A stretch of 64,000 bases of DNA from a virus. Location of the stretch: positions 1 to 64,000 of the IMG/VR virus record IMGVR_UViG_3300049846_001316. One strand, given 5' to 3'. This document shows, piece after piece, positions 1-64,000 of this stretch. Each line of letters begins with the position of its first letter. Within the stretch, counting starts at the first letter, position 1. The notes beneath the pieces are model-generated. The model was not told the origin of the DNA, made no database searches, and saw only the letters and a program-made list of their open reading frames with translations. The position numbers and the translations under genes were made by a program.

Positions 1-2
1 GT

Positions 3-146
3 GGACTAGTGCGCCTCGGTGGGCTCGGTCAGGCGCCCGCCCTCGGCGCGCCGCCCTCGGTCGGACTAGTGCGACGGGCGGCGGCGACTAGTGCGGTGCG
101 GTCCGCGCTAGCGGGCGCTAGCGGCGGCGGCGGGCGGGCACTAGTG
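3..146. repeat. Cluster of CTAG-core short repeats
   Basis: GGACTAGTGCG at 3-13 and 63-73, GACTAGTGCG at 86-95, ACTAGTG at 140-146, plus two GCTAGCG at about 107-123; no credible ORF here. Confidence 0.7.
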
Positions 147-1236
147 GCGTCGAGGCGGGCGACTTCGGGCGCCGAGTCCGAGCTCGCGGGTCACTTTTCG
201 CCGGCGGGGGCCGGCAGCCTCGAGCGCAATAGACCGGAAGCGATGTGAGTCGAAAATCGCTCGGCGTTCTCTCGTGCCTCTTTCTCTGAGAATCGAGCTC
301 CAGCTCGTCGTCTCGTCGTCGCTCGAGCACATCTTCTCGATGGGATGTTCTTGAGATCGTCTTGAAGAGTCTTGAAGTTCGCTAAGACGACGGATAGCAG
401 GATTGCACTCGGTGGAAACGACTTGATTCCGTCTGAAACCGCTTCACTTCCTGATGGGACCCATTGAGGACTCCCCGCATCCGAGTCAGATCACGCCGGA
501 ACCGTGAGAGCCGGCTCGAGGAGTGCTCGTGCAGCTCCTCGGGGGGGCAGGAGCTCCTCCCCACACTCAGCGTCCACTCACGGTCACTCCGGGGGCGGGG
601 GCGTGCTGGGGGGCCGTCTTGCCCCTCGGGGCGGGGTCGTTCGGCCCCGTGGCCGATTTCACCCAAGAGGGCGATTGGTGAGGGCTCCCTCGCGCGCGTA
701 CGCGCGTGCGCGCGCCTGCGCGTAATACACCCCCCTCGTATTCGTATTACATATCAAAGGGTCTGCACCTCACGTATAGAAACTACACTTCTCTAAACCG
801 TTGCACATCTCTGTTTCGTGGAGTTTCCCCGGCGTCATGTTGTGTGTAGTGCATATGTACGTCGATTGTGGGACCAGGGTATAGGGGAAAAAAACTGAGA
901 CACGACTATGACATTTCGGACAGCACCCTTTGCACGTTGCGCACCACTTGTCCGAAGCGCCGATGGAGCGCCGATCCGCCGAGGCGCTGACCCGTCGCCT
1001 GACGGAACGAGGGGTAAATGTCCCTCTTGGGCGCACCCGGCCGTGCCCAAGACGGAGTGCGCCTCGAGCAGCTCCGCCGGCGCCGGCACCTGGAGCTCGA
1101 GCAGCTCGTGCTGGGGGGCTCGGCATCTCCGCGGAGAGGAGAGCACCAACCAGTCGCCCGACTTGGGTGACCGGAGTCCCGTTGCGTCTGGGGCTCAAGT
1201 CGGAGTCAGAACGCGTACTGCCCCCAGGAGCCCTCC

Positions 1237-1284
1237 AGGGCAGCTCAGGGCAGTCAGTAGGGCAAGTAGTCCGATTGCCCTACT
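1237..1284. promoter_or_regulatory. Operator-like repeat array upstream of the sigma factor gene
   Basis: AGGGCA direct repeats at 1237, 1247 and 1259; perfect 10-bp inverted repeat AGTAGGGCAA(1256-1265)-9 bp-TTGCCCTACT(1275-1284). Confidence 0.55.
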
Positions 1285-1315
1285 TCTCGCCTAGGGCCGT
1301 GCCACGCTCTCTGGG

Positions 1316-1948
1316 ATGGCGCACCACCACCCGAAGCACCCCGGCAACTCGGTGATGGTCGAGGGCCGGCTCGTGAACTTGTTCGGGATGGCGACCGCGC
1401 TCATCAATCGGGAGTTCCCCCGGCTGGCGCCCGCCGGAGTCGAAGACGCGCTGGGCGATGCGCTCGAGGGCGCTGCTCGAGCACTTGCGCAGATCGAGCG
1501 GGGCGAGCACTCCGGGTACGAGGCGACGGTGTTCTTGTGGATGCGGATGCGCAGCTCGGTGAAGGACGGACTCCGCCGGCGGAACTTCCGGCGCAAGCAG
1601 CGCCACTACAAGCCGGGGCTCTCCACGTCGGAGATGCGCTACCACGCCGAGCGGCTCGCGGTGAAGATCGACCGGCTCCCCGACGTGCTGCACCCCGGCG
1701 ACCCGAGTGCCGACGCCGAGCTCGAGCAAGTCGAGCGGAGTGATGTGCTCGAGCGGCTGCCGGACCAGATCGCCAAGATCACTCACAGCAAGGAGATGGG
1801 TCAGATCGTCGCCTGGGTGCTCGAAGGAGTCGAGCATCAGGAGATCGCCCGCCGACTCGGAGTGAGCTACGCGACGATCTACAACCGGTTCCGGAGACTG
1901 GCCATGTCGCCCACCGTGCGGGCACTGCTCGAAGAAGCGTGCCGTTAG
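1316..1948 (+). CDS. ECF-type sigma-70 family RNA polymerase sigma factor
   Basis: Region-2-like EDALGDALEG...FLWMRMRSSVKDGLRR and region-4 HTH EGVEHQEIARRLGVSYATIYNRFRR; 210 aa. Confidence 0.8.
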   Translation: MAHHHPKHPGNSVMVEGRLVNLFGMATALINREFPRLAPAGVEDALGDALEGAARALAQIERGEHSGYEATVFLWMRMRSSVKDGLRRRNFRRKQRHYKPGLSTSEMRYHAERLAVKIDRLPDVLHPGDPSADAELEQVERSDVLERLPDQIAKITHSKEMGQIVAWVLEGVEHQEIARRLGVSYATIYNRFRRLAMSPTVRALLEEACR

Positions 1949-2007
1949 CCAGAAACACACGCATGTAGCTCGACACCGCGCGCCGGTCCCGTCATGATGG
2001 CGGGCCT

Positions 2008-2361
2008 ATGCGAGCCGACGTCAGCATCGAACTGCCCCTCGGCGTCAAGATCGGCAGCAACGTCCCCCTCAACATCGACCGGTCCAGCGGCACTGCTCAG
2101 GCGGAGGTCCAGCTCGTCCGGGCCGAACGCCACTGGGATGGTGGGAGCGTCAACGTCGGCCTCGAGATCGACGTCGACATCGAGATGATCTTCGGTAAGG
2201 ACTCCGGCGAGCGGGCTGGCCTCGGGATCATCGACATCTCGCTCAACCCGTCCGAGCACGAAGCGGCGGTCTACCAACTCGAGCAGTACGTGACCGTGCT
2301 GATCGGCAAGCTCAAGGAGCACGACATCGACGTGCCGCCGAAGGGGACGTACCGCCGGTGA
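2008..2361 (+). CDS. Hypothetical protein
   Basis: 117-aa ORF with phage-like codon usage; GTGA overlap with next gene; possible TCGACA-17-CATGAT promoter at 1970-1998. Confidence 0.7.
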   Translation: MRADVSIELPLGVKIGSNVPLNIDRSSGTAQAEVQLVRAERHWDGGSVNVGLEIDVDIEMIFGKDSGERAGLGIIDISLNPSEHEAAVYQLEQYVTVLIGKLKEHDIDVPPKGTYRR

Positions 2362-3614
2362 CCGAGTACACGTACACCACGGACGGCGATTCGCCGTCGA
2401 TCCCGTGCTCGACGTGCAAGGGGACCGGCGAGTTCCCGCTCCCGACCACGAGCGGCAAGACCAAGATGACCCACTGCGGCATGTGCAACGGCACCGGCCG
2501 GCAGCACCTCGGGGTGGCAGCGGAGTACAAGCCGTTGAAGCTCTCGCACGTCGAGCCGAAGGTCCCGGAGGTCAAGTACGTGAACCCGTGGTACTCCGGT
2601 GACACCCCCGCCTGGAACGAGATCGGGACCGATCACCCGTGCTACAACGCCACCGGCACCACCACCGAGTCCGAGTCGGTGGTGTTCGAGGCGCTCGCCC
2701 GGCAGTTCCAGTTCGAGGTCGGCACCGTCGCGCCGATGCACCTGATCGGCTGGACGTCACTCACCGGCTACGAAATGAAGAAGGACCAACCGCTCCTGTC
2801 CCGTCGTTCCAAGGACTCTGTGTGGGTGCCGGTGCTCTGGCACCTGCGAACCTGGGTCGACCGCAAGCAAGACCGGGACGAGGACAGCAACCTCGTGCTC
2901 CCGTGCGGATGCGACTCGACGGGTGCGTACCTCGACCTGTTCGACGGCGTGACCGACTTCGCTTGGCCGCACCACGACCTGTCGATCCGCGAGCGGCACC
3001 AGCTCGACGCACTCGCCCACCTGCATCACTGGGTGGTGCGCGCCGCCGAGGCGCACCCGGACGGCTCCGTGCAGGTGTACTGGCGCTGCGTCGACCAGTG
3101 CCCCCGGTGCAAGCTCTTCGACGACATGATCAACACGAAGGTCGCGAACAGCATCAAGGTCGGCCAGACGTTCTCGACGGACGGCATCGACGTCACCAAG
3201 GTGGGCGACGCGGTGCACAAGTTCACCAAGGCGATGGAGCCCGCGGCTGCCGGGGTCAAGGACATGCGCACCAGCATCGAGAAGTTGCTCGACGCGCTCA
3301 ACGGAAGCGACGTGGAACCGGACGGGGTGCCGTCTCGCGACGACCCGACCCCCGACGCCTCGGGCCTGCTCCCCTACAGGTACGGGAACGTCGCGTTCGA
3401 CCCGAAGGTCTACAAGCCGCTCATCTCTCCGGCCGGTCATGTCGAGTGGCCCGCGGCGATCACCGCCGCCGGTACCAGTTGGCACAACATCACTCCGGCC
3501 AACCCCTCGGTCGGGGACATCCGCATGACCGACGTCCCTGGCAAGATGGTTCCCGACTACGACGTGTGGGACGGCACGAAGTGGGTTCGCCTCAACATAG
3601 GAAAAGTGGACTGA
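2358..3614 (+). CDS. Hypothetical protein with N-terminal DnaJ-type zinc finger
   Basis: CSTCKGTG and CGMCNGTG (CxxCxGxG pair) plus further Cys motifs; coupled to both neighbours. Confidence 0.7.
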   Translation: MTEYTYTTDGDSPSIPCSTCKGTGEFPLPTTSGKTKMTHCGMCNGTGRQHLGVAAEYKPLKLSHVEPKVPEVKYVNPWYSGDTPAWNEIGTDHPCYNATGTTTESESVVFEALARQFQFEVGTVAPMHLIGWTSLTGYEMKKDQPLLSRRSKDSVWVPVLWHLRTWVDRKQDRDEDSNLVLPCGCDSTGAYLDLFDGVTDFAWPHHDLSIRERHQLDALAHLHHWVVRAAEAHPDGSVQVYWRCVDQCPRCKLFDDMINTKVANSIKVGQTFSTDGIDVTKVGDAVHKFTKAMEPAAAGVKDMRTSIEKLLDALNGSDVEPDGVPSRDDPTPDASGLLPYRYGNVAFDPKVYKPLISPAGHVEWPAAITAAGTSWHNITPANPSVGDIRMTDVPGKMVPDYDVWDGTKWVRLNIGKVD

Positions 3615-4342
3615 TGCCCAGAACACTCGTGTGGTTCAGCGCCGGCGCCGCATCGGCCGTCGCAGCCAAGCTCACCCTCGCGGAGACTCCGGACGCCGTG
3701 GTGGCGTACGTGAACCCCGGAAGTGAGCACCCCGACAACGAGCGGTTCCTCGACGACTGCGAGCAGTGGTTCGATCACGAGATCGTCCGCCTGCGGTCCG
3801 AGAAGTACCGCGACACGTGGCAGGTCTACGAGGAGCGTCGGTTCCTCGTCGGCCCGACCGGCGCACTCTGCACCGCCGAGCTCAAGAAGCGAGTGCGGTT
3901 CGCGTTCGAGCGTCCCGACGACATCCAGGTCTTCGGGTACACGAGCGAGGAAGTGCACCGCGCCGAGCGGTTCCGGGAGCAGAACCCCGGCGTCACGCTG
4001 GTGACCCCGCTCGTCGACCGGCTGCTCAAGAAGTCCGACTGCCTCGCCATCGTGCGGAGAGCCGGGATCGAGCTGCCCGAGATGTACAAGCTCGGTTACC
4101 ACAACAACAACTGCATCGGGTGCGTCAAGGGTGGCATCGGCTACTGGAACAAGATCCGTCGAGACTTCCCCGAGACGTTCGAGCGGATGGCCAAGCTCGA
4201 GCGCGAGATCGACCACGCTCTGCTCAAGGACTCGAACGGACCAATCTGGCTCGACGAGCTTGACCCGTCCCGCGGCACCATGGACGACTTGCGCATCGAC
4301 TGCTCGTTGCTGTGCCAGATCGCAGAGGACGAGATCCGTTGA
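3614..4342 (+). CDS. PAPS-reductase-like (PP-loop) phage protein
   Basis: ATG at 3614 overlaps the upstream TGA; WFSAGAASAVA PP-loop variant, EHPDNERFL, CTAELK, GYHNNNCIGCVKGGIGYWNKIRRDFP. Confidence 0.8.
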   Translation: MPRTLVWFSAGAASAVAAKLTLAETPDAVVAYVNPGSEHPDNERFLDDCEQWFDHEIVRLRSEKYRDTWQVYEERRFLVGPTGALCTAELKKRVRFAFERPDDIQVFGYTSEEVHRAERFREQNPGVTLVTPLVDRLLKKSDCLAIVRRAGIELPEMYKLGYHNNNCIGCVKGGIGYWNKIRRDFPETFERMAKLEREIDHALLKDSNGPIWLDELDPSRGTMDDLRIDCSLLCQIAEDEIR

Positions 4343-5712
4343 ACCTCGACATCTTCGCCGGAATCGGCGGCTGGGACATGGGCGCCGTGCTCGCAGAGAT
4401 CGACCCCCTCATCGGGATCGAGTTCGACAGCGCGCCGTGCCGTACTCGGGCTGCGGCCGAGCATCACACCATCCGTGCCGACGTGGCGCAGTACCGCGTC
4501 CCGCACCCGATCTTCGTGCTGACCGGCTCCCCGCCGTGTCAGGCGTTCTCGAAGGCCGGCAAGCGCAAGGGCATCCAAGACGTCAACCAAGTCTTCCAGA
4601 TCGTTCGGGACATCGAGAAGGGTCGCAAGACCAAGAACGTCGCCTGGAACGACGAGCGGAGTGCGCTCGTGCTCGAGCCACTCCGCTACATCTCGGAGGG
4701 GCACGCCACGTACGTCGCGCTCGAGCAAGTGCCGGAAGTGCTCCCGCTGTGGGACGCGTTCGCCATCGTGCTCCGCAAGTGGGGCTACGACGTGGTGACG
4801 GGGCTCTTGAACGCCGCCGACTACGGAGTGCCACAGACCCGGACCCGAGCGATCCTCTTGGCGCGCAAGCGCGAGCTCGGGCTCGGGCCACTCAGCCTGC
4901 CGGAGCCGACGCACGCCCGCGAGCCCCGCGCCGACTTCTTCGGCTCACGGGAGAAGTGGGTCAGCATGGCGGAGGCCCTCGGGTGGCTCGGTGAAGACGC
5001 ACCGGCCCGGACTCTGTGCGGGCACCGGCAGCCCCGGTGGCTGTACAACGACCCGGACGGCTCTCGTGGCCGCATCGTCGGAGTCGGATTCCCGCGCAAG
5101 GCCGACGACAACGGCCCTGCCGACGAGGACGGCTACCGGGCGCGCGACTGGCGCTCACCGGACCAGCCCGCGTTCACCCTCACCGAGAAGGCGCGGAGCT
5201 GGCGAGTCAACACCGGCCGGGACTGGAAGGCGGGCGGCTCCCGTGAGGACGCGCAGACCGTCCCGCTGGACGAGCCCGCCCCGACTCTGCCTGCGGCGAA
5301 GGGCGGTGCGTCGATCTGGAAGCTCGAAGAGATCCAGGCGCACGGCGCGTCGCGCGCCGAGGACGAGCCCGCCATGACCATCACCGCGAGCGCCGACAAC
5401 GGCAACTTCAAGTGGACTGAGGACCGGCCCGCCACCACCGTGGCGTGCGACCCGAGACTCTGGCCACCCGGCCACAAGGTCAACCAGAAGGACCGCGACC
5501 GTCACGGAGACGAAGCCGACGACATCTACGGCGACCGCGCCGGCCGCAACTCGTACAGCCTGCTCGTGGAAGAAGCTCTGGTACTCCAGAGCTTCCCGTG
5601 GAACTACCCCGTGCAGGGCACCAAGACCGAGAAGTTCCGAGGGATCGGCAACGCCATCCCGCCACTGCTCGCGGCGCACTGTCTCGCCGCCGTCCAAGGG
5701 AGAACCCTGTGA
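4339..5712 (+). CDS. DNA (cytosine-5)-methyltransferase
   Basis: Motif I DIFAGIGG, IV GSPPCQAFS, VI EQV, VIII YGVPQTRTR, IX/X QSFP...IGNAIPP; TTG start overlapping the upstream TGA. Confidence 0.93.
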   Translation: MNLDIFAGIGGWDMGAVLAEIDPLIGIEFDSAPCRTRAAAEHHTIRADVAQYRVPHPIFVLTGSPPCQAFSKAGKRKGIQDVNQVFQIVRDIEKGRKTKNVAWNDERSALVLEPLRYISEGHATYVALEQVPEVLPLWDAFAIVLRKWGYDVVTGLLNAADYGVPQTRTRAILLARKRELGLGPLSLPEPTHAREPRADFFGSREKWVSMAEALGWLGEDAPARTLCGHRQPRWLYNDPDGSRGRIVGVGFPRKADDNGPADEDGYRARDWRSPDQPAFTLTEKARSWRVNTGRDWKAGGSREDAQTVPLDEPAPTLPAAKGGASIWKLEEIQAHGASRAEDEPAMTITASADNGNFKWTEDRPATTVACDPRLWPPGHKVNQKDRDRHGDEADDIYGDRAGRNSYSLLVEEALVLQSFPWNYPVQGTKTEKFRGIGNAIPPLLAAHCLAAVQGRTL

Positions 5713-6035
5713 CTGACGACATGCACGAACTGCTCGACGAGCTGGACTTCGATCCGAGCTTCTGGCGGTTCACCGGCCACGACAGTGGCGACCAGACCGA
5801 GATCCGCAAGCGCATCATCGAGGCGCTCACTCTCCTCGAGATCACCGAAGGCGAGGACGAGCCCGACGACGATCGGGGCACCGAGTTCTCGCTCGACAGT
5901 CGGATGCTGGCGATTCTCCAGAGCGAGGTCGATGCCGACCAACTGGTCCTCACGATGCTCTACGTGATCCGTCGCCAGATGCAGGCGCTCAACGACACGC
6001 CCGAGGCGTGGGCGAAGCGGATGCTCGAGTCATGA
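5709..6035 (+). CDS. Hypothetical protein
   Basis: GTGA-coupled acidic ORF (VTDDMHELLDELDFDPS...). Confidence 0.65.
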   Translation: MTDDMHELLDELDFDPSFWRFTGHDSGDQTEIRKRIIEALTLLEITEGEDEPDDDRGTEFSLDSRMLAILQSEVDADQLVLTMLYVIRRQMQALNDTPEAWAKRMLES

Positions 6036-6340
6036 GCACCAAGCGACGACCGATCATGCCGCACGAAGTCATTTCCTCGGCGCCGATCAATCAGTGGGCG
6101 GTCGCCACCGTCGAGTTCAGGGTCGGGGAGACGTTCGGGCTCCCGGACGGGGCGATCCCCCTGAGCTTCTCCGCGATGGACGCGAAGAACAACCACTACA
6201 TCATGACGTTCATCGTGAAAGTGCCACAGTGCGGGACGTGCTACGACCAAGGCTGGATCCCCGATGGCTACGGAGACGCCGAACACCAGAACGACACGCG
6301 CCCGTGCCCGGACTGTGAACTCGGCAAGGAGTCCACGTGA
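6032..6340 (+). CDS. Hypothetical protein with C-terminal zinc finger
   Basis: ATGA-coupled; CGTCYDQG...CPDC. Confidence 0.65.
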   Translation: MSTKRRPIMPHEVISSAPINQWAVATVEFRVGETFGLPDGAIPLSFSAMDAKNNHYIMTFIVKVPQCGTCYDQGWIPDGYGDAEHQNDTRPCPDCELGKEST

Positions 6341-6600
6341 CCGACGCCAACATCACCCAAGCCGTCGAGTTCAAGATCAATGACCCGGCGTACGCTCCGT
6401 GGGTCATCCGGATCGCCCGCGATCGCGGGCTCTCGCGCGACGAGTCCCGTGAGGCGCTCGAGCTGCTTCGGGAGTGGCTGCGAGCCAACCACAACGTCCG
6501 TCTCAACCTGAGCCCGGTGCACCTAGGCTGGGCCATCAACGAGCTCGACTTCATCTGTGATCGCATCATCGACAACCGCGGAGGTCCCGGTGTTCACTAA
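6337..6600 (+). CDS. Hypothetical protein
   Basis: AAGGAG RBS, GTGA overlap, 87 aa. Confidence 0.65.
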   Translation: MTDANITQAVEFKINDPAYAPWVIRIARDRGLSRDESREALELLREWLRANHNVRLNLSPVHLGWAINELDFICDRIIDNRGGPGVH

Positions 6601-7531
6601 GAATCTGGTCGTTGGCCTGAACGCCGACTGGGACGACAACTCGCAGAGCTTCGCTGCCAAGACCGGTTTCCGGTCGGTGCGCGTCGGGTGGGAGCCGAAC
6701 TGGTCCCGGCCGCAACTCGAGGACATCATCACCCGCGCCGCGGCGAAGGGCTTGATCGTCGACCTCGAGATCGTCGCGACCAAGACCGCGTACGGTCGGT
6801 ACTACTCCGATCCGGGCGTGCGTGACCTCATCGCTTGGGCGGTGCCGAAGTTCCAACTGGGCTCGATCTCGTTCTTCAACGAGGGCAACCACCAGCCGTT
6901 CATCCAGAGCCCCGACCCGTACCAGTGGGCCGACGCCTGCGTCGAACTGCTCGACCTCGTGAAGAAGCTCCGGCCGAAGCTCGCGTGCGCGACGGGTGGG
7001 CTCTCGCCGGAGGCCGGCACGCTCACTCCGGTGGTGTTCCTGCGGGAGGGCATCCTTCACAACCACCGGTTGCTCGAGTTCGACGCGCTCGGGATGCACC
7101 CCTACGAGTTCCCGTACAACCCGCTCGACCCGAACCCGTGGAACTTCGTCCACCAGCTCGACGAGCTCCACCGGATCGTGGCGTACTGCCGCGCGGCCTA
7201 CCAAGTCCGGGCGACCGAGACGATGCCGTTCTGGCTGACCGAGTTCGGCGCGCCGTCCTACGGCACGCAGGAGGATCTGGCCCGGTACCCCGACGCGCCG
7301 TTCAAGTACAACGAAGCCGACCAAGCCAAGTGGGCGCTCTCCTACATCGAGGCGTTCGCCCGCTCGCAGGCGCTCATCGGTCGAGTGCACTGGTACTGCG
7401 ACCGGGACGGTGACCCCGGCACCGGCGCTTCGTGGGAGTCCCACGTTGGGCTCCGGCGTCAGGACGGCACTCCGAAGCCTGCCGCCGCGGTGATGCAGGC
7501 GTTCGCGTGGGGCCACCGGATGAAGAAGTAG
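6590..7531 (+). CDS. Clan GH-A glycoside hydrolase (GH5/GH39-like TIM barrel), no signal peptide
   Basis: GGAGG RBS then GTG at 6590; acid/base FNEGN, GMHPY, nucleophile WLTEFG, C-terminal GLRRQDGTPKPA. Confidence 0.85.
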   Translation: MFTKNLVVGLNADWDDNSQSFAAKTGFRSVRVGWEPNWSRPQLEDIITRAAAKGLIVDLEIVATKTAYGRYYSDPGVRDLIAWAVPKFQLGSISFFNEGNHQPFIQSPDPYQWADACVELLDLVKKLRPKLACATGGLSPEAGTLTPVVFLREGILHNHRLLEFDALGMHPYEFPYNPLDPNPWNFVHQLDELHRIVAYCRAAYQVRATETMPFWLTEFGAPSYGTQEDLARYPDAPFKYNEADQAKWALSYIEAFARSQALIGRVHWYCDRDGDPGTGASWESHVGLRRQDGTPKPAAAVMQAFAWGHRMKK

Positions 7532-7675
7532 ATGCACTCCCTCGACACAATCTTGCCGCATCGCCTCGTCAGCGTGAAGCTCGCTATCGAGAGCAACCTG
7601 CCGGGACCGGCGAGCCTGTGCACTCGATGCAAGCAGTTCAACCCGGTCGGGGCGTGCCGGGAGGTCCAGAAGTGA
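7532..7675 (+). CDS. Small hypothetical protein (47 aa, CxxC)
   Basis: ATG directly after the upstream stop; MHSLDTILPH...CTRCKQFNPVGAC; below the ORF-track cutoff. Confidence 0.4.
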   Translation: MHSLDTILPHRLVSVKLAIESNLPGPASLCTRCKQFNPVGACREVQK

Positions 7676-8037
7676 TCATCCTCATCTTCCTGCTGTTCCT
7701 GCTCCCGTTCGCACTCGCCAGTGCGGCGGTGATCCTCGTGTGCCTGCCCTTCGTGGCTGTGATCGGCTTCTTCGGTGGCGCGGTACGGGGCTTCCACGAG
7801 GGCAAGAACCACCACATCCAGAGTCGGGCGCGCAGAGTCGCTAGGGTGGGTCATTCGACCCAGGAGGACTCCGATGTCCCGATCCCTCAAGCGCCAAGTC
7901 CGGAAAACGACCCGGCGGACGCAACTGCTGGTTTCGTTCACCGTCGTGGTTGCCCTTCTCGGTATCAGCGTCGTTGCTCTTGCCACGACCTCCGGCACAA
8001 GTCAGAATCTCGTCGTCAAGTGCAGTCCGGGGACTGA
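7672..8037 (+). CDS. Possible small membrane protein
   Basis: GTGA-coupled strongly hydrophobic N-terminus (VIILIFLLFLLPFALASAAVILVCLPF), but 3' end overlaps the next gene by about 160 bp. Confidence 0.35.
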   Translation: MIILIFLLFLLPFALASAAVILVCLPFVAVIGFFGGAVRGFHEGKNHHIQSRARRVARVGHSTQEDSDVPIPQAPSPENDPADATAGFVHRRGCPSRYQRRCSCHDLRHKSESRRQVQSGD

Positions 8038-9028
8038 CACCCCGGTCGCTGACGGCCAGGGGGTCATCTCGTGCGTTTCCTCGACAAGCTCGTCGACCAC
8101 ATCGTCGACTTCCTCGAGCACGTCATCGACGTCTTCGAGCAGCACGTCATCAACGACACGCCCGACACTCCCGCCGCCAGCGACGTGCGGCCAACCGACC
8201 GCCCTGTCGATCGTTGGTGATCAGGGCACGTCGTTCTCGGGCTCCGTCCCGGCCCTGAAGTCGATCAACGCCTCGCAGGCGTCGTGGAAGCTGGTCAAGG
8301 TCGGGGACTACGCCGTCTCGGTGTTCAGCGCCAACCTCGGCTCGTGCTGGCGGGGTGGCCAGATCCTCGGCCGGGAGACGAACCCGCTCACCGCCAAGGA
8401 CCCGTGGACGACGTACCACTACCGCGCCGGGTACCGCTTCTCGCAGCCGCAGATGGCGGTCGAGGACGTCGAGTCGAGCTACTACGGCGACGCGTTCAAG
8501 CCCAAGGACGACGGTGGCGGGCACGCAACCGACTGGCTGCTCCGCCACGTGTACTCGGCACACGCCTACGACGACTGCATCGAGAATGACTACCTGCACG
8601 GCGGGCGAGTCGAGGACTCGCTACTGAACTGCTACGTCGGCTACTCCGCTCGAGCAAGTTCGAGCCAGGGGGATGCACCGGACGGAGTGGTCACCTTCGA
8701 CCGGGTGCTCATGCGTCTCGATCCTCAGGTGAACGTCTACAAGGGCACGACCCCTGGCACCGGTGGGTGGTTCAAGCTCAACGACACTTCGCCGGCGATG
8801 ACGCTCTGGAACTCGACGTTCGCGGCCGGGCAGCTCCCCAACCACCAGGACCTCAAACCGCCGTCGAAGCTCTTGGCGTGCAGCGGAGTGACGATCCTCT
8901 GGTACGGATCTGGTTCGTTCCCCGAGGCCGCGGCGTGGAAGTCAGCGTGCCCGGACGTGCGCATCGTCACTGGAGATGCCGCGAAGACCGAGTGGCTCAT
9001 GAAGGCTGTGACTTGGCTGGGTAGTTGA
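7874..9028 (+). CDS. Secreted or membrane-anchored protein with Ser/Thr linker and probable right-handed beta-helix (pectin-lyase-like) domain
   Basis: AGGAGG RBS; basic N-region and hydrophobic helix; SSTSSSTTSSTSSS linker; GDAFKPK...AYDDCIENDYLHGGRVEDSLL repeats. Confidence 0.7.
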   Translation: MSRSLKRQVRKTTRRTQLLVSFTVVVALLGISVVALATTSGTSQNLVVKCSPGTDTPVADGQGVISCVSSTSSSTTSSTSSSTSSTSSSSTSSTTRPTLPPPATCGQPTALSIVGDQGTSFSGSVPALKSINASQASWKLVKVGDYAVSVFSANLGSCWRGGQILGRETNPLTAKDPWTTYHYRAGYRFSQPQMAVEDVESSYYGDAFKPKDDGGGHATDWLLRHVYSAHAYDDCIENDYLHGGRVEDSLLNCYVGYSARASSSQGDAPDGVVTFDRVLMRLDPQVNVYKGTTPGTGGWFKLNDTSPAMTLWNSTFAAGQLPNHQDLKPPSKLLACSGVTILWYGSGSFPEAAAWKSACPDVRIVTGDAAKTEWLMKAVTWLGS

Positions 9029-9032
9029 CTCG

Positions 9033-9081
9033 CTGCCCCCCGAGTTTCTAGGGTTCCGCAAACCCAGAACTCGGGGGGCAG
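9033..9081 (+). terminator. Long GC hairpin after the beta-helix gene
   Basis: CTGCCCCCCGAGTT(9033-9046)/AACTCGGGGGGCAG(9068-9081) with inner GGGTT/AACCC; no U-tract. Confidence 0.55.
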
Positions 9082-9219
9082 TATGCCGAAGGTCAAAGAG
9101 CCCACGCCGGAAACACGAGTCGGGCGAGTCGCCCACCTCGCGTACGAACCGTGGGATCTCTACGACCCCGGCCCCACGACGGTCACCCGATCCGAGTACC
9201 AGAGGATTCACCGGAACCG

Positions 9220-9576
9220 ATGATCCGTCGCATCTTCGACAAGTGGTTCAGGATCGACCACACCATCCGCACTCAGGACACCACCCTCGAGGAGACACTC
9301 ATGTCCCAGGCCAAGCCCATCGACCCGACCATTCGAGTGCGACGCGTGTCGATCTACGAGGACGCCGGCGGCGAGTTCCGGTTCCGCGCGCAGGGCGGCA
9401 ACTGGCGAGTGATCCCCAGTGCGGAGCAGGGGGTCAAGACGAAGCGGTCGTGCATGATCCGGGCACTTCGGACCTACCCGCAGACCGAGGAGCTCGTCGA
9501 TCTCACACTCCCGGACGGCAGCAAGAGCTACATGCTCGACGAGCTCGAGGCGTTGAAGACCAAGCTCTTTGGCTAG
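9220..9576 (+). CDS. DUF1508/YegP-like protein
   Basis: IYEDAGGEFRFRAQGGNWRVIPSAEQGVKTKRSC resembles the DUF1508 pattern; alternative start 9301 with GGAG RBS. Confidence 0.6.
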   Translation: MIRRIFDKWFRIDHTIRTQDTTLEETLMSQAKPIDPTIRVRRVSIYEDAGGEFRFRAQGGNWRVIPSAEQGVKTKRSCMIRALRTYPQTEELVDLTLPDGSKSYMLDELEALKTKLFG

Positions 9577-9644
9577 GTCATTGCGAACTCCTACTTGGAT
9601 CTGTCAGGCTGCCCGGAGTCCCCGGAGCCCACAAGGAGATCCAC

Positions 9645-10013
9645 ATGGAGCCCGTCACGACCGGAACTGCGGTCACCACGGCAGTCGCGTTGCTGCTGTT
9701 CGTGGTGGTCACGAAGCAGCTCACCAACTTCCTCAAGTACCTCCGCGCAGGCGACTGGAACGCAGTCGTCACCAACGTGGTCGGCTTCCTCGTCGCCTTC
9801 GGCGTGGCCCTGCTGTTCGCGAACTCGTCGTGGTCGGACCTCACGCTTCCCGCGCTCGACCGCCCGCTGGCGGACCTCTCCATCGCTGACCTGTTCATCG
9901 TCGGACTCGCCGGCATGAGCGGCGCGGGATTCCTCTACGACCGCGCCAAGGCCATCGACAACTCGCAGTCGGCCGCGACGCCGAGCCTCGTTCCTCCGAA
10001 GAACGACGCCTAG
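9645..10013 (+). CDS. Holin-like membrane protein
   Basis: AAGGAG RBS; 122 aa with 2-3 TM helices; directly upstream of the endolysin. Confidence 0.65.
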   Translation: MEPVTTGTAVTTAVALLLFVVVTKQLTNFLKYLRAGDWNAVVTNVVGFLVAFGVALLFANSSWSDLTLPALDRPLADLSIADLFIVGLAGMSGAGFLYDRAKAIDNSQSAATPSLVPPKNDA

Positions 10014-10022
10014 ATCGGTCGG

Positions 10023-10054
10023 GGGGTCGGGGTCCTGAGGGTGGCCCCGACCCC
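10023..10054 (+). terminator. GC hairpin between holin and endolysin
   Basis: GGGGTCGGGG...CCCCGACCCC followed by CTCTTT. Confidence 0.45.
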
Positions 10055-10083
10055 CGACCTCTTTCCCTCAGAGGGGTGCACGC

Positions 10084-10917
10084 ATGACGCGCGTTGATCG
10101 ACTGTTCGAGTGGTTCCGCAAGTACGACTACCTCGGCTACTCCGCATCGGGCAACGACTGGGACGGCGACGGCTGGCCCAACCGTGCCGACGTGGATGAC
10201 GGAGACGGCGTGGACTGCTCCGGATCGACGTACCTCGCCTGGGCCTACGCCTGGGAGCCCAACCGGAGTCCGATCCCGCTCACCTCGACCTCGGGACTCG
10301 CGCTCCTGGCCGACCACAACAACTGGTGGGTCGGCCTCAACGATCTCAAGCGTGGCGACATCCTGCTGTACGCCGAGAACGGCGACGTGTTCCACTCGGA
10401 CGGCCCCGGTGGTCACGTCGAGACGTTCGACCAAGTGGTCACGAGCGGCAAGCTGCGCTGCTGGGGCTCGAGCGGCTCGGGGGCCGGAGTCGGCTTCAAG
10501 GACCGCGACCGCTACTGGTGGACTCGGGCGTTCCGGGTCCCCGGCCTGTACGACGACACCCCGCCCATCATCACCCCGGAGCAGTGGGAAGCCCTGCGCC
10601 GCGCACTGGAGGAACTCGACGTGGAACACGGCATGGCCGTCCGAGTCATCAACAACCCCGCCAATCCCCGGCAGGGCTACAAGCTCGACCGGCACGGTGG
10701 AGTCCACGCCTTCGGCGGCGCGGTGCCGGTGCCGAACGTCTCGTACTACCGCAAGGGCGAAGACGTGGCTCGAGACATCATCATCACCAACTGGGCGAAG
10801 GGCCGCGGGTTCGTCATGGATCTCGCCGGTGGTCTGCACCCGTTCAACGGTGAGGCCGAGATGCCCACGGACGGCTACTGGCCCGGCGCCAAGATCGTCC
10901 CCATCACCGAGTACTGA
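10084..10917 (+). CDS. Endolysin: NlpC/P60-type peptidase plus C-terminal repeat cell-wall-binding module
   Basis: GVDCSG catalytic Cys, LKRGDILLY, GHVE His; C-terminal GYKLDRHGGVHAFG and GFVMDLAGGLHPF repeats. Confidence 0.8.
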   Translation: MTRVDRLFEWFRKYDYLGYSASGNDWDGDGWPNRADVDDGDGVDCSGSTYLAWAYAWEPNRSPIPLTSTSGLALLADHNNWWVGLNDLKRGDILLYAENGDVFHSDGPGGHVETFDQVVTSGKLRCWGSSGSGAGVGFKDRDRYWWTRAFRVPGLYDDTPPIITPEQWEALRRALEELDVEHGMAVRVINNPANPRQGYKLDRHGGVHAFGGAVPVPNVSYYRKGEDVARDIIITNWAKGRGFVMDLAGGLHPFNGEAEMPTDGYWPGAKIVPITEY

Positions 10918-10934
10918 TCGGGTAGCCTGCCGCC

Positions 10935-12254
10935 GTGCGAGCAACTGATGCAGTTCTCCATCTGACGGTCGGGGCGGACTACACACTTCGCCTGGACTTC
11001 GAGGATGAAGCCGGCGCGCCGGCGGACATGTCGGACTGGGCTTTCGACCTGGAGTTCCGTCAGAACCGCCTCACCGATGTGCTCTTCAGCGTTGCCGGCG
11101 ACTACCAGGGCGCAAGTGCCGGAGTCGTCACGTTCGGCGTCACCGACGTGCCGGATTGTCCTGCCGAGAGCATCTTCATTATCCGGGCGGCGATCAACGG
11201 AGTCGAGTGGCCTCCGATCTCGGGACGTGCGCTGTTCTCGGTGAACTGGGCGCAGCCTCCCGGCGAGGCGCTTCTCGTCACGCTCGGCGCAACAGAAGTC
11301 CTTGGCGTCGTGGTTGGTGCCCTCCCCGGCATCCCCGGCGCCAAGGGCGACCCCGGTGACCCCGGCGCGGACGGTGCTCCCGGCGCGGACGGCCCCAGTG
11401 CCTACGAAGTCGCAGTCGCCAACGGGTTCGTCGGAAACGAAGCTGCGTGGCTCGCGTCTCTCGTTGGCGCAGACGGAGCCCCCGGTGACCCCGGCGCGGA
11501 CGGCGCTCCCGGTGCGGACGGCCCCAGCGCCTACGAGGTTGCCGTCGCCAACGGATTCGTCGGGAACGAAGCCGCATGGCTCGCGTCTCTCGTGGGCGCA
11601 GACGGAGCCCCCGGTGCCCCCGGCAACGACGGAGCCCCCGGTGCCCCCGGCAACGACGGAGCCCCCGGTGCGGACGGTCCCAGTGCCTACGAGGTTGCCG
11701 TCGCCAACGGATTCGTCGGGAACGAGGCAGCGTGGCTCGCTTCCCTCGTGGGCGCTGACGGTGCGGACGGCGCACCCGGAGCCGACGGAGCACCCGGAGC
11801 CCCCGGCAACGACGGAGCCCCCGGCGCGGACGGCACCGATGGGGCAACGTGGCGCTCGGGCTCGGGCGTTCCGTCGAACGGCCTCGGCGTGGACGGGGAC
11901 CTCTACTTCCGAACCGCAACGAGTGACGTGTACCTCCGGTCGGCAGGCACGTACTCGATCATCGCCAACATCAAGGGCGCGACGGGTGACCCCGGTGCCG
12001 ACGCCACTCCGGCGATCTCGGATGCGGCGTACGACGCGACCGCCTGGAACGGCGTTGCGGACATCGCCCCCTCGAAGAACGCAGTCCGGGACAAGATCGA
12101 GGCACTTCAGCCGCTTGACACTCAGCTCACCGACATCGCCGCGCTGACTCCGACGAACGGGCAGTTCGTCAAGGGCAACGGCACGACGTTCGTCATGGGA
12201 CCGGCAACCGACTCACCGACCGCTCGTATCCTCAAGCGCCAGTACTTCAGCTAG
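10935..12254 (+). CDS. Collagen-like fibre protein
   Basis: Gly-X-Y runs interrupted by three GPSAYEVAVANGFVGNEAAWLASLVG knots; BppU-like N-terminus; TAGCCT -10-like hexamer 6 nt before the GTG. Confidence 0.85.
   Translation: MRATDAVLHLTVGADYTLRLDFEDEAGAPADMSDWAFDLEFRQNRLTDVLFSVAGDYQGASAGVVTFGVTDVPDCPAESIFIIRAAINGVEWPPISGRALFSVNWAQPPGEALLVTLGATEVLGVVVGALPGIPGAKGDPGDPGADGAPGADGPSAYEVAVANGFVGNEAAWLASLVGADGAPGDPGADGAPGADGPSAYEVAVANGFVGNEAAWLASLVGADGAPGAPGNDGAPGAPGNDGAPGADGPSAYEVAVANGFVGNEAAWLASLVGADGADGAPGADGAPGAPGNDGAPGADGTDGATWRSGSGVPSNGLGVDGDLYFRTATSDVYLRSAGTYSIIANIKGATGDPGADATPAISDAAYDATAWNGVADIAPSKNAVRDKIEALQPLDTQLTDIAALTPTNGQFVKGNGTTFVMGPATDSPTARILKRQYFS
11330..11840 (+). repeat. Coding tandem repeats (collagen plus three SAYEVAV knots)
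   Basis: Near-identical DNA units near 11390, 11520 and 11680, and GACGGAGCCCCCGGTG repeats. Confidence 0.85.
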
Positions 12255-12263
12255 GAGCTTCCT

Positions 12264-12662
12264 GTGGCAACCGATCCGAACTTCACGTACACGCCGAAGG
12301 TGTGGGGCGCGCAGCTCTCCGCGACTGCCGATGGCACGCCCGCGAGCGCGACCCCGACCGGTGGCGTGGTCACCCCGGTGACCGGTGGCGCGAGCGGATC
12401 GAAGGTCGAGGAGATCGCCCTCACGACCTTCGAGACGGCGCTCGACCCCGGCGTGGTCAACGTCTGGCTCCACGACGGGTCCAACTACTTCCTCTACGAC
12501 CAGTTCAAGTTGCTCGGCACGGACGGTTCGACCACTGCGCCGGGAGAACGCTTCAACCGGCAGTACCCGAACCTGCTCATCCCGAACGGCTGGACGCTCA
12601 AGGTCAGCTCGACCGTCGCGAGTCAGGTCGGCTGGGTCGTCTGCCTGGGCGGCGACTTCTGA
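12264..12662 (+). CDS. Virion-associated beta-rich protein
   Basis: AGGAG RBS; ends LLIPNGWTLKV...GGDF like small fibre-associated jelly-roll proteins; follows the collagen fibre gene. Confidence 0.6.
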   Translation: MATDPNFTYTPKVWGAQLSATADGTPASATPTGGVVTPVTGGASGSKVEEIALTTFETALDPGVVNVWLHDGSNYFLYDQFKLLGTDGSTTAPGERFNRQYPNLLIPNGWTLKVSSTVASQVGWVVCLGGDF

Positions 12663-12663
12663 C

Positions 12664-13449
12664 ATGACGGTCAAGGGGATTCGCTCGGGCGTCAGTCGGG
12701 GCGTCTGGCGCAACTACGACCCGATGCTGTTCGGGACCAACGTCTCGGGCACTCCGACGATGCCGGACCTCGGCAATGGCACTCTGCGCGGTCGGTACCT
12801 CGACCATCCGTCCGGACTTGTCGTTGCTCAGGTCGAGCTCGTTCTCGGCTCGAGCAGTTCACTCGGCAACGGGGATGCGCTGATCATCGGACTTCCGAAG
12901 CCGGCGAATCGCTGGACGGCCAACCTCTCGAACAACGCCACCGCCGACCTTCCGATCGGCACCGCGCAGGGCTTCAAGGGCGGAGTCTCTGCGCCGACGC
13001 TCACCATGCCGTTCATGCCGACCCTCGCTGACCCGCTTGCGGGCATCAACCTCCAGACCAACGAGGACAACTTCGCTCACTTCTTCTGCGCCCACTCGAT
13101 CAGCCGGGGCACGGGTGCGGTGATCTCTGGAACGAACACGTTCGTCGACGTGACTCACGACCTCGGCATGACCCCGGTCGCGTCGGACATCCACGTGCAG
13201 CCGGTCAGCCGGAGTGGTACTCCGGCGAGCCCGCGTGCGGTGTACATCGACAACATCACCGCGACGAACTTCCGCATCAACGTCGTCACGGCTCCGGGCG
13301 CGGGTACCTCGATCACCTTCGACTGGAAGATCCGAGCCGAGCCGAACAACTCGGGCGTGAACCTGCCACAGCTCGTCTCCTACCGCCGCCCGTGGGTGTG
13401 GGGCTCGACCGACTGCCTCAAGGCCCAGTTCGTCTACGAGCCGCGCTGA
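12664..13449 (+). CDS. Fibre/receptor-binding-like protein, paralogue A
   Basis: ATG at 12664; beta-rich; VTHDLG motif; similar to the next gene at both termini. Confidence 0.65.
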   Translation: MTVKGIRSGVSRGVWRNYDPMLFGTNVSGTPTMPDLGNGTLRGRYLDHPSGLVVAQVELVLGSSSSLGNGDALIIGLPKPANRWTANLSNNATADLPIGTAQGFKGGVSAPTLTMPFMPTLADPLAGINLQTNEDNFAHFFCAHSISRGTGAVISGTNTFVDVTHDLGMTPVASDIHVQPVSRSGTPASPRAVYIDNITATNFRINVVTAPGAGTSITFDWKIRAEPNNSGVNLPQLVSYRRPWVWGSTDCLKAQFVYEPR

Positions 13450-14210
13450 TGCCGAACCGGGGCCTGTACTCGGGCGTCTCGAAGAACACGTGGCAGAACT
13501 ACGAGCCACGACTCATCGCCGCGGGCAACGGCTCGGTGGGAGATCCGCCGTACGGCGCGGGGCAGCAGAACCGCGGCCGGTACCTGTACCTGCCGCCGGG
13601 GCTGATGATTGCCCAGCTCCAGATCAGTCGTGGAGTCATGGGAACCGATGGAACGGGCGACTGCTACGTCGCGGAGTTGCCGTTCCCGGCGACGACCTCC
13701 GGCGACATCATCGGTCAGGCGATGAACTACAAAACCGTCACCGCTACCCCGTGGGAGAACTTCGCGACGGTGCTCGTCGCGCGTCCCTGGACGTCACTCG
13801 GTGGTGACCACGAACGCTGGTGCGAGTTCGTGGTGCCGAACATCATCGCCGCGGGCACCGGCACCGTGACGACGGGTGGCTCGGGAGTTGCGAGCTTCAC
13901 TGTGACCCACAACCTCGGCTTCGCTCCCGCCGCGGCCGACATCACTTTCAACTTCACGTCGACCCCCGCGACTGCCGCTGGTGGCGGTGGGCCGCTCATG
14001 ATCCAGAGCATCACCACGACTCAGTTCACCGTGGCGACCGTCACCGGCAACAACATCGTGCCTGCGTCGACCAGTGCGAACTACGGGTGGAAGATCCGCA
14101 TGGAGACGGACAACGAAGCCGATGCGCTGTTCGGACCGAAGCGTCCGTGGCTCCCGAGTTTCGATTCGATCTTCTTCCAGGTGATGTACGAGCCGAAGGG
14201 TGTCGCCTAG
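13449..14210 (+). CDS. Fibre/receptor-binding-like protein, paralogue B
   Basis: TGATG coupling; SGVS..W.NY.P.L, RGRYL..P.GL..AQ, VTHNLG and WKIR.E...RPW...YEP shared with paralogue A. Confidence 0.65.
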   Translation: MPNRGLYSGVSKNTWQNYEPRLIAAGNGSVGDPPYGAGQQNRGRYLYLPPGLMIAQLQISRGVMGTDGTGDCYVAELPFPATTSGDIIGQAMNYKTVTATPWENFATVLVARPWTSLGGDHERWCEFVVPNIIAAGTGTVTTGGSGVASFTVTHNLGFAPAAADITFNFTSTPATAAGGGGPLMIQSITTTQFTVATVTGNNIVPASTSANYGWKIRMETDNEADALFGPKRPWLPSFDSIFFQVMYEPKGVA

Positions 14211-16108
14211 GCGACTTCGTATCGTGTGATCTTCTTGGCGTCGAGCGTTTCCTCGATCGCTCCAACTGCGATCAACGCCTTCATGGCTCGCATCATCAAC
14301 TCGGCGTTGAACCGCTTCGGCAGGTTCTTGCGGATGTCGGAGCCGCTGGGGCTCCGCCCGTAGGTGGCCTTGAAGCTCGCGATCGTCTCCTTGATCGAGT
14401 CGCAGCAGTCCTCGAACGGTCCGAACCCGATGCTCTGGTCGGTCACTTGATACGTGTGGATCAGGTACGGGATGAGCTTCGCCGCCCGGTTGATGAGGTC
14501 CGCTTCGACGAGAGTCTGCTTCCGCTCGTTGATGGCGAGGATCAGCACGATCTTCTTGAACAGCAGGTCGAGGCGCTCCATCACCGCCGAGTCCTCGTGG
14601 TCGAGGTTCGGGAAGATGTCGTGGTACACCACATCGGTGAACCGGTCGAGCGCATCGTCGTGGAGCTTCACGAGGCGGGGAGAGCACCACCCTCGCAACT
14701 GCGAGAGCCGCTCTGCTGCCAGTGTCGTGTCGGGTTCTTCCTTGGCGAGTACCACACGAGGCTTCTCGATCGCCTTGGCGAAGATCCACCGGTTCACGAA
14801 TCCGGAGTCCACGTCGGTCCGGGTGAGCAGTTCACGGATGGCCTTCGGCTGTGTGGAGCTGATGACCTGACCGAAGTGATGATCGGCGCGAGCGATGCCA
14901 TGCGTCCGGCTCCGCAAGCTCAAGGTGCTGTCGGAGTCGAACATGTTCATGATCGTGGACTTGAGGGTGTTGCCCTGCCGAGAGGCCCGGACACTGAAGT
15001 CGGTGAACTCCCCGAACTTGATGAGCCCCCGCACCCCCGCGTAGCCGACGATGACTCCGGGGCTCATGTCGTCGTGGACCGGCTTGCAGAAGGCGTCGAT
15101 GAGAGCTTCACCCGATGCGGGGATCTCGGTGAGCATCGTGCCAGTGCTGTCGGGATCATCATGGTCGTAGGGGAGTGCGCTCTCGAGCAGACTCATCAGC
15201 CGACCGATCGCACGGGACTTCCTCGAGCCCGAGGAGCCGAGCAGGCAGACCATGAGATTCGCACGCACGCGTGGCGAGTCCATGAGCATGACGTTGTTCC
15301 CGGCGGCGGTGGCGACGGCCATCATGCCGAGCCACCACATGTACTCGTTGGGCTCGTCGCTGTCGGCGGCGAGCGTCATCCACTCGTGGAGGAAGGTGCC
15401 CTCCGGAACGATCTCCCGCCACGGGATCGACACCTTCATCGGGTCGTAGCCCGGTGCCACGGTCATGCTCCGGCCGAACGGACCGGAGATCACGACCGCA
15501 TCCTCCTCGGCGGGTTCCGAGTCGGAGTCCTTGCTGGCGGTTGCCGGCGAGCTCGCCGGCTCCTCGTCGAGCTCCTCCTCGACTTCCGGGTCGGCATCGT
15601 CGGGGGTCACTGCGATCTTGGAACCACCGAGTGTGGTCCGGATGACCACTCCCAGGTCGCGTGCCATCTGCTCGCGCAGCTTCGGGAACTGACTCGCTTC
15701 CTTGTAGCCCGGCACGGGCATCCCGAACTTGTAGGCGGCGATGTCGTACTTGTCTCCGCCCTCCTGGCAGGTTCCGCAGAACCAAGTGCCCTTGTCGAGG
15801 TTGAGCCACGCACTCGGGTGCGAATCGCGGTGGTCCGGCTTCGGACACGACACCATGATCGACTCGCGCTTACCCTTGGGGTCGGGCTCGCTCTTTCCGC
15901 ACCAACGCCGGTACGCCTCGAGAATGTTTACCCGGTCGATGATCGGGGTAAGGGCATCCTCGCGGGCCTCCGGCTCCGGGACGACCGGGATCAAGTCGTC
16001 GTCCCAGGTGGACTCCGGTTCGGGCGCAGACTCCTGCTTGGGGGCGGACTTCGCCGCCTCCATGCGTGCGCGGAGTTCTGCGTCGAGGTCGCTCACCCGA
16101 GCGTCCAC
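14207..16108 (-). CDS. Primase-associated helicase-like protein: CHC2-like Zn finger plus DUF3987-type P-loop domain
   Basis: CPKPDHRDSHPS...WFCGTCQEGGD Zn finger; acidic linker; LLGSSGSRKS Walker A, SGEAL, SSTQP, DSGFVNRW. Confidence 0.75.
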   Translation of the reverse strand: MDARVSDLDAELRARMEAAKSAPKQESAPEPESTWDDDLIPVVPEPEAREDALTPIIDRVNILEAYRRWCGKSEPDPKGKRESIMVSCPKPDHRDSHPSAWLNLDKGTWFCGTCQEGGDKYDIAAYKFGMPVPGYKEASQFPKLREQMARDLGVVIRTTLGGSKIAVTPDDADPEVEEELDEEPASSPATASKDSDSEPAEEDAVVISGPFGRSMTVAPGYDPMKVSIPWREIVPEGTFLHEWMTLAADSDEPNEYMWWLGMMAVATAAGNNVMLMDSPRVRANLMVCLLGSSGSRKSRAIGRLMSLLESALPYDHDDPDSTGTMLTEIPASGEALIDAFCKPVHDDMSPGVIVGYAGVRGLIKFGEFTDFSVRASRQGNTLKSTIMNMFDSDSTLSLRSRTHGIARADHHFGQVISSTQPKAIRELLTRTDVDSGFVNRWIFAKAIEKPRVVLAKEEPDTTLAAERLSQLRGWCSPRLVKLHDDALDRFTDVVYHDIFPNLDHEDSAVMERLDLLFKKIVLILAINERKQTLVEADLINRAAKLIPYLIHTYQVTDQSIGFGPFEDCCDSIKETIASFKATYGRSPSGSDIRKNLPKRFNAELMMRAMKALIAVGAIEETLDAKKITRYEVA

Positions 16109-16827
16109 GGGAGGTCCGAACCGGCCATGGCCGTCTCGGGGTCCTGCTCCGTGAACGTCGTGGGGGGCGGACTCGTCTTGATGAAGAAGGTCCGCTCACC
16201 GCTCTTGCGGTTGATCCCCAGCGGCAACCGCATGAGGTTGCCGAGATCCTTGCCTTCGAGGGACGCCTGCTTCGGGAACGTCTCGACCTCGACGGTCGGG
16301 AACGTCCCGGAAGGGTCCCGAAAGAAGTTCGTACCGCGACTGGGCTCCCAGCCGAAATGCTCCATCGTCGCTTGCGCCATGAACATCGCCACGTCCGCGC
16401 CGATGCCCTCCCCCGGTAGTGCGTACACGTGCAGCCCCTTGTTGCCTGAGTAGTGGACAGCGACAGGGAGGCTCGTGAGCTTGTGCAGTCGGACGGCGAA
16501 CCCGGTCGCGAGAAGTTGAAGATGCATAGTGAGGCGATCCGACAGCTCGTGGTCGGTGCGCCAAATGTCCCGTGGGACGATCAGGTCGCCGTCGACCTCA
16601 ACCTCGTGGTTCACGAGATCCAGGTCGAGGGCGATCACCCTCGTCTTCCCTTCGGGGGAAACGAGATAATGCCCGAGCGACACCTTCCCGGAAAGATGAT
16701 CCCGGATGTCGCTCATTGTCCAAGGTGTCCGGTCGGGACGGTACGAGCCGTCCGCATTCTGGACCGCCTTGACGTCACGGCGCTCGATGAAAGTCTTTCC
16801 GAGCAGGGCCGCAAGCTCCGTGGGCAT
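16093..16827 (-). CDS. Archaeo-eukaryotic primase (TOTE-type AEP catalytic domain)
   Basis: HLSGKVSLGHY, IALDLD (motif I), SGNKGLHVY (motif II), ETFPKQ...GNLMRLPLG; GGAGG RBS. Confidence 0.8.
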   Translation of the reverse strand: MPTELAALLGKTFIERRDVKAVQNADGSYRPDRTPWTMSDIRDHLSGKVSLGHYLVSPEGKTRVIALDLDLVNHEVEVDGDLIVPRDIWRTDHELSDRLTMHLQLLATGFAVRLHKLTSLPVAVHYSGNKGLHVYALPGEGIGADVAMFMAQATMEHFGWEPSRGTNFFRDPSGTFPTVEVETFPKQASLEGKDLGNLMRLPLGINRKSGERTFFIKTSPPPTTFTEQDPETAMAGSDLPWTLG

Positions 16828-16928
16828 CCTGCCTCCGTTCTGCTATGGCGTGGCTGGCCGAAGGGGGGGTGTGCGAGGGGGTCGCCAACATACACGCGTG
16901 TGATTCGCCGGTCCACCCTTGTGCGGGC

Positions 16929-16957
16929 TTGTCATTCGGCGCGCCGCGGCGTATGCT
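16929..16957 (+). promoter_or_regulatory. SigA-like promoter for the packaging/structural operon
   Basis: TTGTCA-17 bp-TATGCT in the divergent intergenic gap. Confidence 0.65.
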
Positions 16958-17079
16958 TGGACCTTAGCTGGACGCCGGTCGAGCTTCACGCTGCGGACCG
17001 GGCTTGCTATGGCCGATCGGGAGCCGGGTCACCTGCGGGTGGCCCGGCTTCCGTGGTTCTTGAGACATACTCGACTCTC

Positions 17080-18489
17080 ATGGAGACGCAGGTATGGGCT
17101 CGAAACCCACTCAAGTGCGTACGCGAAGCATTCGAGGTCGGCATCACGAACTTGGTGTGGGATGCCTCGTTCTTGCTCGCCAAGGACATCTACCCCGACT
17201 CGTACATCCTCGATCAGTGCGGCGCCGGCGCGGACTACCTCAACCTCGTGGTCGGGGAGGAGTGGGCTTCGCTCTACCTCCCGATGATGCACGACAAGCA
17301 GAAGCCGAGTGCGACCTGGCCGGTCTGGACTCCGGACTCGCCGGGCGGGATGGACTACCTCGAGGAGCTGCTGGCGCACCCGGTCGCGCAGGATGAGGAA
17401 CTCTGCGCATCACTTCCGGCAACGCAGCGCCCCAAGAAGGATCAACCCAACCTCGTGGTGATCGACCACTTGCCGGACCTAGGTACAACACTCGGCCGGC
17501 GAGTGGTCTACCTCCTAAACGAAGTGCAGAAGGGGCACCCTCACGCCGCGCTGCACATCCACGGCAGCTACTCCTGGCGCACGCTGTTCGGGCTCACGTT
17601 CCCCTCGGTCGACTTTGAGTTCTTCGAGGGTGCTCGCAAGGGAACCGTCTTCCTGCCCAACGGTCGAATGCTCAAGGGTCTGAGCAAAGATCAGAGCGCA
17701 GCCAAGCGACACCAGAAGTGGGTCGAGCTCTGTGGCCACGAGATCAGCAGTCTCGCGATCCCTCGAGAGCGGTGCCTCTACCAGATGCGCGCCGCGCAGT
17801 GGGCGGCGAAGCACTACAAGGAGAACGTGAACTTCCGGGTGTCCGGGAAGGAAGACCCTGATCCCGATGACCCCAACTCGCCCCCCTCGGATGGCCACGA
17901 TGAGACAGCCAGTCGGCTCTCACGTGACCGTGCAGGTATGGTCGAGGGCGACAAGTTCCTCTGCGATGTATGCTCCGTGCAGTCGACCTGCAAGTACTTT
18001 CGCTCCGGGGGGGTGTGTTCGATTCCTGACACTGAGCCGGCACGCCTAGCGAACTTGTTCCAGACCCGTGACGCCGACACGATCGTCACCGCTCTCGGAA
18101 CCCTGCTATCTACTCACAGCAACCGGCTCGAGCGCGCCCTCGAGGAGGAGACGGCGCTCGGCGGCAACGATGGCCCCCTCGACCCCGAAGTCACCAAGCT
18201 CATCAACTCCGTGTTCGACCGCGGCGTGGAGCTGGCCAAGCTCCTGAACCCGGAGCTACGGGCTCCCCGTGGGCGCCCGGTGACGGTCGGCGTGCAGGTC
18301 AACAACGGCAGCGCCGCAGGGGCGGTGGCCGGAGCCACTCCGCAGGCCGCAGTCGCGGCGGTCTATGCCGAACTCGAGGGTCGTGGGATCTCCCGCGACC
18401 AGATCACACCGGAGATGGTGGCGGGCCTGCTCACCCAGCGCGCTTCCGCGGTCGACGTCGCGGCGCTCCCCGGCGTGGTGGTCGAGTGA
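17080..18489 (+). CDS. Protein at the small-terminase position; degenerate TGT/DpdA-like N-terminal domain, Cys4 cluster, helical C-terminus
   Basis: ATG at 17080; WPVW...LHIHG...FPSVDF...GTVFLPNG pattern; CDVCSVQSTC...C; GTGA-coupled to TerL. Confidence 0.55.
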   Translation: METQVWARNPLKCVREAFEVGITNLVWDASFLLAKDIYPDSYILDQCGAGADYLNLVVGEEWASLYLPMMHDKQKPSATWPVWTPDSPGGMDYLEELLAHPVAQDEELCASLPATQRPKKDQPNLVVIDHLPDLGTTLGRRVVYLLNEVQKGHPHAALHIHGSYSWRTLFGLTFPSVDFEFFEGARKGTVFLPNGRMLKGLSKDQSAAKRHQKWVELCGHEISSLAIPRERCLYQMRAAQWAAKHYKENVNFRVSGKEDPDPDDPNSPPSDGHDETASRLSRDRAGMVEGDKFLCDVCSVQSTCKYFRSGGVCSIPDTEPARLANLFQTRDADTIVTALGTLLSTHSNRLERALEEETALGGNDGPLDPEVTKLINSVFDRGVELAKLLNPELRAPRGRPVTVGVQVNNGSAAGAVAGATPQAAVAAVYAELEGRGISRDQITPEMVAGLLTQRASAVDVAALPGVVVE

Positions 18490-20300
18490 CCTCCGTCGAC
18501 CCGGCCAAGATTGCTGCCGAGGCGAAGTGGCTCAGTGAGCATCCCGACTTCCTTGAGCGACCGGCGACCATCGAGGAGTTCCTCGGTCCCGACTACCTCA
18601 ACATCCGGGAGCGGATGCGTGAGCGCATCGTCGATGAGCTCGTCACGATCATCGGTGACGAGGTGGACGGCGAGCGCATCACCAAGTACCCGCTGGCGAT
18701 GATCACGGGCGGCATCGGCATCGGCAAGACCACTGTCGCATCGGTCGTGCTCCCGTACCTCGTGCACTGGTGCTTGTGCCTCAAGGACCCGCAGGGCTTC
18801 TTCGGGTTGCTGCCCGGTACCCGCATCGCGTTCATGCAGATGTCGACCTCCGAGGGTCAGGCCCTTGAAGTCGTGTTCGGTGACATCAAGGCTCGCATGG
18901 AGCATTCGCCGTGGTTCAAGAACCACCCCACCGACCCGAAGTTCAAGAACCAGATCCGGTTCCCGGACAAGGACATCTGGATCATCCCCGGTGACTCGGC
19001 CGAGACGACGTTCGAGGGGTACAACATCCTCGGCGGAATCCTCGACGAGGCCGACTCACACAAGGTCACCGAGAACAAGGACTACGCCGACCAGGGCTAC
19101 GACACGATCTCGAACCGCATCAGTTCCCGGTTCCAAGACCGCGGCTTCCTGCTCGTCATCGGGCAGATGAAGAGCGCCACTGGATTCGCTTCCCGCAAGT
19201 TCCGGGAGTTCAGCGGCCGGGACGACGCGCACGCCGTCCGCCTCACGATTTGGGAGGCGATGGGCAAGGACTTCTACCGGGACAAGGTGACCGGCGAATA
19301 CGAGACGTTCCACTACGACACCAAGCGGAAGCAGATCGTCCCGTCCGGCGTGGCTGGCCTACTCAGCAGCGAGAGCATCCTCGAGATCCCCAAGGTCTAC
19401 GAGAAGGAGTTCGTCAACAACCCGGAGAAGGCGCTCAAGGACCTTGCCGGCGTCCCGCCCGTCGTGGGCGATCCGTTCATCAGCCTCGTGTTCAAGATCG
19501 AAGAGGCGATCGAGCGATGGGAGAAGTCTCACGACGGACTGCCCAACCCCTGCAACGAGAAGGGCGTGTTCGAGCGGTGGTTCACCGCCCGAGACAGCGT
19601 GCCGCGGGTTGCGCACCTCGACATCGCGTACTCCGCCGAGGGCGACGCGCTCGGGCTCGCGATGGGTCACGTCAAGGGCGTGGTGGACATCGACGGCGAG
19701 ATGAAGCCGTACATCGTCATCGACTTCGTGATGAGGCTCAAGGCCCCCGCCGGCGGCGAGATCTTCCTGGCCGACGTTCGGCACAAGATCTACGCCCTCA
19801 AGAACGACATGAAGTTCAAGCTCAAGAAGGTCACCATGGACGGCTTCCAGTCCACCGACACGGAGCAGCAGCTCCGCAAGCGTCGGTACGACACGGAGTA
19901 CGTCTCGGTCGACAAGGACCTTCTGCCCTACTACGACCTGAGAGAGGCGATCTACGAGGATCGCATCGAGATCCCTCCCCTGTGGGTTAGTCTCCGGCCA
20001 GGTGAATCGGAGAAGGTCAACATCCCGGCCAAGGAACTCTCCGAGCTCGTGGACAACGGAAAGAAGATCGACCACCCTGAGGGAGGGTCAAAAGACGTAG
20101 CAGACTGCCTCGCTGGCATCACGTTCACGCTCATGGGTGACCGGTCCTATCGCCGCAAGGTGACACGCCTGGATGCCTACCGTCAGCAAGAGCGCGTGGC
20201 AGCGGCAGTCGGTGGAATCCAACACCCAGCACTCCGTGGCCCCGGAACCATGTCTGCTCCCGTGCCGCCGAGTCTGATCGACTGGAGAAACCAGAGTTGA
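18486..20300 (+). CDS. terL: Terminase large subunit
   Basis: Walker A GGIGIGKT, Walker B GILDEAD, nuclease HLDIA, DGFQS, KDVADC. Confidence 0.93.
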   Translation: MTSVDPAKIAAEAKWLSEHPDFLERPATIEEFLGPDYLNIRERMRERIVDELVTIIGDEVDGERITKYPLAMITGGIGIGKTTVASVVLPYLVHWCLCLKDPQGFFGLLPGTRIAFMQMSTSEGQALEVVFGDIKARMEHSPWFKNHPTDPKFKNQIRFPDKDIWIIPGDSAETTFEGYNILGGILDEADSHKVTENKDYADQGYDTISNRISSRFQDRGFLLVIGQMKSATGFASRKFREFSGRDDAHAVRLTIWEAMGKDFYRDKVTGEYETFHYDTKRKQIVPSGVAGLLSSESILEIPKVYEKEFVNNPEKALKDLAGVPPVVGDPFISLVFKIEEAIERWEKSHDGLPNPCNEKGVFERWFTARDSVPRVAHLDIAYSAEGDALGLAMGHVKGVVDIDGEMKPYIVIDFVMRLKAPAGGEIFLADVRHKIYALKNDMKFKLKKVTMDGFQSTDTEQQLRKRRYDTEYVSVDKDLLPYYDLREAIYEDRIEIPPLWVSLRPGESEKVNIPAKELSELVDNGKKIDHPEGGSKDVADCLAGITFTLMGDRSYRRKVTRLDAYRQQERVAAAVGGIQHPALRGPGTMSAPVPPSLIDWRNQS

Positions 20301-22114
20301 ACGACGGCCTCGTCATCGCGGACCGATACGGCAGGGAACAGAGCAACTTCAAGCGAGGGAAGCAGCCCAAGCTCGGACCGGCGCACGGCTACTGGTCGGG
20401 CGAGCGGGTCCAGAGTGACATCAAGGCCCCGTTCGGGGGACTCGGAGCGATGCTCCAGTTCAACCTCGACAGCCTCACGCTCTCGGACTACCGGCAGATG
20501 CGTGACCACTATCAGGTCAACGCCTCCATGACTCTGCTTACCTTCATGCTGCACCAGATGGACTGGTCGCTGGAGTGTGACAACAAGAAGATCAAGGAGG
20601 AGATGGAGGAGATGATGCGGGGCTTCTGGACCCGCATGATCCGAGCCCTCTCGCAGGCGTTCTGGGCAGGCTTCTCCCCGATGGTGCTCGAGTTCGACAA
20701 CCACGAGCGCCTCGACAACCGCGTCACGATCTCGAAGTTCAAGGACCTCGTGCCCGAGCGCACGCGGGTCAACTGGAAGGAAGTCAAGGGCGCGCGCCCG
20801 CCGGGGGCCACGGGCATCAAGAACAAGTTCTACGTCTACGACGGGATCAAGCAGGACGGCCGGTGGGAGGTTCCGGTCGAGTACACGTTCTGGTACCCGC
20901 TCCTGATGGAGAACGGGAACTACTACGGCAAGAAGCTCCTGCGCCCGGCGTTCCCGTCCTGGTTCTTCAGCCAGCTCATGCACCTGTTCTCCAACCGCTA
21001 CTTCGAGCGGTTCGGTGAGCCGGTCCCGATCGGTCGTGCGCCGTTCGAGGACGAGATCGAACTGGGCGATGGCACCACCATCGACGGCCGCACGGCGATG
21101 GAGAACATCCTGACCCAACTGCGGAACCGCTCCGTGGTGGTCCTTCCCGACAACGCCAGTGGACCGGTTGGTCCGAGCGGGCGACGGGACTTCGACTACC
21201 AGATCGAGTACCTCGAATCGCAGATGCGCGGTGCGGACTTCGACCGCTACATCGAGCGCCTCGACGAGGAGATCTCCCTCGCGCTCATGACCCCGGTGAT
21301 GCTCATGCGCACCACGAGTGGCGGCGGGGGCTACAACCAAGGCGTCCAGCACCTCCAGACCTACCTGTGGCTGCTGAACGCGTTGCAGGGCGACATCAAG
21401 GAGTACGTCGACCGCTACGTGCTCCGGCGCCTCAAGGACATCAACTACGGCCCCAAGGCCGCACCGGTCACCCTCAAGCCGCGTGCCATGGGCCGGGAGA
21501 ACGTCGAGACGGTCCGGGCAATCGTGCAGGAGCTCGTGCGCGGCGGCGCGGTCAAGCCCGATGTCTTCGAACTCGGGCAGGCGGTCGGCCTCAAGCTCGA
21601 GGAGCTCGGAGAGTTGCAGATCGTCGACCCGGTGAAGCTCGCGGAGATCGACGCCAAGAACCAGCAGGCGATGGCGGAGCAGAAGGCCAAGGAGGCTGCC
21701 GCGGCTGCTGCCGCCAACCCCAACGGTCCGGCCGACTCGCGGGTCGGTGGTCCGCCTCGGGACAAGCCCAAGCGGTCCGGCCCCCGTGGAGTGAACCAGC
21801 CCCGGCAGACCACCCGGAACATCGCCGCCCGCATCGCCCCACAGGTGACCAAGGCGTTCTCCTCCGATCGTTCGTGGGAGGACTCGCACCTGAGCCTCGG
21901 GTACCAGAAGGCCATGGTCGACGCGTACGTGGCCGAAGGCGCCGACCCGGACCGGGCTCGGGAGCTGGTCACCGGCATGTACGAGTCCGTCAACAAGTGG
22001 TGGGACGACGTGCGGTCGGTGCCCCGCCAGGAGTTCGAGGGGCCGGAGCAACTGGTGGAGATGGTGACCAACGTCCTCGACGGCAACATCGACGCCCATG
22101 TCGAGCCCAGCTGA
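20297..22114 (+). CDS. Portal protein (DUF935/Mu gp29-like)
   Basis: Follows TerL; NYYGKKLLRPAF..WFF, YFERFGEPVPIG, FDRYIERLDEEISLAL. Confidence 0.88.
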   Translation: MNDGLVIADRYGREQSNFKRGKQPKLGPAHGYWSGERVQSDIKAPFGGLGAMLQFNLDSLTLSDYRQMRDHYQVNASMTLLTFMLHQMDWSLECDNKKIKEEMEEMMRGFWTRMIRALSQAFWAGFSPMVLEFDNHERLDNRVTISKFKDLVPERTRVNWKEVKGARPPGATGIKNKFYVYDGIKQDGRWEVPVEYTFWYPLLMENGNYYGKKLLRPAFPSWFFSQLMHLFSNRYFERFGEPVPIGRAPFEDEIELGDGTTIDGRTAMENILTQLRNRSVVVLPDNASGPVGPSGRRDFDYQIEYLESQMRGADFDRYIERLDEEISLALMTPVMLMRTTSGGGGYNQGVQHLQTYLWLLNALQGDIKEYVDRYVLRRLKDINYGPKAAPVTLKPRAMGRENVETVRAIVQELVRGGAVKPDVFELGQAVGLKLEELGELQIVDPVKLAEIDAKNQQAMAEQKAKEAAAAAAANPNGPADSRVGGPPRDKPKRSGPRGVNQPRQTTRNIAARIAPQVTKAFSSDRSWEDSHLSLGYQKAMVDAYVAEGADPDRARELVTGMYESVNKWWDDVRSVPRQEFEGPEQLVEMVTNVLDGNIDAHVEPS

Positions 22115-22358
22115 GATCCGCTGCTTCTGTTCGAGCAAGCCCTTGCTCGCGAAGACCGGCCGCGACTCGCGCGGCCGGACGTTCCTGCACGTCAAGGTCT
22201 TCAAGCAGCGCCGGCTCTACACCGAGATCATGGCGCTGTCGGGGGTCGTTCGGATCTGCTGCCGGGAGTGCTTCCGGTGGCACGAAGTGGTGATTCGGGA
22301 CCCCCTCGAACGACGAGAAGTGCCCCAACCACAGGAGTTGGAGCACTCCCAAGCCTGA
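22098..22358 (+). CDS. Small zinc-ribbon protein (Mu Com-like)
   Basis: EIRCFCSSKPLLAK...GVVRICCREC. Confidence 0.55.
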   Translation: MSSPAEIRCFCSSKPLLAKTGRDSRGRTFLHVKVFKQRRLYTEIMALSGVVRICCRECFRWHEVVIRDPLERREVPQPQELEHSQA

Positions 22359-22364
22359 GGGTGC

Positions 22365-22394
22365 TTGCATCGGACCGACTTGGGTGTCTAACTT
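22365..22394 (+). promoter_or_regulatory. Putative promoter for a near-leaderless head-gene transcript
   Basis: TTGCAT-18 bp-TAACTT, ATG 8 nt downstream, no SD sequence. Confidence 0.45.
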
Positions 22395-22402
22395 GTCGCC
22401 CG

Positions 22403-23473
22403 ATGGGCAAGACGACTGCGCAGCCGCAGATCCGCTACTTCGGCAAGGCTCCCGATGAACTCGACATCGAGCGCCGTCCGGACGGCACTGCCCTCGTGCG
22501 GGGATTCCGCATCTTCAAGGTCGGCTCCTTCGCGGACTCCAAGGGTCGTCGTTCGACCTGGACCGCGGCGCACCTGGCCGAGATGGTGTACAACTTCCGC
22601 CAGCTTCGTTCCTCGGGCATCTTCCCGGACGTTCCCGTCCGCGTCGATCACTCCGAGAGTGCGGACAAGGTGGTCGGCTACTTCGCGGACATGCGTGCGG
22701 ACGATCAGTTCCTCTACGCGGACCTCGAGATCACCGAGCCCGACGCCGCCGACAAGATCGAGCGCAAGACCTACCGAGGCCGCTCCGCCGAGATCGGCCT
22801 CTACGAGTCAAACGACGAGGAACTGTTCTGGCCCGTCACTCGGGGAGTCGCATTCGTCGACTTGCCCGCGGTGGAGGGCCTATACTCCAAGAACCGGGGC
22901 GAGATCCCGGACGTGATCGACGAGGAGATCCAAGTGCACACCTTCACCATCAACGGCCAGAAGACCGACGACCCGGCTGTGGTCGAGGCGTACATCGCCA
23001 CGGTCGAGGCCAAGCTCGCCGCTGCGCCCACCGAGACGGCGACGTTCCGGGTGAACGGTGCCGACGAGAGCGACTTCGCGAAGGTGCAGACGCACATCGC
23101 GGCTCTCGAGGCGGCTCGTGACGAGGCCGGCAAGCTGGCCCGCGCCGACTTCGTGAAGCAGATGATCGACACGAAGAAGATCCCCGCCTCCGCCAAGGAC
23201 GCGACGGAGAAGCTCGTCGACTCGCTGTCGGACGAGCAGTTCGCGGCCTACCGCGAGGCGACCGAGGCGATGCCGCAGCACAACCTCTTCGCCATCCACG
23301 GCGCCGACCACCGGGGCGACGACAACCCGGACGGCTCCAACGACACGATCGAGCAGATCGACGTCGACCGTGGAGTCGTCGCCAACCACCGTCGCGCCGG
23401 GCTGTCCGACGAGAAGGTCAAGGAGACGCCCGCCTACAAGCGCCTCGCCGCCGCGGGCGAAGCGCCGTTCTAG
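22403..23473 (+). CDS. Capsid maturation protease/scaffold (Mu gpI-like)
   Basis: VPVRVDH, VVGYF, YRGRSAEI, GVAFVDLPAVEGL; Ala-rich scaffold C-terminus; between portal and capsid genes. Confidence 0.8.
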   Translation: MGKTTAQPQIRYFGKAPDELDIERRPDGTALVRGFRIFKVGSFADSKGRRSTWTAAHLAEMVYNFRQLRSSGIFPDVPVRVDHSESADKVVGYFADMRADDQFLYADLEITEPDAADKIERKTYRGRSAEIGLYESNDEELFWPVTRGVAFVDLPAVEGLYSKNRGEIPDVIDEEIQVHTFTINGQKTDDPAVVEAYIATVEAKLAAAPTETATFRVNGADESDFAKVQTHIAALEAARDEAGKLARADFVKQMIDTKKIPASAKDATEKLVDSLSDEQFAAYREATEAMPQHNLFAIHGADHRGDDNPDGSNDTIEQIDVDRGVVANHRRAGLSDEKVKETPAYKRLAAAGEAPF

Positions 23474-23520
23474 AAGCCCGAACGAGTCCCAACCGGACCT
23501 GATCCCCAGGAGCACAGAAG

Positions 23521-23994
23521 ATGCCCACCCAGTCCCTCGGTCCGAACTACCGGACCCCGTTCGGCAAGAACGTCTACCTCCGCTCGACCGACCCGAAGCC
23601 GCGCACGGAGTCGTACACCTGCGCGAAGTCCACGGTCCCGACCGTCACCATCGACGGCCACACGGACCAGAAGGTGCTCCAGCCCGGCACCGTGATGGCG
23701 AAGATCACGTCGGGCACGGACTCCGGCAAGGTCGGTCCGTACGACGACGCTGCGACGGACGGTCGCCAGACCGAGACGAACATCGTCGGCATCAACGACA
23801 CGTTCCTCCCGTGGCAGCTCATGGAGCGGGACGTGGAGATCGCGGTCGTGTACGACGCGGCCGTCATCACCGACCGCTGCTACGAGCTCGCGAGCGGGGC
23901 GTTCACCGCCCTCACCACGGCTGCGGCGAAGTCGGCGCTCAAGAGCAACCCCGGCCTCAACATCACCCTGCACACCGCCTCGACCGAGGTCTGA
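23521..23994 (+). CDS. Head decoration protein
   Basis: VLQPGTVMAKITSG...KVGPYDDAATDGRQT..VGI pattern; directly before the major capsid gene. Confidence 0.75.
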   Translation: MPTQSLGPNYRTPFGKNVYLRSTDPKPRTESYTCAKSTVPTVTIDGHTDQKVLQPGTVMAKITSGTDSGKVGPYDDAATDGRQTETNIVGINDTFLPWQLMERDVEIAVVYDAAVITDRCYELASGAFTALTTAAAKSALKSNPGLNITLHTASTEV

Positions 23995-24037
23995 GCGGTT
24001 CCGTAACGGCTAGACCCACGAGGAGAAAGAGACTCAG

Positions 24038-25135
24038 ATGACCGCTCTGTCGCAGGACCGCCTGGTCCGCAAGGAAGTGGCCCTCGGCACGATCCGGGAG
24101 TTCGAGCTTCCGCAGAGCCACATCGGCCTGCGCGAGTTCGCGCCCTTCATGGACGTGCAGTCGGACGACGTGATCTTCGAGTACATGCTCGGGCTCACGG
24201 ACGGTCTGGCGCCCGCTCGGGCGGAGGACGCCGAGGCCGAGATGGCCCGCAAGGACGAGACGATGGGTGAGGGTCGCGCCTCGATCATCGACTGGTCCGT
24301 CAAGGACCACTACACGACCTCGGACGTGACCCGGTATCGGGAGTCGATCTACCTCAACGGGCAGCTCGGCAACTCGCTCCCGCTGTCGGTCACGAGCATC
24401 AAGGACGGGTTCGAGCAGGTGCTCGCTCGCGACACCCTCCTGCGGCGCCGCAAGCTCGACAACCGGCTCGAGTGGCTCATCCAGCAGGCGCTCTGGACCG
24501 GCGCGGTGTCGTACAACGACGGGAAGATCAAGTTCTCCGTCGACTACGGCCGGCCCTCGGCCCAGCAGAACGCGTCGGTGACGACTCCGTTCGACGACAC
24601 GGGCAGCGACCCGATCCAGGAGATGCTCGACGTACAGGAGTACATGTACGACGAGAAGTCCGTCACCATCACGCGGGCCGTCTGCTCCCGCAAGGTGTTC
24701 CGGAACCTGATGAAGTCGAGCAAGTTCGCCAACGACCTCATCGGCTCCAACCCGCTCTACACCGTGGGCGGTTGGGGACCGGAGAAGGCGGCGATGATCG
24801 TCTCCGAGGTCACCGGCATCCAGTTCGAGATCTACGACTCGGTGTACCGCACGCGGGCGCTCGGGTCGGAGACGGTCACGAACACCCGGTTCTCGCCGGA
24901 GGACAAGATCCTGTTCCTGCCGTCGCAGTCGGACATCGACGCCATCGACGACATGATCGGGTTCGGCAAGACCCTGACCTCGCCGCACGTCGCCGGTGGC
25001 TGGACCCCCGGCTACTACGAGTGGGAGAAGGACCTCGGCCAGGACCCGTGGGGCTACGACGTCGGCAACGGCATCAAGGCGTTCCCGATCTTCCCGCACC
25101 TCGACCTCACGTACGTCCTCAAGGTGCTCGCCTAG
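24038..25135 (+). CDS. Major capsid protein (lambda E-like)
   Basis: 365 aa; NRLEWLIQQALWTGAVSY, VDYGRP, DPIQEM; AGGAG RBS; followed by a hairpin. Confidence 0.88.
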   Translation: MTALSQDRLVRKEVALGTIREFELPQSHIGLREFAPFMDVQSDDVIFEYMLGLTDGLAPARAEDAEAEMARKDETMGEGRASIIDWSVKDHYTTSDVTRYRESIYLNGQLGNSLPLSVTSIKDGFEQVLARDTLLRRRKLDNRLEWLIQQALWTGAVSYNDGKIKFSVDYGRPSAQQNASVTTPFDDTGSDPIQEMLDVQEYMYDEKSVTITRAVCSRKVFRNLMKSSKFANDLIGSNPLYTVGGWGPEKAAMIVSEVTGIQFEIYDSVYRTRALGSETVTNTRFSPEDKILFLPSQSDIDAIDDMIGFGKTLTSPHVAGGWTPGYYEWEKDLGQDPWGYDVGNGIKAFPIFPHLDLTYVLKVLA

Positions 25136-25157
25136 GCCGCGAGCAACGACCCGTGGA

Positions 25158-25191
25158 AGAGGGGCGGTGGGCGTGCGCCTGCCGCCCCTCT
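25158..25191 (+). terminator. Hairpin after the major capsid gene
   Basis: AGAGGGGCGG...CCGCCCCTCT. Confidence 0.6.
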
Positions 25192-25206
25192 GCGCGCTAG
25201 GAGTGG

Positions 25207-25686
25207 ATGATGTCGGTGACGGTGTACTCGGAGGTCGAGGATCTGATGATCGCTGACCTCATGGTGCCCGATCCCGACATCAAGTTCCGCTACCTGATCA
25301 GCGCCGCACGGGAGATCAACGCCGTGGTTGGCGCCACCTACGTGGTGCCCCTCAACCTCGACGAGCTCGAGCCCAACTCGCTCGCGCTGATTCAGCTCCT
25401 CAGTACGAAGATCGCCTCGGCCCGACTCCTCATGTCGCTGGCCATCCCCGGCGAGGACAACCGGCCCAACGCGTACGCCCGGTACCTGCTCCGCGAAGCC
25501 CAGGACCAACTCGAGCTGATCCAACTGAAGAAGATCCCGTTGGAGGGCGCGACCCTCCGGGACGACAAGATCACGTACACCGGCCCCGGCGTGATCAACC
25601 GCGACGAGGAGTCCCCGCTTGAGGCGTTCGAGAACGCCTTCATGCGTGGCGGCACCCCGTGGACGTGGGCACCGGGGCCGCTCTGA
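25207..25686 (+). CDS. Head-tail adaptor (Mu gp36-like)
   Basis: Synteny; AAREINAVVGATYVVPL pattern. Confidence 0.7.
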   Translation: MMSVTVYSEVEDLMIADLMVPDPDIKFRYLISAAREINAVVGATYVVPLNLDELEPNSLALIQLLSTKIASARLLMSLAIPGEDNRPNAYARYLLREAQDQLELIQLKKIPLEGATLRDDKITYTGPGVINRDEESPLEAFENAFMRGGTPWTWAPGPL

Positions 25687-26210
25687 TGGTCAGCGTCGAG
25701 ATCAACGTCACGGGTTGGGAGCAGACGGAGGCATCACTCGAACGGGTGATGCTCGCCCTGAGTCCTCCGAGCCTCGCCGGGATGCTTGCCGGCCCGGTGG
25801 CCGAGTGGCACAACAAGAAGGTCGAGCAGCGGTTCGCTTCCGAGTCGGACCCCGCCGGGCGCGGCTGGACCCCACTGGCCTGGAACACCCAGGAGTACCG
25901 CGAGAAGTCGGGTTACGGTCGGGAGCACCCCATCCTGATCAACACCGGATCGCTCTTCAACTGGCTCTCGTCCGGTGGCGATGTCGACACGCTCGGCGGA
26001 AGCGGCGCGCAGATCTCCTGGCCTCGCAACGGTGCGAGCGCCGAGGACATCGTGAAGTACGTGACGAACCAGCGGGGGACCAAGAGCAACAACTTCGGAT
26101 GGCCAGTGCCAGCCCGCCCGATGCTCGGGTTCGTTCCCGGCGACGTGCTTGAGGTCGCCGCACTCGTCCTCGAATGGTTCGAGTTCCAGTCAGGGCTGAT
26201 CAATGGCTGA
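25686..26210 (+). CDS. Virion morphogenesis / tail completion protein (Mu gpG-like)
   Basis: RFASESDPAGRGWTPL, ILINTGSL, VPARPMLG. Confidence 0.78.
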   Translation: MVSVEINVTGWEQTEASLERVMLALSPPSLAGMLAGPVAEWHNKKVEQRFASESDPAGRGWTPLAWNTQEYREKSGYGREHPILINTGSLFNWLSSGGDVDTLGGSGAQISWPRNGASAEDIVKYVTNQRGTKSNNFGWPVPARPMLGFVPGDVLEVAALVLEWFEFQSGLING

Positions 26211-26691
26211 CAGCTTCTTCCCCGCGAACGTGTGCGACCTCATCGTGGCCCAAGTCCCGACTTGGACCGCCTACCCTCTGGCCGACACCGGGTCACTCGC
26301 TGACCGGGTGATCGACCGCCCACTCCAGCCCAACGATGCGGACGGCGCCGTGGGCGTCTACGCCGGCGAGTGGACCCCCTCCGAGTACGAAATCGGAGGG
26401 TCCGAGCCCACCATGCAGCGGTACACGCTGCTCGTGGAGAACATGACGAAGGGGGCGAACACCCCGGAAGTTCGGGCAGTTCATTCCCGGAGGGCCAAGA
26501 TCCTTCGGGCAATGCTGTACCGCGACGGAGATCTTCGTGTAGCTTTGGGCGAACTTGCAGAGGAGCTCGGTGGGGTCACCGAACGATTCGGCAGGTTCGG
26601 CGTGACAAGGCAACGGTTCTTCACGAGGGAAGTGTCGGGCACGTTCCTTCACCTAGCCCAGGCGGAAGTCTGGGTCGAAACCAACTCATAG
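26203..26691 (+). CDS. Tail terminator-like protein
   Basis: Position directly before the tail tube gene; 162 aa. Confidence 0.55.
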   Translation: MADSFFPANVCDLIVAQVPTWTAYPLADTGSLADRVIDRPLQPNDADGAVGVYAGEWTPSEYEIGGSEPTMQRYTLLVENMTKGANTPEVRAVHSRRAKILRAMLYRDGDLRVALGELAEELGGVTERFGRFGVTRQRFFTREVSGTFLHLAQAEVWVETNS

Positions 26692-26703
26692 GAGCAGCGC
26701 AAG

Positions 26704-27714
26704 ATGGGATTCCAGAGTCAGGCCGGTCACGTCGGCATGAAGACCCAGGCCGCGAAGGGCACGTTCGAGGACGTGATCAACGGCCTGTTCTTCCGCACGA
26801 AGTCCGGCGCCATGGGTGGCTCCCGCGAGCTGCTCATCCCCGACCCGGAGATCGGCGGCGGTCGTGACGTGCCGGACGCGTACCTCGGTCCGATCGCCTT
26901 CAAGGGGTCGTACGACTTCTACGCCCGCATGGAGATGCTGTCGCTGCTCCTGTGGGGCGCCCTCGGCGTCAAGCAGGCGGCGACCTCGGGCGGGGTCACC
27001 ACCCACACGATCACTCCGACCGACACGAGCCTCCCGTGGTTCTCGGTCGAGGAGCGCATCGGTGACGGCTACGAGGCGTTCAAGTACACCGACACGAAGG
27101 TGTCGAGCTTCCACCTGGAGGCGGAGGCCAACGGCTACCTGATGGGCACGGTCGAGCTCATCGCTCTCCAGCAGGAGTCGGTGGGCGCGAGCTTCACGCA
27201 GCTCGGTGACCGCGAGTACGACACGACCCCGATGGTCGTCGGCTCGAACATCATCGTCGAGTTCGGCGGCGTGGCGCTGCCGGCGAAGTCGTTCAGTCTC
27301 GACATCAACAACAACCTCGAGGACGACGACTTCCGCCTCGGCTCCTTCTTCCTGGGCGACCTCGTGGAGAAGCGCCGGGAGTTCACGCTCGGCGTGACCA
27401 TCCGTCCGGAGGACGGCGACCTGTGGCGGCTCGCCACCTACGGTGACGCCAACGCCACCACGGCGCAGGGCACGATCGTCAAGGACGACGTGCACATCCT
27501 CTGCCAGACGTACGAGACGATCCCCGGTTCGTCTCCGGCCACCCTGTACGAACTGGACATCGCCGTCCCGACCGCTGCGATCGCGCCGTTCGAGGTCAAC
27601 CCCTCGGGAGACGACGTGCTCCAGCACGACCTCGAGATCCGGTGCCTGCGTCCGGACCCGGCCATCGACATCGTGGAGTTCGCGGTCAAGAACGCCCTCA
27701 CCGCGATCCCGTAG
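26704..27714 (+). CDS. Major tail (tube) protein
   Basis: 336 aa acidic beta-rich; LPWFSVEERIG, FSLDINNNL; followed by a hairpin and the chaperone gene. Confidence 0.85.
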   Translation: MGFQSQAGHVGMKTQAAKGTFEDVINGLFFRTKSGAMGGSRELLIPDPEIGGGRDVPDAYLGPIAFKGSYDFYARMEMLSLLLWGALGVKQAATSGGVTTHTITPTDTSLPWFSVEERIGDGYEAFKYTDTKVSSFHLEAEANGYLMGTVELIALQQESVGASFTQLGDREYDTTPMVVGSNIIVEFGGVALPAKSFSLDINNNLEDDDFRLGSFFLGDLVEKRREFTLGVTIRPEDGDLWRLATYGDANATTAQGTIVKDDVHILCQTYETIPGSSPATLYELDIAVPTAAIAPFEVNPSGDDVLQHDLEIRCLRPDPAIDIVEFAVKNALTAIP

Positions 27715-27722
27715 ATCAGCCC

Positions 27723-27764
27723 CTCGGGCGGCGGCGGCAACCCTGTCGGCTGCCGCCGCCCGAG
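27723..27764 (+). terminator. Hairpin after the tail tube gene
   Basis: CTCGGGCGGCGGCGGC...GCTGCCGCCGCCCGAG. Confidence 0.6.
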
Positions 27765-27814
27765 CGTTCGTTCCACCCTGAAAAGTCAACCCAAGAGCAC
27801 AGGAGGCTCACCAA

Positions 27815-28390
27815 ATGACAAGCACCGAAATCGAAGGCACCCCCGTCACCTCGGTTCCCGAGGGCGTCCCGCAGCCGGGAGTCATCCCCGGCCACACGGT
27901 CGACAACACCCCGCAGCCGGTCCAGGCCGACTACTTCGGCGTGGACGTCACCGAGAAGCACATGCTCCCGGACGGCATCTCGTACCTGCTGCTCCAGAAG
28001 CTCGACGAGGGCGCGCGCCGGCTCTACCTGAACAAGACCAACTCCGACGTCCTGCTCGAGCGCGCCAGCGGCAACGCCCGCATCAAGTCCGAGCGCGGTG
28101 AGGAGCGGCGCATCCTCTTCGAGGCCGCGATCGTCGGATGGAACCTCGCCCGCGAGGGTCGCCCGGTGCCGTTCTCGAACAACGGCCGGGGCTCGGAGCT
28201 GGGCAAGTTCCTCGATCACGCCGACCCGACCCTCATGGACGACGTGGAGAAGCACATTCGGCTCATGAACCCGTGGCTGCTCACGGACATGACCGTCGAG
28301 GCGATCGACAAGGAGATCGCGAGTCTCGAGGAGATGCGCGCCAAGCTCGTGGAGCAGGAGGAGGGAAACGGCTCTTCCGGCGACAAGTAA
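27815..28390 (+). CDS. Tail assembly chaperone (gpG analogue)
   Basis: Between tail tube and tape measure genes; AIVGWNL; slippery G-GGA-AAC near the 3' end. Confidence 0.85.
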   Translation: MTSTEIEGTPVTSVPEGVPQPGVIPGHTVDNTPQPVQADYFGVDVTEKHMLPDGISYLLLQKLDEGARRLYLNKTNSDVLLERASGNARIKSERGEERRILFEAAIVGWNLAREGRPVPFSNNGRGSELGKFLDHADPTLMDDVEKHIRLMNPWLLTDMTVEAIDKEIASLEEMRAKLVEQEEGNGSSGDK

Positions 28391-28662
28391 TCCAGTGGGT
28401 TCACGGGCAGGAGCCGGAGGGACCCATCACCGAGTCCCTCCGGCTCTTCGCCCTGTGCTCCAACATGAAGTGGCAACACCTGCCGTTGCCGGGCGGCTTG
28501 TACGATCAGGACCCTCAACTGCTTGAGAACTTTTCCTTCATCTTCGGCGAGATCGCCAAGAAGACGGCGGAGGAGGACGAAAAGCGGGAACGTGAAATGA
28601 AGAAGCAGCAGATGGCCTCGGGGAACACGACCCGGACCGGACGCAGATACTCAAGGACGTAG
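28363..28662 (+). CDS. -1 frameshift extension of the tail assembly chaperone (gpGT analogue)
   Basis: GGGAAAC at 28363-28369 in X-XXY-YYZ register; -1 frame open to 28662 with LPLPGGLYDQDP. Confidence 0.8.
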   Translation, partial: GKRLFRRQVIQWVHGQEPEGPITESLRLFALCSNMKWQHLPLPGGLYDQDPQLLENFSFIFGEIAKKTAEEDEKREREMKKQQMASGNTTRTGRRYSRT

Positions 28663-28677
28663 AGGGGGTCGAGGCGC

Positions 28678-31600
28678 ATGAACGCAAGGATGAACGTCGT
28701 CCTGCGAGTCATGGCCTCGAACAAGCAGGAGATCGCTCAGATCGAGCAGGCTCTCCGCCGCGTCCAGAACGTCCAGACGAGTGCCGCCCGGACGATGGCC
28801 GCAACGAGCTCCAAGCTCGGCGGCGCCGGGGCCTTCGGTGGGTTCTTCGCCGGCATCGAGCGGGGCTTCAACTCCCTGGAGAAGTTCGGCAAGAACCTCC
28901 AGTGGACTGGTCGACAGGTCGAGTTCCGGTTCACGCTCCCCCTCGTGGCTGCCGGGCTCGCCGCGACCAAGTTCGCTCTCGACAACGAGCGGGCGATGAC
29001 CAACGTCCGCAAGGTCTACGGCGACCTGAACACCACCTCCGCCGAGACGGCCCGTGACATGAAGATCCTCAAGGGGATCTTTGAGTCGCTGTCGGAGATC
29101 TTCGGCGTTCAGCAGAAGGAAGTCATCGACATCGCCGCCGCCTGGGCTGCCGCCGGCGCGCAGGGTCCCGCACTCGCTCGAGCAACTCGAAACACCCTCG
29201 AGACGATGGTCCTCGGTGAGATGGACGCCACCGAAGCGACTCAGGCGCTGATCACGGTTCAGCAGCAGTACGGGCTCTCCACCAAGGAAGTCCGTGGAGC
29301 CCTGGCTGCCCTGAACGTCGTGGAGAACGAGTCTGCGATCCGGTTGCAGGACCTCATCGAGGGCTTCGTCCGCGGTGGTGCGAGTGCCCGGTCCGCAGGC
29401 GTGGACGTCAAGCACATGGCGGGACTCCTCGCCGTCCTTGTCCCGGCCCTCGGTTCCGGCGCCACCGCCGGTAACGCCCTCAAGACGATCTTCTCCCGGC
29501 TGCTCGCTCCGACGAAGCAGAGCGCCGACGCGCTCGCGGAAATCGGCATCAACATCGACGAGGTGAGCTGGAACTCGAAGAACGGCGCGCAGCGCCTCGA
29601 GGAAGTCGCCGGCGCCTTCCAGAAGCTCACTCCGGCGCAGCGGGCGTGGGCGTCGGCGCAGATCGCCGGTCGGTTCCACGTCGCCCGCTTCGACCAGATC
29701 ATGCGTGATGTGGTCAACACGCAGGGGGAGTACCAGAAGGCACTTCGGAACACCTCCGACGACACGAAGAACCTCGCGATCTACCAGCGTGAGCTCGGGA
29801 TCGTCTTGTCGTCGCAGCCGAAGGCGTTCGACATCCTCAAGGTCCAGCTCCAGAACGCACTCGCCAAGATCATGGTGCCGCTCATCCCGGCCATCCTGAA
29901 CGTCGCGCACGCGTTCGTGAAGTTGGTGCAGGCGTTCACGAACCTCTCGCCACACACGCAGCAGTTGGTCATGGGCTTCCTCGCCCTGCTGGCCGTCACC
30001 GGTCCGCTGTTCGCCTACATCGGTACCACGCTGACTCTGATCGGTCGCCTCGGTGCCGGCTTCTCCTTCCTCGGTCGCATCATCTTCGTCGTTGCAGGCT
30101 GGCTGTTCGGGTTCGGCAAGACCGCCGAGACGGAGGCGGCAAAGATGGCCTCCGCCGTCACCGCCGCTGCCGGACAGATGGCCTCGGCTGCCGGTGGAGT
30201 CGGACAGACGTGGACCGTCGCGATGGGCACGGTGCAGTCCTCGATCGTGAGTGTGCTCAACCAGATCCTCGCGGCCGTTCAGGCAATGGCACTCGATCTG
30301 GAACGCATCATCGCTCAGATGAGTGCTTCGATGGTTCAGAGTACCCAAGCGGCGGGCTCGATGATCGTCGAAGACTGGGCGATGGTGGCAGCCGCGGTCA
30401 CCAACATCATGGCGGGGCTTCCCGCCGAGTGGGGCACGGTCAACGCCATCATGGCGGGCCAGTCGGCCGCAGCCGCGGGCACCATGCTCGCTACGTTCTC
30501 GATGTCGGCCGCGGGCTACAAGCTCACGTTCAACATGATCCGGGCGAACCTCGAAGCACTCGCCCCCGCCGCCAAGGCCGCGTTCGCCGTCAACGCCGCA
30601 GGCGTGGTCGAGCTCGTTGCCGAGTCTGAGGCGGCGATGGCGGCGCTGCCGGTCGCGGCGAGTGCCTCGGTGGTCGAGACGCAGGCGGTCACCACCGGAG
30701 CGGTGGGTGCGATCGAAGCGTGGACCGCCGCGGTCGTCGGCCGGATCAACATGATCTTCTCCGGCATCCCGATCTTCTTCTCGATGGTGTGGAACCGGGT
30801 CCTCGCGTTCTTCGAGACGCTCATGGCGCCGTTCGCTGCCGCCGGGAGCGCGATCGGTGGCGCCATCACGTCGGCGTTCGCCACGGCATCCGAGTTCGCC
30901 GCCCTCGTGTGGGGGCGCGTCCTCACCTTCATCGAGACGCTTGCCGGCCCCTTCGCTCGTCTTGGGCAGATCCTTGGCGCCGCGATCACTTCGGCGTTCC
31001 AGATCGCCTCGGCGGTCGCCTCGGGCGTGTGGGGCCTGATCCTCACCGCCATCGCCGCCCTCCAGCCCGCCTTCTCCGCGGTCGGTGGTGCCCTCGGTGC
31101 AGGCATGGCGGCGGCGTTCGACGCGGCGGTCGTCGTGTTCTCCAACCCGGTCACCCTCATCGCCGCCGCCGTGGCCGCAGTCGCCGTGCTCGCGATCGTG
31201 TTCCGCAAGCAGCTCGCTCAGGCGTTCTCGTGGATTCCGGGCTTCTTCCACAACGTGTGGTCCGCACTGCCGAAGTCGGTGCAGGGTGCGATCCAGGCGG
31301 TCATCAACATTCTCGAGCGGGGCATGGAGATCGTCTACGACCTCCTCTCCTACCTGAACCCGTTCGCTCACCACTCGCCGTCGATCGTCGAGCAGGTCAT
31401 TGCCGGTGTCGACCTGATCGCTCGCAAGTACGCGAGTCTGAGCGGCATCGGCAACGACCTGCGTGGCGCCATCAGTGCGCTCAAGGAGTTCAACGACGCC
31501 GCCGCGATGCAGGGCCTCGACTCCAAGACGATCGAGCTCAAGCAGAACCGCACCACCGTCTCGGAGAACGCTCCGCAGATGTTGCCGGACTTCGACAAGC

Positions 31601-34600
31601 TCGCGGCAGTCCTGCCGGGGCTGCGAGCCGATCTCGCTCGGGTCAACGCCGAGTTCCAGGCGCAGGGCTCCATCGTGGCCGCACTCGAACAGGATCTCGC
31701 TCGGGTCAACGCCGAGTACGAGCAGGCCAACGCAGTGCTCGGGCAACTCGAGAAGACAGCCTCCGCTGCCCGGACTGCCCTCGACGATGCCCAGGCCGCG
31801 CTCGAAGCCACCGCCAACACTCCCATCAAGGGCATGAAGGCGATGGACGACCAGATCTTCGCCGTCACCATGCAGCAGAAGAAGCTCCGGCTCGAAATGC
31901 TGAAGATGGAGGAGGCCGGGCAGGCGATCTCCAACACGCAGGATCGACTCGCTGCGCTCAACGGCGAGCTCGAGATGCTCAACGGCAAGAAGATCGACCT
32001 CCAGATGGCGGGCGCCGGCTCGGACGTACTCGGTCCGCTCAACGACCGGATGCGCGAGCTCGAGAATCAGCGGGGCACGCTCGAGACGACCACCAACGCC
32101 TACGAGAAGCTCCAGAAGCAGCTCGATGACCTCCAGCGGCGTGCGGAGATGCTCGACCTGGAGAAGGCGCTCAAGTTCGACCCGCTCACCAAGCAGATCG
32201 AGGACTTCACCAACAAGGCGAAGGAACTGCCGTTCGAGACGATCATGGCCAACCTCCGCAAGGAGCAGGCCGAGGTCGACCGCCTCAAGAAGGTGTGGGA
32301 GGACGCGCAGAACGCCGTCGACCGGCAGCAGCAGGTGGTGGACGCACTCAAGGAGCGTCGCGACGCCGTACAGGCGACCTACGACGCCGAGAAGGAGAAG
32401 CTCGACCAGCTCGGGGCTGCGTACGACGCCCTGGAGCAGCAGATCAACGACATCACGAGTGCGCTCTCCGGGATGGCGTCGGCGGCACAGCAGGCCGCGC
32501 AGGCGGCGAAGGAAGCAGGCGGCGGTGGCGGCGGGATGCCCGGAGGCGGCGGCTCGTTCGACATCCCCGGCGGCAAGGGAGTCAAGCTCGGCAAGGAGGG
32601 CGGCAACCTCCAGTCCATCGCGGACAAGTGGGCCAAGGAAGCGTCGAAGGCGTTCGGGGACTTCAACCCGCTCAAGGACTTGCAGCAGGGCCTCAAGGAC
32701 GCGTGGCAGAGCATCGTCGACTGGTTCTCCGACGCTTGGGACTCGATCGTCGGCGTGTTCAGCGGCAAGAGCCTCAACCTCGACTGGGCCGAGATGTTCC
32801 GTCCGATCACGGACTTCCTCAAGTCCATCGGCATCGACGTGTCCGCGGTCAGCCGCACCATCGGCAGCGAACTGTCGAAGTGGGGCGACATGTTCTCGAG
32901 CCTCGGGGACACGTTCGGCAACGTGCTCTCCGACCTCAAGCCGATCTTCGACATCATCCTCGGTGCCATCAAGTTGTTCCTGATCAACTGCCGGGTCCTG
33001 TGGGAAGCAACCTGGCCGGTGTTCAAGAACACGGTCGTCGTCGTGTGGAACCTGATCCTCGGCGTCATCCAGCACGCGCTCCAGATGATCCGTGGCGTCA
33101 TCGAGGTCTTCGACGGCCTGCTCTCGGCCGACTGGCACAAGGTGTGGGACGGCATCTCCGACATCGTTGGCGGCGCGTTCAACCTCGTGGTCGACATCGT
33201 GAAGGGCACGCTCGGACTTGCCTACGGGATCATCAAGGGGATCATCGAAGGCATCATCAACGTCTTCAAGTACCTGTACGACATCCTCGTCGGGCACTCG
33301 ATCATCCCGGATCTCGTCAACGCGATCATCGACTGGTTCTACAAGCTCGCTGCCCCGGTCGAGGCGGCGTGGAACCTCGTCAGCGACATCATCACCGGCG
33401 CGGTCGAGTGGTTCACGGGTGCGGTCGAGACGGGCGTCAGCGCCGTGGTCGGCTTCATGACTTCGCTGCCGGGCAAGATCATCAGCGCGCTGGCGGGCTT
33501 CGGCTCCCTGCTCCTCGGCCTCGGCAAGGATCTTCTCGACGGGCTCCTGAACGGCATTCGCAACGGATGGACGACCGTCTCCGGCTGGCTCGGCACGATC
33601 AACCAGCTCATCATGAACGCGGTCGGCAACGTGGGTGACGCACTCGTTTCGATCGGCCGCGACCTGATCCAGGGCTTCCTCAACGGCCTCAAGTCGATGT
33701 GGGGCTCCGTCAAGGACTGGGTGAGCTCGCACTTCGAGGATCTGCTCGGCACCATCGGTGACGTGCTCGGGATCGGCTCGCCGTCGAAGAAGACCTACGA
33801 GATGGGCAACTGGCTCATGGAGGGCCTGACCAACGGAGCGAACGACGGCTACCGCCGCTCGGGTCAGCGGTTCCGTGTGCTCGGCTCCGAAGTCATGAAC
33901 CAGTTCAACGCAGGGATGCAGAGCGGCGCGCCGGTCGTCGACAAGACGTGGAACACCTTCGTGAACGGGATGCAGGTTCCCGAGGGTTGGGCCAGTGTCA
34001 ACTCGAAGAAGTACAAGGACGGCGTGAAGGAGATGACCGATGGCATGACGCAGGCCATGAACTCGGCCTTCCCCGAGATCAACAACCTGTTCTCAAGCAT
34101 CGGTGCAGACGCCGACCTCGAGGGGCTGAAGAAGACTCTCCAGGATGCGACCACCAACGTCGGTACGTTCCAGGCGGACCTGAGTCAGATCATCACCAAC
34201 GGCAACCCGATGCTCGCCCAGCAGATCGCGGCGCTCGGCCCCGAGGCCGGGGCACAGCTCGCGGCCCAACTCGTGAGCCAGGGGCCGGACGTTCAGAAGT
34301 CGTGGGAGACGATGATCGTCACCTACAACACGGCGATCGAGAAGGCCAAGGCGGACATCCGGGCAGCCGGTCCGGCGTTCGGCTTCCTGACTTCGGCGTG
34401 GGCGACGGCGGCGAACACGCAGTTCGGCACCACGATCGACTTCGCCGGGATCACCAAGGGCGAAGTGGACGCTGCTGCCATCGCCGTGGCGGCGAACCCG
34501 CACGTCGAGCAGGAGGCGTTCAAGAAGGGCGGCGCAGTCAAGGACGCCTACAAGAGTGCGCTCACCATGACCGGCGTGACGCAGGAGCAGATCGCCGGCG

Positions 34601-35709
34601 CCCAGGCGATCATGCTGGCCGACTCCACTCTGCCTGAGGGTGCGCGCACGCTGTCCGGGAGTGCGGCCGACAAGTTCCAGCAGGCGCTGATCTTGGCGGG
34701 TGCGACCCAGACCGAAGTGTCGACGGCGGCGCTCCTGTTCACGCAGGACACGAGCATCGAGACGGCTGCCGGCGGGGCCAGTCTCCGGACCAGCCTCAAG
34801 TTCCTCGAGAACCTCGGAATCGACGGTGCCACCAAGTCGAAGATCAACGCGGCTGCCGAGGAGATCAAGAACGACCCGACGCTTCCGCACGCCGGTCTGA
34901 TCAAGGGTGGCGAAGTCACCGACGAGTACCGGAACGGCCTGCTCTGGAACGGGGTCAACGAGGACCAACTGACCCTCGCTCGGGCTATCTTTGAACACGA
35001 CAACAGCCTCCCGGCGTCCGCTCGGGTCCTTTCCGGCTCGGCCACCGATCGGTACAACGAGGCGCTGAATCTGGCGGGCGTGACGACCCTCCAGATGATC
35101 GGCGCGGCCGGGGCGATCACGAACAGCAACCTTCCCGGAGAGGCGGACACCAAGGGCCACGACACCGGGTGGGCGTTCGGCACCGGCTTCGGCCGCGGCA
35201 TCGACGACTCGGCCTACATCCCGATCATCGCTGCGCAGGCGGTGGCTGACCGTGCGATCCAGGCCGCGAAGGACAAGGCCGGGATCGAGTCGCCGTCGAA
35301 GGTCATGCGCGAGGTCGGCAAGTACATGAGCCTCGGTCTGGCGCAGGGCATCACCCGCACCACGCCGGAGGCGGAGCGTGCGGCTCGGGCGCTGGCGAAC
35401 ACGATCACGACCACGCTCAAGGACGGGCTCAAGTCGAAGATCGTTCCGAACGTGCAGGTCGACCGCGTGCAGGTTCCGAAGCTGCCGACCACCTACCGGG
35501 ACGTCGCGAAGATCCCGGCCACGATCACGCCGATCGACTCTGCCGTGTCGGGCAAGAAGCGGAACGCCGCCGGCATGGCCACCTCGAGCGGAGGCTCGGG
35601 TGGTCCGACCATCATCGAGAACCACTTCCACGGCGATCTCGTGTTCCCCGAGGTCAAGGACGGCGACGACGCCGAAGCGTTCATCAAGCACCTCGAAAGG
35701 ATCTCGTAG
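28678..35709 (+). CDS. Tape measure protein (TP901-like N-terminal domain)
   Basis: 2343 aa Ala-rich helical protein; GATAGNALKTIFSRL, Trp/Phe-periodic repeats, LGIGSPSK and GIESPSKVM motifs. Confidence 0.95.
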   Translation: MNARMNVVLRVMASNKQEIAQIEQALRRVQNVQTSAARTMAATSSKLGGAGAFGGFFAGIERGFNSLEKFGKNLQWTGRQVEFRFTLPLVAAGLAATKFALDNERAMTNVRKVYGDLNTTSAETARDMKILKGIFESLSEIFGVQQKEVIDIAAAWAAAGAQGPALARATRNTLETMVLGEMDATEATQALITVQQQYGLSTKEVRGALAALNVVENESAIRLQDLIEGFVRGGASARSAGVDVKHMAGLLAVLVPALGSGATAGNALKTIFSRLLAPTKQSADALAEIGINIDEVSWNSKNGAQRLEEVAGAFQKLTPAQRAWASAQIAGRFHVARFDQIMRDVVNTQGEYQKALRNTSDDTKNLAIYQRELGIVLSSQPKAFDILKVQLQNALAKIMVPLIPAILNVAHAFVKLVQAFTNLSPHTQQLVMGFLALLAVTGPLFAYIGTTLTLIGRLGAGFSFLGRIIFVVAGWLFGFGKTAETEAAKMASAVTAAAGQMASAAGGVGQTWTVAMGTVQSSIVSVLNQILAAVQAMALDLERIIAQMSASMVQSTQAAGSMIVEDWAMVAAAVTNIMAGLPAEWGTVNAIMAGQSAAAAGTMLATFSMSAAGYKLTFNMIRANLEALAPAAKAAFAVNAAGVVELVAESEAAMAALPVAASASVVETQAVTTGAVGAIEAWTAAVVGRINMIFSGIPIFFSMVWNRVLAFFETLMAPFAAAGSAIGGAITSAFATASEFAALVWGRVLTFIETLAGPFARLGQILGAAITSAFQIASAVASGVWGLILTAIAALQPAFSAVGGALGAGMAAAFDAAVVVFSNPVTLIAAAVAAVAVLAIVFRKQLAQAFSWIPGFFHNVWSALPKSVQGAIQAVINILERGMEIVYDLLSYLNPFAHHSPSIVEQVIAGVDLIARKYASLSGIGNDLRGAISALKEFNDAAAMQGLDSKTIELKQNRTTVSENAPQMLPDFDKLAAVLPGLRADLARVNAEFQAQGSIVAALEQDLARVNAEYEQANAVLGQLEKTASAARTALDDAQAALEATANTPIKGMKAMDDQIFAVTMQQKKLRLEMLKMEEAGQAISNTQDRLAALNGELEMLNGKKIDLQMAGAGSDVLGPLNDRMRELENQRGTLETTTNAYEKLQKQLDDLQRRAEMLDLEKALKFDPLTKQIEDFTNKAKELPFETIMANLRKEQAEVDRLKKVWEDAQNAVDRQQQVVDALKERRDAVQATYDAEKEKLDQLGAAYDALEQQINDITSALSGMASAAQQAAQAAKEAGGGGGGMPGGGGSFDIPGGKGVKLGKEGGNLQSIADKWAKEASKAFGDFNPLKDLQQGLKDAWQSIVDWFSDAWDSIVGVFSGKSLNLDWAEMFRPITDFLKSIGIDVSAVSRTIGSELSKWGDMFSSLGDTFGNVLSDLKPIFDIILGAIKLFLINCRVLWEATWPVFKNTVVVVWNLILGVIQHALQMIRGVIEVFDGLLSADWHKVWDGISDIVGGAFNLVVDIVKGTLGLAYGIIKGIIEGIINVFKYLYDILVGHSIIPDLVNAIIDWFYKLAAPVEAAWNLVSDIITGAVEWFTGAVETGVSAVVGFMTSLPGKIISALAGFGSLLLGLGKDLLDGLLNGIRNGWTTVSGWLGTINQLIMNAVGNVGDALVSIGRDLIQGFLNGLKSMWGSVKDWVSSHFEDLLGTIGDVLGIGSPSKKTYEMGNWLMEGLTNGANDGYRRSGQRFRVLGSEVMNQFNAGMQSGAPVVDKTWNTFVNGMQVPEGWASVNSKKYKDGVKEMTDGMTQAMNSAFPEINNLFSSIGADADLEGLKKTLQDATTNVGTFQADLSQIITNGNPMLAQQIAALGPEAGAQLAAQLVSQGPDVQKSWETMIVTYNTAIEKAKADIRAAGPAFGFLTSAWATAANTQFGTTIDFAGITKGEVDAAAIAVAANPHVEQEAFKKGGAVKDAYKSALTMTGVTQEQIAGAQAIMLADSTLPEGARTLSGSAADKFQQALILAGATQTEVSTAALLFTQDTSIETAAGGASLRTSLKFLENLGIDGATKSKINAAAEEIKNDPTLPHAGLIKGGEVTDEYRNGLLWNGVNEDQLTLARAIFEHDNSLPASARVLSGSATDRYNEALNLAGVTTLQMIGAAGAITNSNLPGEADTKGHDTGWAFGTGFGRGIDDSAYIPIIAAQAVADRAIQAAKDKAGIESPSKVMREVGKYMSLGLAQGITRTTPEAERAARALANTITTTLKDGLKSKIVPNVQVDRVQVPKLPTTYRDVAKIPATITPIDSAVSGKKRNAAGMATSSGGSGGPTIIENHFHGDLVFPEVKDGDDAEAFIKHLERIS

Positions 35710-35712
35710 GTC

Positions 35713-38553
35713 ATGGCGATCCGCACCGGCCGGTATGGCATCAACTACACGCAGGCATCCGGTGCTCTCACGGATGTCGACGTCAACCCGGCCGACTCGA
35801 ACATGCAGATCGCGCTCGGCATGGACGGCGCGCTCGGCTACAAGGGTGCCGCACCGACGATCACGACGACCGGCATCGCCAGCTTCGCTGCGCTCGCTCG
35901 CAAGATCCAGATTGTCGACTGGGGTTCAGGTGCCGGGTACATCCTCTACGCCGATGGAGTCGTCAAGGGCATCAACGGCAAGAGCAACCCGTCCGGGACC
36001 CCGCTCACGATGGCGGCGAGCGAGGTCTGCGTCGACTTCGCGATGGACCCCACCGGGAACGGACAGGGTTACGTCCTGACCAACCGCGGCCGAGTGCGTG
36101 CCATCGGCGGCATCGCCGCTCCGACGATCCCCGACTTCGGGCTCACCCCGTACATCGGTCGAGCCATCTGGGTCAACTGGGCGGGCGGAGCTCCGTACCG
36201 GTACGTCGTGCTCGACGGCTTCGGTGCGCTGCACTTCTCGAACCCCGGCGGGCAGAAGGGCGCGACGTTCTACTCGTCGTACTGGGGTCCGGGCTCCAAG
36301 GCCGGTGGCACGAACGGGTGGGACATCGCCCGCGACGTGATCGTCTCCGACGTGGCGGGCTACTGGGAGGGCTACGTTCTCGACGGCTACGGCGGGCTGA
36401 GTCCGTTCTGGACGAGCGGCGAAGGCAAGCCGCCGAGCATCTCGACCGCAGGCGCGTACGTGACCTCGGACATCTTCCGGGTTGTACGTGAGACGTTCGA
36501 CTTCAGTCGGGTCCTCGTCGCCACCAGCGATGCTCGCTACTGGGACTACGACCGGGGCTCACCGGTCTACGAGATCACAAGCGTCACCGCTCCGACCGGA
36601 GTCCAGACCACGCGTCGCCCCACGGTCACCTGGAAGCCCGCACTCGTCGCGGGAACCGCGTCCCCTCCCGATACCGTGTTCTTCCGCGTGTTCGTGGACA
36701 CCGTGTACAACGCGGGCCAGTTCGATCCGAACGACGCGCTCAACGCGCAGTACGACAGCGGTCCGCTCTCCAAGACGCAGACACTCGGCGCCAACGCGTC
36801 GATGCAGTTGCCGGTCGACATCCCGAACGGCACGTGGAAGGTGTACGTCGCCGTCGCCAAGAGGAACACGGACGGCACCTACGAGTCGTCCGACTGGGTG
36901 GCATCACCTGAATGGTCGATTGCGGGGACGCTGCCGGTGCCGACCAACGTGACTCCCGCCGCGGGTGCGCTCGTGAACACCGACCTGCCGGGACTCGGCA
37001 TGACGCTCACCGCGGACCCGCTCGGCTCGTCGGTCGCCGGACAGTGGCAGATCGCACAGGACGCTGCCTTCACGGCGGGCCTCAAGGAGATCTCGGACCA
37101 GCTCGGGGACTTCAAGAAGAGCGGCCTCACCACGGAGCCAATCCCGCTTCCGCTCGCCCTGTCGCAGGGCACGTGGTTCATCCGCGGTCGAGAGGTCAAT
37201 CTGCTGCTCGACTCGTCCGAATGGACGACCCCGCAGAGCTTTGTCGTCTCGCACCCGCCGACGACGAACGGTCACTCGCCCTCGGGCGGACAGGCGATCC
37301 CGTACGAAGCCGGCGGGAACGTCTCGTTCCACTGGACGTTCTCGGACTCGAGTCCGGTCGACTACCAGACGGCGTACCAGATCGAGGTGCTCGAGAACGA
37401 CACCAACAACTTCGTCGCGACCTCCGGCATCGTGGACAGCACGGTCGGAGTGGGCACGGTGGTGATCCCGCCGACCGCGGCGAACATCGAGCTCAAGTGG
37501 CGCGTCCGGGTCTTCGACAGCGACAACGTGTTCGGTGACTTCTCCGACTGGAACGTGTTCAAGGTCGTCGAGTCTGCGAACCTCACGATCACGAGCCCGA
37601 GCGGTGGAGTCGACAACCCGCAGCCGACGATCACCTGGACGTACTCCGCCAGCGGACGCGTGCAGGTCGCCTTCCGGGTGGTGATCACCCGAGCGAACGA
37701 CGGCGTGGTCGTGTTCGACTCCACGCAGCTCGCCGGGTCCTCGTCGAGCTACCAACTCCCGGACCCGATCCTCGACAACAACACGCTCTACACGCTCTCG
37801 GTGACGGTCTACGACAACGGTGGACTTGCGTCGACTCAGATTGAGCAGTTCACGACTGCGTGGATTCCGCCGACGCCGGGCGGCAGCGTGACCTTCGACT
37901 CTTCGCACTACGAAGAGGAGGGGTACCTGATCATCAACTGGGACGACGCGGCGACCGATGGTGACTTCCGGGCGTGGCGGATCTACCGGGGCAACGCCGT
38001 GCAGGTGTACTCCGGCACGTCCGTGCTCGTGGATGAGATCGACAACGGTCCCTTCAACGACTACTCGGCGCCGGCGAACGATGAGGTGTTCTACGCGGTC
38101 GTGCAGGTCGCGAGTCGCTTCGGGGTTGACGTCGAGTCGGACAAGGTGTTCTACAACGTCACCCTCTCCGGGACGCACTACTGGCTCGTGTCGAACGAGC
38201 TTCCGAGTCTGTCGCTCCGACTGGCTCACGTCGTGTCGGACTCGTTCACCAACGAGCTCGAGCGCGAGAGCTACGTCATCAAGGGCCGGGGTCGCAAGGT
38301 CGACCAGGGAGTCCGGCTCGGCAAGAACGGAACCCTCACGTGCGAGTTCAACGACATCCTCGATGGACCCACGGCGCGCCAGCAGCGGCAGAAGCTCGAG
38401 CTGCTCCAAGAGCAAGCGACCGACATCTACTTGCGCAACCCGTTTGGCGATGTGTGGAAGGTGTCTCCCACTAACATCCAGGTCGAGCGCGTCGCGGGTG
38501 TGGGCGTCAAAGAGTACGCCAAGGTCACGATTCCGTACGAAGAGGTGGTCTGA
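35713..38553 (+). CDS. Distal/minor tail protein with N-terminal repeat module and FN3/Ig-like domains
   Basis: Follows the tape measure gene; GYVLDGYGGL/WDIAR repeats; QTAYQIEV and WRVRVFD FN3-like segments; IYLRNPFGD C-terminus. Confidence 0.75.
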   Translation: MAIRTGRYGINYTQASGALTDVDVNPADSNMQIALGMDGALGYKGAAPTITTTGIASFAALARKIQIVDWGSGAGYILYADGVVKGINGKSNPSGTPLTMAASEVCVDFAMDPTGNGQGYVLTNRGRVRAIGGIAAPTIPDFGLTPYIGRAIWVNWAGGAPYRYVVLDGFGALHFSNPGGQKGATFYSSYWGPGSKAGGTNGWDIARDVIVSDVAGYWEGYVLDGYGGLSPFWTSGEGKPPSISTAGAYVTSDIFRVVRETFDFSRVLVATSDARYWDYDRGSPVYEITSVTAPTGVQTTRRPTVTWKPALVAGTASPPDTVFFRVFVDTVYNAGQFDPNDALNAQYDSGPLSKTQTLGANASMQLPVDIPNGTWKVYVAVAKRNTDGTYESSDWVASPEWSIAGTLPVPTNVTPAAGALVNTDLPGLGMTLTADPLGSSVAGQWQIAQDAAFTAGLKEISDQLGDFKKSGLTTEPIPLPLALSQGTWFIRGREVNLLLDSSEWTTPQSFVVSHPPTTNGHSPSGGQAIPYEAGGNVSFHWTFSDSSPVDYQTAYQIEVLENDTNNFVATSGIVDSTVGVGTVVIPPTAANIELKWRVRVFDSDNVFGDFSDWNVFKVVESANLTITSPSGGVDNPQPTITWTYSASGRVQVAFRVVITRANDGVVVFDSTQLAGSSSSYQLPDPILDNNTLYTLSVTVYDNGGLASTQIEQFTTAWIPPTPGGSVTFDSSHYEEEGYLIINWDDAATDGDFRAWRIYRGNAVQVYSGTSVLVDEIDNGPFNDYSAPANDEVFYAVVQVASRFGVDVESDKVFYNVTLSGTHYWLVSNELPSLSLRLAHVVSDSFTNELERESYVIKGRGRKVDQGVRLGKNGTLTCEFNDILDGPTARQQRQKLELLQEQATDIYLRNPFGDVWKVSPTNIQVERVAGVGVKEYAKVTIPYEEVV

Positions 38554-38556
38554 GCA

Positions 38557-39147
38557 ATGACATTCTGGGGCGACTTCGAGCTCGAGTCCTTCCCGGTGAG
38601 CGGTGATCTTGATGGCCTCACACTCGAGGAGGCATTCCACCGCAGCCTCCACACCAACATCGGTGAGTTCCTCACTGAGATGCAGTTCGCCCTGATGGTG
38701 CCGCGTTCGTGGACGCCGGTGCTGCACACGGACGGATCTCCGGACTTCCAGCGCGGCACGGGCGGCGGTGGAGTGCGAGGCCAGTCCTGGGGGATCTACT
38801 TCCAGATGGGCAAGTGGGTGTGGGGACAGGGCACCATCCGTCTCGGAGACACGGGATGGAACAAGGGCAACGGCAACTACTACATGACGCTGCCGGTGCC
38901 GGGAGTGATGCCGCCCACGGAGATGCCCCGCATCGGAGAAGCCACCATCGGGTCCGGTGCGAACTTCAAGCACTACAACTGGGGCCTGCACATGGGCCGA
39001 GTGAACGCTCCTGACGAGACGCAATACTGCTGCTTCACCCCGGACGACGGGGTGTTCATGTGGGCGACGGGCGGGCTCTACATCCCGGACTTCACTTCCG
39101 CGGGCGGCGACATCCACACTCGCTTCGGGCCGTACCTGGCGGCGTAG
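38557..39147 (+). CDS. Minor tail protein
   Basis: SWTPVL...GIYFQMGKWV...YYMTLPV fibre-tip-like pattern. Confidence 0.6.
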   Translation: MTFWGDFELESFPVSGDLDGLTLEEAFHRSLHTNIGEFLTEMQFALMVPRSWTPVLHTDGSPDFQRGTGGGGVRGQSWGIYFQMGKWVWGQGTIRLGDTGWNKGNGNYYMTLPVPGVMPPTEMPRIGEATIGSGANFKHYNWGLHMGRVNAPDETQYCCFTPDDGVFMWATGGLYIPDFTSAGGDIHTRFGPYLAA

Positions 39148-39150
39148 CCC

Positions 39151-41661
39151 ATGGCCACCGACTTCGATGCCCCCATCGACTTCGACGCCGCTGTCGACTT
39201 CGATGGTGGCGGCGGGTCCACCCCCGGCGGTCCCTCCGAGCTGACCCCTGCGCAGTTCCGGGCAGCAGCAGCGGAGGCGATCAACGCTGCGGTCACCACG
39301 GTCCTGTTCCGAGTCGACATCTACGAGCGTGACGCCACGACGATCTGGATGCGGGACGCGCCCCTCATCGGCGGCAACATCAACATCTCGAACAGCCGGG
39401 ACGAGCGCCGCACTCTCGACCTCAAGCTCGACAACTACGACGGGCGCCTCAAGCACTACCCCGGAGGCTTCTGGTACGACAAGGTGATCAAGCCCTACCG
39501 CGGCGTCCGCACGCCCGTGGGCGACTACCTGTTGCAGCAGGGCGAGTTCATCCTCGACTCGATCAGCCGCGACGACTTCCCGAACCACGTCACGCTTGCC
39601 GGCCGGGACTACACCGCGCACCTTCTGTCGAGTCAGTTCGAGCGGCCAGTGTCGTTCGCGCAGGGCCAGTCGCTCGACCAGATCGTCCGGGCCATCGCTC
39701 TCAATGCGGGCATCCGCAAGCTCAACATCCCGCCGACGAACGTGCTCGCCTACAAGGTGTTCTTCTTCGACGCCGGGACGACGCGGTGGGAGGCCATCAA
39801 GCAGATCACCGAGCCCCACGGGTATCAGGTGTTCTTCGACCGCTACGGGTACCTGACGATGGCTCCGTTCCCGGACCCGGCCACGGGTGCCGAGGAGTGG
39901 ACGTTCCGCGGCTACGCGTCCGCCAGCGGCGACCCAAACCTCGCGAGCTACTCCAAGGCGGTGTCCACCGCACGCCTGCGCAACCACCTGATCGTGAAGG
40001 GCGACTCCTCGACGAACGGCAACGTGTTCATCGAGCTCAAGGTCCCGGAGTCGAGCCCTATCGCCATCAGCAAGATCGGTGACCGCATCGAGGTCTACCA
40101 GTCCGGCTTTTTCAAGGACAACGCCGAGGCGCTCGCGTTCGGCAACAAGTACCTGCCGACGCTCGCCATGGAGGACTACGAGATCCAGACCGAGAGCCCG
40201 GTGATCCCGTGGCTCGACGCCAACGTGATCGTGCGCTTCGAGGACCCGGACCCGGACCCGATCGACCCGGCTCGGTTCTTGCTCACCGACATCGACATCC
40301 CCATGGAGCTCGGAGTCATGCGCGCCACGTCGAAGCGCATCACTCTGATCAAGGACTACCGGGACAACACCAACGTCGGCACCCGGATCGCTGTCCCGAA
40401 CCTCAGTGGCAAGACTCTGACTGAGGCCAACGCGGCGCTGCTCGCCTCGGGCCTGCGCTCGACTGTCTCGTACGTGGTGAGCACCGCGGCGAACGTGGGC
40501 AAGGTGCTGGGGCAGAACCCCGGTCCGGGCGAGCTGGTCATGCGGGACTCGTCGGTGTCGCTGACGGTCGGCAAGACCGGCACGGCCGCACAGGTGAAGC
40601 TCGGGGAGTACGCCGGCGCGAGCTACTGGCCGTCCGACGCGAACATCTCGCAGAACAAGGCGCTCGGGGCGAAGTGGTGCCGGTTCGGTCCCGAGTGGCA
40701 GTGGTACGACACGGACGGCAACTTCGACGACACTGAGATCCGGGACGGTCTGGCTCGCCTGCACGCTGCCGGCCAGCGGGCGATCATCGTCGCGTTCGGA
40801 CTTCCCGACTACGTGCACCCCGGAGCAAGCTCACTCCCGCACCCAAACCACGTGCTCCCGGCCACCGACGCCGAGTGCCTCCTCTACGTCGGATGGCTCG
40901 TCAAGGTCGCAAAGTTGATGGACCCGGCAAAAGATATTCTCGAAATCTGGAATGAGCCCAACATTCAAGATTTCAACAACATCTCGGGCACCGACATCAA
41001 CGACATTCTCAACGCGGCGAAGTATTGGGGACGTTCGGTCGCGTGGGCAGCCCAGGCGATTGCCGGCGAGGTTCCCGGACTCCGAGTCATCGCGGGCTCC
41101 GTTGCGTCTCGATCGAACTACTACGACACCGGTGGCGAATACGAGTGGTCGATGCCCCGGTTCATGCGGCACGCGGTCGAGCAGAACCCGGAGCTGATCA
41201 CCCTCGCGAACTCCGGCGCTCTGTGGGGCTTCGGATCTCACCCGTACTGCCGTGACGCCTCCACCAACAATGGCGACCCGCGTGCAGAAGTCGGATGGAA
41301 CGGGCACGTGCAGAACCAGGAGACGTGGAGCTACCTCAAGTCGGTCGGCGTGGTGAACCCTCGCATGATCGCGACCGAGTGGGGTGAGGCGTCGTACAAC
41401 CTCGGTGACGGGGCGTGGTCGGAGGCGTGGCAGCAGTCCCACTTCCTGCTCGAGAAGGACGTCATGGGCTTCCGTCGGGCGCTCGGGCACTACCACTACC
41501 CGTTCATGACGTTCAACAACCAGGACTGGAAGTCCTACGCCGAGAACGGCTTCATGGACGCCTACATGGGCATGTACAAGCTCGACGGGAGTGCCAAGCC
41601 GAAGAAGAACGACTACGTTGCGTGGCTCGCTACCAACGTCGATCAGGTGGACTACCTGTGA
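39151..41661 (+). CDS. Tail hub protein fused to a PASTA domain and clan GH-A glycoside hydrolase
   Basis: Hub-like N-terminus (RWEAIKQI, VFFDRYGYL); PASTA VPNLSGKTLTEANAALLASGL...GKVLGQNPGPG...VSLTVG; GH WNEPN, HPY, ATEWG, DGSAKP. Confidence 0.8.
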   Translation: MATDFDAPIDFDAAVDFDGGGGSTPGGPSELTPAQFRAAAAEAINAAVTTVLFRVDIYERDATTIWMRDAPLIGGNINISNSRDERRTLDLKLDNYDGRLKHYPGGFWYDKVIKPYRGVRTPVGDYLLQQGEFILDSISRDDFPNHVTLAGRDYTAHLLSSQFERPVSFAQGQSLDQIVRAIALNAGIRKLNIPPTNVLAYKVFFFDAGTTRWEAIKQITEPHGYQVFFDRYGYLTMAPFPDPATGAEEWTFRGYASASGDPNLASYSKAVSTARLRNHLIVKGDSSTNGNVFIELKVPESSPIAISKIGDRIEVYQSGFFKDNAEALAFGNKYLPTLAMEDYEIQTESPVIPWLDANVIVRFEDPDPDPIDPARFLLTDIDIPMELGVMRATSKRITLIKDYRDNTNVGTRIAVPNLSGKTLTEANAALLASGLRSTVSYVVSTAANVGKVLGQNPGPGELVMRDSSVSLTVGKTGTAAQVKLGEYAGASYWPSDANISQNKALGAKWCRFGPEWQWYDTDGNFDDTEIRDGLARLHAAGQRAIIVAFGLPDYVHPGASSLPHPNHVLPATDAECLLYVGWLVKVAKLMDPAKDILEIWNEPNIQDFNNISGTDINDILNAAKYWGRSVAWAAQAIAGEVPGLRVIAGSVASRSNYYDTGGEYEWSMPRFMRHAVEQNPELITLANSGALWGFGSHPYCRDASTNNGDPRAEVGWNGHVQNQETWSYLKSVGVVNPRMIATEWGEASYNLGDGAWSEAWQQSHFLLEKDVMGFRRALGHYHYPFMTFNNQDWKSYAENGFMDAYMGMYKLDGSAKPKKNDYVAWLATNVDQVDYL

Positions 41662-43463
41662 GCGGAACGAAGACGTGGACTGACCCCGCAATCGCGGCAC
41701 GACTCCGTGATGTGGTCAAGCGGATCGCCAGAGAGGAAGTCCGGGCGCTGGTGCCTCGGCCGGTCCACGGGCAGATCAGCGCGATCGACCTCATCAACGA
41801 GGTGGCGGTGGTCGACCTCGCGGACGGCTCGCAGATCGAGGTGGGTGTCCCCGCAGACACGACTCTGACGGTCGGTGTGACCGTTCGGGTGTCCGGAACC
41901 CCCGGTGACCGCTACATCGAGGGCGCGGGCTTCGTGGGCTCTTACACGGGGCCTCCGGGCAACCCTCACGGCTCAGGGTGGGACCCGACCGAAGTGGTGC
42001 CGCATTCGATGCGGTTCCGGATCGCGACCACCAACCTGCTGGGACCGTCGACCGCCGACGAGCTGGCCGTCGCGCACTTGATCTTGAACGGCACCGAGGA
42101 TGCTGCCTTCATCAACTACGTCCTCGCACTCGGGATGTTCGACAACCCGATCGACACCATCTGGCTCGACATGGGCTCCGGCTTCTACCGCTTCAAGTCG
42201 CCCATCGACATCCCCGGTGGCGGCGCGCTGATCGTGAAGGCTGCGATGCCCACCCACCAGTTCGAGGGCTCCGGCCACACGACTCTGTGGGTGGGTCAGG
42301 GCTTCCCGGACGGTGAACCGATCTTCCGTACGGACGGACCGAGCACGAACCTGAACGTCGATGGCGTCAACATCACCGTCGAGCCCGGTTCCCCCCTGCT
42401 CGACGCCAAGGAGTACGAGCTCACCAACTGCAACCTCGTGACACTCGACGACGTGAGCGCGGGGCAGGGCGGGGTGTGCAAGCGCATCTGGAAGCCGGAC
42501 TACACCACGGGTCAGTCCATCTTCATCGCTCGACGGAGCTTCCTGCGAGGCGACTCCACACTGGCGCTGATCCGAGCCGGGTACGGGACCGACGCCACCG
42601 CTTCGATGGCGGACAAGGTGCTGGTGCAGGACTCCACCGTCGCCAACGAAAGCGGACCGGCCGTCCGTATCGCCTGCGAGAACTTCGACATCAGCCGAAG
42701 CGTCGTCAAGTCGGTCGGTGCCGCTGCCGTTGACATCGACATCCCTGCCTCCAGTTCGGCTCCGTCCTCGTACGTGCGGGGACTCAGCCGCAACCTGATC
42801 GAGACACACCCGACCACGGAGGGGTCGATCACGCCGACCGCAGCTCCGTTCGTGGTGCTCAACAACGCTCGCGGTGTTCTCGTGAAGGACAACCTCGGCG
42901 TCTTCGTCAACTACGACTCCGGGACCGCGGCGCACTACCCCACGGACGGCAACCTCGTCGTCTTGTCCGGGCACAGCGTCGGCAATGACTTCACCGGGAA
43001 CTCGTGGACGAGCCTCTCCGGCGACGACTGGTCGACCTCCGGCAACGGCACCTACGCCCCCGGCAAGATCAGCGTTGGCCCCGCGTGCTCCGGGAACCGG
43101 TTCAGCGACTCTCACCAACTGCTCATCGACGAGGGGCAGAACAACGAGTACCCGATCGAATCGTACGTGTTCTCGAAGTCCGGGACGTTCGATCCTGGTC
43201 CCACCGGTCGCTTCCTCATCCGCAAGCGCGGGTACTTGTACGAAGCGGTCGGCACACTCACCGAAGCCGGAACCGCCGACACGCAGATCGACGTGATCCA
43301 CGAGAACTTCACCATCGGGACGCTGATCATTCCCGCCGGCGACCTCGAGGCAGTTCTTGCACTCGATCTCACGCAGGTCAACGTGGGTGACAGTCTCTAC
43401 ATCGACGTCGTGTCCGTCAACACGGGTGACCGCGACCTCGTGGTCGGAGTACGCTCCCGCTGA
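41658..43463 (+). CDS. Tail spike with probable beta-helix domain
   Basis: GTGA-coupled; OB-fold-like N-terminus; GSGFYRFKSPIDIP...FEGSG spike entry motif; Asn-rich repeats. Confidence 0.65.
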   Translation: MSGTKTWTDPAIAARLRDVVKRIAREEVRALVPRPVHGQISAIDLINEVAVVDLADGSQIEVGVPADTTLTVGVTVRVSGTPGDRYIEGAGFVGSYTGPPGNPHGSGWDPTEVVPHSMRFRIATTNLLGPSTADELAVAHLILNGTEDAAFINYVLALGMFDNPIDTIWLDMGSGFYRFKSPIDIPGGGALIVKAAMPTHQFEGSGHTTLWVGQGFPDGEPIFRTDGPSTNLNVDGVNITVEPGSPLLDAKEYELTNCNLVTLDDVSAGQGGVCKRIWKPDYTTGQSIFIARRSFLRGDSTLALIRAGYGTDATASMADKVLVQDSTVANESGPAVRIACENFDISRSVVKSVGAAAVDIDIPASSSAPSSYVRGLSRNLIETHPTTEGSITPTAAPFVVLNNARGVLVKDNLGVFVNYDSGTAAHYPTDGNLVVLSGHSVGNDFTGNSWTSLSGDDWSTSGNGTYAPGKISVGPACSGNRFSDSHQLLIDEGQNNEYPIESYVFSKSGTFDPGPTGRFLIRKRGYLYEAVGTLTEAGTADTQIDVIHENFTIGTLIIPAGDLEAVLALDLTQVNVGDSLYIDVVSVNTGDRDLVVGVRSR

Positions 43464-46400
43464 TGGGCGAGATCTTCGTAGTCCCCACGTCGATCAACGA
43501 CCCGACTGACCCGACCGGCCTCGGCATGGTCGCAGGCAACGGCGGATGGATCTTCGGTGGCGAGCCGAAGTACTTCCCCGGCCACGCGAACTACGTGGTG
43601 TCGGAAGTGCCGCTGCCCGACGACACCGCCAACAACACCCGAGTCGGCTCGTACACCACGAAGCCGGTGGGTGGCTCGGCGCTCACGTGGACGTTCAACT
43701 ACGGAGTCCTGAACCTTCCCTCGAGCGCGCCGCCGACTCTGCTCACGCCGACCATCGTGGTCACCTGGGACTTCGGCGACGGCAGCCCCCCCGAGACGGG
43801 CCTCTCGGTCACGCACACGTTTCCGGAGGACAACTACTACATCGTCACGATGTACGTGGAGCACGTCGGCAAGGCGGACTCCAACCCGCGCCTCGCGTCG
43901 AAGCCGACCCACATGATCTTCAAGTCGGCTATCACCTACGCCATCACCGCGGACACCGGCATCACTGTGCTCGATCAGTCGTTCACGAAGATGGTGCTCC
44001 CGAACATCTCGGACGCATTCCTCTGGTGGTTCTGTTACGGCTGGGACCCGGCGAACCCGCTCGTCCAGCACAACATCGACGGCTTCATCAGCTCGCGCTC
44101 GGGGGTGAGCCCGTCCGACCGGAACACGGTTCGACTCCGAGGGCCGGGGTACTTCTACGCATTCGAGTACGCCCTCCGGTGGGGGTTGGCGGGTCCGTAC
44201 GCGTTCACCGACGAGTACGGAAACACGATCTCCGGCATGACCGTCACGAACGGCACCACCGTGGCACCCGACTGGGTGGAACCGTTCTGCGTGAAGAACC
44301 TTGACTTCGATTTCTACGGGTCGATGGTGGTGCAACAGGACAGCCGGATCAAAGGCGCTCCCCGCATCCCTCTGCGCGGCCAGTTCACCCGGTTCGGGAA
44401 TCTGATCGACCAGATCGACCTCAAGACTCGTACAGGTGATGCGGCGATCCTTCTTCCTGCCTGGGTGGATCGAAAGCTCTCGGCCACCATCGCGGACCGG
44501 CCGATCATCGGCAGCACCGGCACACCGATCAAGGGCGACTTCACCAAGGGCGACCGCATCGTTCGGAACGTCGACACGCCGCTGCGCGCAGGCTGGGTGA
44601 ACACCCTCATCGCCGTCGCTTCGGCGTTCGGACTTCCGGACGGCACCTACGTCTCCGAGATCGGACCCAACGTCGGCCTCGGACTCGGCTCGAGCGACAT
44701 CCGCCTGAGTCAGGCATACCAGGGTGTCACGACGACTCAGTTGACGGCGATGATCGCTCGACTCCCGTACCAGGACGATCTCACCAAGCGCAACAACACC
44801 GTTCTGATCCACAACAACTTCACGACGCCGGAGTCTTACGCCCGCAACAACATCACGCTGGTCAGCACTCCGGGCAGCAACGTCCTCACCAACGTGAGTG
44901 AGCCGGTCCACGACGGCTGGCTTGAGCTCGACATCGCCGGCGGCGGACTTGGTGGTCTGAGCACCACGACGACACTCGCCTGCTCGGACGTGCAGACTTC
45001 GCTCCCCTCGACCATCACGGCGGCGGGCGGTGACTTCAGCAACGCCGGCATCCCGAGTGCCGGCCGCATCAAGATCGCGACGACCTACCTCGATCAGAAC
45101 GGCAACACGCAGAAGTCGTTCGCCATCATCGCCTACACCGGCAAGTCGACCTCACCGAAGCAGTTCACCGGCTGCACGCTCGTGTGGGGGCGGGGTGCGT
45201 TCGTCTCCGGCGCGGCGCTCGACTTCATCGTGCACATCCTCGAGATCGACGCATCGAACCCGGCGAACCAGAAGCTCACGGTCAGCAGCCTCCCGGTGGC
45301 GACGACGACCGCGAGTCGCAACGCCACGATCCCGTGGACCGCGTTCGCCACCGATCAGCTCCTGATCGAGCGGCCGATCAACGGACTCGACCCGATCACC
45401 ACCAAGACGTTCGTCATGGGCGGCTCTCGCATCACCGACGTGGACGCAGCGACCCGGCTCGCTACCGTCGCCCCCGACGACGACTACATGACCGTCTCCG
45501 GAACGTGGCAGTTGGCGGTCGGCACGTCGACGTGGATCACCGACATCTCAGTTCCGGTGGACTCGAACTGGCTCGGCAAGACCGTGACCAACCCCAACGG
45601 TGGAGTCACGGCGAACACCGTCGTGCTTGAGGTCGACACGGTGCTGAACCGCATCCGAGTCCAGAAGCAGCCGAACACGAACGTGGTCGTCAAGAACTTC
45701 CGCATCGGATTTTCGTACGGCTCGTTCCTCAGTGCGGTCACCCGGTGGGGCGGCGCGACCAGCCCTGCGATTCGAGAGCGGTTCCAACTGCCGGGCACCG
45801 CGGTGATCTCTTCCGCAACGGTCGGAGCGGTCAGCGACGCTACCAAGCAGATCACATTGAAGTCGCCCAAGGTGGCTGCGCTCACGTCACCGTTCCGGTA
45901 CGCGGGCTTCACCATGCAGGTCACCGCAGGCTCCCGCAAAGTGAAAGTGCTGTCGCTGGCGGACAGCCGGCCCCAGGGCGCCATGACCTCGAAGTGGATT
46001 GGACTTCGACTTGAATGCATCACAGCAGGGCTGATCCCCGCCTCCCCAACTGACACCCGCGTAGTGGCGGTGGGTCCCGATGTCGGGCTCGGGCTCGCCA
46101 CGGACGAGTTTCTGATCGACAATGACCCCCTAGCGGCCGGGACCTCGCAGGGGTACGTACGTGTCGACTTGAAGCAAGCGGTCGACGTGATCCTCGACGC
46201 GGCCTTCGTGCAGAAGGTCGGCGGCGTGCAGTTGCTCACGTTGTCCTCGCCGGGAACCGCACCGCCCGCGCTCGGGTACGACCCGTCCACCGGGCGCTAC
46301 GACTACGACTACGCGGGCAAGAAGCTGCTCGGAATGAAGGCCACGGCGAACATCGCTTCGGGCGACCCGACCGTCCGCAAGACCCTCACCACGTGGCGCA

Positions 46401-48802
46401 CCCGCATCGGGGCCAACGTCAACGCCACCTTCCCCATCAGCGCATCATGGGCGGGCAAGTACATCACCGACCCGGCCGGGAAGCTCGCCCCCCTCACCAA
46501 GATTGTCTCGGTCAACGTGAGCGCCGGAACGGTGCTGCTCGACCGCGAGCCGCTCGTCAGCGGCGTCATTGGATCGTTGAGCATCTTCGGGCAGCCGGGG
46601 ACCCTCACCACCGAATACTGCGACTTCTACGACAGCCTCAGTGGGATCGCCGGTCCGAACCCGGACGCTGGTGGCCTCATGGGTGACAACATCAACTTCA
46701 CCGACGCCACCTACCTCGACTGGGACTCCTGGCACGGCGTCGACTTCGGAGCCTGCAAGAACATCACGCTTCGGAACATGTCGCTCTGGTACCTGTGGGG
46801 AGACTTCTTCTTCTTCAAGCCGTACGACCCCTACGGTCAGTCGCAGCACCAGAGCATGAAGGGTTCGCAGGCGCAGCCGGACACCATCAACATCCATCAG
46901 GTGTACGGCCGCGGGTGCGGCCGTCACGCGTTTACGTGGCAGGCCGGAGTCCGCCTCGACGTGGACAGCGGCGACTACTCCGGCATCGCGCACTGGTTCA
47001 TCGACAACGAGCCACTCCAGAACGCTCGGATGCTCAAGTGCCGCTGGGCGAACTGCGCGGCCGGTGGTTCCGGGAGCCCGTACCACTACCTCTCGAAGGG
47101 TCCCGGCTCGGTCGTCAACGGCGACGTGCCCCGGCTCATCACTGGAGTCCAGATCACGCAGGGTTCGCCCATCGCCAAGATCGTCACCGGCGAAGGAACC
47201 GGTTGGGAGAAGGATCTCAACGGCACGTTCATCTACGGCAACTGGTTCGACGGTTCGTACCAGGGCTGCCAGCTCTCGCTTCCGAGCGACACCGGACTCG
47301 CCAACTGGACGTACCTGTTGCAGTGGCGCAACTTCGATGAGATCGAGATGTCGCAGAACGCTGACTGGGGGGCCGCACCGGGGACCACCAAGACCGTCTC
47401 CATGCTCATGAAGGGCACCGGTCAGATCCACGATCTGATGTTCGAGTACAACCGGCTCACCCAGGGTCAGTTCATCATCGACATCGACTCGCAGACGACC
47501 AAGCCGACGCAGACTTCATTCTCGAGGATCAACTTCCGGGTCACCGCGACCGCCGGCACTCCGTACGTGCAGATCACGAGCATGGACGCACGAGCGGACG
47601 GCACGAGCTACGAGCCTGATTCGACTTGGATCAATCAGGTGTTCCGTCCCTCGGTCGCCAACTACTTCCCGTCGCAGCCTGCTCCGAAGATCCTGGAGAT
47701 CGGTCCGAGCCTCACGGACCCGAACCTGCCGACCAAGTTCCACATGAAGCTCGACCGCAACACGCTCAAGAGTGTGACCGGGATGTTGTGCTCGATCGCC
47801 CCGCTGTTGGAGTGGCACCGCGGGTTCACGTTCCAGTACAACTGCCAAAGTGCGACGGGCTCCTACGACGGCGACACCGGAGCTCCCGGCCTGCCGCTGC
47901 TGCGCCTCGGGCGGGGGTGGACTGATGTACTTGTACGTGGGAACATCATCCCGTTCGTCGAGCGCACCGACCCGGCGACTCGGAGCTACCTGCTCGGCTG
48001 GCTGAACAACTCTCGTCAGGCACGGATGTTCACCCGCGACGGCGCGCCGCCCAACCTGCCGGCCGGAACTTCGTGGCAGGAGTACGACAACTACCTGCCG
48101 GGCGCGGCCGACAACGACCTCACGCCGAGCGGCACGATCACCGCCGCAATCACGTTCGATCAGAACCCGCACTCGAACCTGACTCCGGTCACCTACACCG
48201 TGACGCTCACCAGCTCCACCGGCGACCCGGTGGACGGGTATGTCTCGATCCTCGAAACGACGAACGCCTCGGACACCACACCGCCCGTGCTCAACAACGC
48301 TGGACAGGTCAAGTTGGTCGGCGGCGTGGCGACGTTCACGACGGCCGCACCGAAGCCTGACGGCACGTACTACGTCAGAGTCCGCTACAACGGCGGCTGC
48401 TCCCCGCAGGATCAGCGGTACCAGTCGCCCACTGCAACGACCCTCACCGTGGGCACGGTGGCGACCAAAGAGGACACGATCACGACGGCGACGGCGAGCC
48501 CCAACCCGCCGATCGACGGCCAGCCCGCGAGCGTCGGCGCGACGGTCACCGGGATCACGAGTCAGCCCACGGGTACCGTGCGCCTGAGCGGAACCGCGGT
48601 CGGGACTCCGGTCGACCTTGTGCTCGTCGGCGGACAGGTGTCACTCAACCGGACCTTCGACCCAGGCACATACACACTGCTCGCGGAGTACCTGGGGGAC
48701 AATCTCCACAACCCGAGCTCGAGCACCATCACGTTCACCGTGGAGGAAGTGATCGTCGTGCAGAACGGCGAGGAGTGGACTGCCGGCAGGGTCGGGTCTT
48801 GA
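43463..48802 (+). CDS. Large tail fibre/spike (PKD, repeated beta domains, beta-helix segment, C-terminal Ig-like domains)
   Basis: TWDFGDGS PKD motif; GCGRHAF...IDNEP beta-helix; TTATASPNP...PTGTV...AEYLGD.LHNPSSS Ig-like; 1779 aa. Confidence 0.75.
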   Translation: MGEIFVVPTSINDPTDPTGLGMVAGNGGWIFGGEPKYFPGHANYVVSEVPLPDDTANNTRVGSYTTKPVGGSALTWTFNYGVLNLPSSAPPTLLTPTIVVTWDFGDGSPPETGLSVTHTFPEDNYYIVTMYVEHVGKADSNPRLASKPTHMIFKSAITYAITADTGITVLDQSFTKMVLPNISDAFLWWFCYGWDPANPLVQHNIDGFISSRSGVSPSDRNTVRLRGPGYFYAFEYALRWGLAGPYAFTDEYGNTISGMTVTNGTTVAPDWVEPFCVKNLDFDFYGSMVVQQDSRIKGAPRIPLRGQFTRFGNLIDQIDLKTRTGDAAILLPAWVDRKLSATIADRPIIGSTGTPIKGDFTKGDRIVRNVDTPLRAGWVNTLIAVASAFGLPDGTYVSEIGPNVGLGLGSSDIRLSQAYQGVTTTQLTAMIARLPYQDDLTKRNNTVLIHNNFTTPESYARNNITLVSTPGSNVLTNVSEPVHDGWLELDIAGGGLGGLSTTTTLACSDVQTSLPSTITAAGGDFSNAGIPSAGRIKIATTYLDQNGNTQKSFAIIAYTGKSTSPKQFTGCTLVWGRGAFVSGAALDFIVHILEIDASNPANQKLTVSSLPVATTTASRNATIPWTAFATDQLLIERPINGLDPITTKTFVMGGSRITDVDAATRLATVAPDDDYMTVSGTWQLAVGTSTWITDISVPVDSNWLGKTVTNPNGGVTANTVVLEVDTVLNRIRVQKQPNTNVVVKNFRIGFSYGSFLSAVTRWGGATSPAIRERFQLPGTAVISSATVGAVSDATKQITLKSPKVAALTSPFRYAGFTMQVTAGSRKVKVLSLADSRPQGAMTSKWIGLRLECITAGLIPASPTDTRVVAVGPDVGLGLATDEFLIDNDPLAAGTSQGYVRVDLKQAVDVILDAAFVQKVGGVQLLTLSSPGTAPPALGYDPSTGRYDYDYAGKKLLGMKATANIASGDPTVRKTLTTWRTRIGANVNATFPISASWAGKYITDPAGKLAPLTKIVSVNVSAGTVLLDREPLVSGVIGSLSIFGQPGTLTTEYCDFYDSLSGIAGPNPDAGGLMGDNINFTDATYLDWDSWHGVDFGACKNITLRNMSLWYLWGDFFFFKPYDPYGQSQHQSMKGSQAQPDTINIHQVYGRGCGRHAFTWQAGVRLDVDSGDYSGIAHWFIDNEPLQNARMLKCRWANCAAGGSGSPYHYLSKGPGSVVNGDVPRLITGVQITQGSPIAKIVTGEGTGWEKDLNGTFIYGNWFDGSYQGCQLSLPSDTGLANWTYLLQWRNFDEIEMSQNADWGAAPGTTKTVSMLMKGTGQIHDLMFEYNRLTQGQFIIDIDSQTTKPTQTSFSRINFRVTATAGTPYVQITSMDARADGTSYEPDSTWINQVFRPSVANYFPSQPAPKILEIGPSLTDPNLPTKFHMKLDRNTLKSVTGMLCSIAPLLEWHRGFTFQYNCQSATGSYDGDTGAPGLPLLRLGRGWTDVLVRGNIIPFVERTDPATRSYLLGWLNNSRQARMFTRDGAPPNLPAGTSWQEYDNYLPGAADNDLTPSGTITAAITFDQNPHSNLTPVTYTVTLTSSTGDPVDGYVSILETTNASDTTPPVLNNAGQVKLVGGVATFTTAAPKPDGTYYVRVRYNGGCSPQDQRYQSPTATTLTVGTVATKEDTITTATASPNPPIDGQPASVGATVTGITSQPTGTVRLSGTAVGTPVDLVLVGGQVSLNRTFDPGTYTLLAEYLGDNLHNPSSSTITFTVEEVIVVQNGEEWTAGRVGS

Positions 48803-48930
48803 TGATCCCTCAGATTGGAGAACACGTAGGTAGGATGTTTCCGTTTCCGGGTACACCCTCACTCGTGACCGAACCCCGAAGGGAAGCGCGCAAAGTGGGC
48901 TGCATCACTGCGGCAATGAAGGACGAGCCG

Positions 48931-49527
48931 ATGCCGAGAGAATCGCACCACTTGGAGCGAGCTCAACGAGCATTGAAGTGGTCGATCGTCTTCGCCGCCG
49001 TGGCCATGCTGTTCCTGCTCGGCGCCTTCGTGCAGCACAACTACTTGGAGCCTGGGCCATGGGACCCGCTCGGTGACTACCCCATGCAAGTGGTGATGAA
49101 CGATCAGCGGGTGATCGACCCCGGCGAGACGGTCTGGATTCGTGCGGTCAAGTGCGTCGACAGCTCGAAGCCGGTTGTGGTCGAGGGCCACTCCCAGTGG
49201 CAGTCAGTCCTCCCTCCCGGCACCATCGTTCCGAACGGCAACGGCACCGCGACTCGCTATCCTGCAGGTGTGCGCGCACCGAAGCTCCACGGCATCAACC
49301 AGCCGCAGCCGGACAAGAACGGCTGCACGACGTACGAGTACGAGAACGTGCTGCCGGACATCGTGTTCGACCGGGCAGCCGAGGTGTGCAAAGCCACTGG
49401 GCACTCGAGCCTGTGGAGGCTCACGGGGGCGGAGACGCCGGTGCGCGATGGCGAAGAAGGTGTGACGCGGGCATGGGAGTCGCAGGCGTTTCGCATCGGA
49501 TGTCTTGGGGACACAGGGGGACAGTGA
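48931..49527 (+). CDS. Membrane-anchored hypothetical protein
   Basis: One N-terminal TM (WSIVFAAVAMLFLLGAFV) then a Cys-containing domain; start uncertain (48916 or 48931). Confidence 0.6.
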   Translation: MPRESHHLERAQRALKWSIVFAAVAMLFLLGAFVQHNYLEPGPWDPLGDYPMQVVMNDQRVIDPGETVWIRAVKCVDSSKPVVVEGHSQWQSVLPPGTIVPNGNGTATRYPAGVRAPKLHGINQPQPDKNGCTTYEYENVLPDIVFDRAAEVCKATGHSSLWRLTGAETPVRDGEEGVTRAWESQAFRIGCLGDTGGQ

Positions 49528-49530
49528 GGC

Positions 49531-49770
49531 GTGCAGCAAATCCCACGCAGTCAGCGGCGGCAGTCGCTGCCGGACGCGCTCCGACTTCAGCTCGCCGAAG
49601 ATGATCTGGACGACATGGAATCCAACATGGAGAAGCTCATCGCTTCGGTCGACCACCAGATCGACGAGTTCCGCGCCGCCGCCGCCAAGAACACCGCGGT
49701 GCTCGTCGGCATCCTCGTGTCCGTAGCGACGGCGGCGATCCTGCTGGCCATCAACCTCGTCACGCAGTAG
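49531..49770 (+). CDS. Small coiled-coil membrane protein (possible lysis accessory)
   Basis: GAGG RBS; coiled coil followed by a C-terminal TM helix. Confidence 0.6.
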   Translation: MQQIPRSQRRQSLPDALRLQLAEDDLDDMESNMEKLIASVDHQIDEFRAAAAKNTAVLVGILVSVATAAILLAINLVTQ

Positions 49771-49790
49771 ACCTCGTTCTCTGAGGCCCC

Positions 49791-50891
49791 TCAGGCGCTC
49801 TGAGCGGCCAGATCGGTGTAGGCGTCGATCCAGTCGCTCCAACGCTGCCTCACGTCAAGCTGGGCCACGGAGACGAGCCCTTCGGCGCCGATCCGCTCCC
49901 GCTCCGCGGGGTCCGCGAGGCGCTCTAGGTGCTTTGTCCAATCTGCCGGTTTCCGAGCGAGCAGCCCGAGGCCATGCTCCCGGTGGAGCCATTCGTACTC
50001 CGGGGTGGCCTGCGCCACGAACGGGATGCCCGAGGCGGCGTACTCCATCCCCTTGATCGAGCTCTTGGCCAGGTTGAAGGGCGAGTTCGACAGCGGCACG
50101 AGTCCGATGTTGATGCCCTCGAACAACTCGGGGTACCGCTCGATGCCGCACATGGGCTTTGTGAAGACCCGCGCGCCACCCGGCAGCTTCATCGCCGCCT
50201 CGATCGAAGTGGCGGTCGGCCGGGGGTCGTGCCCTCCGTGGTAGAGACGTGCTCTCGGGTGACGAGCCAAGAACTGCTTCACCGCCCACCCGATCGTTTC
50301 GAGATCTCCGGACCGGAATCCAGTTGCTCCGACCCAGCCCAAGTGCGGCTCGCCGGCGAGCGGCTGTGGTGTCCACCGCTCCAAGTCGATGGCGTTGCGC
50401 ACCACCGCGATCGGCTTGTCCGGGAACTTCTGCTGGTACCGCTCCTTCAAGTACGGAGTGCTCACTGTGATGGCGCTTGAGGCAGCGATGTTGCGCTGAT
50501 AGAACTCCCGATTCGATCTCGGGTTGTGGTGCGGGTGAGTCGCTTTCCAGGCGTAGTTCCGCGGGTCGAGTCCGGGATACCAGTCGTCGATGTCTTGGAT
50601 GACGATTTGCCCGTACGCTCGAGCGCGGAGGAGCCCCTTGACTCCATCTTCCATCCATCGTTGGATGACGATGACGTCGAACCCGTCGAACTCGTTGCCT
50701 TCCCAGTCAACGAGCACGAGTTCACCACTCGGCCGCTGGTTCACCGCACCGAACTGCCGGGTGTAGATCCCGTTCAACCGAAGTTGCCGGGACGGGAGTC
50801 CGATGCGGTACCAGCCGGCTCCGCCCAGGGTGGGGTGGCCTTCTGCGTCTCGCGTGTTGGAGTAGTCGACGGTCGCGAAGCCGATCTTCAC
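49791..50891 (-). CDS. GT-B fold (GT4-like) glycosyltransferase
   Basis: QDIDDW, ITVSTPYL, VVRNAID, IGLVPL...FNLAKSSIKGMEYAASGIPFVA. Confidence 0.88.
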   Translation of the reverse strand: MKIGFATVDYSNTRDAEGHPTLGGAGWYRIGLPSRQLRLNGIYTRQFGAVNQRPSGELVLVDWEGNEFDGFDVIVIQRWMEDGVKGLLRARAYGQIVIQDIDDWYPGLDPRNYAWKATHPHHNPRSNREFYQRNIAASSAITVSTPYLKERYQQKFPDKPIAVVRNAIDLERWTPQPLAGEPHLGWVGATGFRSGDLETIGWAVKQFLARHPRARLYHGGHDPRPTATSIEAAMKLPGGARVFTKPMCGIERYPELFEGINIGLVPLSNSPFNLAKSSIKGMEYAASGIPFVAQATPEYEWLHREHGLGLLARKPADWTKHLERLADPAERERIGAEGLVSVAQLDVRQRWSDWIDAYTDLAAQSA

Positions 50892-51010
50892 CGCACGAAT
50901 CTCCAAACGACGAAGATCACAAGGCCGACCGCGGCGTACACGCCGAGTGAGATCATGCAGCCGTTGTACAAGCCGCGCGCCTCACGGAGAGGGTCCTTGA
51001 GTTCGTCCAT
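50888..51010 (-). CDS. Small membrane protein (40 aa)
   Basis: MDELKDPLREARGLYNGCMISLGVYAAVGLVIFVVWRFVR; overlap-coupled at both ends. Confidence 0.5.
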   Translation of the reverse strand: MDELKDPLREARGLYNGCMISLGVYAAVGLVIFVVWRFVR

Positions 51011-51180
51011 CAGTACGTATGGATCTTCACGAACTTGCCGCCCATGTGCGAGCTGCCGTCCTGACAGAGGCGGACTTCACGGATCTCGCGCATCGCGGTC
51101 GGGGAGACTCCCACCATGACCTGCGCGCCGTCGTGCTCGTTGATGTCCATGAGCGCCTGGATCAACTCGTCGATGTTCAC
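51010..51180 (-). CDS. Small hypothetical protein
   Basis: GTGA-coupled; VNIDELIQALMDI... Confidence 0.55.
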   Translation of the reverse strand: MNIDELIQALMDINEHDGAQVMVGVSPTAMREIREVRLCQDGSSHMGGKFVKIHTY

Positions 51181-51890
51181 CGCTTCATTCCCCCATACTT
51201 CTTGTTGAATCGAACAAGGTCGTCGTACTTGGTCTGGTGGAGCTCTGGTACCTGTTGGGCAGAGTATTCGCCCATGTGGTCGACCGGAAGTCCGGTCACG
51301 ATGGCGGGCTTGGCGCCGGCGATCTCGAGTTGACGCACGAGGTCGTCGTCTCCGCACCACCACTCGAACTGCGGGTCCACGAAGGGCACTCCGCGCGTGG
51401 TGTGCCACTCCGCGGCGAACATGAAGGCCCAGCCGCAGATCCCGTGGTTGCGGTAGGTCCCGCGCACGAGATCAGGCCCGTGGTGCACCGAGTGCGCCGA
51501 CAGCGGAAGTCGGTAGTCCGGGCACACGATCCCGCGATCCGGGTCAGCTCGCAGCTCCTCTGCCAGAGGAGCGAGGAACTCCTGAGTCGGAATCGTGATG
51601 TCGTCGTTGAGGAACGCGAGATTGATCTCCTCGTCCGGGTACGACTCCAGCAGCATCGACCAGGCGAAGTTCCACATCCCGTAGAGGTCGTGATGTAGGT
51701 GCGCCGGAGGATGCCAGACTTCGAGCTTCGGGTCGCGCTCGTCCTCGGGCAGCCAATGGCGGAGGCGCTGATCGTCGGTGTCATCGAGAACGATGACGAG
51801 ATCGTGCTCGTCCAGATAGCGCAGGTCCACGAGGAGTTGGCGGAACGTGTCCGGGACGAACCGAGTCGGGATGGCAGCGATTGTTTTCAC
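51177..51890 (-). CDS. GT-A fold (GT2-like) glycosyltransferase
   Basis: IAAIPT, VIVLDD, AFLNDDI, GWAFMF, WWCGDDDL. Confidence 0.85.
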   Translation of the reverse strand: MKTIAAIPTRFVPDTFRQLLVDLRYLDEHDLVIVLDDTDDQRLRHWLPEDERDPKLEVWHPPAHLHHDLYGMWNFAWSMLLESYPDEEINLAFLNDDITIPTQEFLAPLAEELRADPDRGIVCPDYRLPLSAHSVHHGPDLVRGTYRNHGICGWAFMFAAEWHTTRGVPFVDPQFEWWCGDDDLVRQLEIAGAKPAIVTGLPVDHMGEYSAQQVPELHQTKYDDLVRFNKKYGGMKR

Positions 51891-52345
51891 TCTTCATCCT
51901 CCCCAAACTCGGTGCCGCACCAGTCGCAGCGGTCGTGGGTCCACGAGTGGTTGCAGTGGTGGCCGCACGGACGCTTGCTCTCCGGGCACTCGTTGAGTGG
52001 GTACGTCTCGTGCGTCGGGTCTTCGGTGCAGGTGTCGCAGGACTCGGAGTCATCGCTCACCTCGTCGATCTGGGCCGGCACCTCGTCGACCTCGGGTTCC
52101 TCCTCGATCCGAGTGCGCGAGTTCCGGTGCTCGAAGCCGTCCTCCTTCGCAGAGTTGACGATCTGCTTGGCAACGACTTCGATTGCTTCCCGGTCGGACG
52201 GGTTGAGCACGAGTCCACCCGCCATGCGGCGGGCGAGCTCGATGCTCGGAACGTGGCCCTGCGCGGCGCACTCGCAGATGTCCGATCCGCACGAGTGGTG
52301 ATTCAGCGACCCGCAGTGGCCGCAGATGTACAGGTTCTTCTTCAC
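51887..52345 (-). CDS. Cys/His-rich hypothetical protein
   Basis: GTG at 52345; metal-binding-like clusters at both ends (CGHC...C..C.C; C..C...CGHHCNHSW...CDWC). Confidence 0.6.
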   Translation of the reverse strand: MKKNLYICGHCGSLNHHSCGSDICECAAQGHVPSIELARRMAGGLVLNPSDREAIEVVAKQIVNSAKEDGFEHRNSRTRIEEEPEVDEVPAQIDEVSDDSESCDTCTEDPTHETYPLNECPESKRPCGHHCNHSWTHDRCDWCGTEFGEDEE

Positions 52346-52614
52346 GCTTCCTCGCACTCCCCTTCCAGGTTCTCCTCGTCCTCGCAGGTGCAGATGCTCT
52401 GGTTGTGAGTCAAGCACCACTGGAACGGGTAGGCCATCTTCTTCTCGGGTTCGGGGAGCACGCGCAGGCGCATGATCTCGACGGGATTCTCCTCGTCGGT
52501 CAGCATGTCCTCGATGTCACCCCAGTCGTTCTCGCCGTAGCAGGCGAAGAACGTGTACTCACCGATGTCCTCGCCATCGGCGCGCATGACGATGTGGCTC
52601 GGGATCTTCCTCAT
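52342..52614 (-). CDS. Hypothetical protein
   Basis: ATGA-coupled acidic ORF MRKIPSHIVMR... Confidence 0.55.
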   Translation of the reverse strand: MRKIPSHIVMRADGEDIGEYTFFACYGENDWGDIEDMLTDEENPVEIMRLRVLPEPEKKMAYPFQWCLTHNQSICTCEDEENLEGECEEA

Positions 52615-53387
52615 CGGTAGTACGTCCTGTCCGCGTCGCGCTCCTCGACTCCGACGAGGGGCTCGACGTGGGTGCCCACGACGTCGTGCCGCACCCACGT
52701 CTGGCCGAATCCGAACTCCTGCGCGTCGGCCTGGAAGCACGGATCGTCGGTCGAGCCGGACTGCAAGTCCCAACGCCACCGCATCTTCCGGAACACGTCT
52801 CGACGCACCATCATGAACCCGGCGGTCGTCCAGTGCTCCTGGAGATCCATGTCCCGGTACTCCGGGTTCGGGACCTTCGGCCCGGAGTGCGCGTAGTTCG
52901 GCACGTGCCCGCAGACGATCCCGTGGTCGACCTCGAGGAGTCGGTTCACCGAGTCGGCCGGCACGCTGGTGTCGGTGTCGATGAACAGGATGTGCGAGAT
53001 GCTGAAGTCCGACTGCGCGTACTCGTGGGCGAGGTTGCGTCCGGCGCAGATGCGGTGCAGCCGACTCCGGCCGTCGAACTCCTGGATCAGATCATCGACC
53101 CGGAACTGCCACGTCACCACGTCCCACGCGGGGTCGGCCGCAGCCTTGACCTCGCACAGACGATCTTCGAGCGCGTCGTACGGCTCCATGCCGCGGCCGT
53201 CGACCTCGGCGGCGAGGAAGTGGGTCAGGCGGATGCCCGCGTCCTCGGCACGCATCAGGCGTTCCTCGGCGCGGTCGAGCCACGCCAGCTCACCGACGCC
53301 GTTGCACTTCCACGGCGCGCACGTGGTCGCAACGAGCACGTGCGGTGTCTCAGGCGGTGGCGTTCGTACGATGTCCACGAGGGTCAT
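52611..53387 (-). CDS. GT-A fold glycosyltransferase
   Basis: GRNLA, HILFIDTD (DxD), AGFMMVRRDVF, DDPCF. Confidence 0.82.
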   Translation of the reverse strand: MTLVDIVRTPPPETPHVLVATTCAPWKCNGVGELAWLDRAEERLMRAEDAGIRLTHFLAAEVDGRGMEPYDALEDRLCEVKAAADPAWDVVTWQFRVDDLIQEFDGRSRLHRICAGRNLAHEYAQSDFSISHILFIDTDTSVPADSVNRLLEVDHGIVCGHVPNYAHSGPKVPNPEYRDMDLQEHWTTAGFMMVRRDVFRKMRWRWDLQSGSTDDPCFQADAQEFGFGQTWVRHDVVGTHVEPLVGVEERDADRTYYR

Positions 53388-53398
53388 GAGGGTCCTTC

Positions 53399-54010
53399 CT
53401 AGGTCCAGAGATTGAACTCGGGGTTGGCTTGGTTTCTATCGAGCCACCGGAGCAGCTTGGGGAGATTCGTGTCGGGGCCGAAGCCAAGGTAGGTGCCGTC
53501 CGCGGTCGCGCACCCCAGCGAGTCGGCGTACTTGAGGCGGCTGAACGAGTTGACCCGGCCCATGTGGACCGGCATCCCCCGCCGCACGCCCTCGGTGATC
53601 AGTGCCCGAGCATCGGGACTGAGCTTCCATTCGGTCGAGCCGCCAATGAAGAGGGTGTGCGCCTCGTCCCACGGGATCGACTCGATGGTGGCACCGTCTT
53701 GCAGAACGATCGCGCGTGGCCACGCGTGGAGGTAGTCGCACCAGTCCCGCCACGACGCGAGTGTCGCTTCCCAGTCGTACAGGACGTCAGGGACAGCCAC
53801 GAAGAGACAGCCCGCCATGAACGGGCGATACGCCTCGAGAGCAGAAAGATACGCGTCCTCGTCGAAGCCCGCGTACGCACCGTTGTCGAGTCCCCACTTC
53901 CACCCGTGGCGGACCTTGTTACGGGTCGCAGGGGTGACGAACGCACCGAGTGTGCCTTCGGTGATGAGGCCCTTGACCACATCGTTATGCGGAGTCACGA
54001 GGTACAGCAC
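53399..54010 (-). CDS. TGT-fold guanine transglycosylase-like (DpdA-like) protein
   Basis: GLDNGAY, VPDVLYD, IVLQDG, LFIGGSTEWK, VHMGRVNS, ADGT; adjacent to QueF-L-like and YhhQ genes; GTG at 54010. Confidence 0.75.
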   Translation of the reverse strand: MLYLVTPHNDVVKGLITEGTLGAFVTPATRNKVRHGWKWGLDNGAYAGFDEDAYLSALEAYRPFMAGCLFVAVPDVLYDWEATLASWRDWCDYLHAWPRAIVLQDGATIESIPWDEAHTLFIGGSTEWKLSPDARALITEGVRRGMPVHMGRVNSFSRLKYADSLGCATADGTYLGFGPDTNLPKLLRWLDRNQANPEFNLWT

Positions 54011-54263
54011 ACTCGATCCCCATGCCGGCGGTTGACCACTCGGTCGTGATGTCCGCGTGCGGGTAGTAGTTGTGGAGCTCGGCGGTGAGTCGCTCGTGGG
54101 TGATCCTGCGAGCAGCAAACTCGTCGAGGTGGGTGCGGAGATCATGGAACTCAATCTCTCCGTCGTCCGGGTTGTACGTGAGGGTGACCGTGCCGTAGTC
54201 CGTCTCGTCTCGGAAGGGGCACAGGTGAACGATGGGTGCGGTCACACGGACTTGCAGGTTCAT
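53985..54263 (-). CDS. QueF-like T-fold protein, QueF-L (amidinotransferase) type
   Basis: 92 aa; LCPFRDETDYG (Cys, Asp), TYNP, ITHE; lacks the ExK(S/A)LKLY NADPH motif of reductase QueF (has EFHDLRTHL). Confidence 0.75.
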   Translation of the reverse strand: MNLQVRVTAPIVHLCPFRDETDYGTVTLTYNPDDGEIEFHDLRTHLDEFAARRITHERLTAELHNYYPHADITTEWSTAGMGIECAVPRDSA

Positions 54264-54799
54264 GCGACTGCCCGCCGGCGAAGTCGGAACGGAGCGATGA
54301 CGATGAGCGCCGGGAGGATCATGAGGGTCTTGAGCCAGAACTGGCCCCACAGAAAGTCGAGCGAGTGGAAGGCGAGCCAGAGGAACACCACCGAGTCGAC
54401 CAGGCTCCCGACCGTGTTCGAGAGCACCACGCCCCACGTCCACTTGCCTCGCTCCGCGAGCGGCGTGTACACCGCCCAGTCGAGTCCTTCCCCGAGCAGG
54501 AACGCGCACCCCGACGCCCACGCCAGAGACGGGGCAACGAGGTAGGACAGCGCGGCGCCGACCACGATGGCAGCGGCGATCTTCCACTTGCCGAGGGCGA
54601 GCTGGGCGCCGTCCCGCAGACTGAACGACAGACCGACGAACAGGACCCCACTCGGGGCCGTCCACGGGCCGATCGTGACGGTGTGCGGACCGCCGGGGAA
54701 CGGCACGGTGCCCCAGTGCTGGATGGCGTAGTTGGCGAGGAAGATGCACCCGATGAATCCGGCGAGGCAGATCCACCCGAGCTTGCGGTTGAGGGTCAT
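54260..54799 (-). CDS. yhhQ: VUT/YhhQ family 7-deazaguanine (preQ0/preQ1) transporter
   Basis: Multi-TM; FLAN, PSGVLFVGLSFSLRD, ASGCAFLLGEGLDWAVY, SNTVGSLVDSVVFLWLAF; AGGAG RBS. Confidence 0.88.
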   Translation of the reverse strand: MTLNRKLGWICLAGFIGCIFLANYAIQHWGTVPFPGGPHTVTIGPWTAPSGVLFVGLSFSLRDGAQLALGKWKIAAAIVVGAALSYLVAPSLAWASGCAFLLGEGLDWAVYTPLAERGKWTWGVVLSNTVGSLVDSVVFLWLAFHSLDFLWGQFWLKTLMILPALIVIAPFRLRRRAVA

Positions 54800-54806
54800 G
54801 GTTCTC

Positions 54807-55388
54807 CTATTGCTTCCAGGCGAGGGCCTGCACGTCCCCGCGGTGAAGTGTGTTGATCTCGTGACGAGCGAAGTTGTAGAGGAGCGTGTCCTCGAGTGCC
54901 TTGGGGTCGACGTTGGCGTAGTACTCCACTCCGTGCGGAACGAACGTCTCTGATCCCCGTGGGCCGGGGTCATCCGTGAGGAACTTGTCCGTGTACTCCT
55001 CGGGCTCCATGTTGTGCCCGTCCACGGCTGAGTGCGGAGCCCGCGGGTCGCACGCCGCGGTCATGATCGCGATGCCGTCGACCTTGAGGAACTTCGCCAT
55101 GTTGGCGACGATGTTGCGCCACTCGGGAGTGTGCTCGAAGACCTCGAGGCACAGCACCACGTCGAACGTGAGATCGCGCGCCGTCGTCCAAGTGGCAGCG
55201 TTGCCCACGTGGTCGACTCCGGGACCGGGCACGATGTCGACGCCCATGTACTCGGCGTCGGGGAACAGATCCCGGACACCGCCGTTGATGTCGAGGGAAC
55301 CGAACTCGAGCACGCTGAGTCCCTTCCACGACTTGAGGTTGCACCGCTTCACAGCGGCCTCCACGAACCATCGACACTCCGCGTGCAT
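54807..55388 (-). CDS. Class I SAM-dependent methyltransferase (small-molecule/glycan type)
   Basis: VLEFGSLDINGG, YMGVDIVPGPGVD, FDVVLCLEVFEH. Confidence 0.85.
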   Translation of the reverse strand: MHAECRWFVEAAVKRCNLKSWKGLSVLEFGSLDINGGVRDLFPDAEYMGVDIVPGPGVDHVGNAATWTTARDLTFDVVLCLEVFEHTPEWRNIVANMAKFLKVDGIAIMTAACDPRAPHSAVDGHNMEPEEYTDKFLTDDPGPRGSETFVPHGVEYYANVDPKALEDTLLYNFARHEINTLHRGDVQALAWKQ

Positions 55389-56536
55389 CAGGACTCCTTC
55401 TCGAGCTTGGTGATTGGCTTCACCTTGAGGGTTGGGTTCCCGAACCCCTGCCGGATGGAGGCACGGAGTTCGTTCTTCTGATCGAGCGACAGTTCGTCGC
55501 CCTTGAGCAAGTCGTCGATGTCGCCCAGGTTCAGCTTGCCGTAACGCGACATGATCTCAGGGCCGACGATCTCCGAGACGGTGAGCGGGTCGACGTTGCG
55601 ACGGGAAGAGGCGGTTACCGTGATCCGGTTCGACTCGCCCTCGAGTTCCATCAGCCCTTCCTCCTCCATCACCTTGAGGAGGTGGGTGCGGATCTCGTCG
55701 GCCGCAGTCTCGGCAGCCTTCTTCACGTACTCCAGTTCGGAGAGGCGGTCCGCCATCTGCTCCGGCGGCAGCGACAGGACGCCGCCCATGTTCTCCACCA
55801 TGCGGACCGAGCGGCACACGTGGTTGCGGACGCAGTACCGGCAGTTCGGGCCGAGCTTCTCTTCCTTGCCGTCCGAGGCGAGGATGCGGTCGAGCGTGCG
55901 CTTGAGATAGCTCCACGTCTCCAGCAGTTCGTCGCGGGTGTAACTGATCGAGATGGGCTCCCACCGCAGCAGATCGAACGTGATCCAGATGCGGGGCGCG
56001 TCCGGGTACAGGATCGCTGCCGCGAGTCCGTACATGCGCGCCTGGATGCGATGCTTGAGATCGCCGGGCTGCATCGGCGCCATGTACGTCTTGTAGTCGA
56101 CGACCTCGATGTTGCCGTTGTCGAGTCGGTCGCACCGGTCGAAGATGTAGTTGAACGGGACCTCAAGCCCGGACGTGCTCTTGACCGGGAAGCTCAACTT
56201 CTGCTCGGCCGCGAGGACCGTGCGGCCCTCCCAGTCCTGTCGGACGTACCACTTCTTCAGGAGGTCGACGCCCTCCTGCCGGCGTCCGTCGTGGGAGAAG
56301 AGCTTGTCGTACTCCTCGTGCCAGAACCCCTCCATCACCGAGAACGGAGTCTGGGGGTCAGTCTTGTAGAGCTCACCGACGACCCAACGCTCGAGCACGG
56401 AGTGGCATCCGGTGCCGAAGTTGGCGGCTTCGCCGGAGTCTCGGGGGGGCCGGTCACCGATGTACTTGGCGGCGTATCCGGCGGGGCAATCCTCGAAGTC
56501 TTGGATCGCGGTCGCGGAGAGAGAACGTGGCTTCAA
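55388..56536 (-). CDS. Cas4/RecB-like PD-(D/E)XK exonuclease
   Basis: LSATAI..F..CP, GTGCHSVLE, FDRCD...VVDYKT, QARMY, CRYCVRNHVC. Confidence 0.88.
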   Translation of the reverse strand: MKPRSLSATAIQDFEDCPAGYAAKYIGDRPPRDSGEAANFGTGCHSVLERWVVGELYKTDPQTPFSVMEGFWHEEYDKLFSHDGRRQEGVDLLKKWYVRQDWEGRTVLAAEQKLSFPVKSTSGLEVPFNYIFDRCDRLDNGNIEVVDYKTYMAPMQPGDLKHRIQARMYGLAAAILYPDAPRIWITFDLLRWEPISISYTRDELLETWSYLKRTLDRILASDGKEEKLGPNCRYCVRNHVCRSVRMVENMGGVLSLPPEQMADRLSELEYVKKAAETAADEIRTHLLKVMEEEGLMELEGESNRITVTASSRRNVDPLTVSEIVGPEIMSRYGKLNLGDIDDLLKGDELSLDQKNELRASIRQGFGNPTLKVKPITKLEKES

Positions 56537-56587
56537 GAGGAGGGTTCCTTCCTGGGAGTAGAAGGTGCTGCGAGAGGGTGAAGAGAA

Positions 56588-56653
56588 CCCCGGTCGGGCG
56601 GCTCGCTCGGGGCTGGGGGCCTGCGAGCTGGAGTAGGAGCTACCCGACCGGGG
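56588..56653 (-). terminator. Structured intergenic hairpin
   Basis: CCCCGGTCGGG/CCCGACCGGGG outer stem, GCTCGC/GCGAGC inner stem, followed by UUCUCUUC on the - strand. Confidence 0.5.
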
Positions 56654-56660
56654 GACTGGG

Positions 56661-56807
56661 TTACTTGGTCGGGGTCTGGTTCCCGGTCCGTGCGGACTGC
56701 TGCATCCGGGGCGTGCTGCCCTTGCTGCTCACGCGCTTCGGGACCATCTTCCCGCCCTGCGCCATGTTCTTGCGGATCGGGCCTCCGCCCTTCCCCTTCA
56801 TCGCCAT
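56661..56807 (-). CDS. Small, highly basic disordered protein (48 aa)
   Basis: GGAG RBS; MAMKGKGGGPIRKNMAQGGKMVPKRVSSKGSTPRMQQSARTGNQTPTK; no acidic residues. Confidence 0.55.
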   Translation of the reverse strand: MAMKGKGGGPIRKNMAQGGKMVPKRVSSKGSTPRMQQSARTGNQTPTK

Positions 56808-56808
56808 C

Positions 56809-57552
56809 TCATGCTCCGTTTTCCGTGAAGAAGGTTGGGCGTGCCAACCGGGACCGTGCTGCATCAGCGTAGCCGGAATCGACCTCGATGCCAATGCCTC
56901 TTCGACCCAAGTTCATCGCCGCGACGACGGTGGAACCGGACCCGGCGAAGGGGTCCACGACCACTTCGCCCCGCTCTGTGCTCATCTCCACGAGGCGCTC
57001 GATCAGGGCGACCGGCTTCTCGGTGGGATGGATGTGCTGCTTGCTCCCGAGCTTGTCGACGTGGATGATGGCGGAGCGGCGGTATGGGACTTCGCGGCGC
57101 CCCTTCTTGAAATACATGATCAGCTCGTGGCCGCAGCCCCAGTTGCCGTCGAGGTCGCCCATGCCGGGGATGCCCTTGTCCCACACCAACAGCATCTTGT
57201 ACAAGAAGCCGTAGTCTTGCATCAGGGGGACGAGGGCCGACTCCCACTCGTGGAGGCAGTCCCATTTGGTGAAGACGTAGAGGTCGCACTGCTCCCGAGT
57301 CTTCGGCAGGAGCAGTTGCATGGCCTCCCCGAACAGCGCCAGGGCGCCGGCCATGTCGCCGTCGTTCTCGATCTCCTTCACGAACCGCTTGCCCTGCGGA
57401 GTCGTGGCTCGGAAGCTCTTGAACGCCACGCCGTAGGGCGGGTCCGTGATGATGCACGGAATGTTGTCAGGGAGGGTCGGGATCAGATCCCGGCAATCCC
57501 CGTTGAGGATCTCTGAGCGACCCACGTTGACGCGCTTCACGCCCACGCCCAC
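56809..57552 (-). CDS. DNA N6-adenine/N4-cytosine methyltransferase (beta class)
   Basis: ITDPPYG, HPTEKP, VVDPFAGSGST. Confidence 0.93.
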   Translation of the reverse strand: MGVGVKRVNVGRSEILNGDCRDLIPTLPDNIPCIITDPPYGVAFKSFRATTPQGKRFVKEIENDGDMAGALALFGEAMQLLLPKTREQCDLYVFTKWDCLHEWESALVPLMQDYGFLYKMLLVWDKGIPGMGDLDGNWGCGHELIMYFKKGRREVPYRRSAIIHVDKLGSKQHIHPTEKPVALIERLVEMSTERGEVVVDPFAGSGSTVVAAMNLGRRGIGIEVDSGYADAARSRLARPTFFTENGA

Positions 57553-57722
57553 TCGATCCCCTTCCAGATGATGCCGCCGATCAGCACCGCCAGCAGGATC
57601 GCGAGCAGCGCGATGACGACCATCGTGGAGTTGACGGCGATCTTCATTGCCGTGGACATCGGCTTCTTCGGCTCGGGGACGACCATCTCGTACGTCTCCC
57701 GGTCGAATGGGTTATCGGACAT
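57537..57722 (-). CDS. Small membrane protein
   Basis: 61 aa with one long TM helix. Confidence 0.6.
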   Translation of the reverse strand: MSDNPFDRETYEMVVPEPKKPMSTAMKIAVNSTMVVIALLAILLAVLIGGIIWKGIEWAWA

Positions 57723-58212
57723 GACTCACCACCTTCGATTCCTCGGTTCCGGTCACCGCGATCGGGTGGCTCGACACCAACGACTCGATGAAGTCGCTGA
57801 CGCGGATTCCGATGGCGGGAACCGTCTCCTGGTCCTGTTGCACGATCGTCGAAGTGATCCTGCGGACCTGGCTGTCGTTCTTGAACAGGATGCCCTGACA
57901 GGCGTCCTCGAGTGCCTTCTGCATGTTGGTCGCATCGGCAGCCTGCTTCACCACTCGCCGGGTCTTGCCCTGATACGAGTCACGCAGGCGCCAGAAGAAG
58001 AACTGCACGTCCACCGCCCCGGTGAACATCCGGAAGTCCTCGCCCTTGAGGATGAGCTCCAACTCAGCCTTGACGGCCTGCTGGTACATGTCGAGTTCCG
58101 CATCCTTGAATGCGGTGGGGTAGGGCTTGCCCTTCGCTCGACCGATGCCGAGTGAGGGTGCCTTCCACGGGACCGGGTTGATGCCGGCGAGATACAGCTC
58201 GATGACGGGCAC
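57712..58212 (-). CDS. rusA: RusA-family Holliday junction resolvase
   Basis: ADATNMQKALEDACQGILFKNDSQV. Confidence 0.88.
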   Translation of the reverse strand: MPVIELYLAGINPVPWKAPSLGIGRAKGKPYPTAFKDAELDMYQQAVKAELELILKGEDFRMFTGAVDVQFFFWRLRDSYQGKTRRVVKQAADATNMQKALEDACQGILFKNDSQVRRITSTIVQQDQETVPAIGIRVSDFIESLVSSHPIAVTGTEESKVVSHVR

Positions 58213-58236
58213 TGGGACTCCTTGAGGGTAGAGGGT

Positions 58237-58313
58237 TCTCGACGGTCGGCCCCGGCCTCCCGGCCGACCCCACTATGAGTAGTGGAAGTGCGAACCGGAG
58301 CCGACCGTCGAGA
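58237..58313 (-). other. Structured intergenic RNA element
   Basis: Perfect 14-bp IR TCTCGACGGTCGGC/GCCGACCGTCGAGA, extended through a G-U pair on the - strand; internal CCACTA/TAGTGG hairpin. Confidence 0.55.
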
Positions 58314-58317
58314 GGCT

Positions 58318-58866
58318 TTATCCGTAGGCGCGACAGCCCCATCCGGACAGACCGTACTTGGCATACACCCGCTCCGCAACGATGATCTGCTGCTCACGAG
58401 TGGCGTGACCGGCGAAGTCAGCGAACTCGCGTCCGCCGAAGCCGTTCCACGTGGTGTTGGCGAAGCCGAGCCCACCGCTGAAAGTGCGCCCGACCATCCC
58501 CCAGTCTCCACCCGTCTCGCAGCGAGCGATGCCGTCCCAGTTCACGCCGCCGGAACGACGCGGAGTTGGAGTGCTCTGTGCTCGAGCCGCTCGAGCTCGC
58601 TCCTGGGCGGCTCGAGCCGCTTGCACTTCGACTTCGTGCTGCTTCTGAGCGGCGAGCCACAACTGGCGGTTGTGCTCGTCGATCTCGTGGGTGCGAGCGA
58701 TGACCGCCGCCTGCACGATGGGGGACTTGCTCATCCCCTCCATCGAGACGGTCGGCTGGTTCATCGTCACCGGGGCCTCGGCTGACGCATCGGTCGCAAC
58801 GACGGAACCCACGGCTCCGACGACCGAGACGACAGCGAGGAACGCAACGCCCATGATTCGAGTCAC
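58318..58866 (-). CDS. rpf: Secreted resuscitation-promoting factor (Rpf) family lytic transglycosylase
   Basis: Signal peptide ending ASA; C-terminal VNWDGIARCETGGDW...GGLGF...TW...ATREQQIIVAERV...GWGC. Confidence 0.92.
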   Translation of the reverse strand: MTRIMGVAFLAVVSVVGAVGSVVATDASAEAPVTMNQPTVSMEGMSKSPIVQAAVIARTHEIDEHNRQLWLAAQKQHEVEVQAARAAQERARAARAQSTPTPRRSGGVNWDGIARCETGGDWGMVGRTFSGGLGFANTTWNGFGGREFADFAGHATREQQIIVAERVYAKYGLSGWGCRAYG

Positions 58867-59177
58867 TTCTTCTTGCCTTCGTTCGGGGACAGGTCCTCGA
58901 CCAGCTGCTTGAGCGAGTCGGCCGACCCCGTTGCGATGCAACGGAGTCCTTCCTTCGGGACGACGCTCCTGACGCAGAGCATCGCCCGAAGACCTCGGGT
59001 CGTTCCGACGCTGGCGACCACGAACTCGTGGTTGTGGTTGCCCTGCTTCTCGACGGCCTCCATGATCATCTTGGCGTCCGCCACGTCGTCGCAGAACGCG
59101 ATCACGTCGTGGTTGAACGTGTCGAAGCAGGCGATGTACGCCTTCCGGCCGCGACGAATGAGTGTGTAGTCGGTCAT
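58863..59177 (-). CDS. Hypothetical protein
   Basis: 104-aa ORF, GTGA-coupled to rpf. Confidence 0.6.
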   Translation of the reverse strand: MTDYTLIRRGRKAYIACFDTFNHDVIAFCDDVADAKMIMEAVEKQGNHNHEFVVASVGTTRGLRAMLCVRSVVPKEGLRCIATGSADSLKQLVEDLSPNEGKKK

Positions 59178-59208
59178 GCTGGTATTACCCCCAACTGGTT
59201 TGAGAAGT

Positions 59209-59412
59209 TTACGCCGTCAGAGAGACGACGTTGCGTATCTGCTTGCCTTTGCATCCCGGACAGGGCGATACGCTGAAGATTGTCCGGGGCACGGTCTGAT
59301 CGTCCCAATACTTCCGATCAGCCTCGCGCTTGGAGTTGTCACGACGTTCTTCCCACGCCGCCGGCGCATCGCACTCGTGGCCGCAGTCGAACGTGACAAC
59401 CCACTCGTTCAC
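59209..59412 (-). CDS. Small zinc-binding hypothetical protein
   Basis: GTGA-coupled; CGH...CPGC. Confidence 0.5.
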   Translation of the reverse strand: MNEWVVTFDCGHECDAPAAWEERRDNSKREADRKYWDDQTVPRTIFSVSPCPGCKGKQIRNVVSLTA

Positions 59413-60515
59413 TTCGTGTCCACCACCGGCATGATGGTGCACTCGTAGCCGGTGCCGTCCGACACCTTGAACTGCTTGTCGGACGTGGGACCGAACTCGA
59501 ACAACGTCTCGGTGCCGGGCTCGATCACCTGGAGTGCACCGATCAGCGACTGCGGGGCGACCGCGGCGTCGAACGCCTCGGTCGGTCCGTCGCTCACGGA
59601 GAACGTCAACTCGGACTCCCCGATCTCGGGCAGCGTGAGCTTGACCTTGAGCTCCGTCTTGGTGATCCGGAGATACGCCTTCGGGTACCGCTCGTTGCGG
59701 GCGACCACCAGCAGGGAGCTGATTCCCTGCGCGACCTCCTGCGGATCGAGCAGGCACGAACCGCCGAAGTCCTTCTGCACCACGGCACGGAGGTTCGGGT
59801 ACGGGTGCTCGTAGATCGACGTGGAAGTCTGCGTGTCCTTGTCGAGCGTGAGCAGCAGCCGGTCGTTCTTGACCCCGAGCTTCACGTCGTGCGATTCCGC
59901 GACGAGGGCACCGAGCGCGGCCATCGGGACCGTGATCGGCTTCGCCACGGGGACCTCACACGGCACGAATGCGGCCTTGTAGCCGTCACACCCGTAGAGG
60001 AACTCTCCGTCGATGTGGACGCCCGTGAGGGGCGCACGCTGCGCCTCGGTGGCCACCGCCCACGCCACCCGCCGGAACCGCTCCGACAGGTGCTCCACCG
60101 CGGCGAGCCCGCGGGTGCTGTACCGGTCGGTCAGCACGAAGGGGTAGTCGTCGTGCAGGATCGGACGGATCTTCGAGTGCGACCGGCCGTGCTTGAAGTG
60201 GATGTACCCGTCCTTCTGCTTGGTGATCTTGACGGTCTGTCCGGCGCCGGTCGCGTAGTTGTTCGTGATGCCGGCGAGCAAGAACGCCGGCAGGCGCCAA
60301 AACTCCGCCTCGGAGTCGTCGCTGACCTCGGCCTCGACCTGCTGGCTGAACGCCGACTCGAGGTCGGTGGCGAGCAGCCGCAGTCCGACACCCGGCAGGA
60401 CTTCGATGATCAGTCCCTGCGCGCGGTCGAACGCGTTCCCCTTGACGGGGCACACTCGAGCTGCACGCTGCACGGCATCCACGAAGGTGCCTGCTTCAAC
60501 GGTGAGGGTGGTCAT
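59409..60515 (-). CDS. dnaN: DNA polymerase III beta sliding clamp
   Basis: About 368 aa; LLATDLE, RAPLTGVHI, GCDGYKAA, YPNLRAVV, C-terminal IMPV. Confidence 0.88.
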   Translation of the reverse strand: MTTLTVEAGTFVDAVQRAARVCPVKGNAFDRAQGLIIEVLPGVGLRLLATDLESAFSQQVEAEVSDDSEAEFWRLPAFLLAGITNNYATGAGQTVKITKQKDGYIHFKHGRSHSKIRPILHDDYPFVLTDRYSTRGLAAVEHLSERFRRVAWAVATEAQRAPLTGVHIDGEFLYGCDGYKAAFVPCEVPVAKPITVPMAALGALVAESHDVKLGVKNDRLLLTLDKDTQTSTSIYEHPYPNLRAVVQKDFGGSCLLDPQEVAQGISSLLVVARNERYPKAYLRITKTELKVKLTLPEIGESELTFSVSDGPTEAFDAAVAPQSLIGALQVIEPGTETLFEFGPTSDKQFKVSDGTGYECTIMPVVDTK

Positions 60516-61054
60516 GCCTGGAAGATCTCCTCCATGTAGTGCTGCGCTTCCGCGAGCGTTGCCCGGATGTCGTCGATGGCGCGGTGAGTCTTCTTGCCGC
60601 GCGGCTGCCACGCCGGGATGTCCGGGCGCCACCGGGGCAGCAGTTCCTTGATCGTGGAGATGTCGATGTTGCGGTAGTGCAACGCCTCGGTCGTCAGCGG
60701 CATGTGGCGCTCCATGAAGCCGCGGTCGAAGTGAACCGACGAGCCCCCGAGCGGGAGCTTGACCGCACCGCACGTGTGGTGCAGGAAGTTGGCCACCGTG
60801 TCGTCCACCGACTCGATGTCCGGTGCGTTGTCGTGCTGGGCGCGGAGCACCGCGTCGAACAGGCCCGAGTTCTGATGCATGAGGAGTACGTCGTCCTTCA
60901 TGCGGGTGACCCAGTGGTTGTCCCGCGGAGCCACGACCGTGGCGAGTTGGTCGATGAGCTCGAGTCGGTCACCGGTCACGATGAACGCGACCTCGAGGAT
61001 CTCGTCCTCGTAGGCGTCGAGCCCGGTTGTCTCGATGTCGCACCAGACGATCAC
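60512..61054 (-). CDS. orn: Oligoribonuclease (DEDDh)
   Basis: VWCDIETTGLD, MHQNSGL, GSSVHFDRGF, LHYRNIDISTIKEL, HRAIDDI. Confidence 0.92.
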   Translation of the reverse strand: MIVWCDIETTGLDAYEDEILEVAFIVTGDRLELIDQLATVVAPRDNHWVTRMKDDVLLMHQNSGLFDAVLRAQHDNAPDIESVDDTVANFLHHTCGAVKLPLGGSSVHFDRGFMERHMPLTTEALHYRNIDISTIKELLPRWRPDIPAWQPRGKKTHRAIDDIRATLAEAQHYMEEIFQA

Positions 61055-61212
61055 GCGTCCTCCCCCACGGTGATGTGGACCGTGCCCATGAAGGTGTCCA
61101 CGTCGAGTTCGTAGTAGCGGTCGTCGTCGGCCTCGATGTTCGAGACGGCAACGCACACTTCCAGGTCGTTGGAGTATCCGGCGAGGATCTCCTTGAGCTG
61201 ACCAACGGTCAT
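61051..61212 (-). CDS. Small hypothetical protein
   Basis: AGGAG RBS; MTVGQLKEILAGYSNDLEV... Confidence 0.6.
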   Translation of the reverse strand: MTVGQLKEILAGYSNDLEVCVAVSNIEADDDRYYELDVDTFMGTVHITVGEDA

Positions 61213-61227
61213 TGAGGGTTCTTCTCC

Positions 61228-61419
61228 TTATCCGAACTTGCGGTTGCCGAGGTCGACGACCGCGGACTTCGGGACCCGCCAGCGGTTCCCGATCTTGATG
61301 GCGGTGAGCTTGCCCTCCTTGATCCACGTCCGGATGGTCGAGGGCTTCATGGAGAAGAGTTCCGCGACCTCCTCCGGCGAATACATCTTCTCCGGCTCGG
61401 CGTCCGGTGCGGTGGTCAT
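61228..61419 (-). CDS. Excisionase-like HTH DNA-binding protein
   Basis: YSPEEVAELFSMKPSTIRTWIKEGKLTAIKIGNRWRV. Confidence 0.88.
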   Translation of the reverse strand: MTTAPDAEPEKMYSPEEVAELFSMKPSTIRTWIKEGKLTAIKIGNRWRVPKSAVVDLGNRKFG

Positions 61420-61510
61420 CGGTCCTCCTTCTTCTTGTGTCGGGCACAGGTGTGCCGCAGGATCGGGTTCACGCTGACCGTGCACCCGCAGACGAGTCGA
61501 TAGAACGCCT

Positions 61511-62950
61511 TCACGATTCCTCCCCTCGCAGGGCCTTGTATACGGCCCGCTTCCAGTCGGACTCCTCGATCACGGCGTCCTTCATTTCGAGCTTCTTCTT
61601 GATGATCTGCCGGACTCGGTATTCGACCGTGCCCTTGCAGAGGAACCGGTAGTACTCCACGCTCTCGCCCTCGGCGCCGATGCGGTGGATACGGTCCTCG
61701 GCCTGCTGGTTCATCATCGGGGACCACAACTCGTCCACGAAGAACGCCACCGAAGCGGCGGTCATGTTCAGGCCGGCAGCCGCGACTTGCAACATGCAGA
61801 CGATCGGCTTCGGGTCCGGGTCGTCAGACCACTCCCTGACCACGCTCGCGCGGTCCGCGCTGTTCACGTCTCCATGCAGCACGGGGATGCCCCCGATGCC
61901 AGCGACGTTGAGCCGTTGTACGAGTGCATACAGCACGTCCCGGAACTGGGTGAAGATGACGACCTTGCGGCCGGTGTTGTACAGCTCCATGGTCCGCGCG
62001 ACCACTTCGTCGAGCTTCTCGGACGAGTCCTCGTAGCCGGGGATCGTCGCGGTGGTGCCGCATATCTGCTTGAGCTTGAGAGCTTTGACCAGGCTGTTCT
62101 CGAGCTCCATGGGCTCGGGCTCGCCCGGCAAGTCGATCTGGAGCTCGGACTCAGCCTGGGCGTAGAGCCGTTCCTGCAACTCGGAGAGGCCGACCACGAT
62201 GTCGATGTGACGCTTCTCGGGCAGGTCGAGCACGTCCTCTTTCCGCCGGCGGATCATCACCGACGCCACTTCGGCACGTAGCTCGCTCTCGTTCTTGATG
62301 CCGACGACCTGCTTGTCCTTGAAGCCACCGAACATCGCGTACCGGTTCATGAACCGGAAGTAGTTGTTCCAGCGCCGCGGGTTGATGCGGTGGAGTTGCC
62401 CCCACAGGTCGCCCACGTTGTTCAGCATCGGAGTCCCGGTCACGAGCAGGAACCGGTCAGCCACGAGCTTGTGGGTGGCCTTGGTCCGCACGGACTTGTA
62501 CCCCTTGATGTAATGGGACTCGTCGAGGATGACGATGCCGAAGCCCATGGTGTTGAGCCGGTCGACGTACTTGGGCAGGAGTTCGTAGTTGATGATGGTC
62601 ACGTCGAACACGAACTCGCCGTCAAGGAGTTGGGCTTCACGCTTCTTGGGCGTGCCGTCCACCACGACGTAGGAGAAGTTCGTGTGCTTGGCGATTTCTT
62701 CGGCCCAGTTGCCCTTGAGCGTGGCGGGGCAGACGATCAGCAACTTCTTGGCCCGACCCATTTCGAAGTCGATGCCGGCGAGGGTCAGCGCCTCGAGGGA
62801 CTTGCCGAGGCCCATGTCGTCAGCGAGGAGCCACGAGTCTCGGGTCTTGGCCATCTGGCGGATGGCTTCGAGTTGGTGGGGGTAGTAGGTGATCGTGTCC
62901 TTGATCTTGCTCAGTGATCCTCGACCATGCGGTGCAGCCATGCGTGCCAT
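61511..62950 (-). CDS. SNF2-family helicase
   Basis: LLADDMGLGKS, ILDESH, VTGTPM, GLNMTAA, QAEDRIHRIG. Confidence 0.93.
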   Translation of the reverse strand: MARMAAPHGRGSLSKIKDTITYYPHQLEAIRQMAKTRDSWLLADDMGLGKSLEALTLAGIDFEMGRAKKLLIVCPATLKGNWAEEIAKHTNFSYVVVDGTPKKREAQLLDGEFVFDVTIINYELLPKYVDRLNTMGFGIVILDESHYIKGYKSVRTKATHKLVADRFLLVTGTPMLNNVGDLWGQLHRINPRRWNNYFRFMNRYAMFGGFKDKQVVGIKNESELRAEVASVMIRRRKEDVLDLPEKRHIDIVVGLSELQERLYAQAESELQIDLPGEPEPMELENSLVKALKLKQICGTTATIPGYEDSSEKLDEVVARTMELYNTGRKVVIFTQFRDVLYALVQRLNVAGIGGIPVLHGDVNSADRASVVREWSDDPDPKPIVCMLQVAAAGLNMTAASVAFFVDELWSPMMNQQAEDRIHRIGAEGESVEYYRFLCKGTVEYRVRQIIKKKLEMKDAVIEESDWKRAVYKALRGEES

Positions 62951-63372
62951 GCCTCCTTCACTCGCTCGAGGTACGTGGGTGACGCGAGTCGGAGTTCCTG
63001 ATCTCCGGCGCCCGGCTGGCTCTCCCGAATCTCATCCTGGGGGATCTGGAGATCACGACTCTGACTCGGGATGGTGTGGCCGATCAGCGCCTCGTTCGGG
63101 AGCGCGCCTGCGTGGTCCTCGCCACAGTCGAGACACCACCCGAACCGCAGGTGGTTCGCCGTGCGAAGGGTGGTCTGGAAGTTCATGAGCACCGCGATCC
63201 CGCCGTTGCCGATCGCGTGCAAGAGCAGCTCCACGTTGCGCGCGGTGTGGTCATCCGTGGTGGTGAGCCACTCGCGCAGGTGTCCGCTGTCGATGGTGTT
63301 CCGGACAGTCGCCGCAGCATTCGCCTCAAGGGCGGCGCGGATCGGCTCCGGGAGATCTTCGGGATTCATCAT
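62911..63372 (-). CDS. Hypothetical protein
   Basis: MMNPEDLPEPIR...CLDCGEDH. Confidence 0.55.
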   Translation of the reverse strand: MMNPEDLPEPIRAALEANAAATVRNTIDSGHLREWLTTTDDHTARNVELLLHAIGNGGIAVLMNFQTTLRTANHLRFGWCLDCGEDHAGALPNEALIGHTIPSQSRDLQIPQDEIRESQPGAGDQELRLASPTYLERVKEAWHAWLHRMVEDH

Positions 63373-63400
63373 GTACACAGTGGCCCCTAGAAGAGAAGAA

Positions 63401-63468
63401 GCCCGGTCGCGGGGCTCGAACGAGTGCGTATGCCAGCGAAGCACCACTCGTCCGAGCCCCGCGCCGGG
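63401..63468 (-). terminator. Long hairpin with pyrimidine tail after the SSB-like gene
   Basis: CGCGGGGCTCG(G)ACGAGTG/CACTCGT(T)CGAGCCCCGCG with a G-U pair on the - strand, then CUUCUUCUCUUCU. Confidence 0.6.
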
Positions 63469-63485
63469 GGCCTCACGGACGACGA

Positions 63486-64000
63486 CTAGAAGGGAACCTC
63501 GTCGTCGTCGCCCGAGTCCGTCGAGCCCGTCGCCGCCGGAGTCGCGGGCTCCTCGGGAGCCTGGTCGTTGGCGGGCGGGGTGTGCAGGAAGTCGCGGATC
63601 TGCCGGTACTGGGCGACGTACTCGCCCCACTCGGCCTCGGCCGTGTCCCCCGTGCGCACGAACGCCGGGACCGCGTACTCCACCGAGCCACGCTTCTGCG
63701 CGGTGAGGGTGATCGTCGTGGTCGCGGTGAACGCGGGCTGCTTCGCCCGCATGAACCCGGAGAAGTACGCGTTCACCGGACGGATGCTCGACCGCTGGAG
63801 GGTGAGCAACGCCGGGGCGAGCGAGTCCGTACCGGGCACGGGCGCGAGGATGATGAGGGTCTTCTGGTCGGCGCACCACGGGGACTCCTTCCCCGGCATG
63901 GTGCCCCACTCCTTGAGCTTGCAGTCGGCGCACGAGATGCGCGGCACCTCGTCGTCGAAGTCGGACGCCGCGAGCCCCGCCTGCTTCCACGGGAAGGTCT
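63486..64000 (-). CDS. ssDNA-binding-like protein (5' truncated by the window)
   Basis: Frame open to the window edge; acidic C-terminal tail DSGDDDEVPF; CADC...C. Confidence 0.6.
   Translation of the reverse strand, partial: TFPWKQAGLAASDFDDEVPRISCADCKLKEWGTMPGKESPWCADQKTLIILAPVPGTDSLAPALLTLQRSSIRPVNAYFSGFMRAKQPAFTATTTITLTAQKRGSVEYAVPAFVRTGDTAEAEWGEYVAQYRQIRDFLHTPPANDQAPEEPATPAATGSTDSGDDDEVPF

What the first reader, a model, noticed from the sequence alone, without database searches (positions are those of the whole stretch)
53399..54799. Salvage-only 7-deazaguanine DNA-modification cassette: YhhQ transporter + QueF-L-like + TGT/DpdA-like
Seen: three overlapping - strand genes encoding a VUT/YhhQ transporter, a 92-aa T-fold protein with QueF catalytic Cys/Asp/HE but no NADPH motif, and a compact 203-aa TGT-fold protein. 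No folE/queD/queE/queC gene is in the window. Established: YhhQ imports preQ0/preQ1, DpdA swaps guanine for 7-deazaguanines in DNA, and QueF-L converts preQ0 to archaeosine. Inference: the phage imports an environmental precursor rather than making it and installs dG+ or a relative to resist restriction. Modification would then depend on metabolites from other community members.
Basis: partly seen in the sequence, partly recalled or inferred. Interest (0 to 1): 0.85.

Follow-up and report, generated by a model that had tools for sequence, protein, structure and literature searches.

The report
Phage deazaguanine salvage-and-insert gene trio
A complete 78-kb actinobacterial-type phage carries three coupled genes (importer, small QueF-like enzyme, minimal DNA base-swapping enzyme) that most likely write a scavenged 7-deazaguanine base into its DNA without making the precursor: a compact, little-described variant of a known anti-restriction system.

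Summary
At 53399-54799 (- strand) lie three translationally coupled genes: a 179-aa YhhQ/VUT-like membrane protein, a 92-aa T-fold protein and a 203-aa TIM-barrel protein. The whole 78,169-bp genome (CheckV 100%) has no QueC, QueD, QueE, FolE or canonical TGT.

Comparative evidence:
- The same trio occurs in cultured Arthrobacter phage Aoka (gp38-40), five IMG/VR contigs and two actinomycete genomes.
- Natural mini-DpdA::QueF-like fusions exist.
- A YhhQ-like gene abuts mini-DpdA in 56 of 80 viral loci. None of the 31 such records tested has QueC, against 6 of 16 without the neighbour (p = 7e-4).

Verdict: a salvage-fed 7-deazaguanine DNA-modification module, a new variant of a known kind. The product (dG+, dADG, dPreQ1 or dPreQ0), the DNA target and the environmental origin of the base are inferred, not shown. 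This scan has noted similar salvage cassettes in other genomes.

The parts
54260..54799 (-). YhhQ/VUT-family (COG1738-like) membrane protein, 179 aa; putative importer of preQ0 or a related 7-deazaguanine base
   Evidence: Pfam Vut_1 at 33.1 bits (cut-off 27.2), covering profile positions 65-145 of 152. phrog_4899 at 3e-32. TIGR00697 queuosine precursor transporter at 28.3 bits, below its cut-off of 50.95. At least 5 hydrophobic segments. 37-48% identity to phage 'VUT family' or 'membrane' proteins that sit beside mini-DpdA in Aoka gp38, cluster P mycobacteriophages, ReqiPine5 gp04 and CRP-701.
53985..54263 (-). QueF-like T-fold protein, 92 aa, QueF-L structural type; putative nitrile-tailoring or preQ0-capturing enzyme
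53399..54010 (-). Minimal DpdA-like (TGT-superfamily) TIM barrel, 203 aa, no zinc subdomain; putative DNA guanine/7-deazaguanine transglycosylase
   Evidence: AF2 model with pLDDT 93.7, an 8-stranded alpha/beta barrel. Profile-profile hhalign to the actinophage DpdA family gives 96.7% probability, E 3.9e-10, over 143 columns. Invariant D42(xxxY/F46), D75, Q104, G123-G124 and D171 lie at the C-terminal ends of strands. They match the order and spacing of Salmonella DpdA D95/F99, D130, H181, G206-G207 and D256. 40-44% identity to SEA-PHAGES 'DpdA-like tRNA-guanine transglycosylase' proteins. phrog_15826 at 1.6e-51. No Pfam TGT hit.

Best explanation
The three genes form one translationally coupled unit that gives the phage 7-deazaguanine-modified DNA without any precursor synthesis.

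Step 1 (inferred from family membership): the YhhQ-like membrane protein brings preQ0 (7-cyano-7-deazaguanine) or a close relative into the infected cell.

Step 2 (inferred from conserved residues and fold): the 92-aa QueF-like T-fold protein attacks the nitrile with Cys15 to form a thioimide, helped by Asp22 and His56/Glu57.
- It lacks both lysines of the QueF NADPH motif and is structurally closest to QueF-L. The thioimide is therefore more likely resolved by ammonia or water (giving the G+ or ADG base) than by hydride (giving preQ1). It may also simply trap the scarce base.
- It keeps Glu38, the counterpart of the QueF residue that binds N9-H. It therefore probably handles the free base before insertion.

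Step 3 (inferred from remote homology and conserved catalytic Asp residues): the minimal, zinc-less DpdA-like barrel exchanges guanine in phage DNA for that base. The expected outcome is resistance to host restriction.

Shown here: the gene identities, the absence of synthesis genes, the conserved synteny, the fusions and the YhhQ/QueC exclusivity.

Not shown: any transport, chemistry or DNA modification.
For: Gene identities:
- YhhQ-like.
- QueF-like.
- Mini-DpdA: with reference residues from PMC10164549.

Operon structure: 4-nt and 26-nt overlaps, and no Rfam hit, promoter-like or convincing terminator-like site between the genes.

No QueC, QueD, QueE, FolE or TGT in the complete genome.

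Functional linkage:
- Natural fusions mini-DpdA::QueF-like, P0137 (347 aa) and P0253 (343 aa).
- The same YhhQ / QueF-like / mini-DpdA order in Arthrobacter phage Aoka gp38-40, whose 36.7-kb genome has no annotated que genes.
- The same order in IMG/VR loci L014, L025, L028, L039 and L064.
- The same order in Nocardia farcinica and an Actinomycetes MAG.

Salvage logic:
- A YhhQ-like gene abuts mini-DpdA in 56 of 80 viral loci and 38 of 80 genome loci.
- Pfam QueC was found in 0 of 31 YhhQ-linked viral records and in 6 of 16 without the neighbour, Fisher p = 7.5e-4.

Literature context:
- QueF-L forms the same thioimide and uses NH4+ (PMC5485725).
- B. subtilis QueF Glu78 contacts the pyrrole N9 (PMC13740343).
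Against: - No member of this mini-DpdA family, and no member of the 92-aa QueF-like family, has been tested in any paper I found.
- hhalign places the invariant Asp of canonical DpdA three residues upstream of the invariant D171.
- 20 of 22 actinomycete genomes whose mini-DpdA has no YhhQ neighbour also lack a real QueC, and 18 of the 22 lack any Vut_1 gene. The family can therefore exist with no visible deazaguanine supply, and its substrate may not always be a deazaguanine.
- Mycobacterium phage Orion, which carries only DpdA, had no modification when grown on M. smegmatis.
- The host of this phage is unknown. A trio-bearing Nocardia host has QueC, so environmental origin of the base is not required.
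- QueF-like is present in only 7 of 80 viral and 3 of 80 genome mini-DpdA loci, so it is an accessory part and not essential.
Confidence: 0.65

Rival explanations
1. The order proposed by the first reader. Mini-DpdA inserts imported preQ0 into DNA first. The QueF-like protein then acts on DNA-bound dPreQ0 as a true QueF-L-type amidinotransferase, giving dG+ (2'-deoxyarchaeosine).
For: The closest solved structure and the closest profile match are QueF-L, not QueF. QueF-L acts on nucleic-acid-bound preQ0 and uses NH4+. The fusion to mini-DpdA would place the T-fold domain on DNA. All characterised DpdAs were said to insert preQ0 (PMC10516641).
Against: Near-invariant Glu38 aligns with QueF Glu78, which binds N9-H of the free base. 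P. calidifontis QueF-L has Ala at that position (alignment). Gene order is importer, then QueF-like, then DpdA. VH7D DpdA2 does insert preQ1 and CDG, so phage DpdAs can take bases that were tailored beforehand. Identity to QueF-L is only 20%.
Confidence: 0.25
2. The QueF-like protein is still a nitrile reductase with a non-canonical cofactor site. It makes preQ1, and the DNA ends up with dPreQ1 or a derivative.
For: Phage proteins that HHpred called QueF-L proved to be QueF-type (Dp-1 and HVTV-1 DNA carry dPreQ1; phiSM and VH7D queF complement an E. coli queF mutant). The family consensus ELHxLxx(Y/F/W) keeps the Glu, the hydrophobic position and the aromatic position of the QueF motif. Glu38 is QueF-like. 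A SAM methyltransferase lies directly upstream.
Against: Both motif lysines are lost: His40 is near-invariant and the second position is variable. The roughly 40 N-terminal residues of unimodular QueF are missing. All validated phage QueFs kept the full NADPH motif. The protein scores below the Pfam and NCBIfam QueF cut-offs. The upstream methyltransferase never recurs beside mini-DpdA in 160 other loci.
Confidence: 0.15
3. The base comes from the host, not the environment. The phage YhhQ-like protein only tops up or redistributes a host preQ0 or preQ1 pool, so modification does not depend on other community members.
For: Salmonella phage 7-11 and Pantoea phage MED16 carry only DpdA and are modified with dADG. 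The Nocardia farcinica genome that carries the trio has a full-length QueC (8.6e-74) and a canonical YhhQ (3.7e-49). In CAjan the yhhQ deletion had no effect on modification.
Against: Only 10 of 48 actinomycete genomes carrying mini-DpdA have a real QueC. Mycobacteria lack the pathway. YhhQ adjacency is strictly complementary to phage QueC, which is what one expects if the transporter replaces synthesis.
Confidence: 0.3
4. The module modifies RNA (host tRNA) rather than phage DNA, or the barrel is not a transglycosylase at all and the trio salvages a different base or cofactor.
For: There is no experimental datum for this family. The fold score does not separate TGT from other TIM barrels. Many Streptomyces mini-DpdA loci have no visible deazaguanine supply. 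VUT-family transporters are a broad 'vitamin uptake' family.
Against: hhalign gives 96.7% to phage DpdA, with the D-x-G-x-F, xDV and GG motifs aligned. The QueF-like active site is specific for a nitrile-bearing 7-deazaguanine. The phage has no tRNA genes. The barrel lacks the zinc subdomain and the insertions that TGTs use to grip tRNA. The family sits in phage replication and DNA-methylase neighbourhoods.
Confidence: 0.1

Closest known systems
Phage DpdA 7-deazaguanine DNA-modification clusters with full synthesis (Escherichia phage CAjan and other Seuratvirus: FolE, QueD, QueE, QueC, YhhQ, DpdA; dPreQ0 in DNA). Hutinet 2019 PMC6884629; Kot 2020 PMC7544227.
   Same: A YhhQ-type transporter gene sits next to a TGT-superfamily base-exchange enzyme in a phage, with the presumed purpose of resisting restriction.
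   Different: This phage has no synthesis genes. The transglycosylase is a 203-aa zinc-less barrel, related to canonical phage DpdA only at the profile-profile level. A QueF-like protein lies between transporter and transglycosylase. In CAjan the transporter is dispensable; here it would be the only phage-encoded supply.
'Group 3' phages that carry only DpdA (Mycobacterium phage Orion, Salmonella phage 7-11, Pantoea phage MED16). PMC6884629, PMC8306585.
   Same: There are no preQ0 or G+ synthesis genes in the phage. Dependence on host or exogenous precursor was already proposed for this group.
   Different: Those phages carry canonical DpdA1 and no linked transporter or QueF-like gene. Orion was unmodified. 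7-11 and MED16 carry trace to low levels of dADG.
Archaeal QueF-L (archaeosine synthase, Pyrobaculum calidifontis; PDB 5jyx, 5k0p). PMC5485725.
   Same: Same T-fold and similar size (92 against 109 aa). The catalytic Cys and Asp and the His-Glu pair are present. The QueF NADPH motif is absent. It is the best structural and profile match.
   Different: Identity is 20%. The window protein keeps Glu38, the QueF-type ligand for N9-H, where QueF-L has Ala. It comes from a bacterial virus, and its partner is a DNA enzyme rather than a tRNA enzyme. Its activity is untested.
[quoted passage not shown] PMC6884629, PMC10516641.
   Same: A QueF-family protein in a phage deazaguanine cluster. It was first read as QueF-L by HHpred.
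   Different: Those proteins keep the full NADPH motif, align with unimodular or bimodular QueF, and are linked to dPreQ1 in phage DNA (Dp-1, HVTV-1) or complement a queF mutant (phiSM, VH7D). Cui 2023 states that no phage QueF aligned with QueF-L. The 92-aa family here has lost both lysines and the N-terminal segment.
Arthrobacter phage Aoka gp38-gp39-gp40 (ON755180), and the gp53-gp54 pair of cluster P mycobacteriophages such as Majeke.
   Same: Aoka has the identical gene order and families (40%, 45% and 44% identity) and no annotated que genes. Cluster P phages have the YhhQ-like plus mini-DpdA pair.
   Different: In Aoka only gp40 is named ('DpdA-like tRNA-guanine transglycosylase'); gp38 is 'membrane protein' and gp39 'hypothetical protein'. 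Cluster P phages lack the QueF-like gene. None has published modification data that I could find.

Membership tests
TGT/DpdA superfamily (guanine transglycosylases) | (beta/alpha)8 TIM-barrel core | tested here: met
   The AF2 model (pLDDT 93.7) has eight strands alternating with helices. Foldseek and VIA return TIM barrels, including many TGT entries.
TGT/DpdA superfamily (guanine transglycosylases) | Detectable sequence homology to a recognised DpdA or TGT family | tested here: met
   hhalign of A1 against A4 gives 96.7% probability, E 3.9e-10, over 143 columns. A4 is the actinophage DpdA family and includes proteins named queuine tRNA-ribosyltransferase or DpdA-like in mycobacteriophages. 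At the HMM level there is no match to Pfam TGT PF01702 or to PDB sequences.
TGT/DpdA superfamily (guanine transglycosylases) | General acid/base Asp followed by the gating aromatic residue (Salmonella DpdA D95...F99), and a base-binding Asp (D130) | tested here: met
   Invariant D42-N-G-x-(F/Y)46 aligns with the invariant DSGAF of canonical phage DpdA. Invariant P74-D75-V aligns with LDV. Reference residues are from PMC10164549.
TGT/DpdA superfamily (guanine transglycosylases) | Nucleophile Asp after strand 8 (Salmonella DpdA D256) | tested here: inconclusive
   Invariant D171 (DGT) lies at the end of strand 8, 47 residues after the GG loop; the spacing in Salmonella DpdA is 49. However, hhalign aligns the invariant Asp of canonical DpdA (SVDSS) with position 168, three residues upstream.
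TGT/DpdA superfamily (guanine transglycosylases) | Structural zinc site CXCX2CX22H | tested here: not met
   The protein has only three scattered Cys, no CXC motif, and ends shortly after helix 8. The fused forms carry an unrelated CxxC...CxxC insert.
TGT/DpdA superfamily (guanine transglycosylases) | Guanine/7-deazaguanine exchange in DNA | not testable with these tools
   This needs LC-MS of DNA or a [14C]guanine exchange assay.
DpdA4 (Pfam DUF6610, PF20314) | Match to the DUF6610 profile | tested here: not met
   No Pfam family at E<=0.01 for the protein, and none among the 39 family members at E<=5.
QueF (NADPH-dependent preQ0 reductase) | T-fold with Cys nucleophile, Asp, and the His-Glu pair | tested here: met
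   C15, D22 and H56-E57 align with B. subtilis C55, D62 and H96-E97. They are invariant or near-invariant in the family.
QueF (NADPH-dependent preQ0 reductase) | QueF/NADPH motif E(S/L)K(S/A)hK(L/Y)(Y/F/W) | tested here: not met
   The window reads EFHDLRTH and the family consensus is ELHxLxx(Y/F/W). Both Lys are lost.
QueF (NADPH-dependent preQ0 reductase) | Curated family cut-offs | tested here: not met
   Pfam QueF scores 23.0 bits against a cut-off of 27.3. TIGR03139 scores 29.2 against 86.9.
QueF-L (archaeosine synthase, amidinotransferase) | Closest structural and sequence relative, with small size and no NADPH motif | tested here: met
QueF-L (archaeosine synthase, amidinotransferase) | Substrate is nucleic-acid-bound preQ0 (N9 glycosylated), so no ligand for N9-H is needed | tested here: inconclusive
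   Near-invariant Glu38 aligns with QueF Glu78, the N9 ligand, and with Ala in P. calidifontis QueF-L. This points to the free base, but it rests on one QueF-L sequence and on an alignment.
QueF-L (archaeosine synthase, amidinotransferase) | NH4+-dependent conversion of nitrile to formamidine | not testable with these tools
   This needs an enzyme assay (PMC5485725 gives the method).
YhhQ / VUT family (COG1738) 7-deazaguanine transporter | Profile match and polytopic membrane topology | tested here: met
   Pfam Vut_1 scores 33.1 bits against a 27.2 cut-off, over the C-terminal half only. At least 5 hydrophobic segments. It falls below the NCBIfam equivalog cut-offs: TIGR00697 28.3 against 50.95, and PRK11212 25.1 against 252.
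YhhQ / VUT family (COG1738) 7-deazaguanine transporter | Transport of preQ0 or preQ1 | not testable with these tools
   This needs complementation of an E. coli yhhQ mutant or an uptake assay.
Phage 7-deazaguanine DNA-modification systems (Hutinet 2019 grouping) | Phage-encoded preQ0 synthesis (FolE, QueD, QueE, QueC) | tested here: not met
   Absent from the complete genome. The phage therefore falls with the 'DpdA-only' group, with a transporter and a QueF-like protein added.

The most novel reading that the evidence does not exclude
The 92-aa protein would be the first QueF-L-type, NADPH-independent T-fold enzyme of a bacterial virus. It would work in physical partnership with a minimal zinc-less DpdA, as the natural fusions suggest. 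It would capture scavenged free preQ0 as a thioimide and convert it to an amidine or amide base before, or while, that base is written into DNA. Whether the phage genome is protected would then depend on 7-deazapurines made by the host or by neighbouring microbes, such as actinomycetes that produce deazapurine metabolites.
Probability: 0.35. Interest if true: 0.75.

Novelty: new variant of a known kind. Interest (0 to 1): 0.6.

Why it matters
7-Deazaguanine DNA modification is an established anti-restriction strategy of phages. Described systems either make preQ0 themselves or carry DpdA alone with an unknown supply.

This locus and its relatives suggest a third, coherent layout: importer plus minimal transglycosylase, optionally with a small QueF-L-like tailoring or capture protein. 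The layout is common:
- A YhhQ-like gene abuts mini-DpdA in 56 of 80 viral loci.
- The mini-DpdA family has more than 3000 homologues.
- It is frequent in actinomycete genomes.

It also appears to substitute for QueC-based synthesis.

If confirmed, this would do four things:
- Give a function to phrog_15826, phrog_4899 and an unnamed 85-120-aa protein family.
- Explain why phages such as cluster P mycobacteriophages carry a DpdA-like gene in hosts that cannot make preQ0.
- Make phage DNA modification dependent on the chemical environment.
- Add a new reaction partner for the T-fold.

A cultured phage, Arthrobacter phage Aoka, makes the idea directly testable.

Tried and rejected
**Searches that found nothing or could not be run**
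- megablast of 53000-56000 against phage records: no match.
- Word-based homologue search for the 92-aa protein found only itself. The full HMMER scan was needed.
- The search for related loci with QueF-like alignments A2 and A3 failed because the alignments are too diverse. I used the mini-DpdA alignment instead.

**HMM and fold tests that were uninformative**
- HMM-level tests of mini-DpdA against Pfam (single protein and all 39 family members) and against PDB sequences gave no TGT match. There were only weak EAL hits in 8 of 39 members.
- Fold comparison alone does not separate TGT from other TIM barrels.

**Ideas considered and set aside**
- That the flanking glycosyltransferases and the SAM methyltransferase belong to the deazaguanine pathway (a sugar-decorated base). 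None of GT 49791-50906, GT 51177-51890, ORF 52611-53387, the Cys-rich ORF 51887-52420 or MTase 54807-55388 recurs beside mini-DpdA in 160 other loci. The MTase and a GT both match one fused MTase-GT phage family, phrog_22332. The trio therefore looks like an independent module inserted among them.
- That the 469-aa ORF upstream of TerL is a second TGT-like enzyme. It has no Pfam match, and its homologues are hypothetical or TerS-annotated proteins of Gordonia phages.
- A riboswitch before the transporter. There is no Rfam hit and only a 7-nt intergenic gap.
- The expectation that host genomes with YhhQ-linked mini-DpdA lack QueC while the others have it. This was not borne out: 8 of 26 against 2 of 22 have a real QueC.
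Full report
**What is there**

The window is the first 64 kb of a 78,169-bp IMG/VR virus record that CheckV rates 100% complete. GC content is about 65%. Its large terminase is about 50% identical to those of 75-84-kb Rhodococcus and Gordonia phages, so the host is probably an actinobacterium.

Three genes lie head to tail on the - strand between 53399 and 54799, inside a long co-directional array:
- A 179-aa membrane protein, 54260-54799. An AGGAG site precedes its ATG, and it starts 7 nt after the stop of a class-I SAM methyltransferase.
- A 92-aa protein, 53985-54263. Its ATG overlaps the preceding stop as ATGA.
- A 203-aa protein, 53399-54010. It has a GTG start and overlaps the 92-aa gene by 26 nt.

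The N-terminus MLYLVTPHN of the 203-aa protein is conserved in homologues, which supports the longer start over the 193-aa gene call. No Rfam family, promoter-like site or convincing terminator separates the genes.

**The transporter**

- The 179-aa protein passes the Pfam Vut_1 gathering score (33.1 against 27.2 bits), although only over the C-terminal half of the profile.
- It matches phrog_4899 at 3e-32.
- It matches the NCBIfam queuosine-precursor transporter models, but below their cut-offs.
- It has at least five hydrophobic segments.
- Its phage relatives are annotated VUT family, DUF165, putative preQ0 transporter or merely membrane protein.

**The T-fold protein**

- Alone it scores just under the Pfam QueF cut-off (23.0 against 27.3 bits).
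- Against PDB sequences, Cys15, Asp22 and His56-Glu57 align with Cys55, Asp62 and His96-Glu97 of B. subtilis QueF, and with the equivalent residues of P. calidifontis QueF-L.
- A full HMMER scan of 1.84 billion representatives found 196 relatives, mostly 85-120 aa.
- In an alignment of 49 of them, C15, P16, E20, D22, G24 and E57 are invariant. E38, L39, H40, H56, W76 and T78-A79-G80 are nearly so.
- The AlphaFold model (pLDDT 96.4) is a classical beta-beta-alpha-alpha-beta-beta T-fold.
- Its best solved match is QueF-L. Foldseek gives E 3.4e-6, TM 0.89 and rmsd 1.7 A. Unimodular QueF follows at E 3.7e-4.
- The family profile also prefers QueF-L (E 6.1e-7) over QueF (1.9e-4 to 5e-3).

The QueF NADPH motif E(S/L)K(S/A)hK(L/Y)(Y/F/W) reads EFHDLRTH here and ELHxLxx(Y/F/W) in the family. 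Both lysines are gone, and the roughly 40 N-terminal residues of unimodular QueF are missing.

One point cuts the other way. Glu38 is the counterpart of B. subtilis Glu78, which a recent review lists as the ligand of the pyrrole N9 of free preQ0 (PMC13740343). P. calidifontis QueF-L, which works on tRNA-bound preQ0 (PMC5485725), has Ala at that position (alignment). I therefore read the protein as QueF-L-like in fold and in cofactor loss, but probably handling the free base.

**The barrel**

- It has no Pfam family but matches phrog_15826 at 1.6e-51.
- It has more than 3000 homologues of about 200 aa.
- tblastn finds 40-44% identical proteins that SEA-PHAGES annotators call 'DpdA-like tRNA-guanine transglycosylase'. 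These occur in Arthrobacter phages Sonali and Aoka and in cluster P mycobacteriophages.
- The model (pLDDT 93.7) is an eight-stranded alpha/beta barrel.

The decisive test was profile against profile. The family alignment A1, compared with A4 (39 canonical actinophage DpdA-type proteins), gives 96.7% probability, E 3.9e-10, over 143 columns. The following motifs align:
- DNG(A/C)(F/Y) with the invariant DSGAF.
- PDV with LDV.
- IGGS with xGG.
- HMG with HGLG.

The invariant residues D42 (with an aromatic four residues on), D75, Q104, G123-G124 and D171 all sit at the C-terminal ends of strands. They follow the order and spacing of D95/F99, D130, H181, G206-G207 and D256 of Salmonella DpdA, where D95 and the nucleophile Asp (D256) were assigned essential catalytic roles by mutagenesis (PMC10164549).

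Two caveats remain:
- hhalign puts the canonical invariant Asp three residues before D171.
- The zinc site of DpdA and TGT is absent.

**No precursor synthesis**

Pfam QueC, PTPS (QueD), GTP cyclohydrolase I, radical SAM and TGT profiles find nothing in the whole genome, while the controls respond. The QueC, QueD, QueE and DpdA proteins of phage Sonali find nothing by tblastn. There are no tRNA genes.

**The three genes belong together**

1. Two proteins in the representative library, P0137 (347 aa) and P0253 (343 aa), are natural fusions of a mini-DpdA domain with a C-terminal QueF-like domain.
2. The cultured Arthrobacter phage Aoka (36.7 kb) has the same three genes in the same order, gp38-39-40. 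They are annotated membrane protein, hypothetical protein and DpdA-like, and no que genes are annotated anywhere in the genome.
3. Among the 80 IMG/VR loci most similar in mini-DpdA, a YhhQ-like gene abuts the start of mini-DpdA in 56. A QueF-like gene lies directly upstream in 7. Five loci have the full trio.
4. Among 80 loci in cellular genomes, almost all Actinomycetota, 38 have the YhhQ neighbour and two have the trio: Nocardia farcinica and an Actinomycetes MAG.
5. On a mini-DpdA tree, the QueF-linked copies fall in at least three places. The window's copy nests among pairs that lack QueF-like. The QueF-like gene is therefore a modular add-on gained more than once.

**Salvage in place of synthesis**

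Of 47 longer viral records, QueC occurs in six. All six belong to the class without a YhhQ neighbour: 0 of 31 against 6 of 16, Fisher p = 7.5e-4. This complementary pattern is what one expects if the transporter replaces the pathway.

The picture is less tidy in cellular genomes:
- A real QueC is present in only 10 of 48 actinomycete genomes that carry mini-DpdA, 8 of 26 with the YhhQ neighbour and 2 of 22 without.
- 18 of the 22 without the neighbour have no Vut_1 gene at all. Many Streptomyces copies therefore have no visible supply.
- The trio-bearing Nocardia genome has both a QueC and a canonical YhhQ, so host supply cannot be excluded.

**Mechanism proposed**

Import by the YhhQ-like protein comes first. 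The QueF-like protein then captures the nitrile as a Cys15 thioimide. This is followed by NADPH-independent resolution, by ammonia to the G+ base or by water to ADG, or by simple hand-over of the base. Finally mini-DpdA exchanges guanine in phage DNA for that base.

Every chemical step is inferred. Alternatives are set out as rivals:
- Action on DNA-bound dPreQ0 as in QueF-L.
- Residual reductase activity giving dPreQ1.
- Host supply of the base.
- An RNA target, or an unrelated function.

**Relation to the literature**

- Hutinet et al. 2019 defined a large group of phages that carry only DpdA. They wrote that these could rely on host preQ0 or on uptake. [quoted passage not shown]
- Kot et al. 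2020 showed that YhhQ is dispensable in CAjan, which has the full pathway.
- Cui et al. 2023 added DpdA3 and DpdA4 and stated that no phage QueF aligned with QueF-L.
- Searches for DpdA with YhhQ, transporter, salvage, DpdA-like or DpdA5/6 found no description of the mini-DpdA/YhhQ pair, the 92-aa QueF-like family or the fusions.

The kind of system is therefore known, while this layout and two of its parts are not described in what I could search.

Earlier notes of this scan report similar salvage cassettes, some with a small QueF-like protein, in other genomes. I did not use them as evidence. One of them calls the small protein near-obligate, which does not hold for this mini-DpdA family (10 of 160 loci).

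**Surroundings**

The trio sits between a SAM methyltransferase and glycosyltransferase-like genes. Two of those match one fused MTase-GT phage family. None recurs next to mini-DpdA elsewhere, so I treat them as a separate module. Only an N6/N4 DNA methylase recurs nearby, in 24 of 160 loci.

**Limits**

The host is unknown. 

Noticed in passing
window 17080-18489 (+): A 469-aa ORF sits immediately upstream of, and coupled to, TerL (18486-20300). It has no Pfam match. Homologues at about 27% identity occur in 116 Gordonia, Tsukamurella and Rhodococcus phage records, annotated hypothetical or 'terminase small subunit'. I found no support for a TGT-like domain.
   Followed up: partly
window 16093-16827 (-): A 244-aa protein with an archaeo-eukaryotic primase domain of the TOTE conflict-system type (PF22548, E 1.6e-13). 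It lies on the opposite strand just before the terminase region.
   Followed up: no
L164 (Escherichia phage phiG7, OQ791410) 6001-6593; L001 (Arthrobacter phage Sonali) 5001-5618 and 7988-8878: Some phages with a full preQ0 pathway and a canonical DpdA also carry a mini-DpdA. In phiG7 it is split into two ORFs (phiG7_20 and phiG7_21) between the DNA polymerase genes. In Sonali it is intact (gp81), 2.4 kb from the canonical gp87. The two enzymes may not be redundant.
   Followed up: no
P0137, P0253 (metagenome proteins): The natural mini-DpdA::QueF-like fusions carry a CxxC...CxxC insert just after the GG loop of the barrel. It could be a zinc ribbon standing in for the missing TGT zinc site.
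   Followed up: no
L090-L162 (mostly Streptomyces genomes): 20 of 22 actinomycete genomes whose mini-DpdA has no YhhQ neighbour have no full-length QueC, and 18 of the 22 have no Vut_1 gene anywhere. Their base supply, and therefore their substrate, is unexplained.
   Followed up: partly
Phage records PV211009 (Roseobacter phage CRP-701) 3724-4221 and PV416405 (Erythrobacter phage ZS04) 63999-64454: Mini-DpdA homologues there are annotated 'ssDNA-binding protein' and 'DarB-like antirestriction protein', which are likely mis-annotations. In CRP-701 the gene abuts a 'VUT family protein'.
   Followed up: no
window 54807-55388 (-) and 51177-51890 (-): The SAM methyltransferase upstream of the trio and a glycosyltransferase-like gene downstream match the N- and C-terminal parts of one phage family, phrog_22332 (408 positions). 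The trio and three small ORFs appear to be inserted within a methyl/glycosyl-transferase cluster of unknown target.
   Followed up: partly
window 51887-52420 (-): A Cys/His-rich 177-aa protein with a weak DUF6788 match (E 1.6e-4, below cut-off). It lies between the glycosyltransferase-like genes.
   Followed up: no
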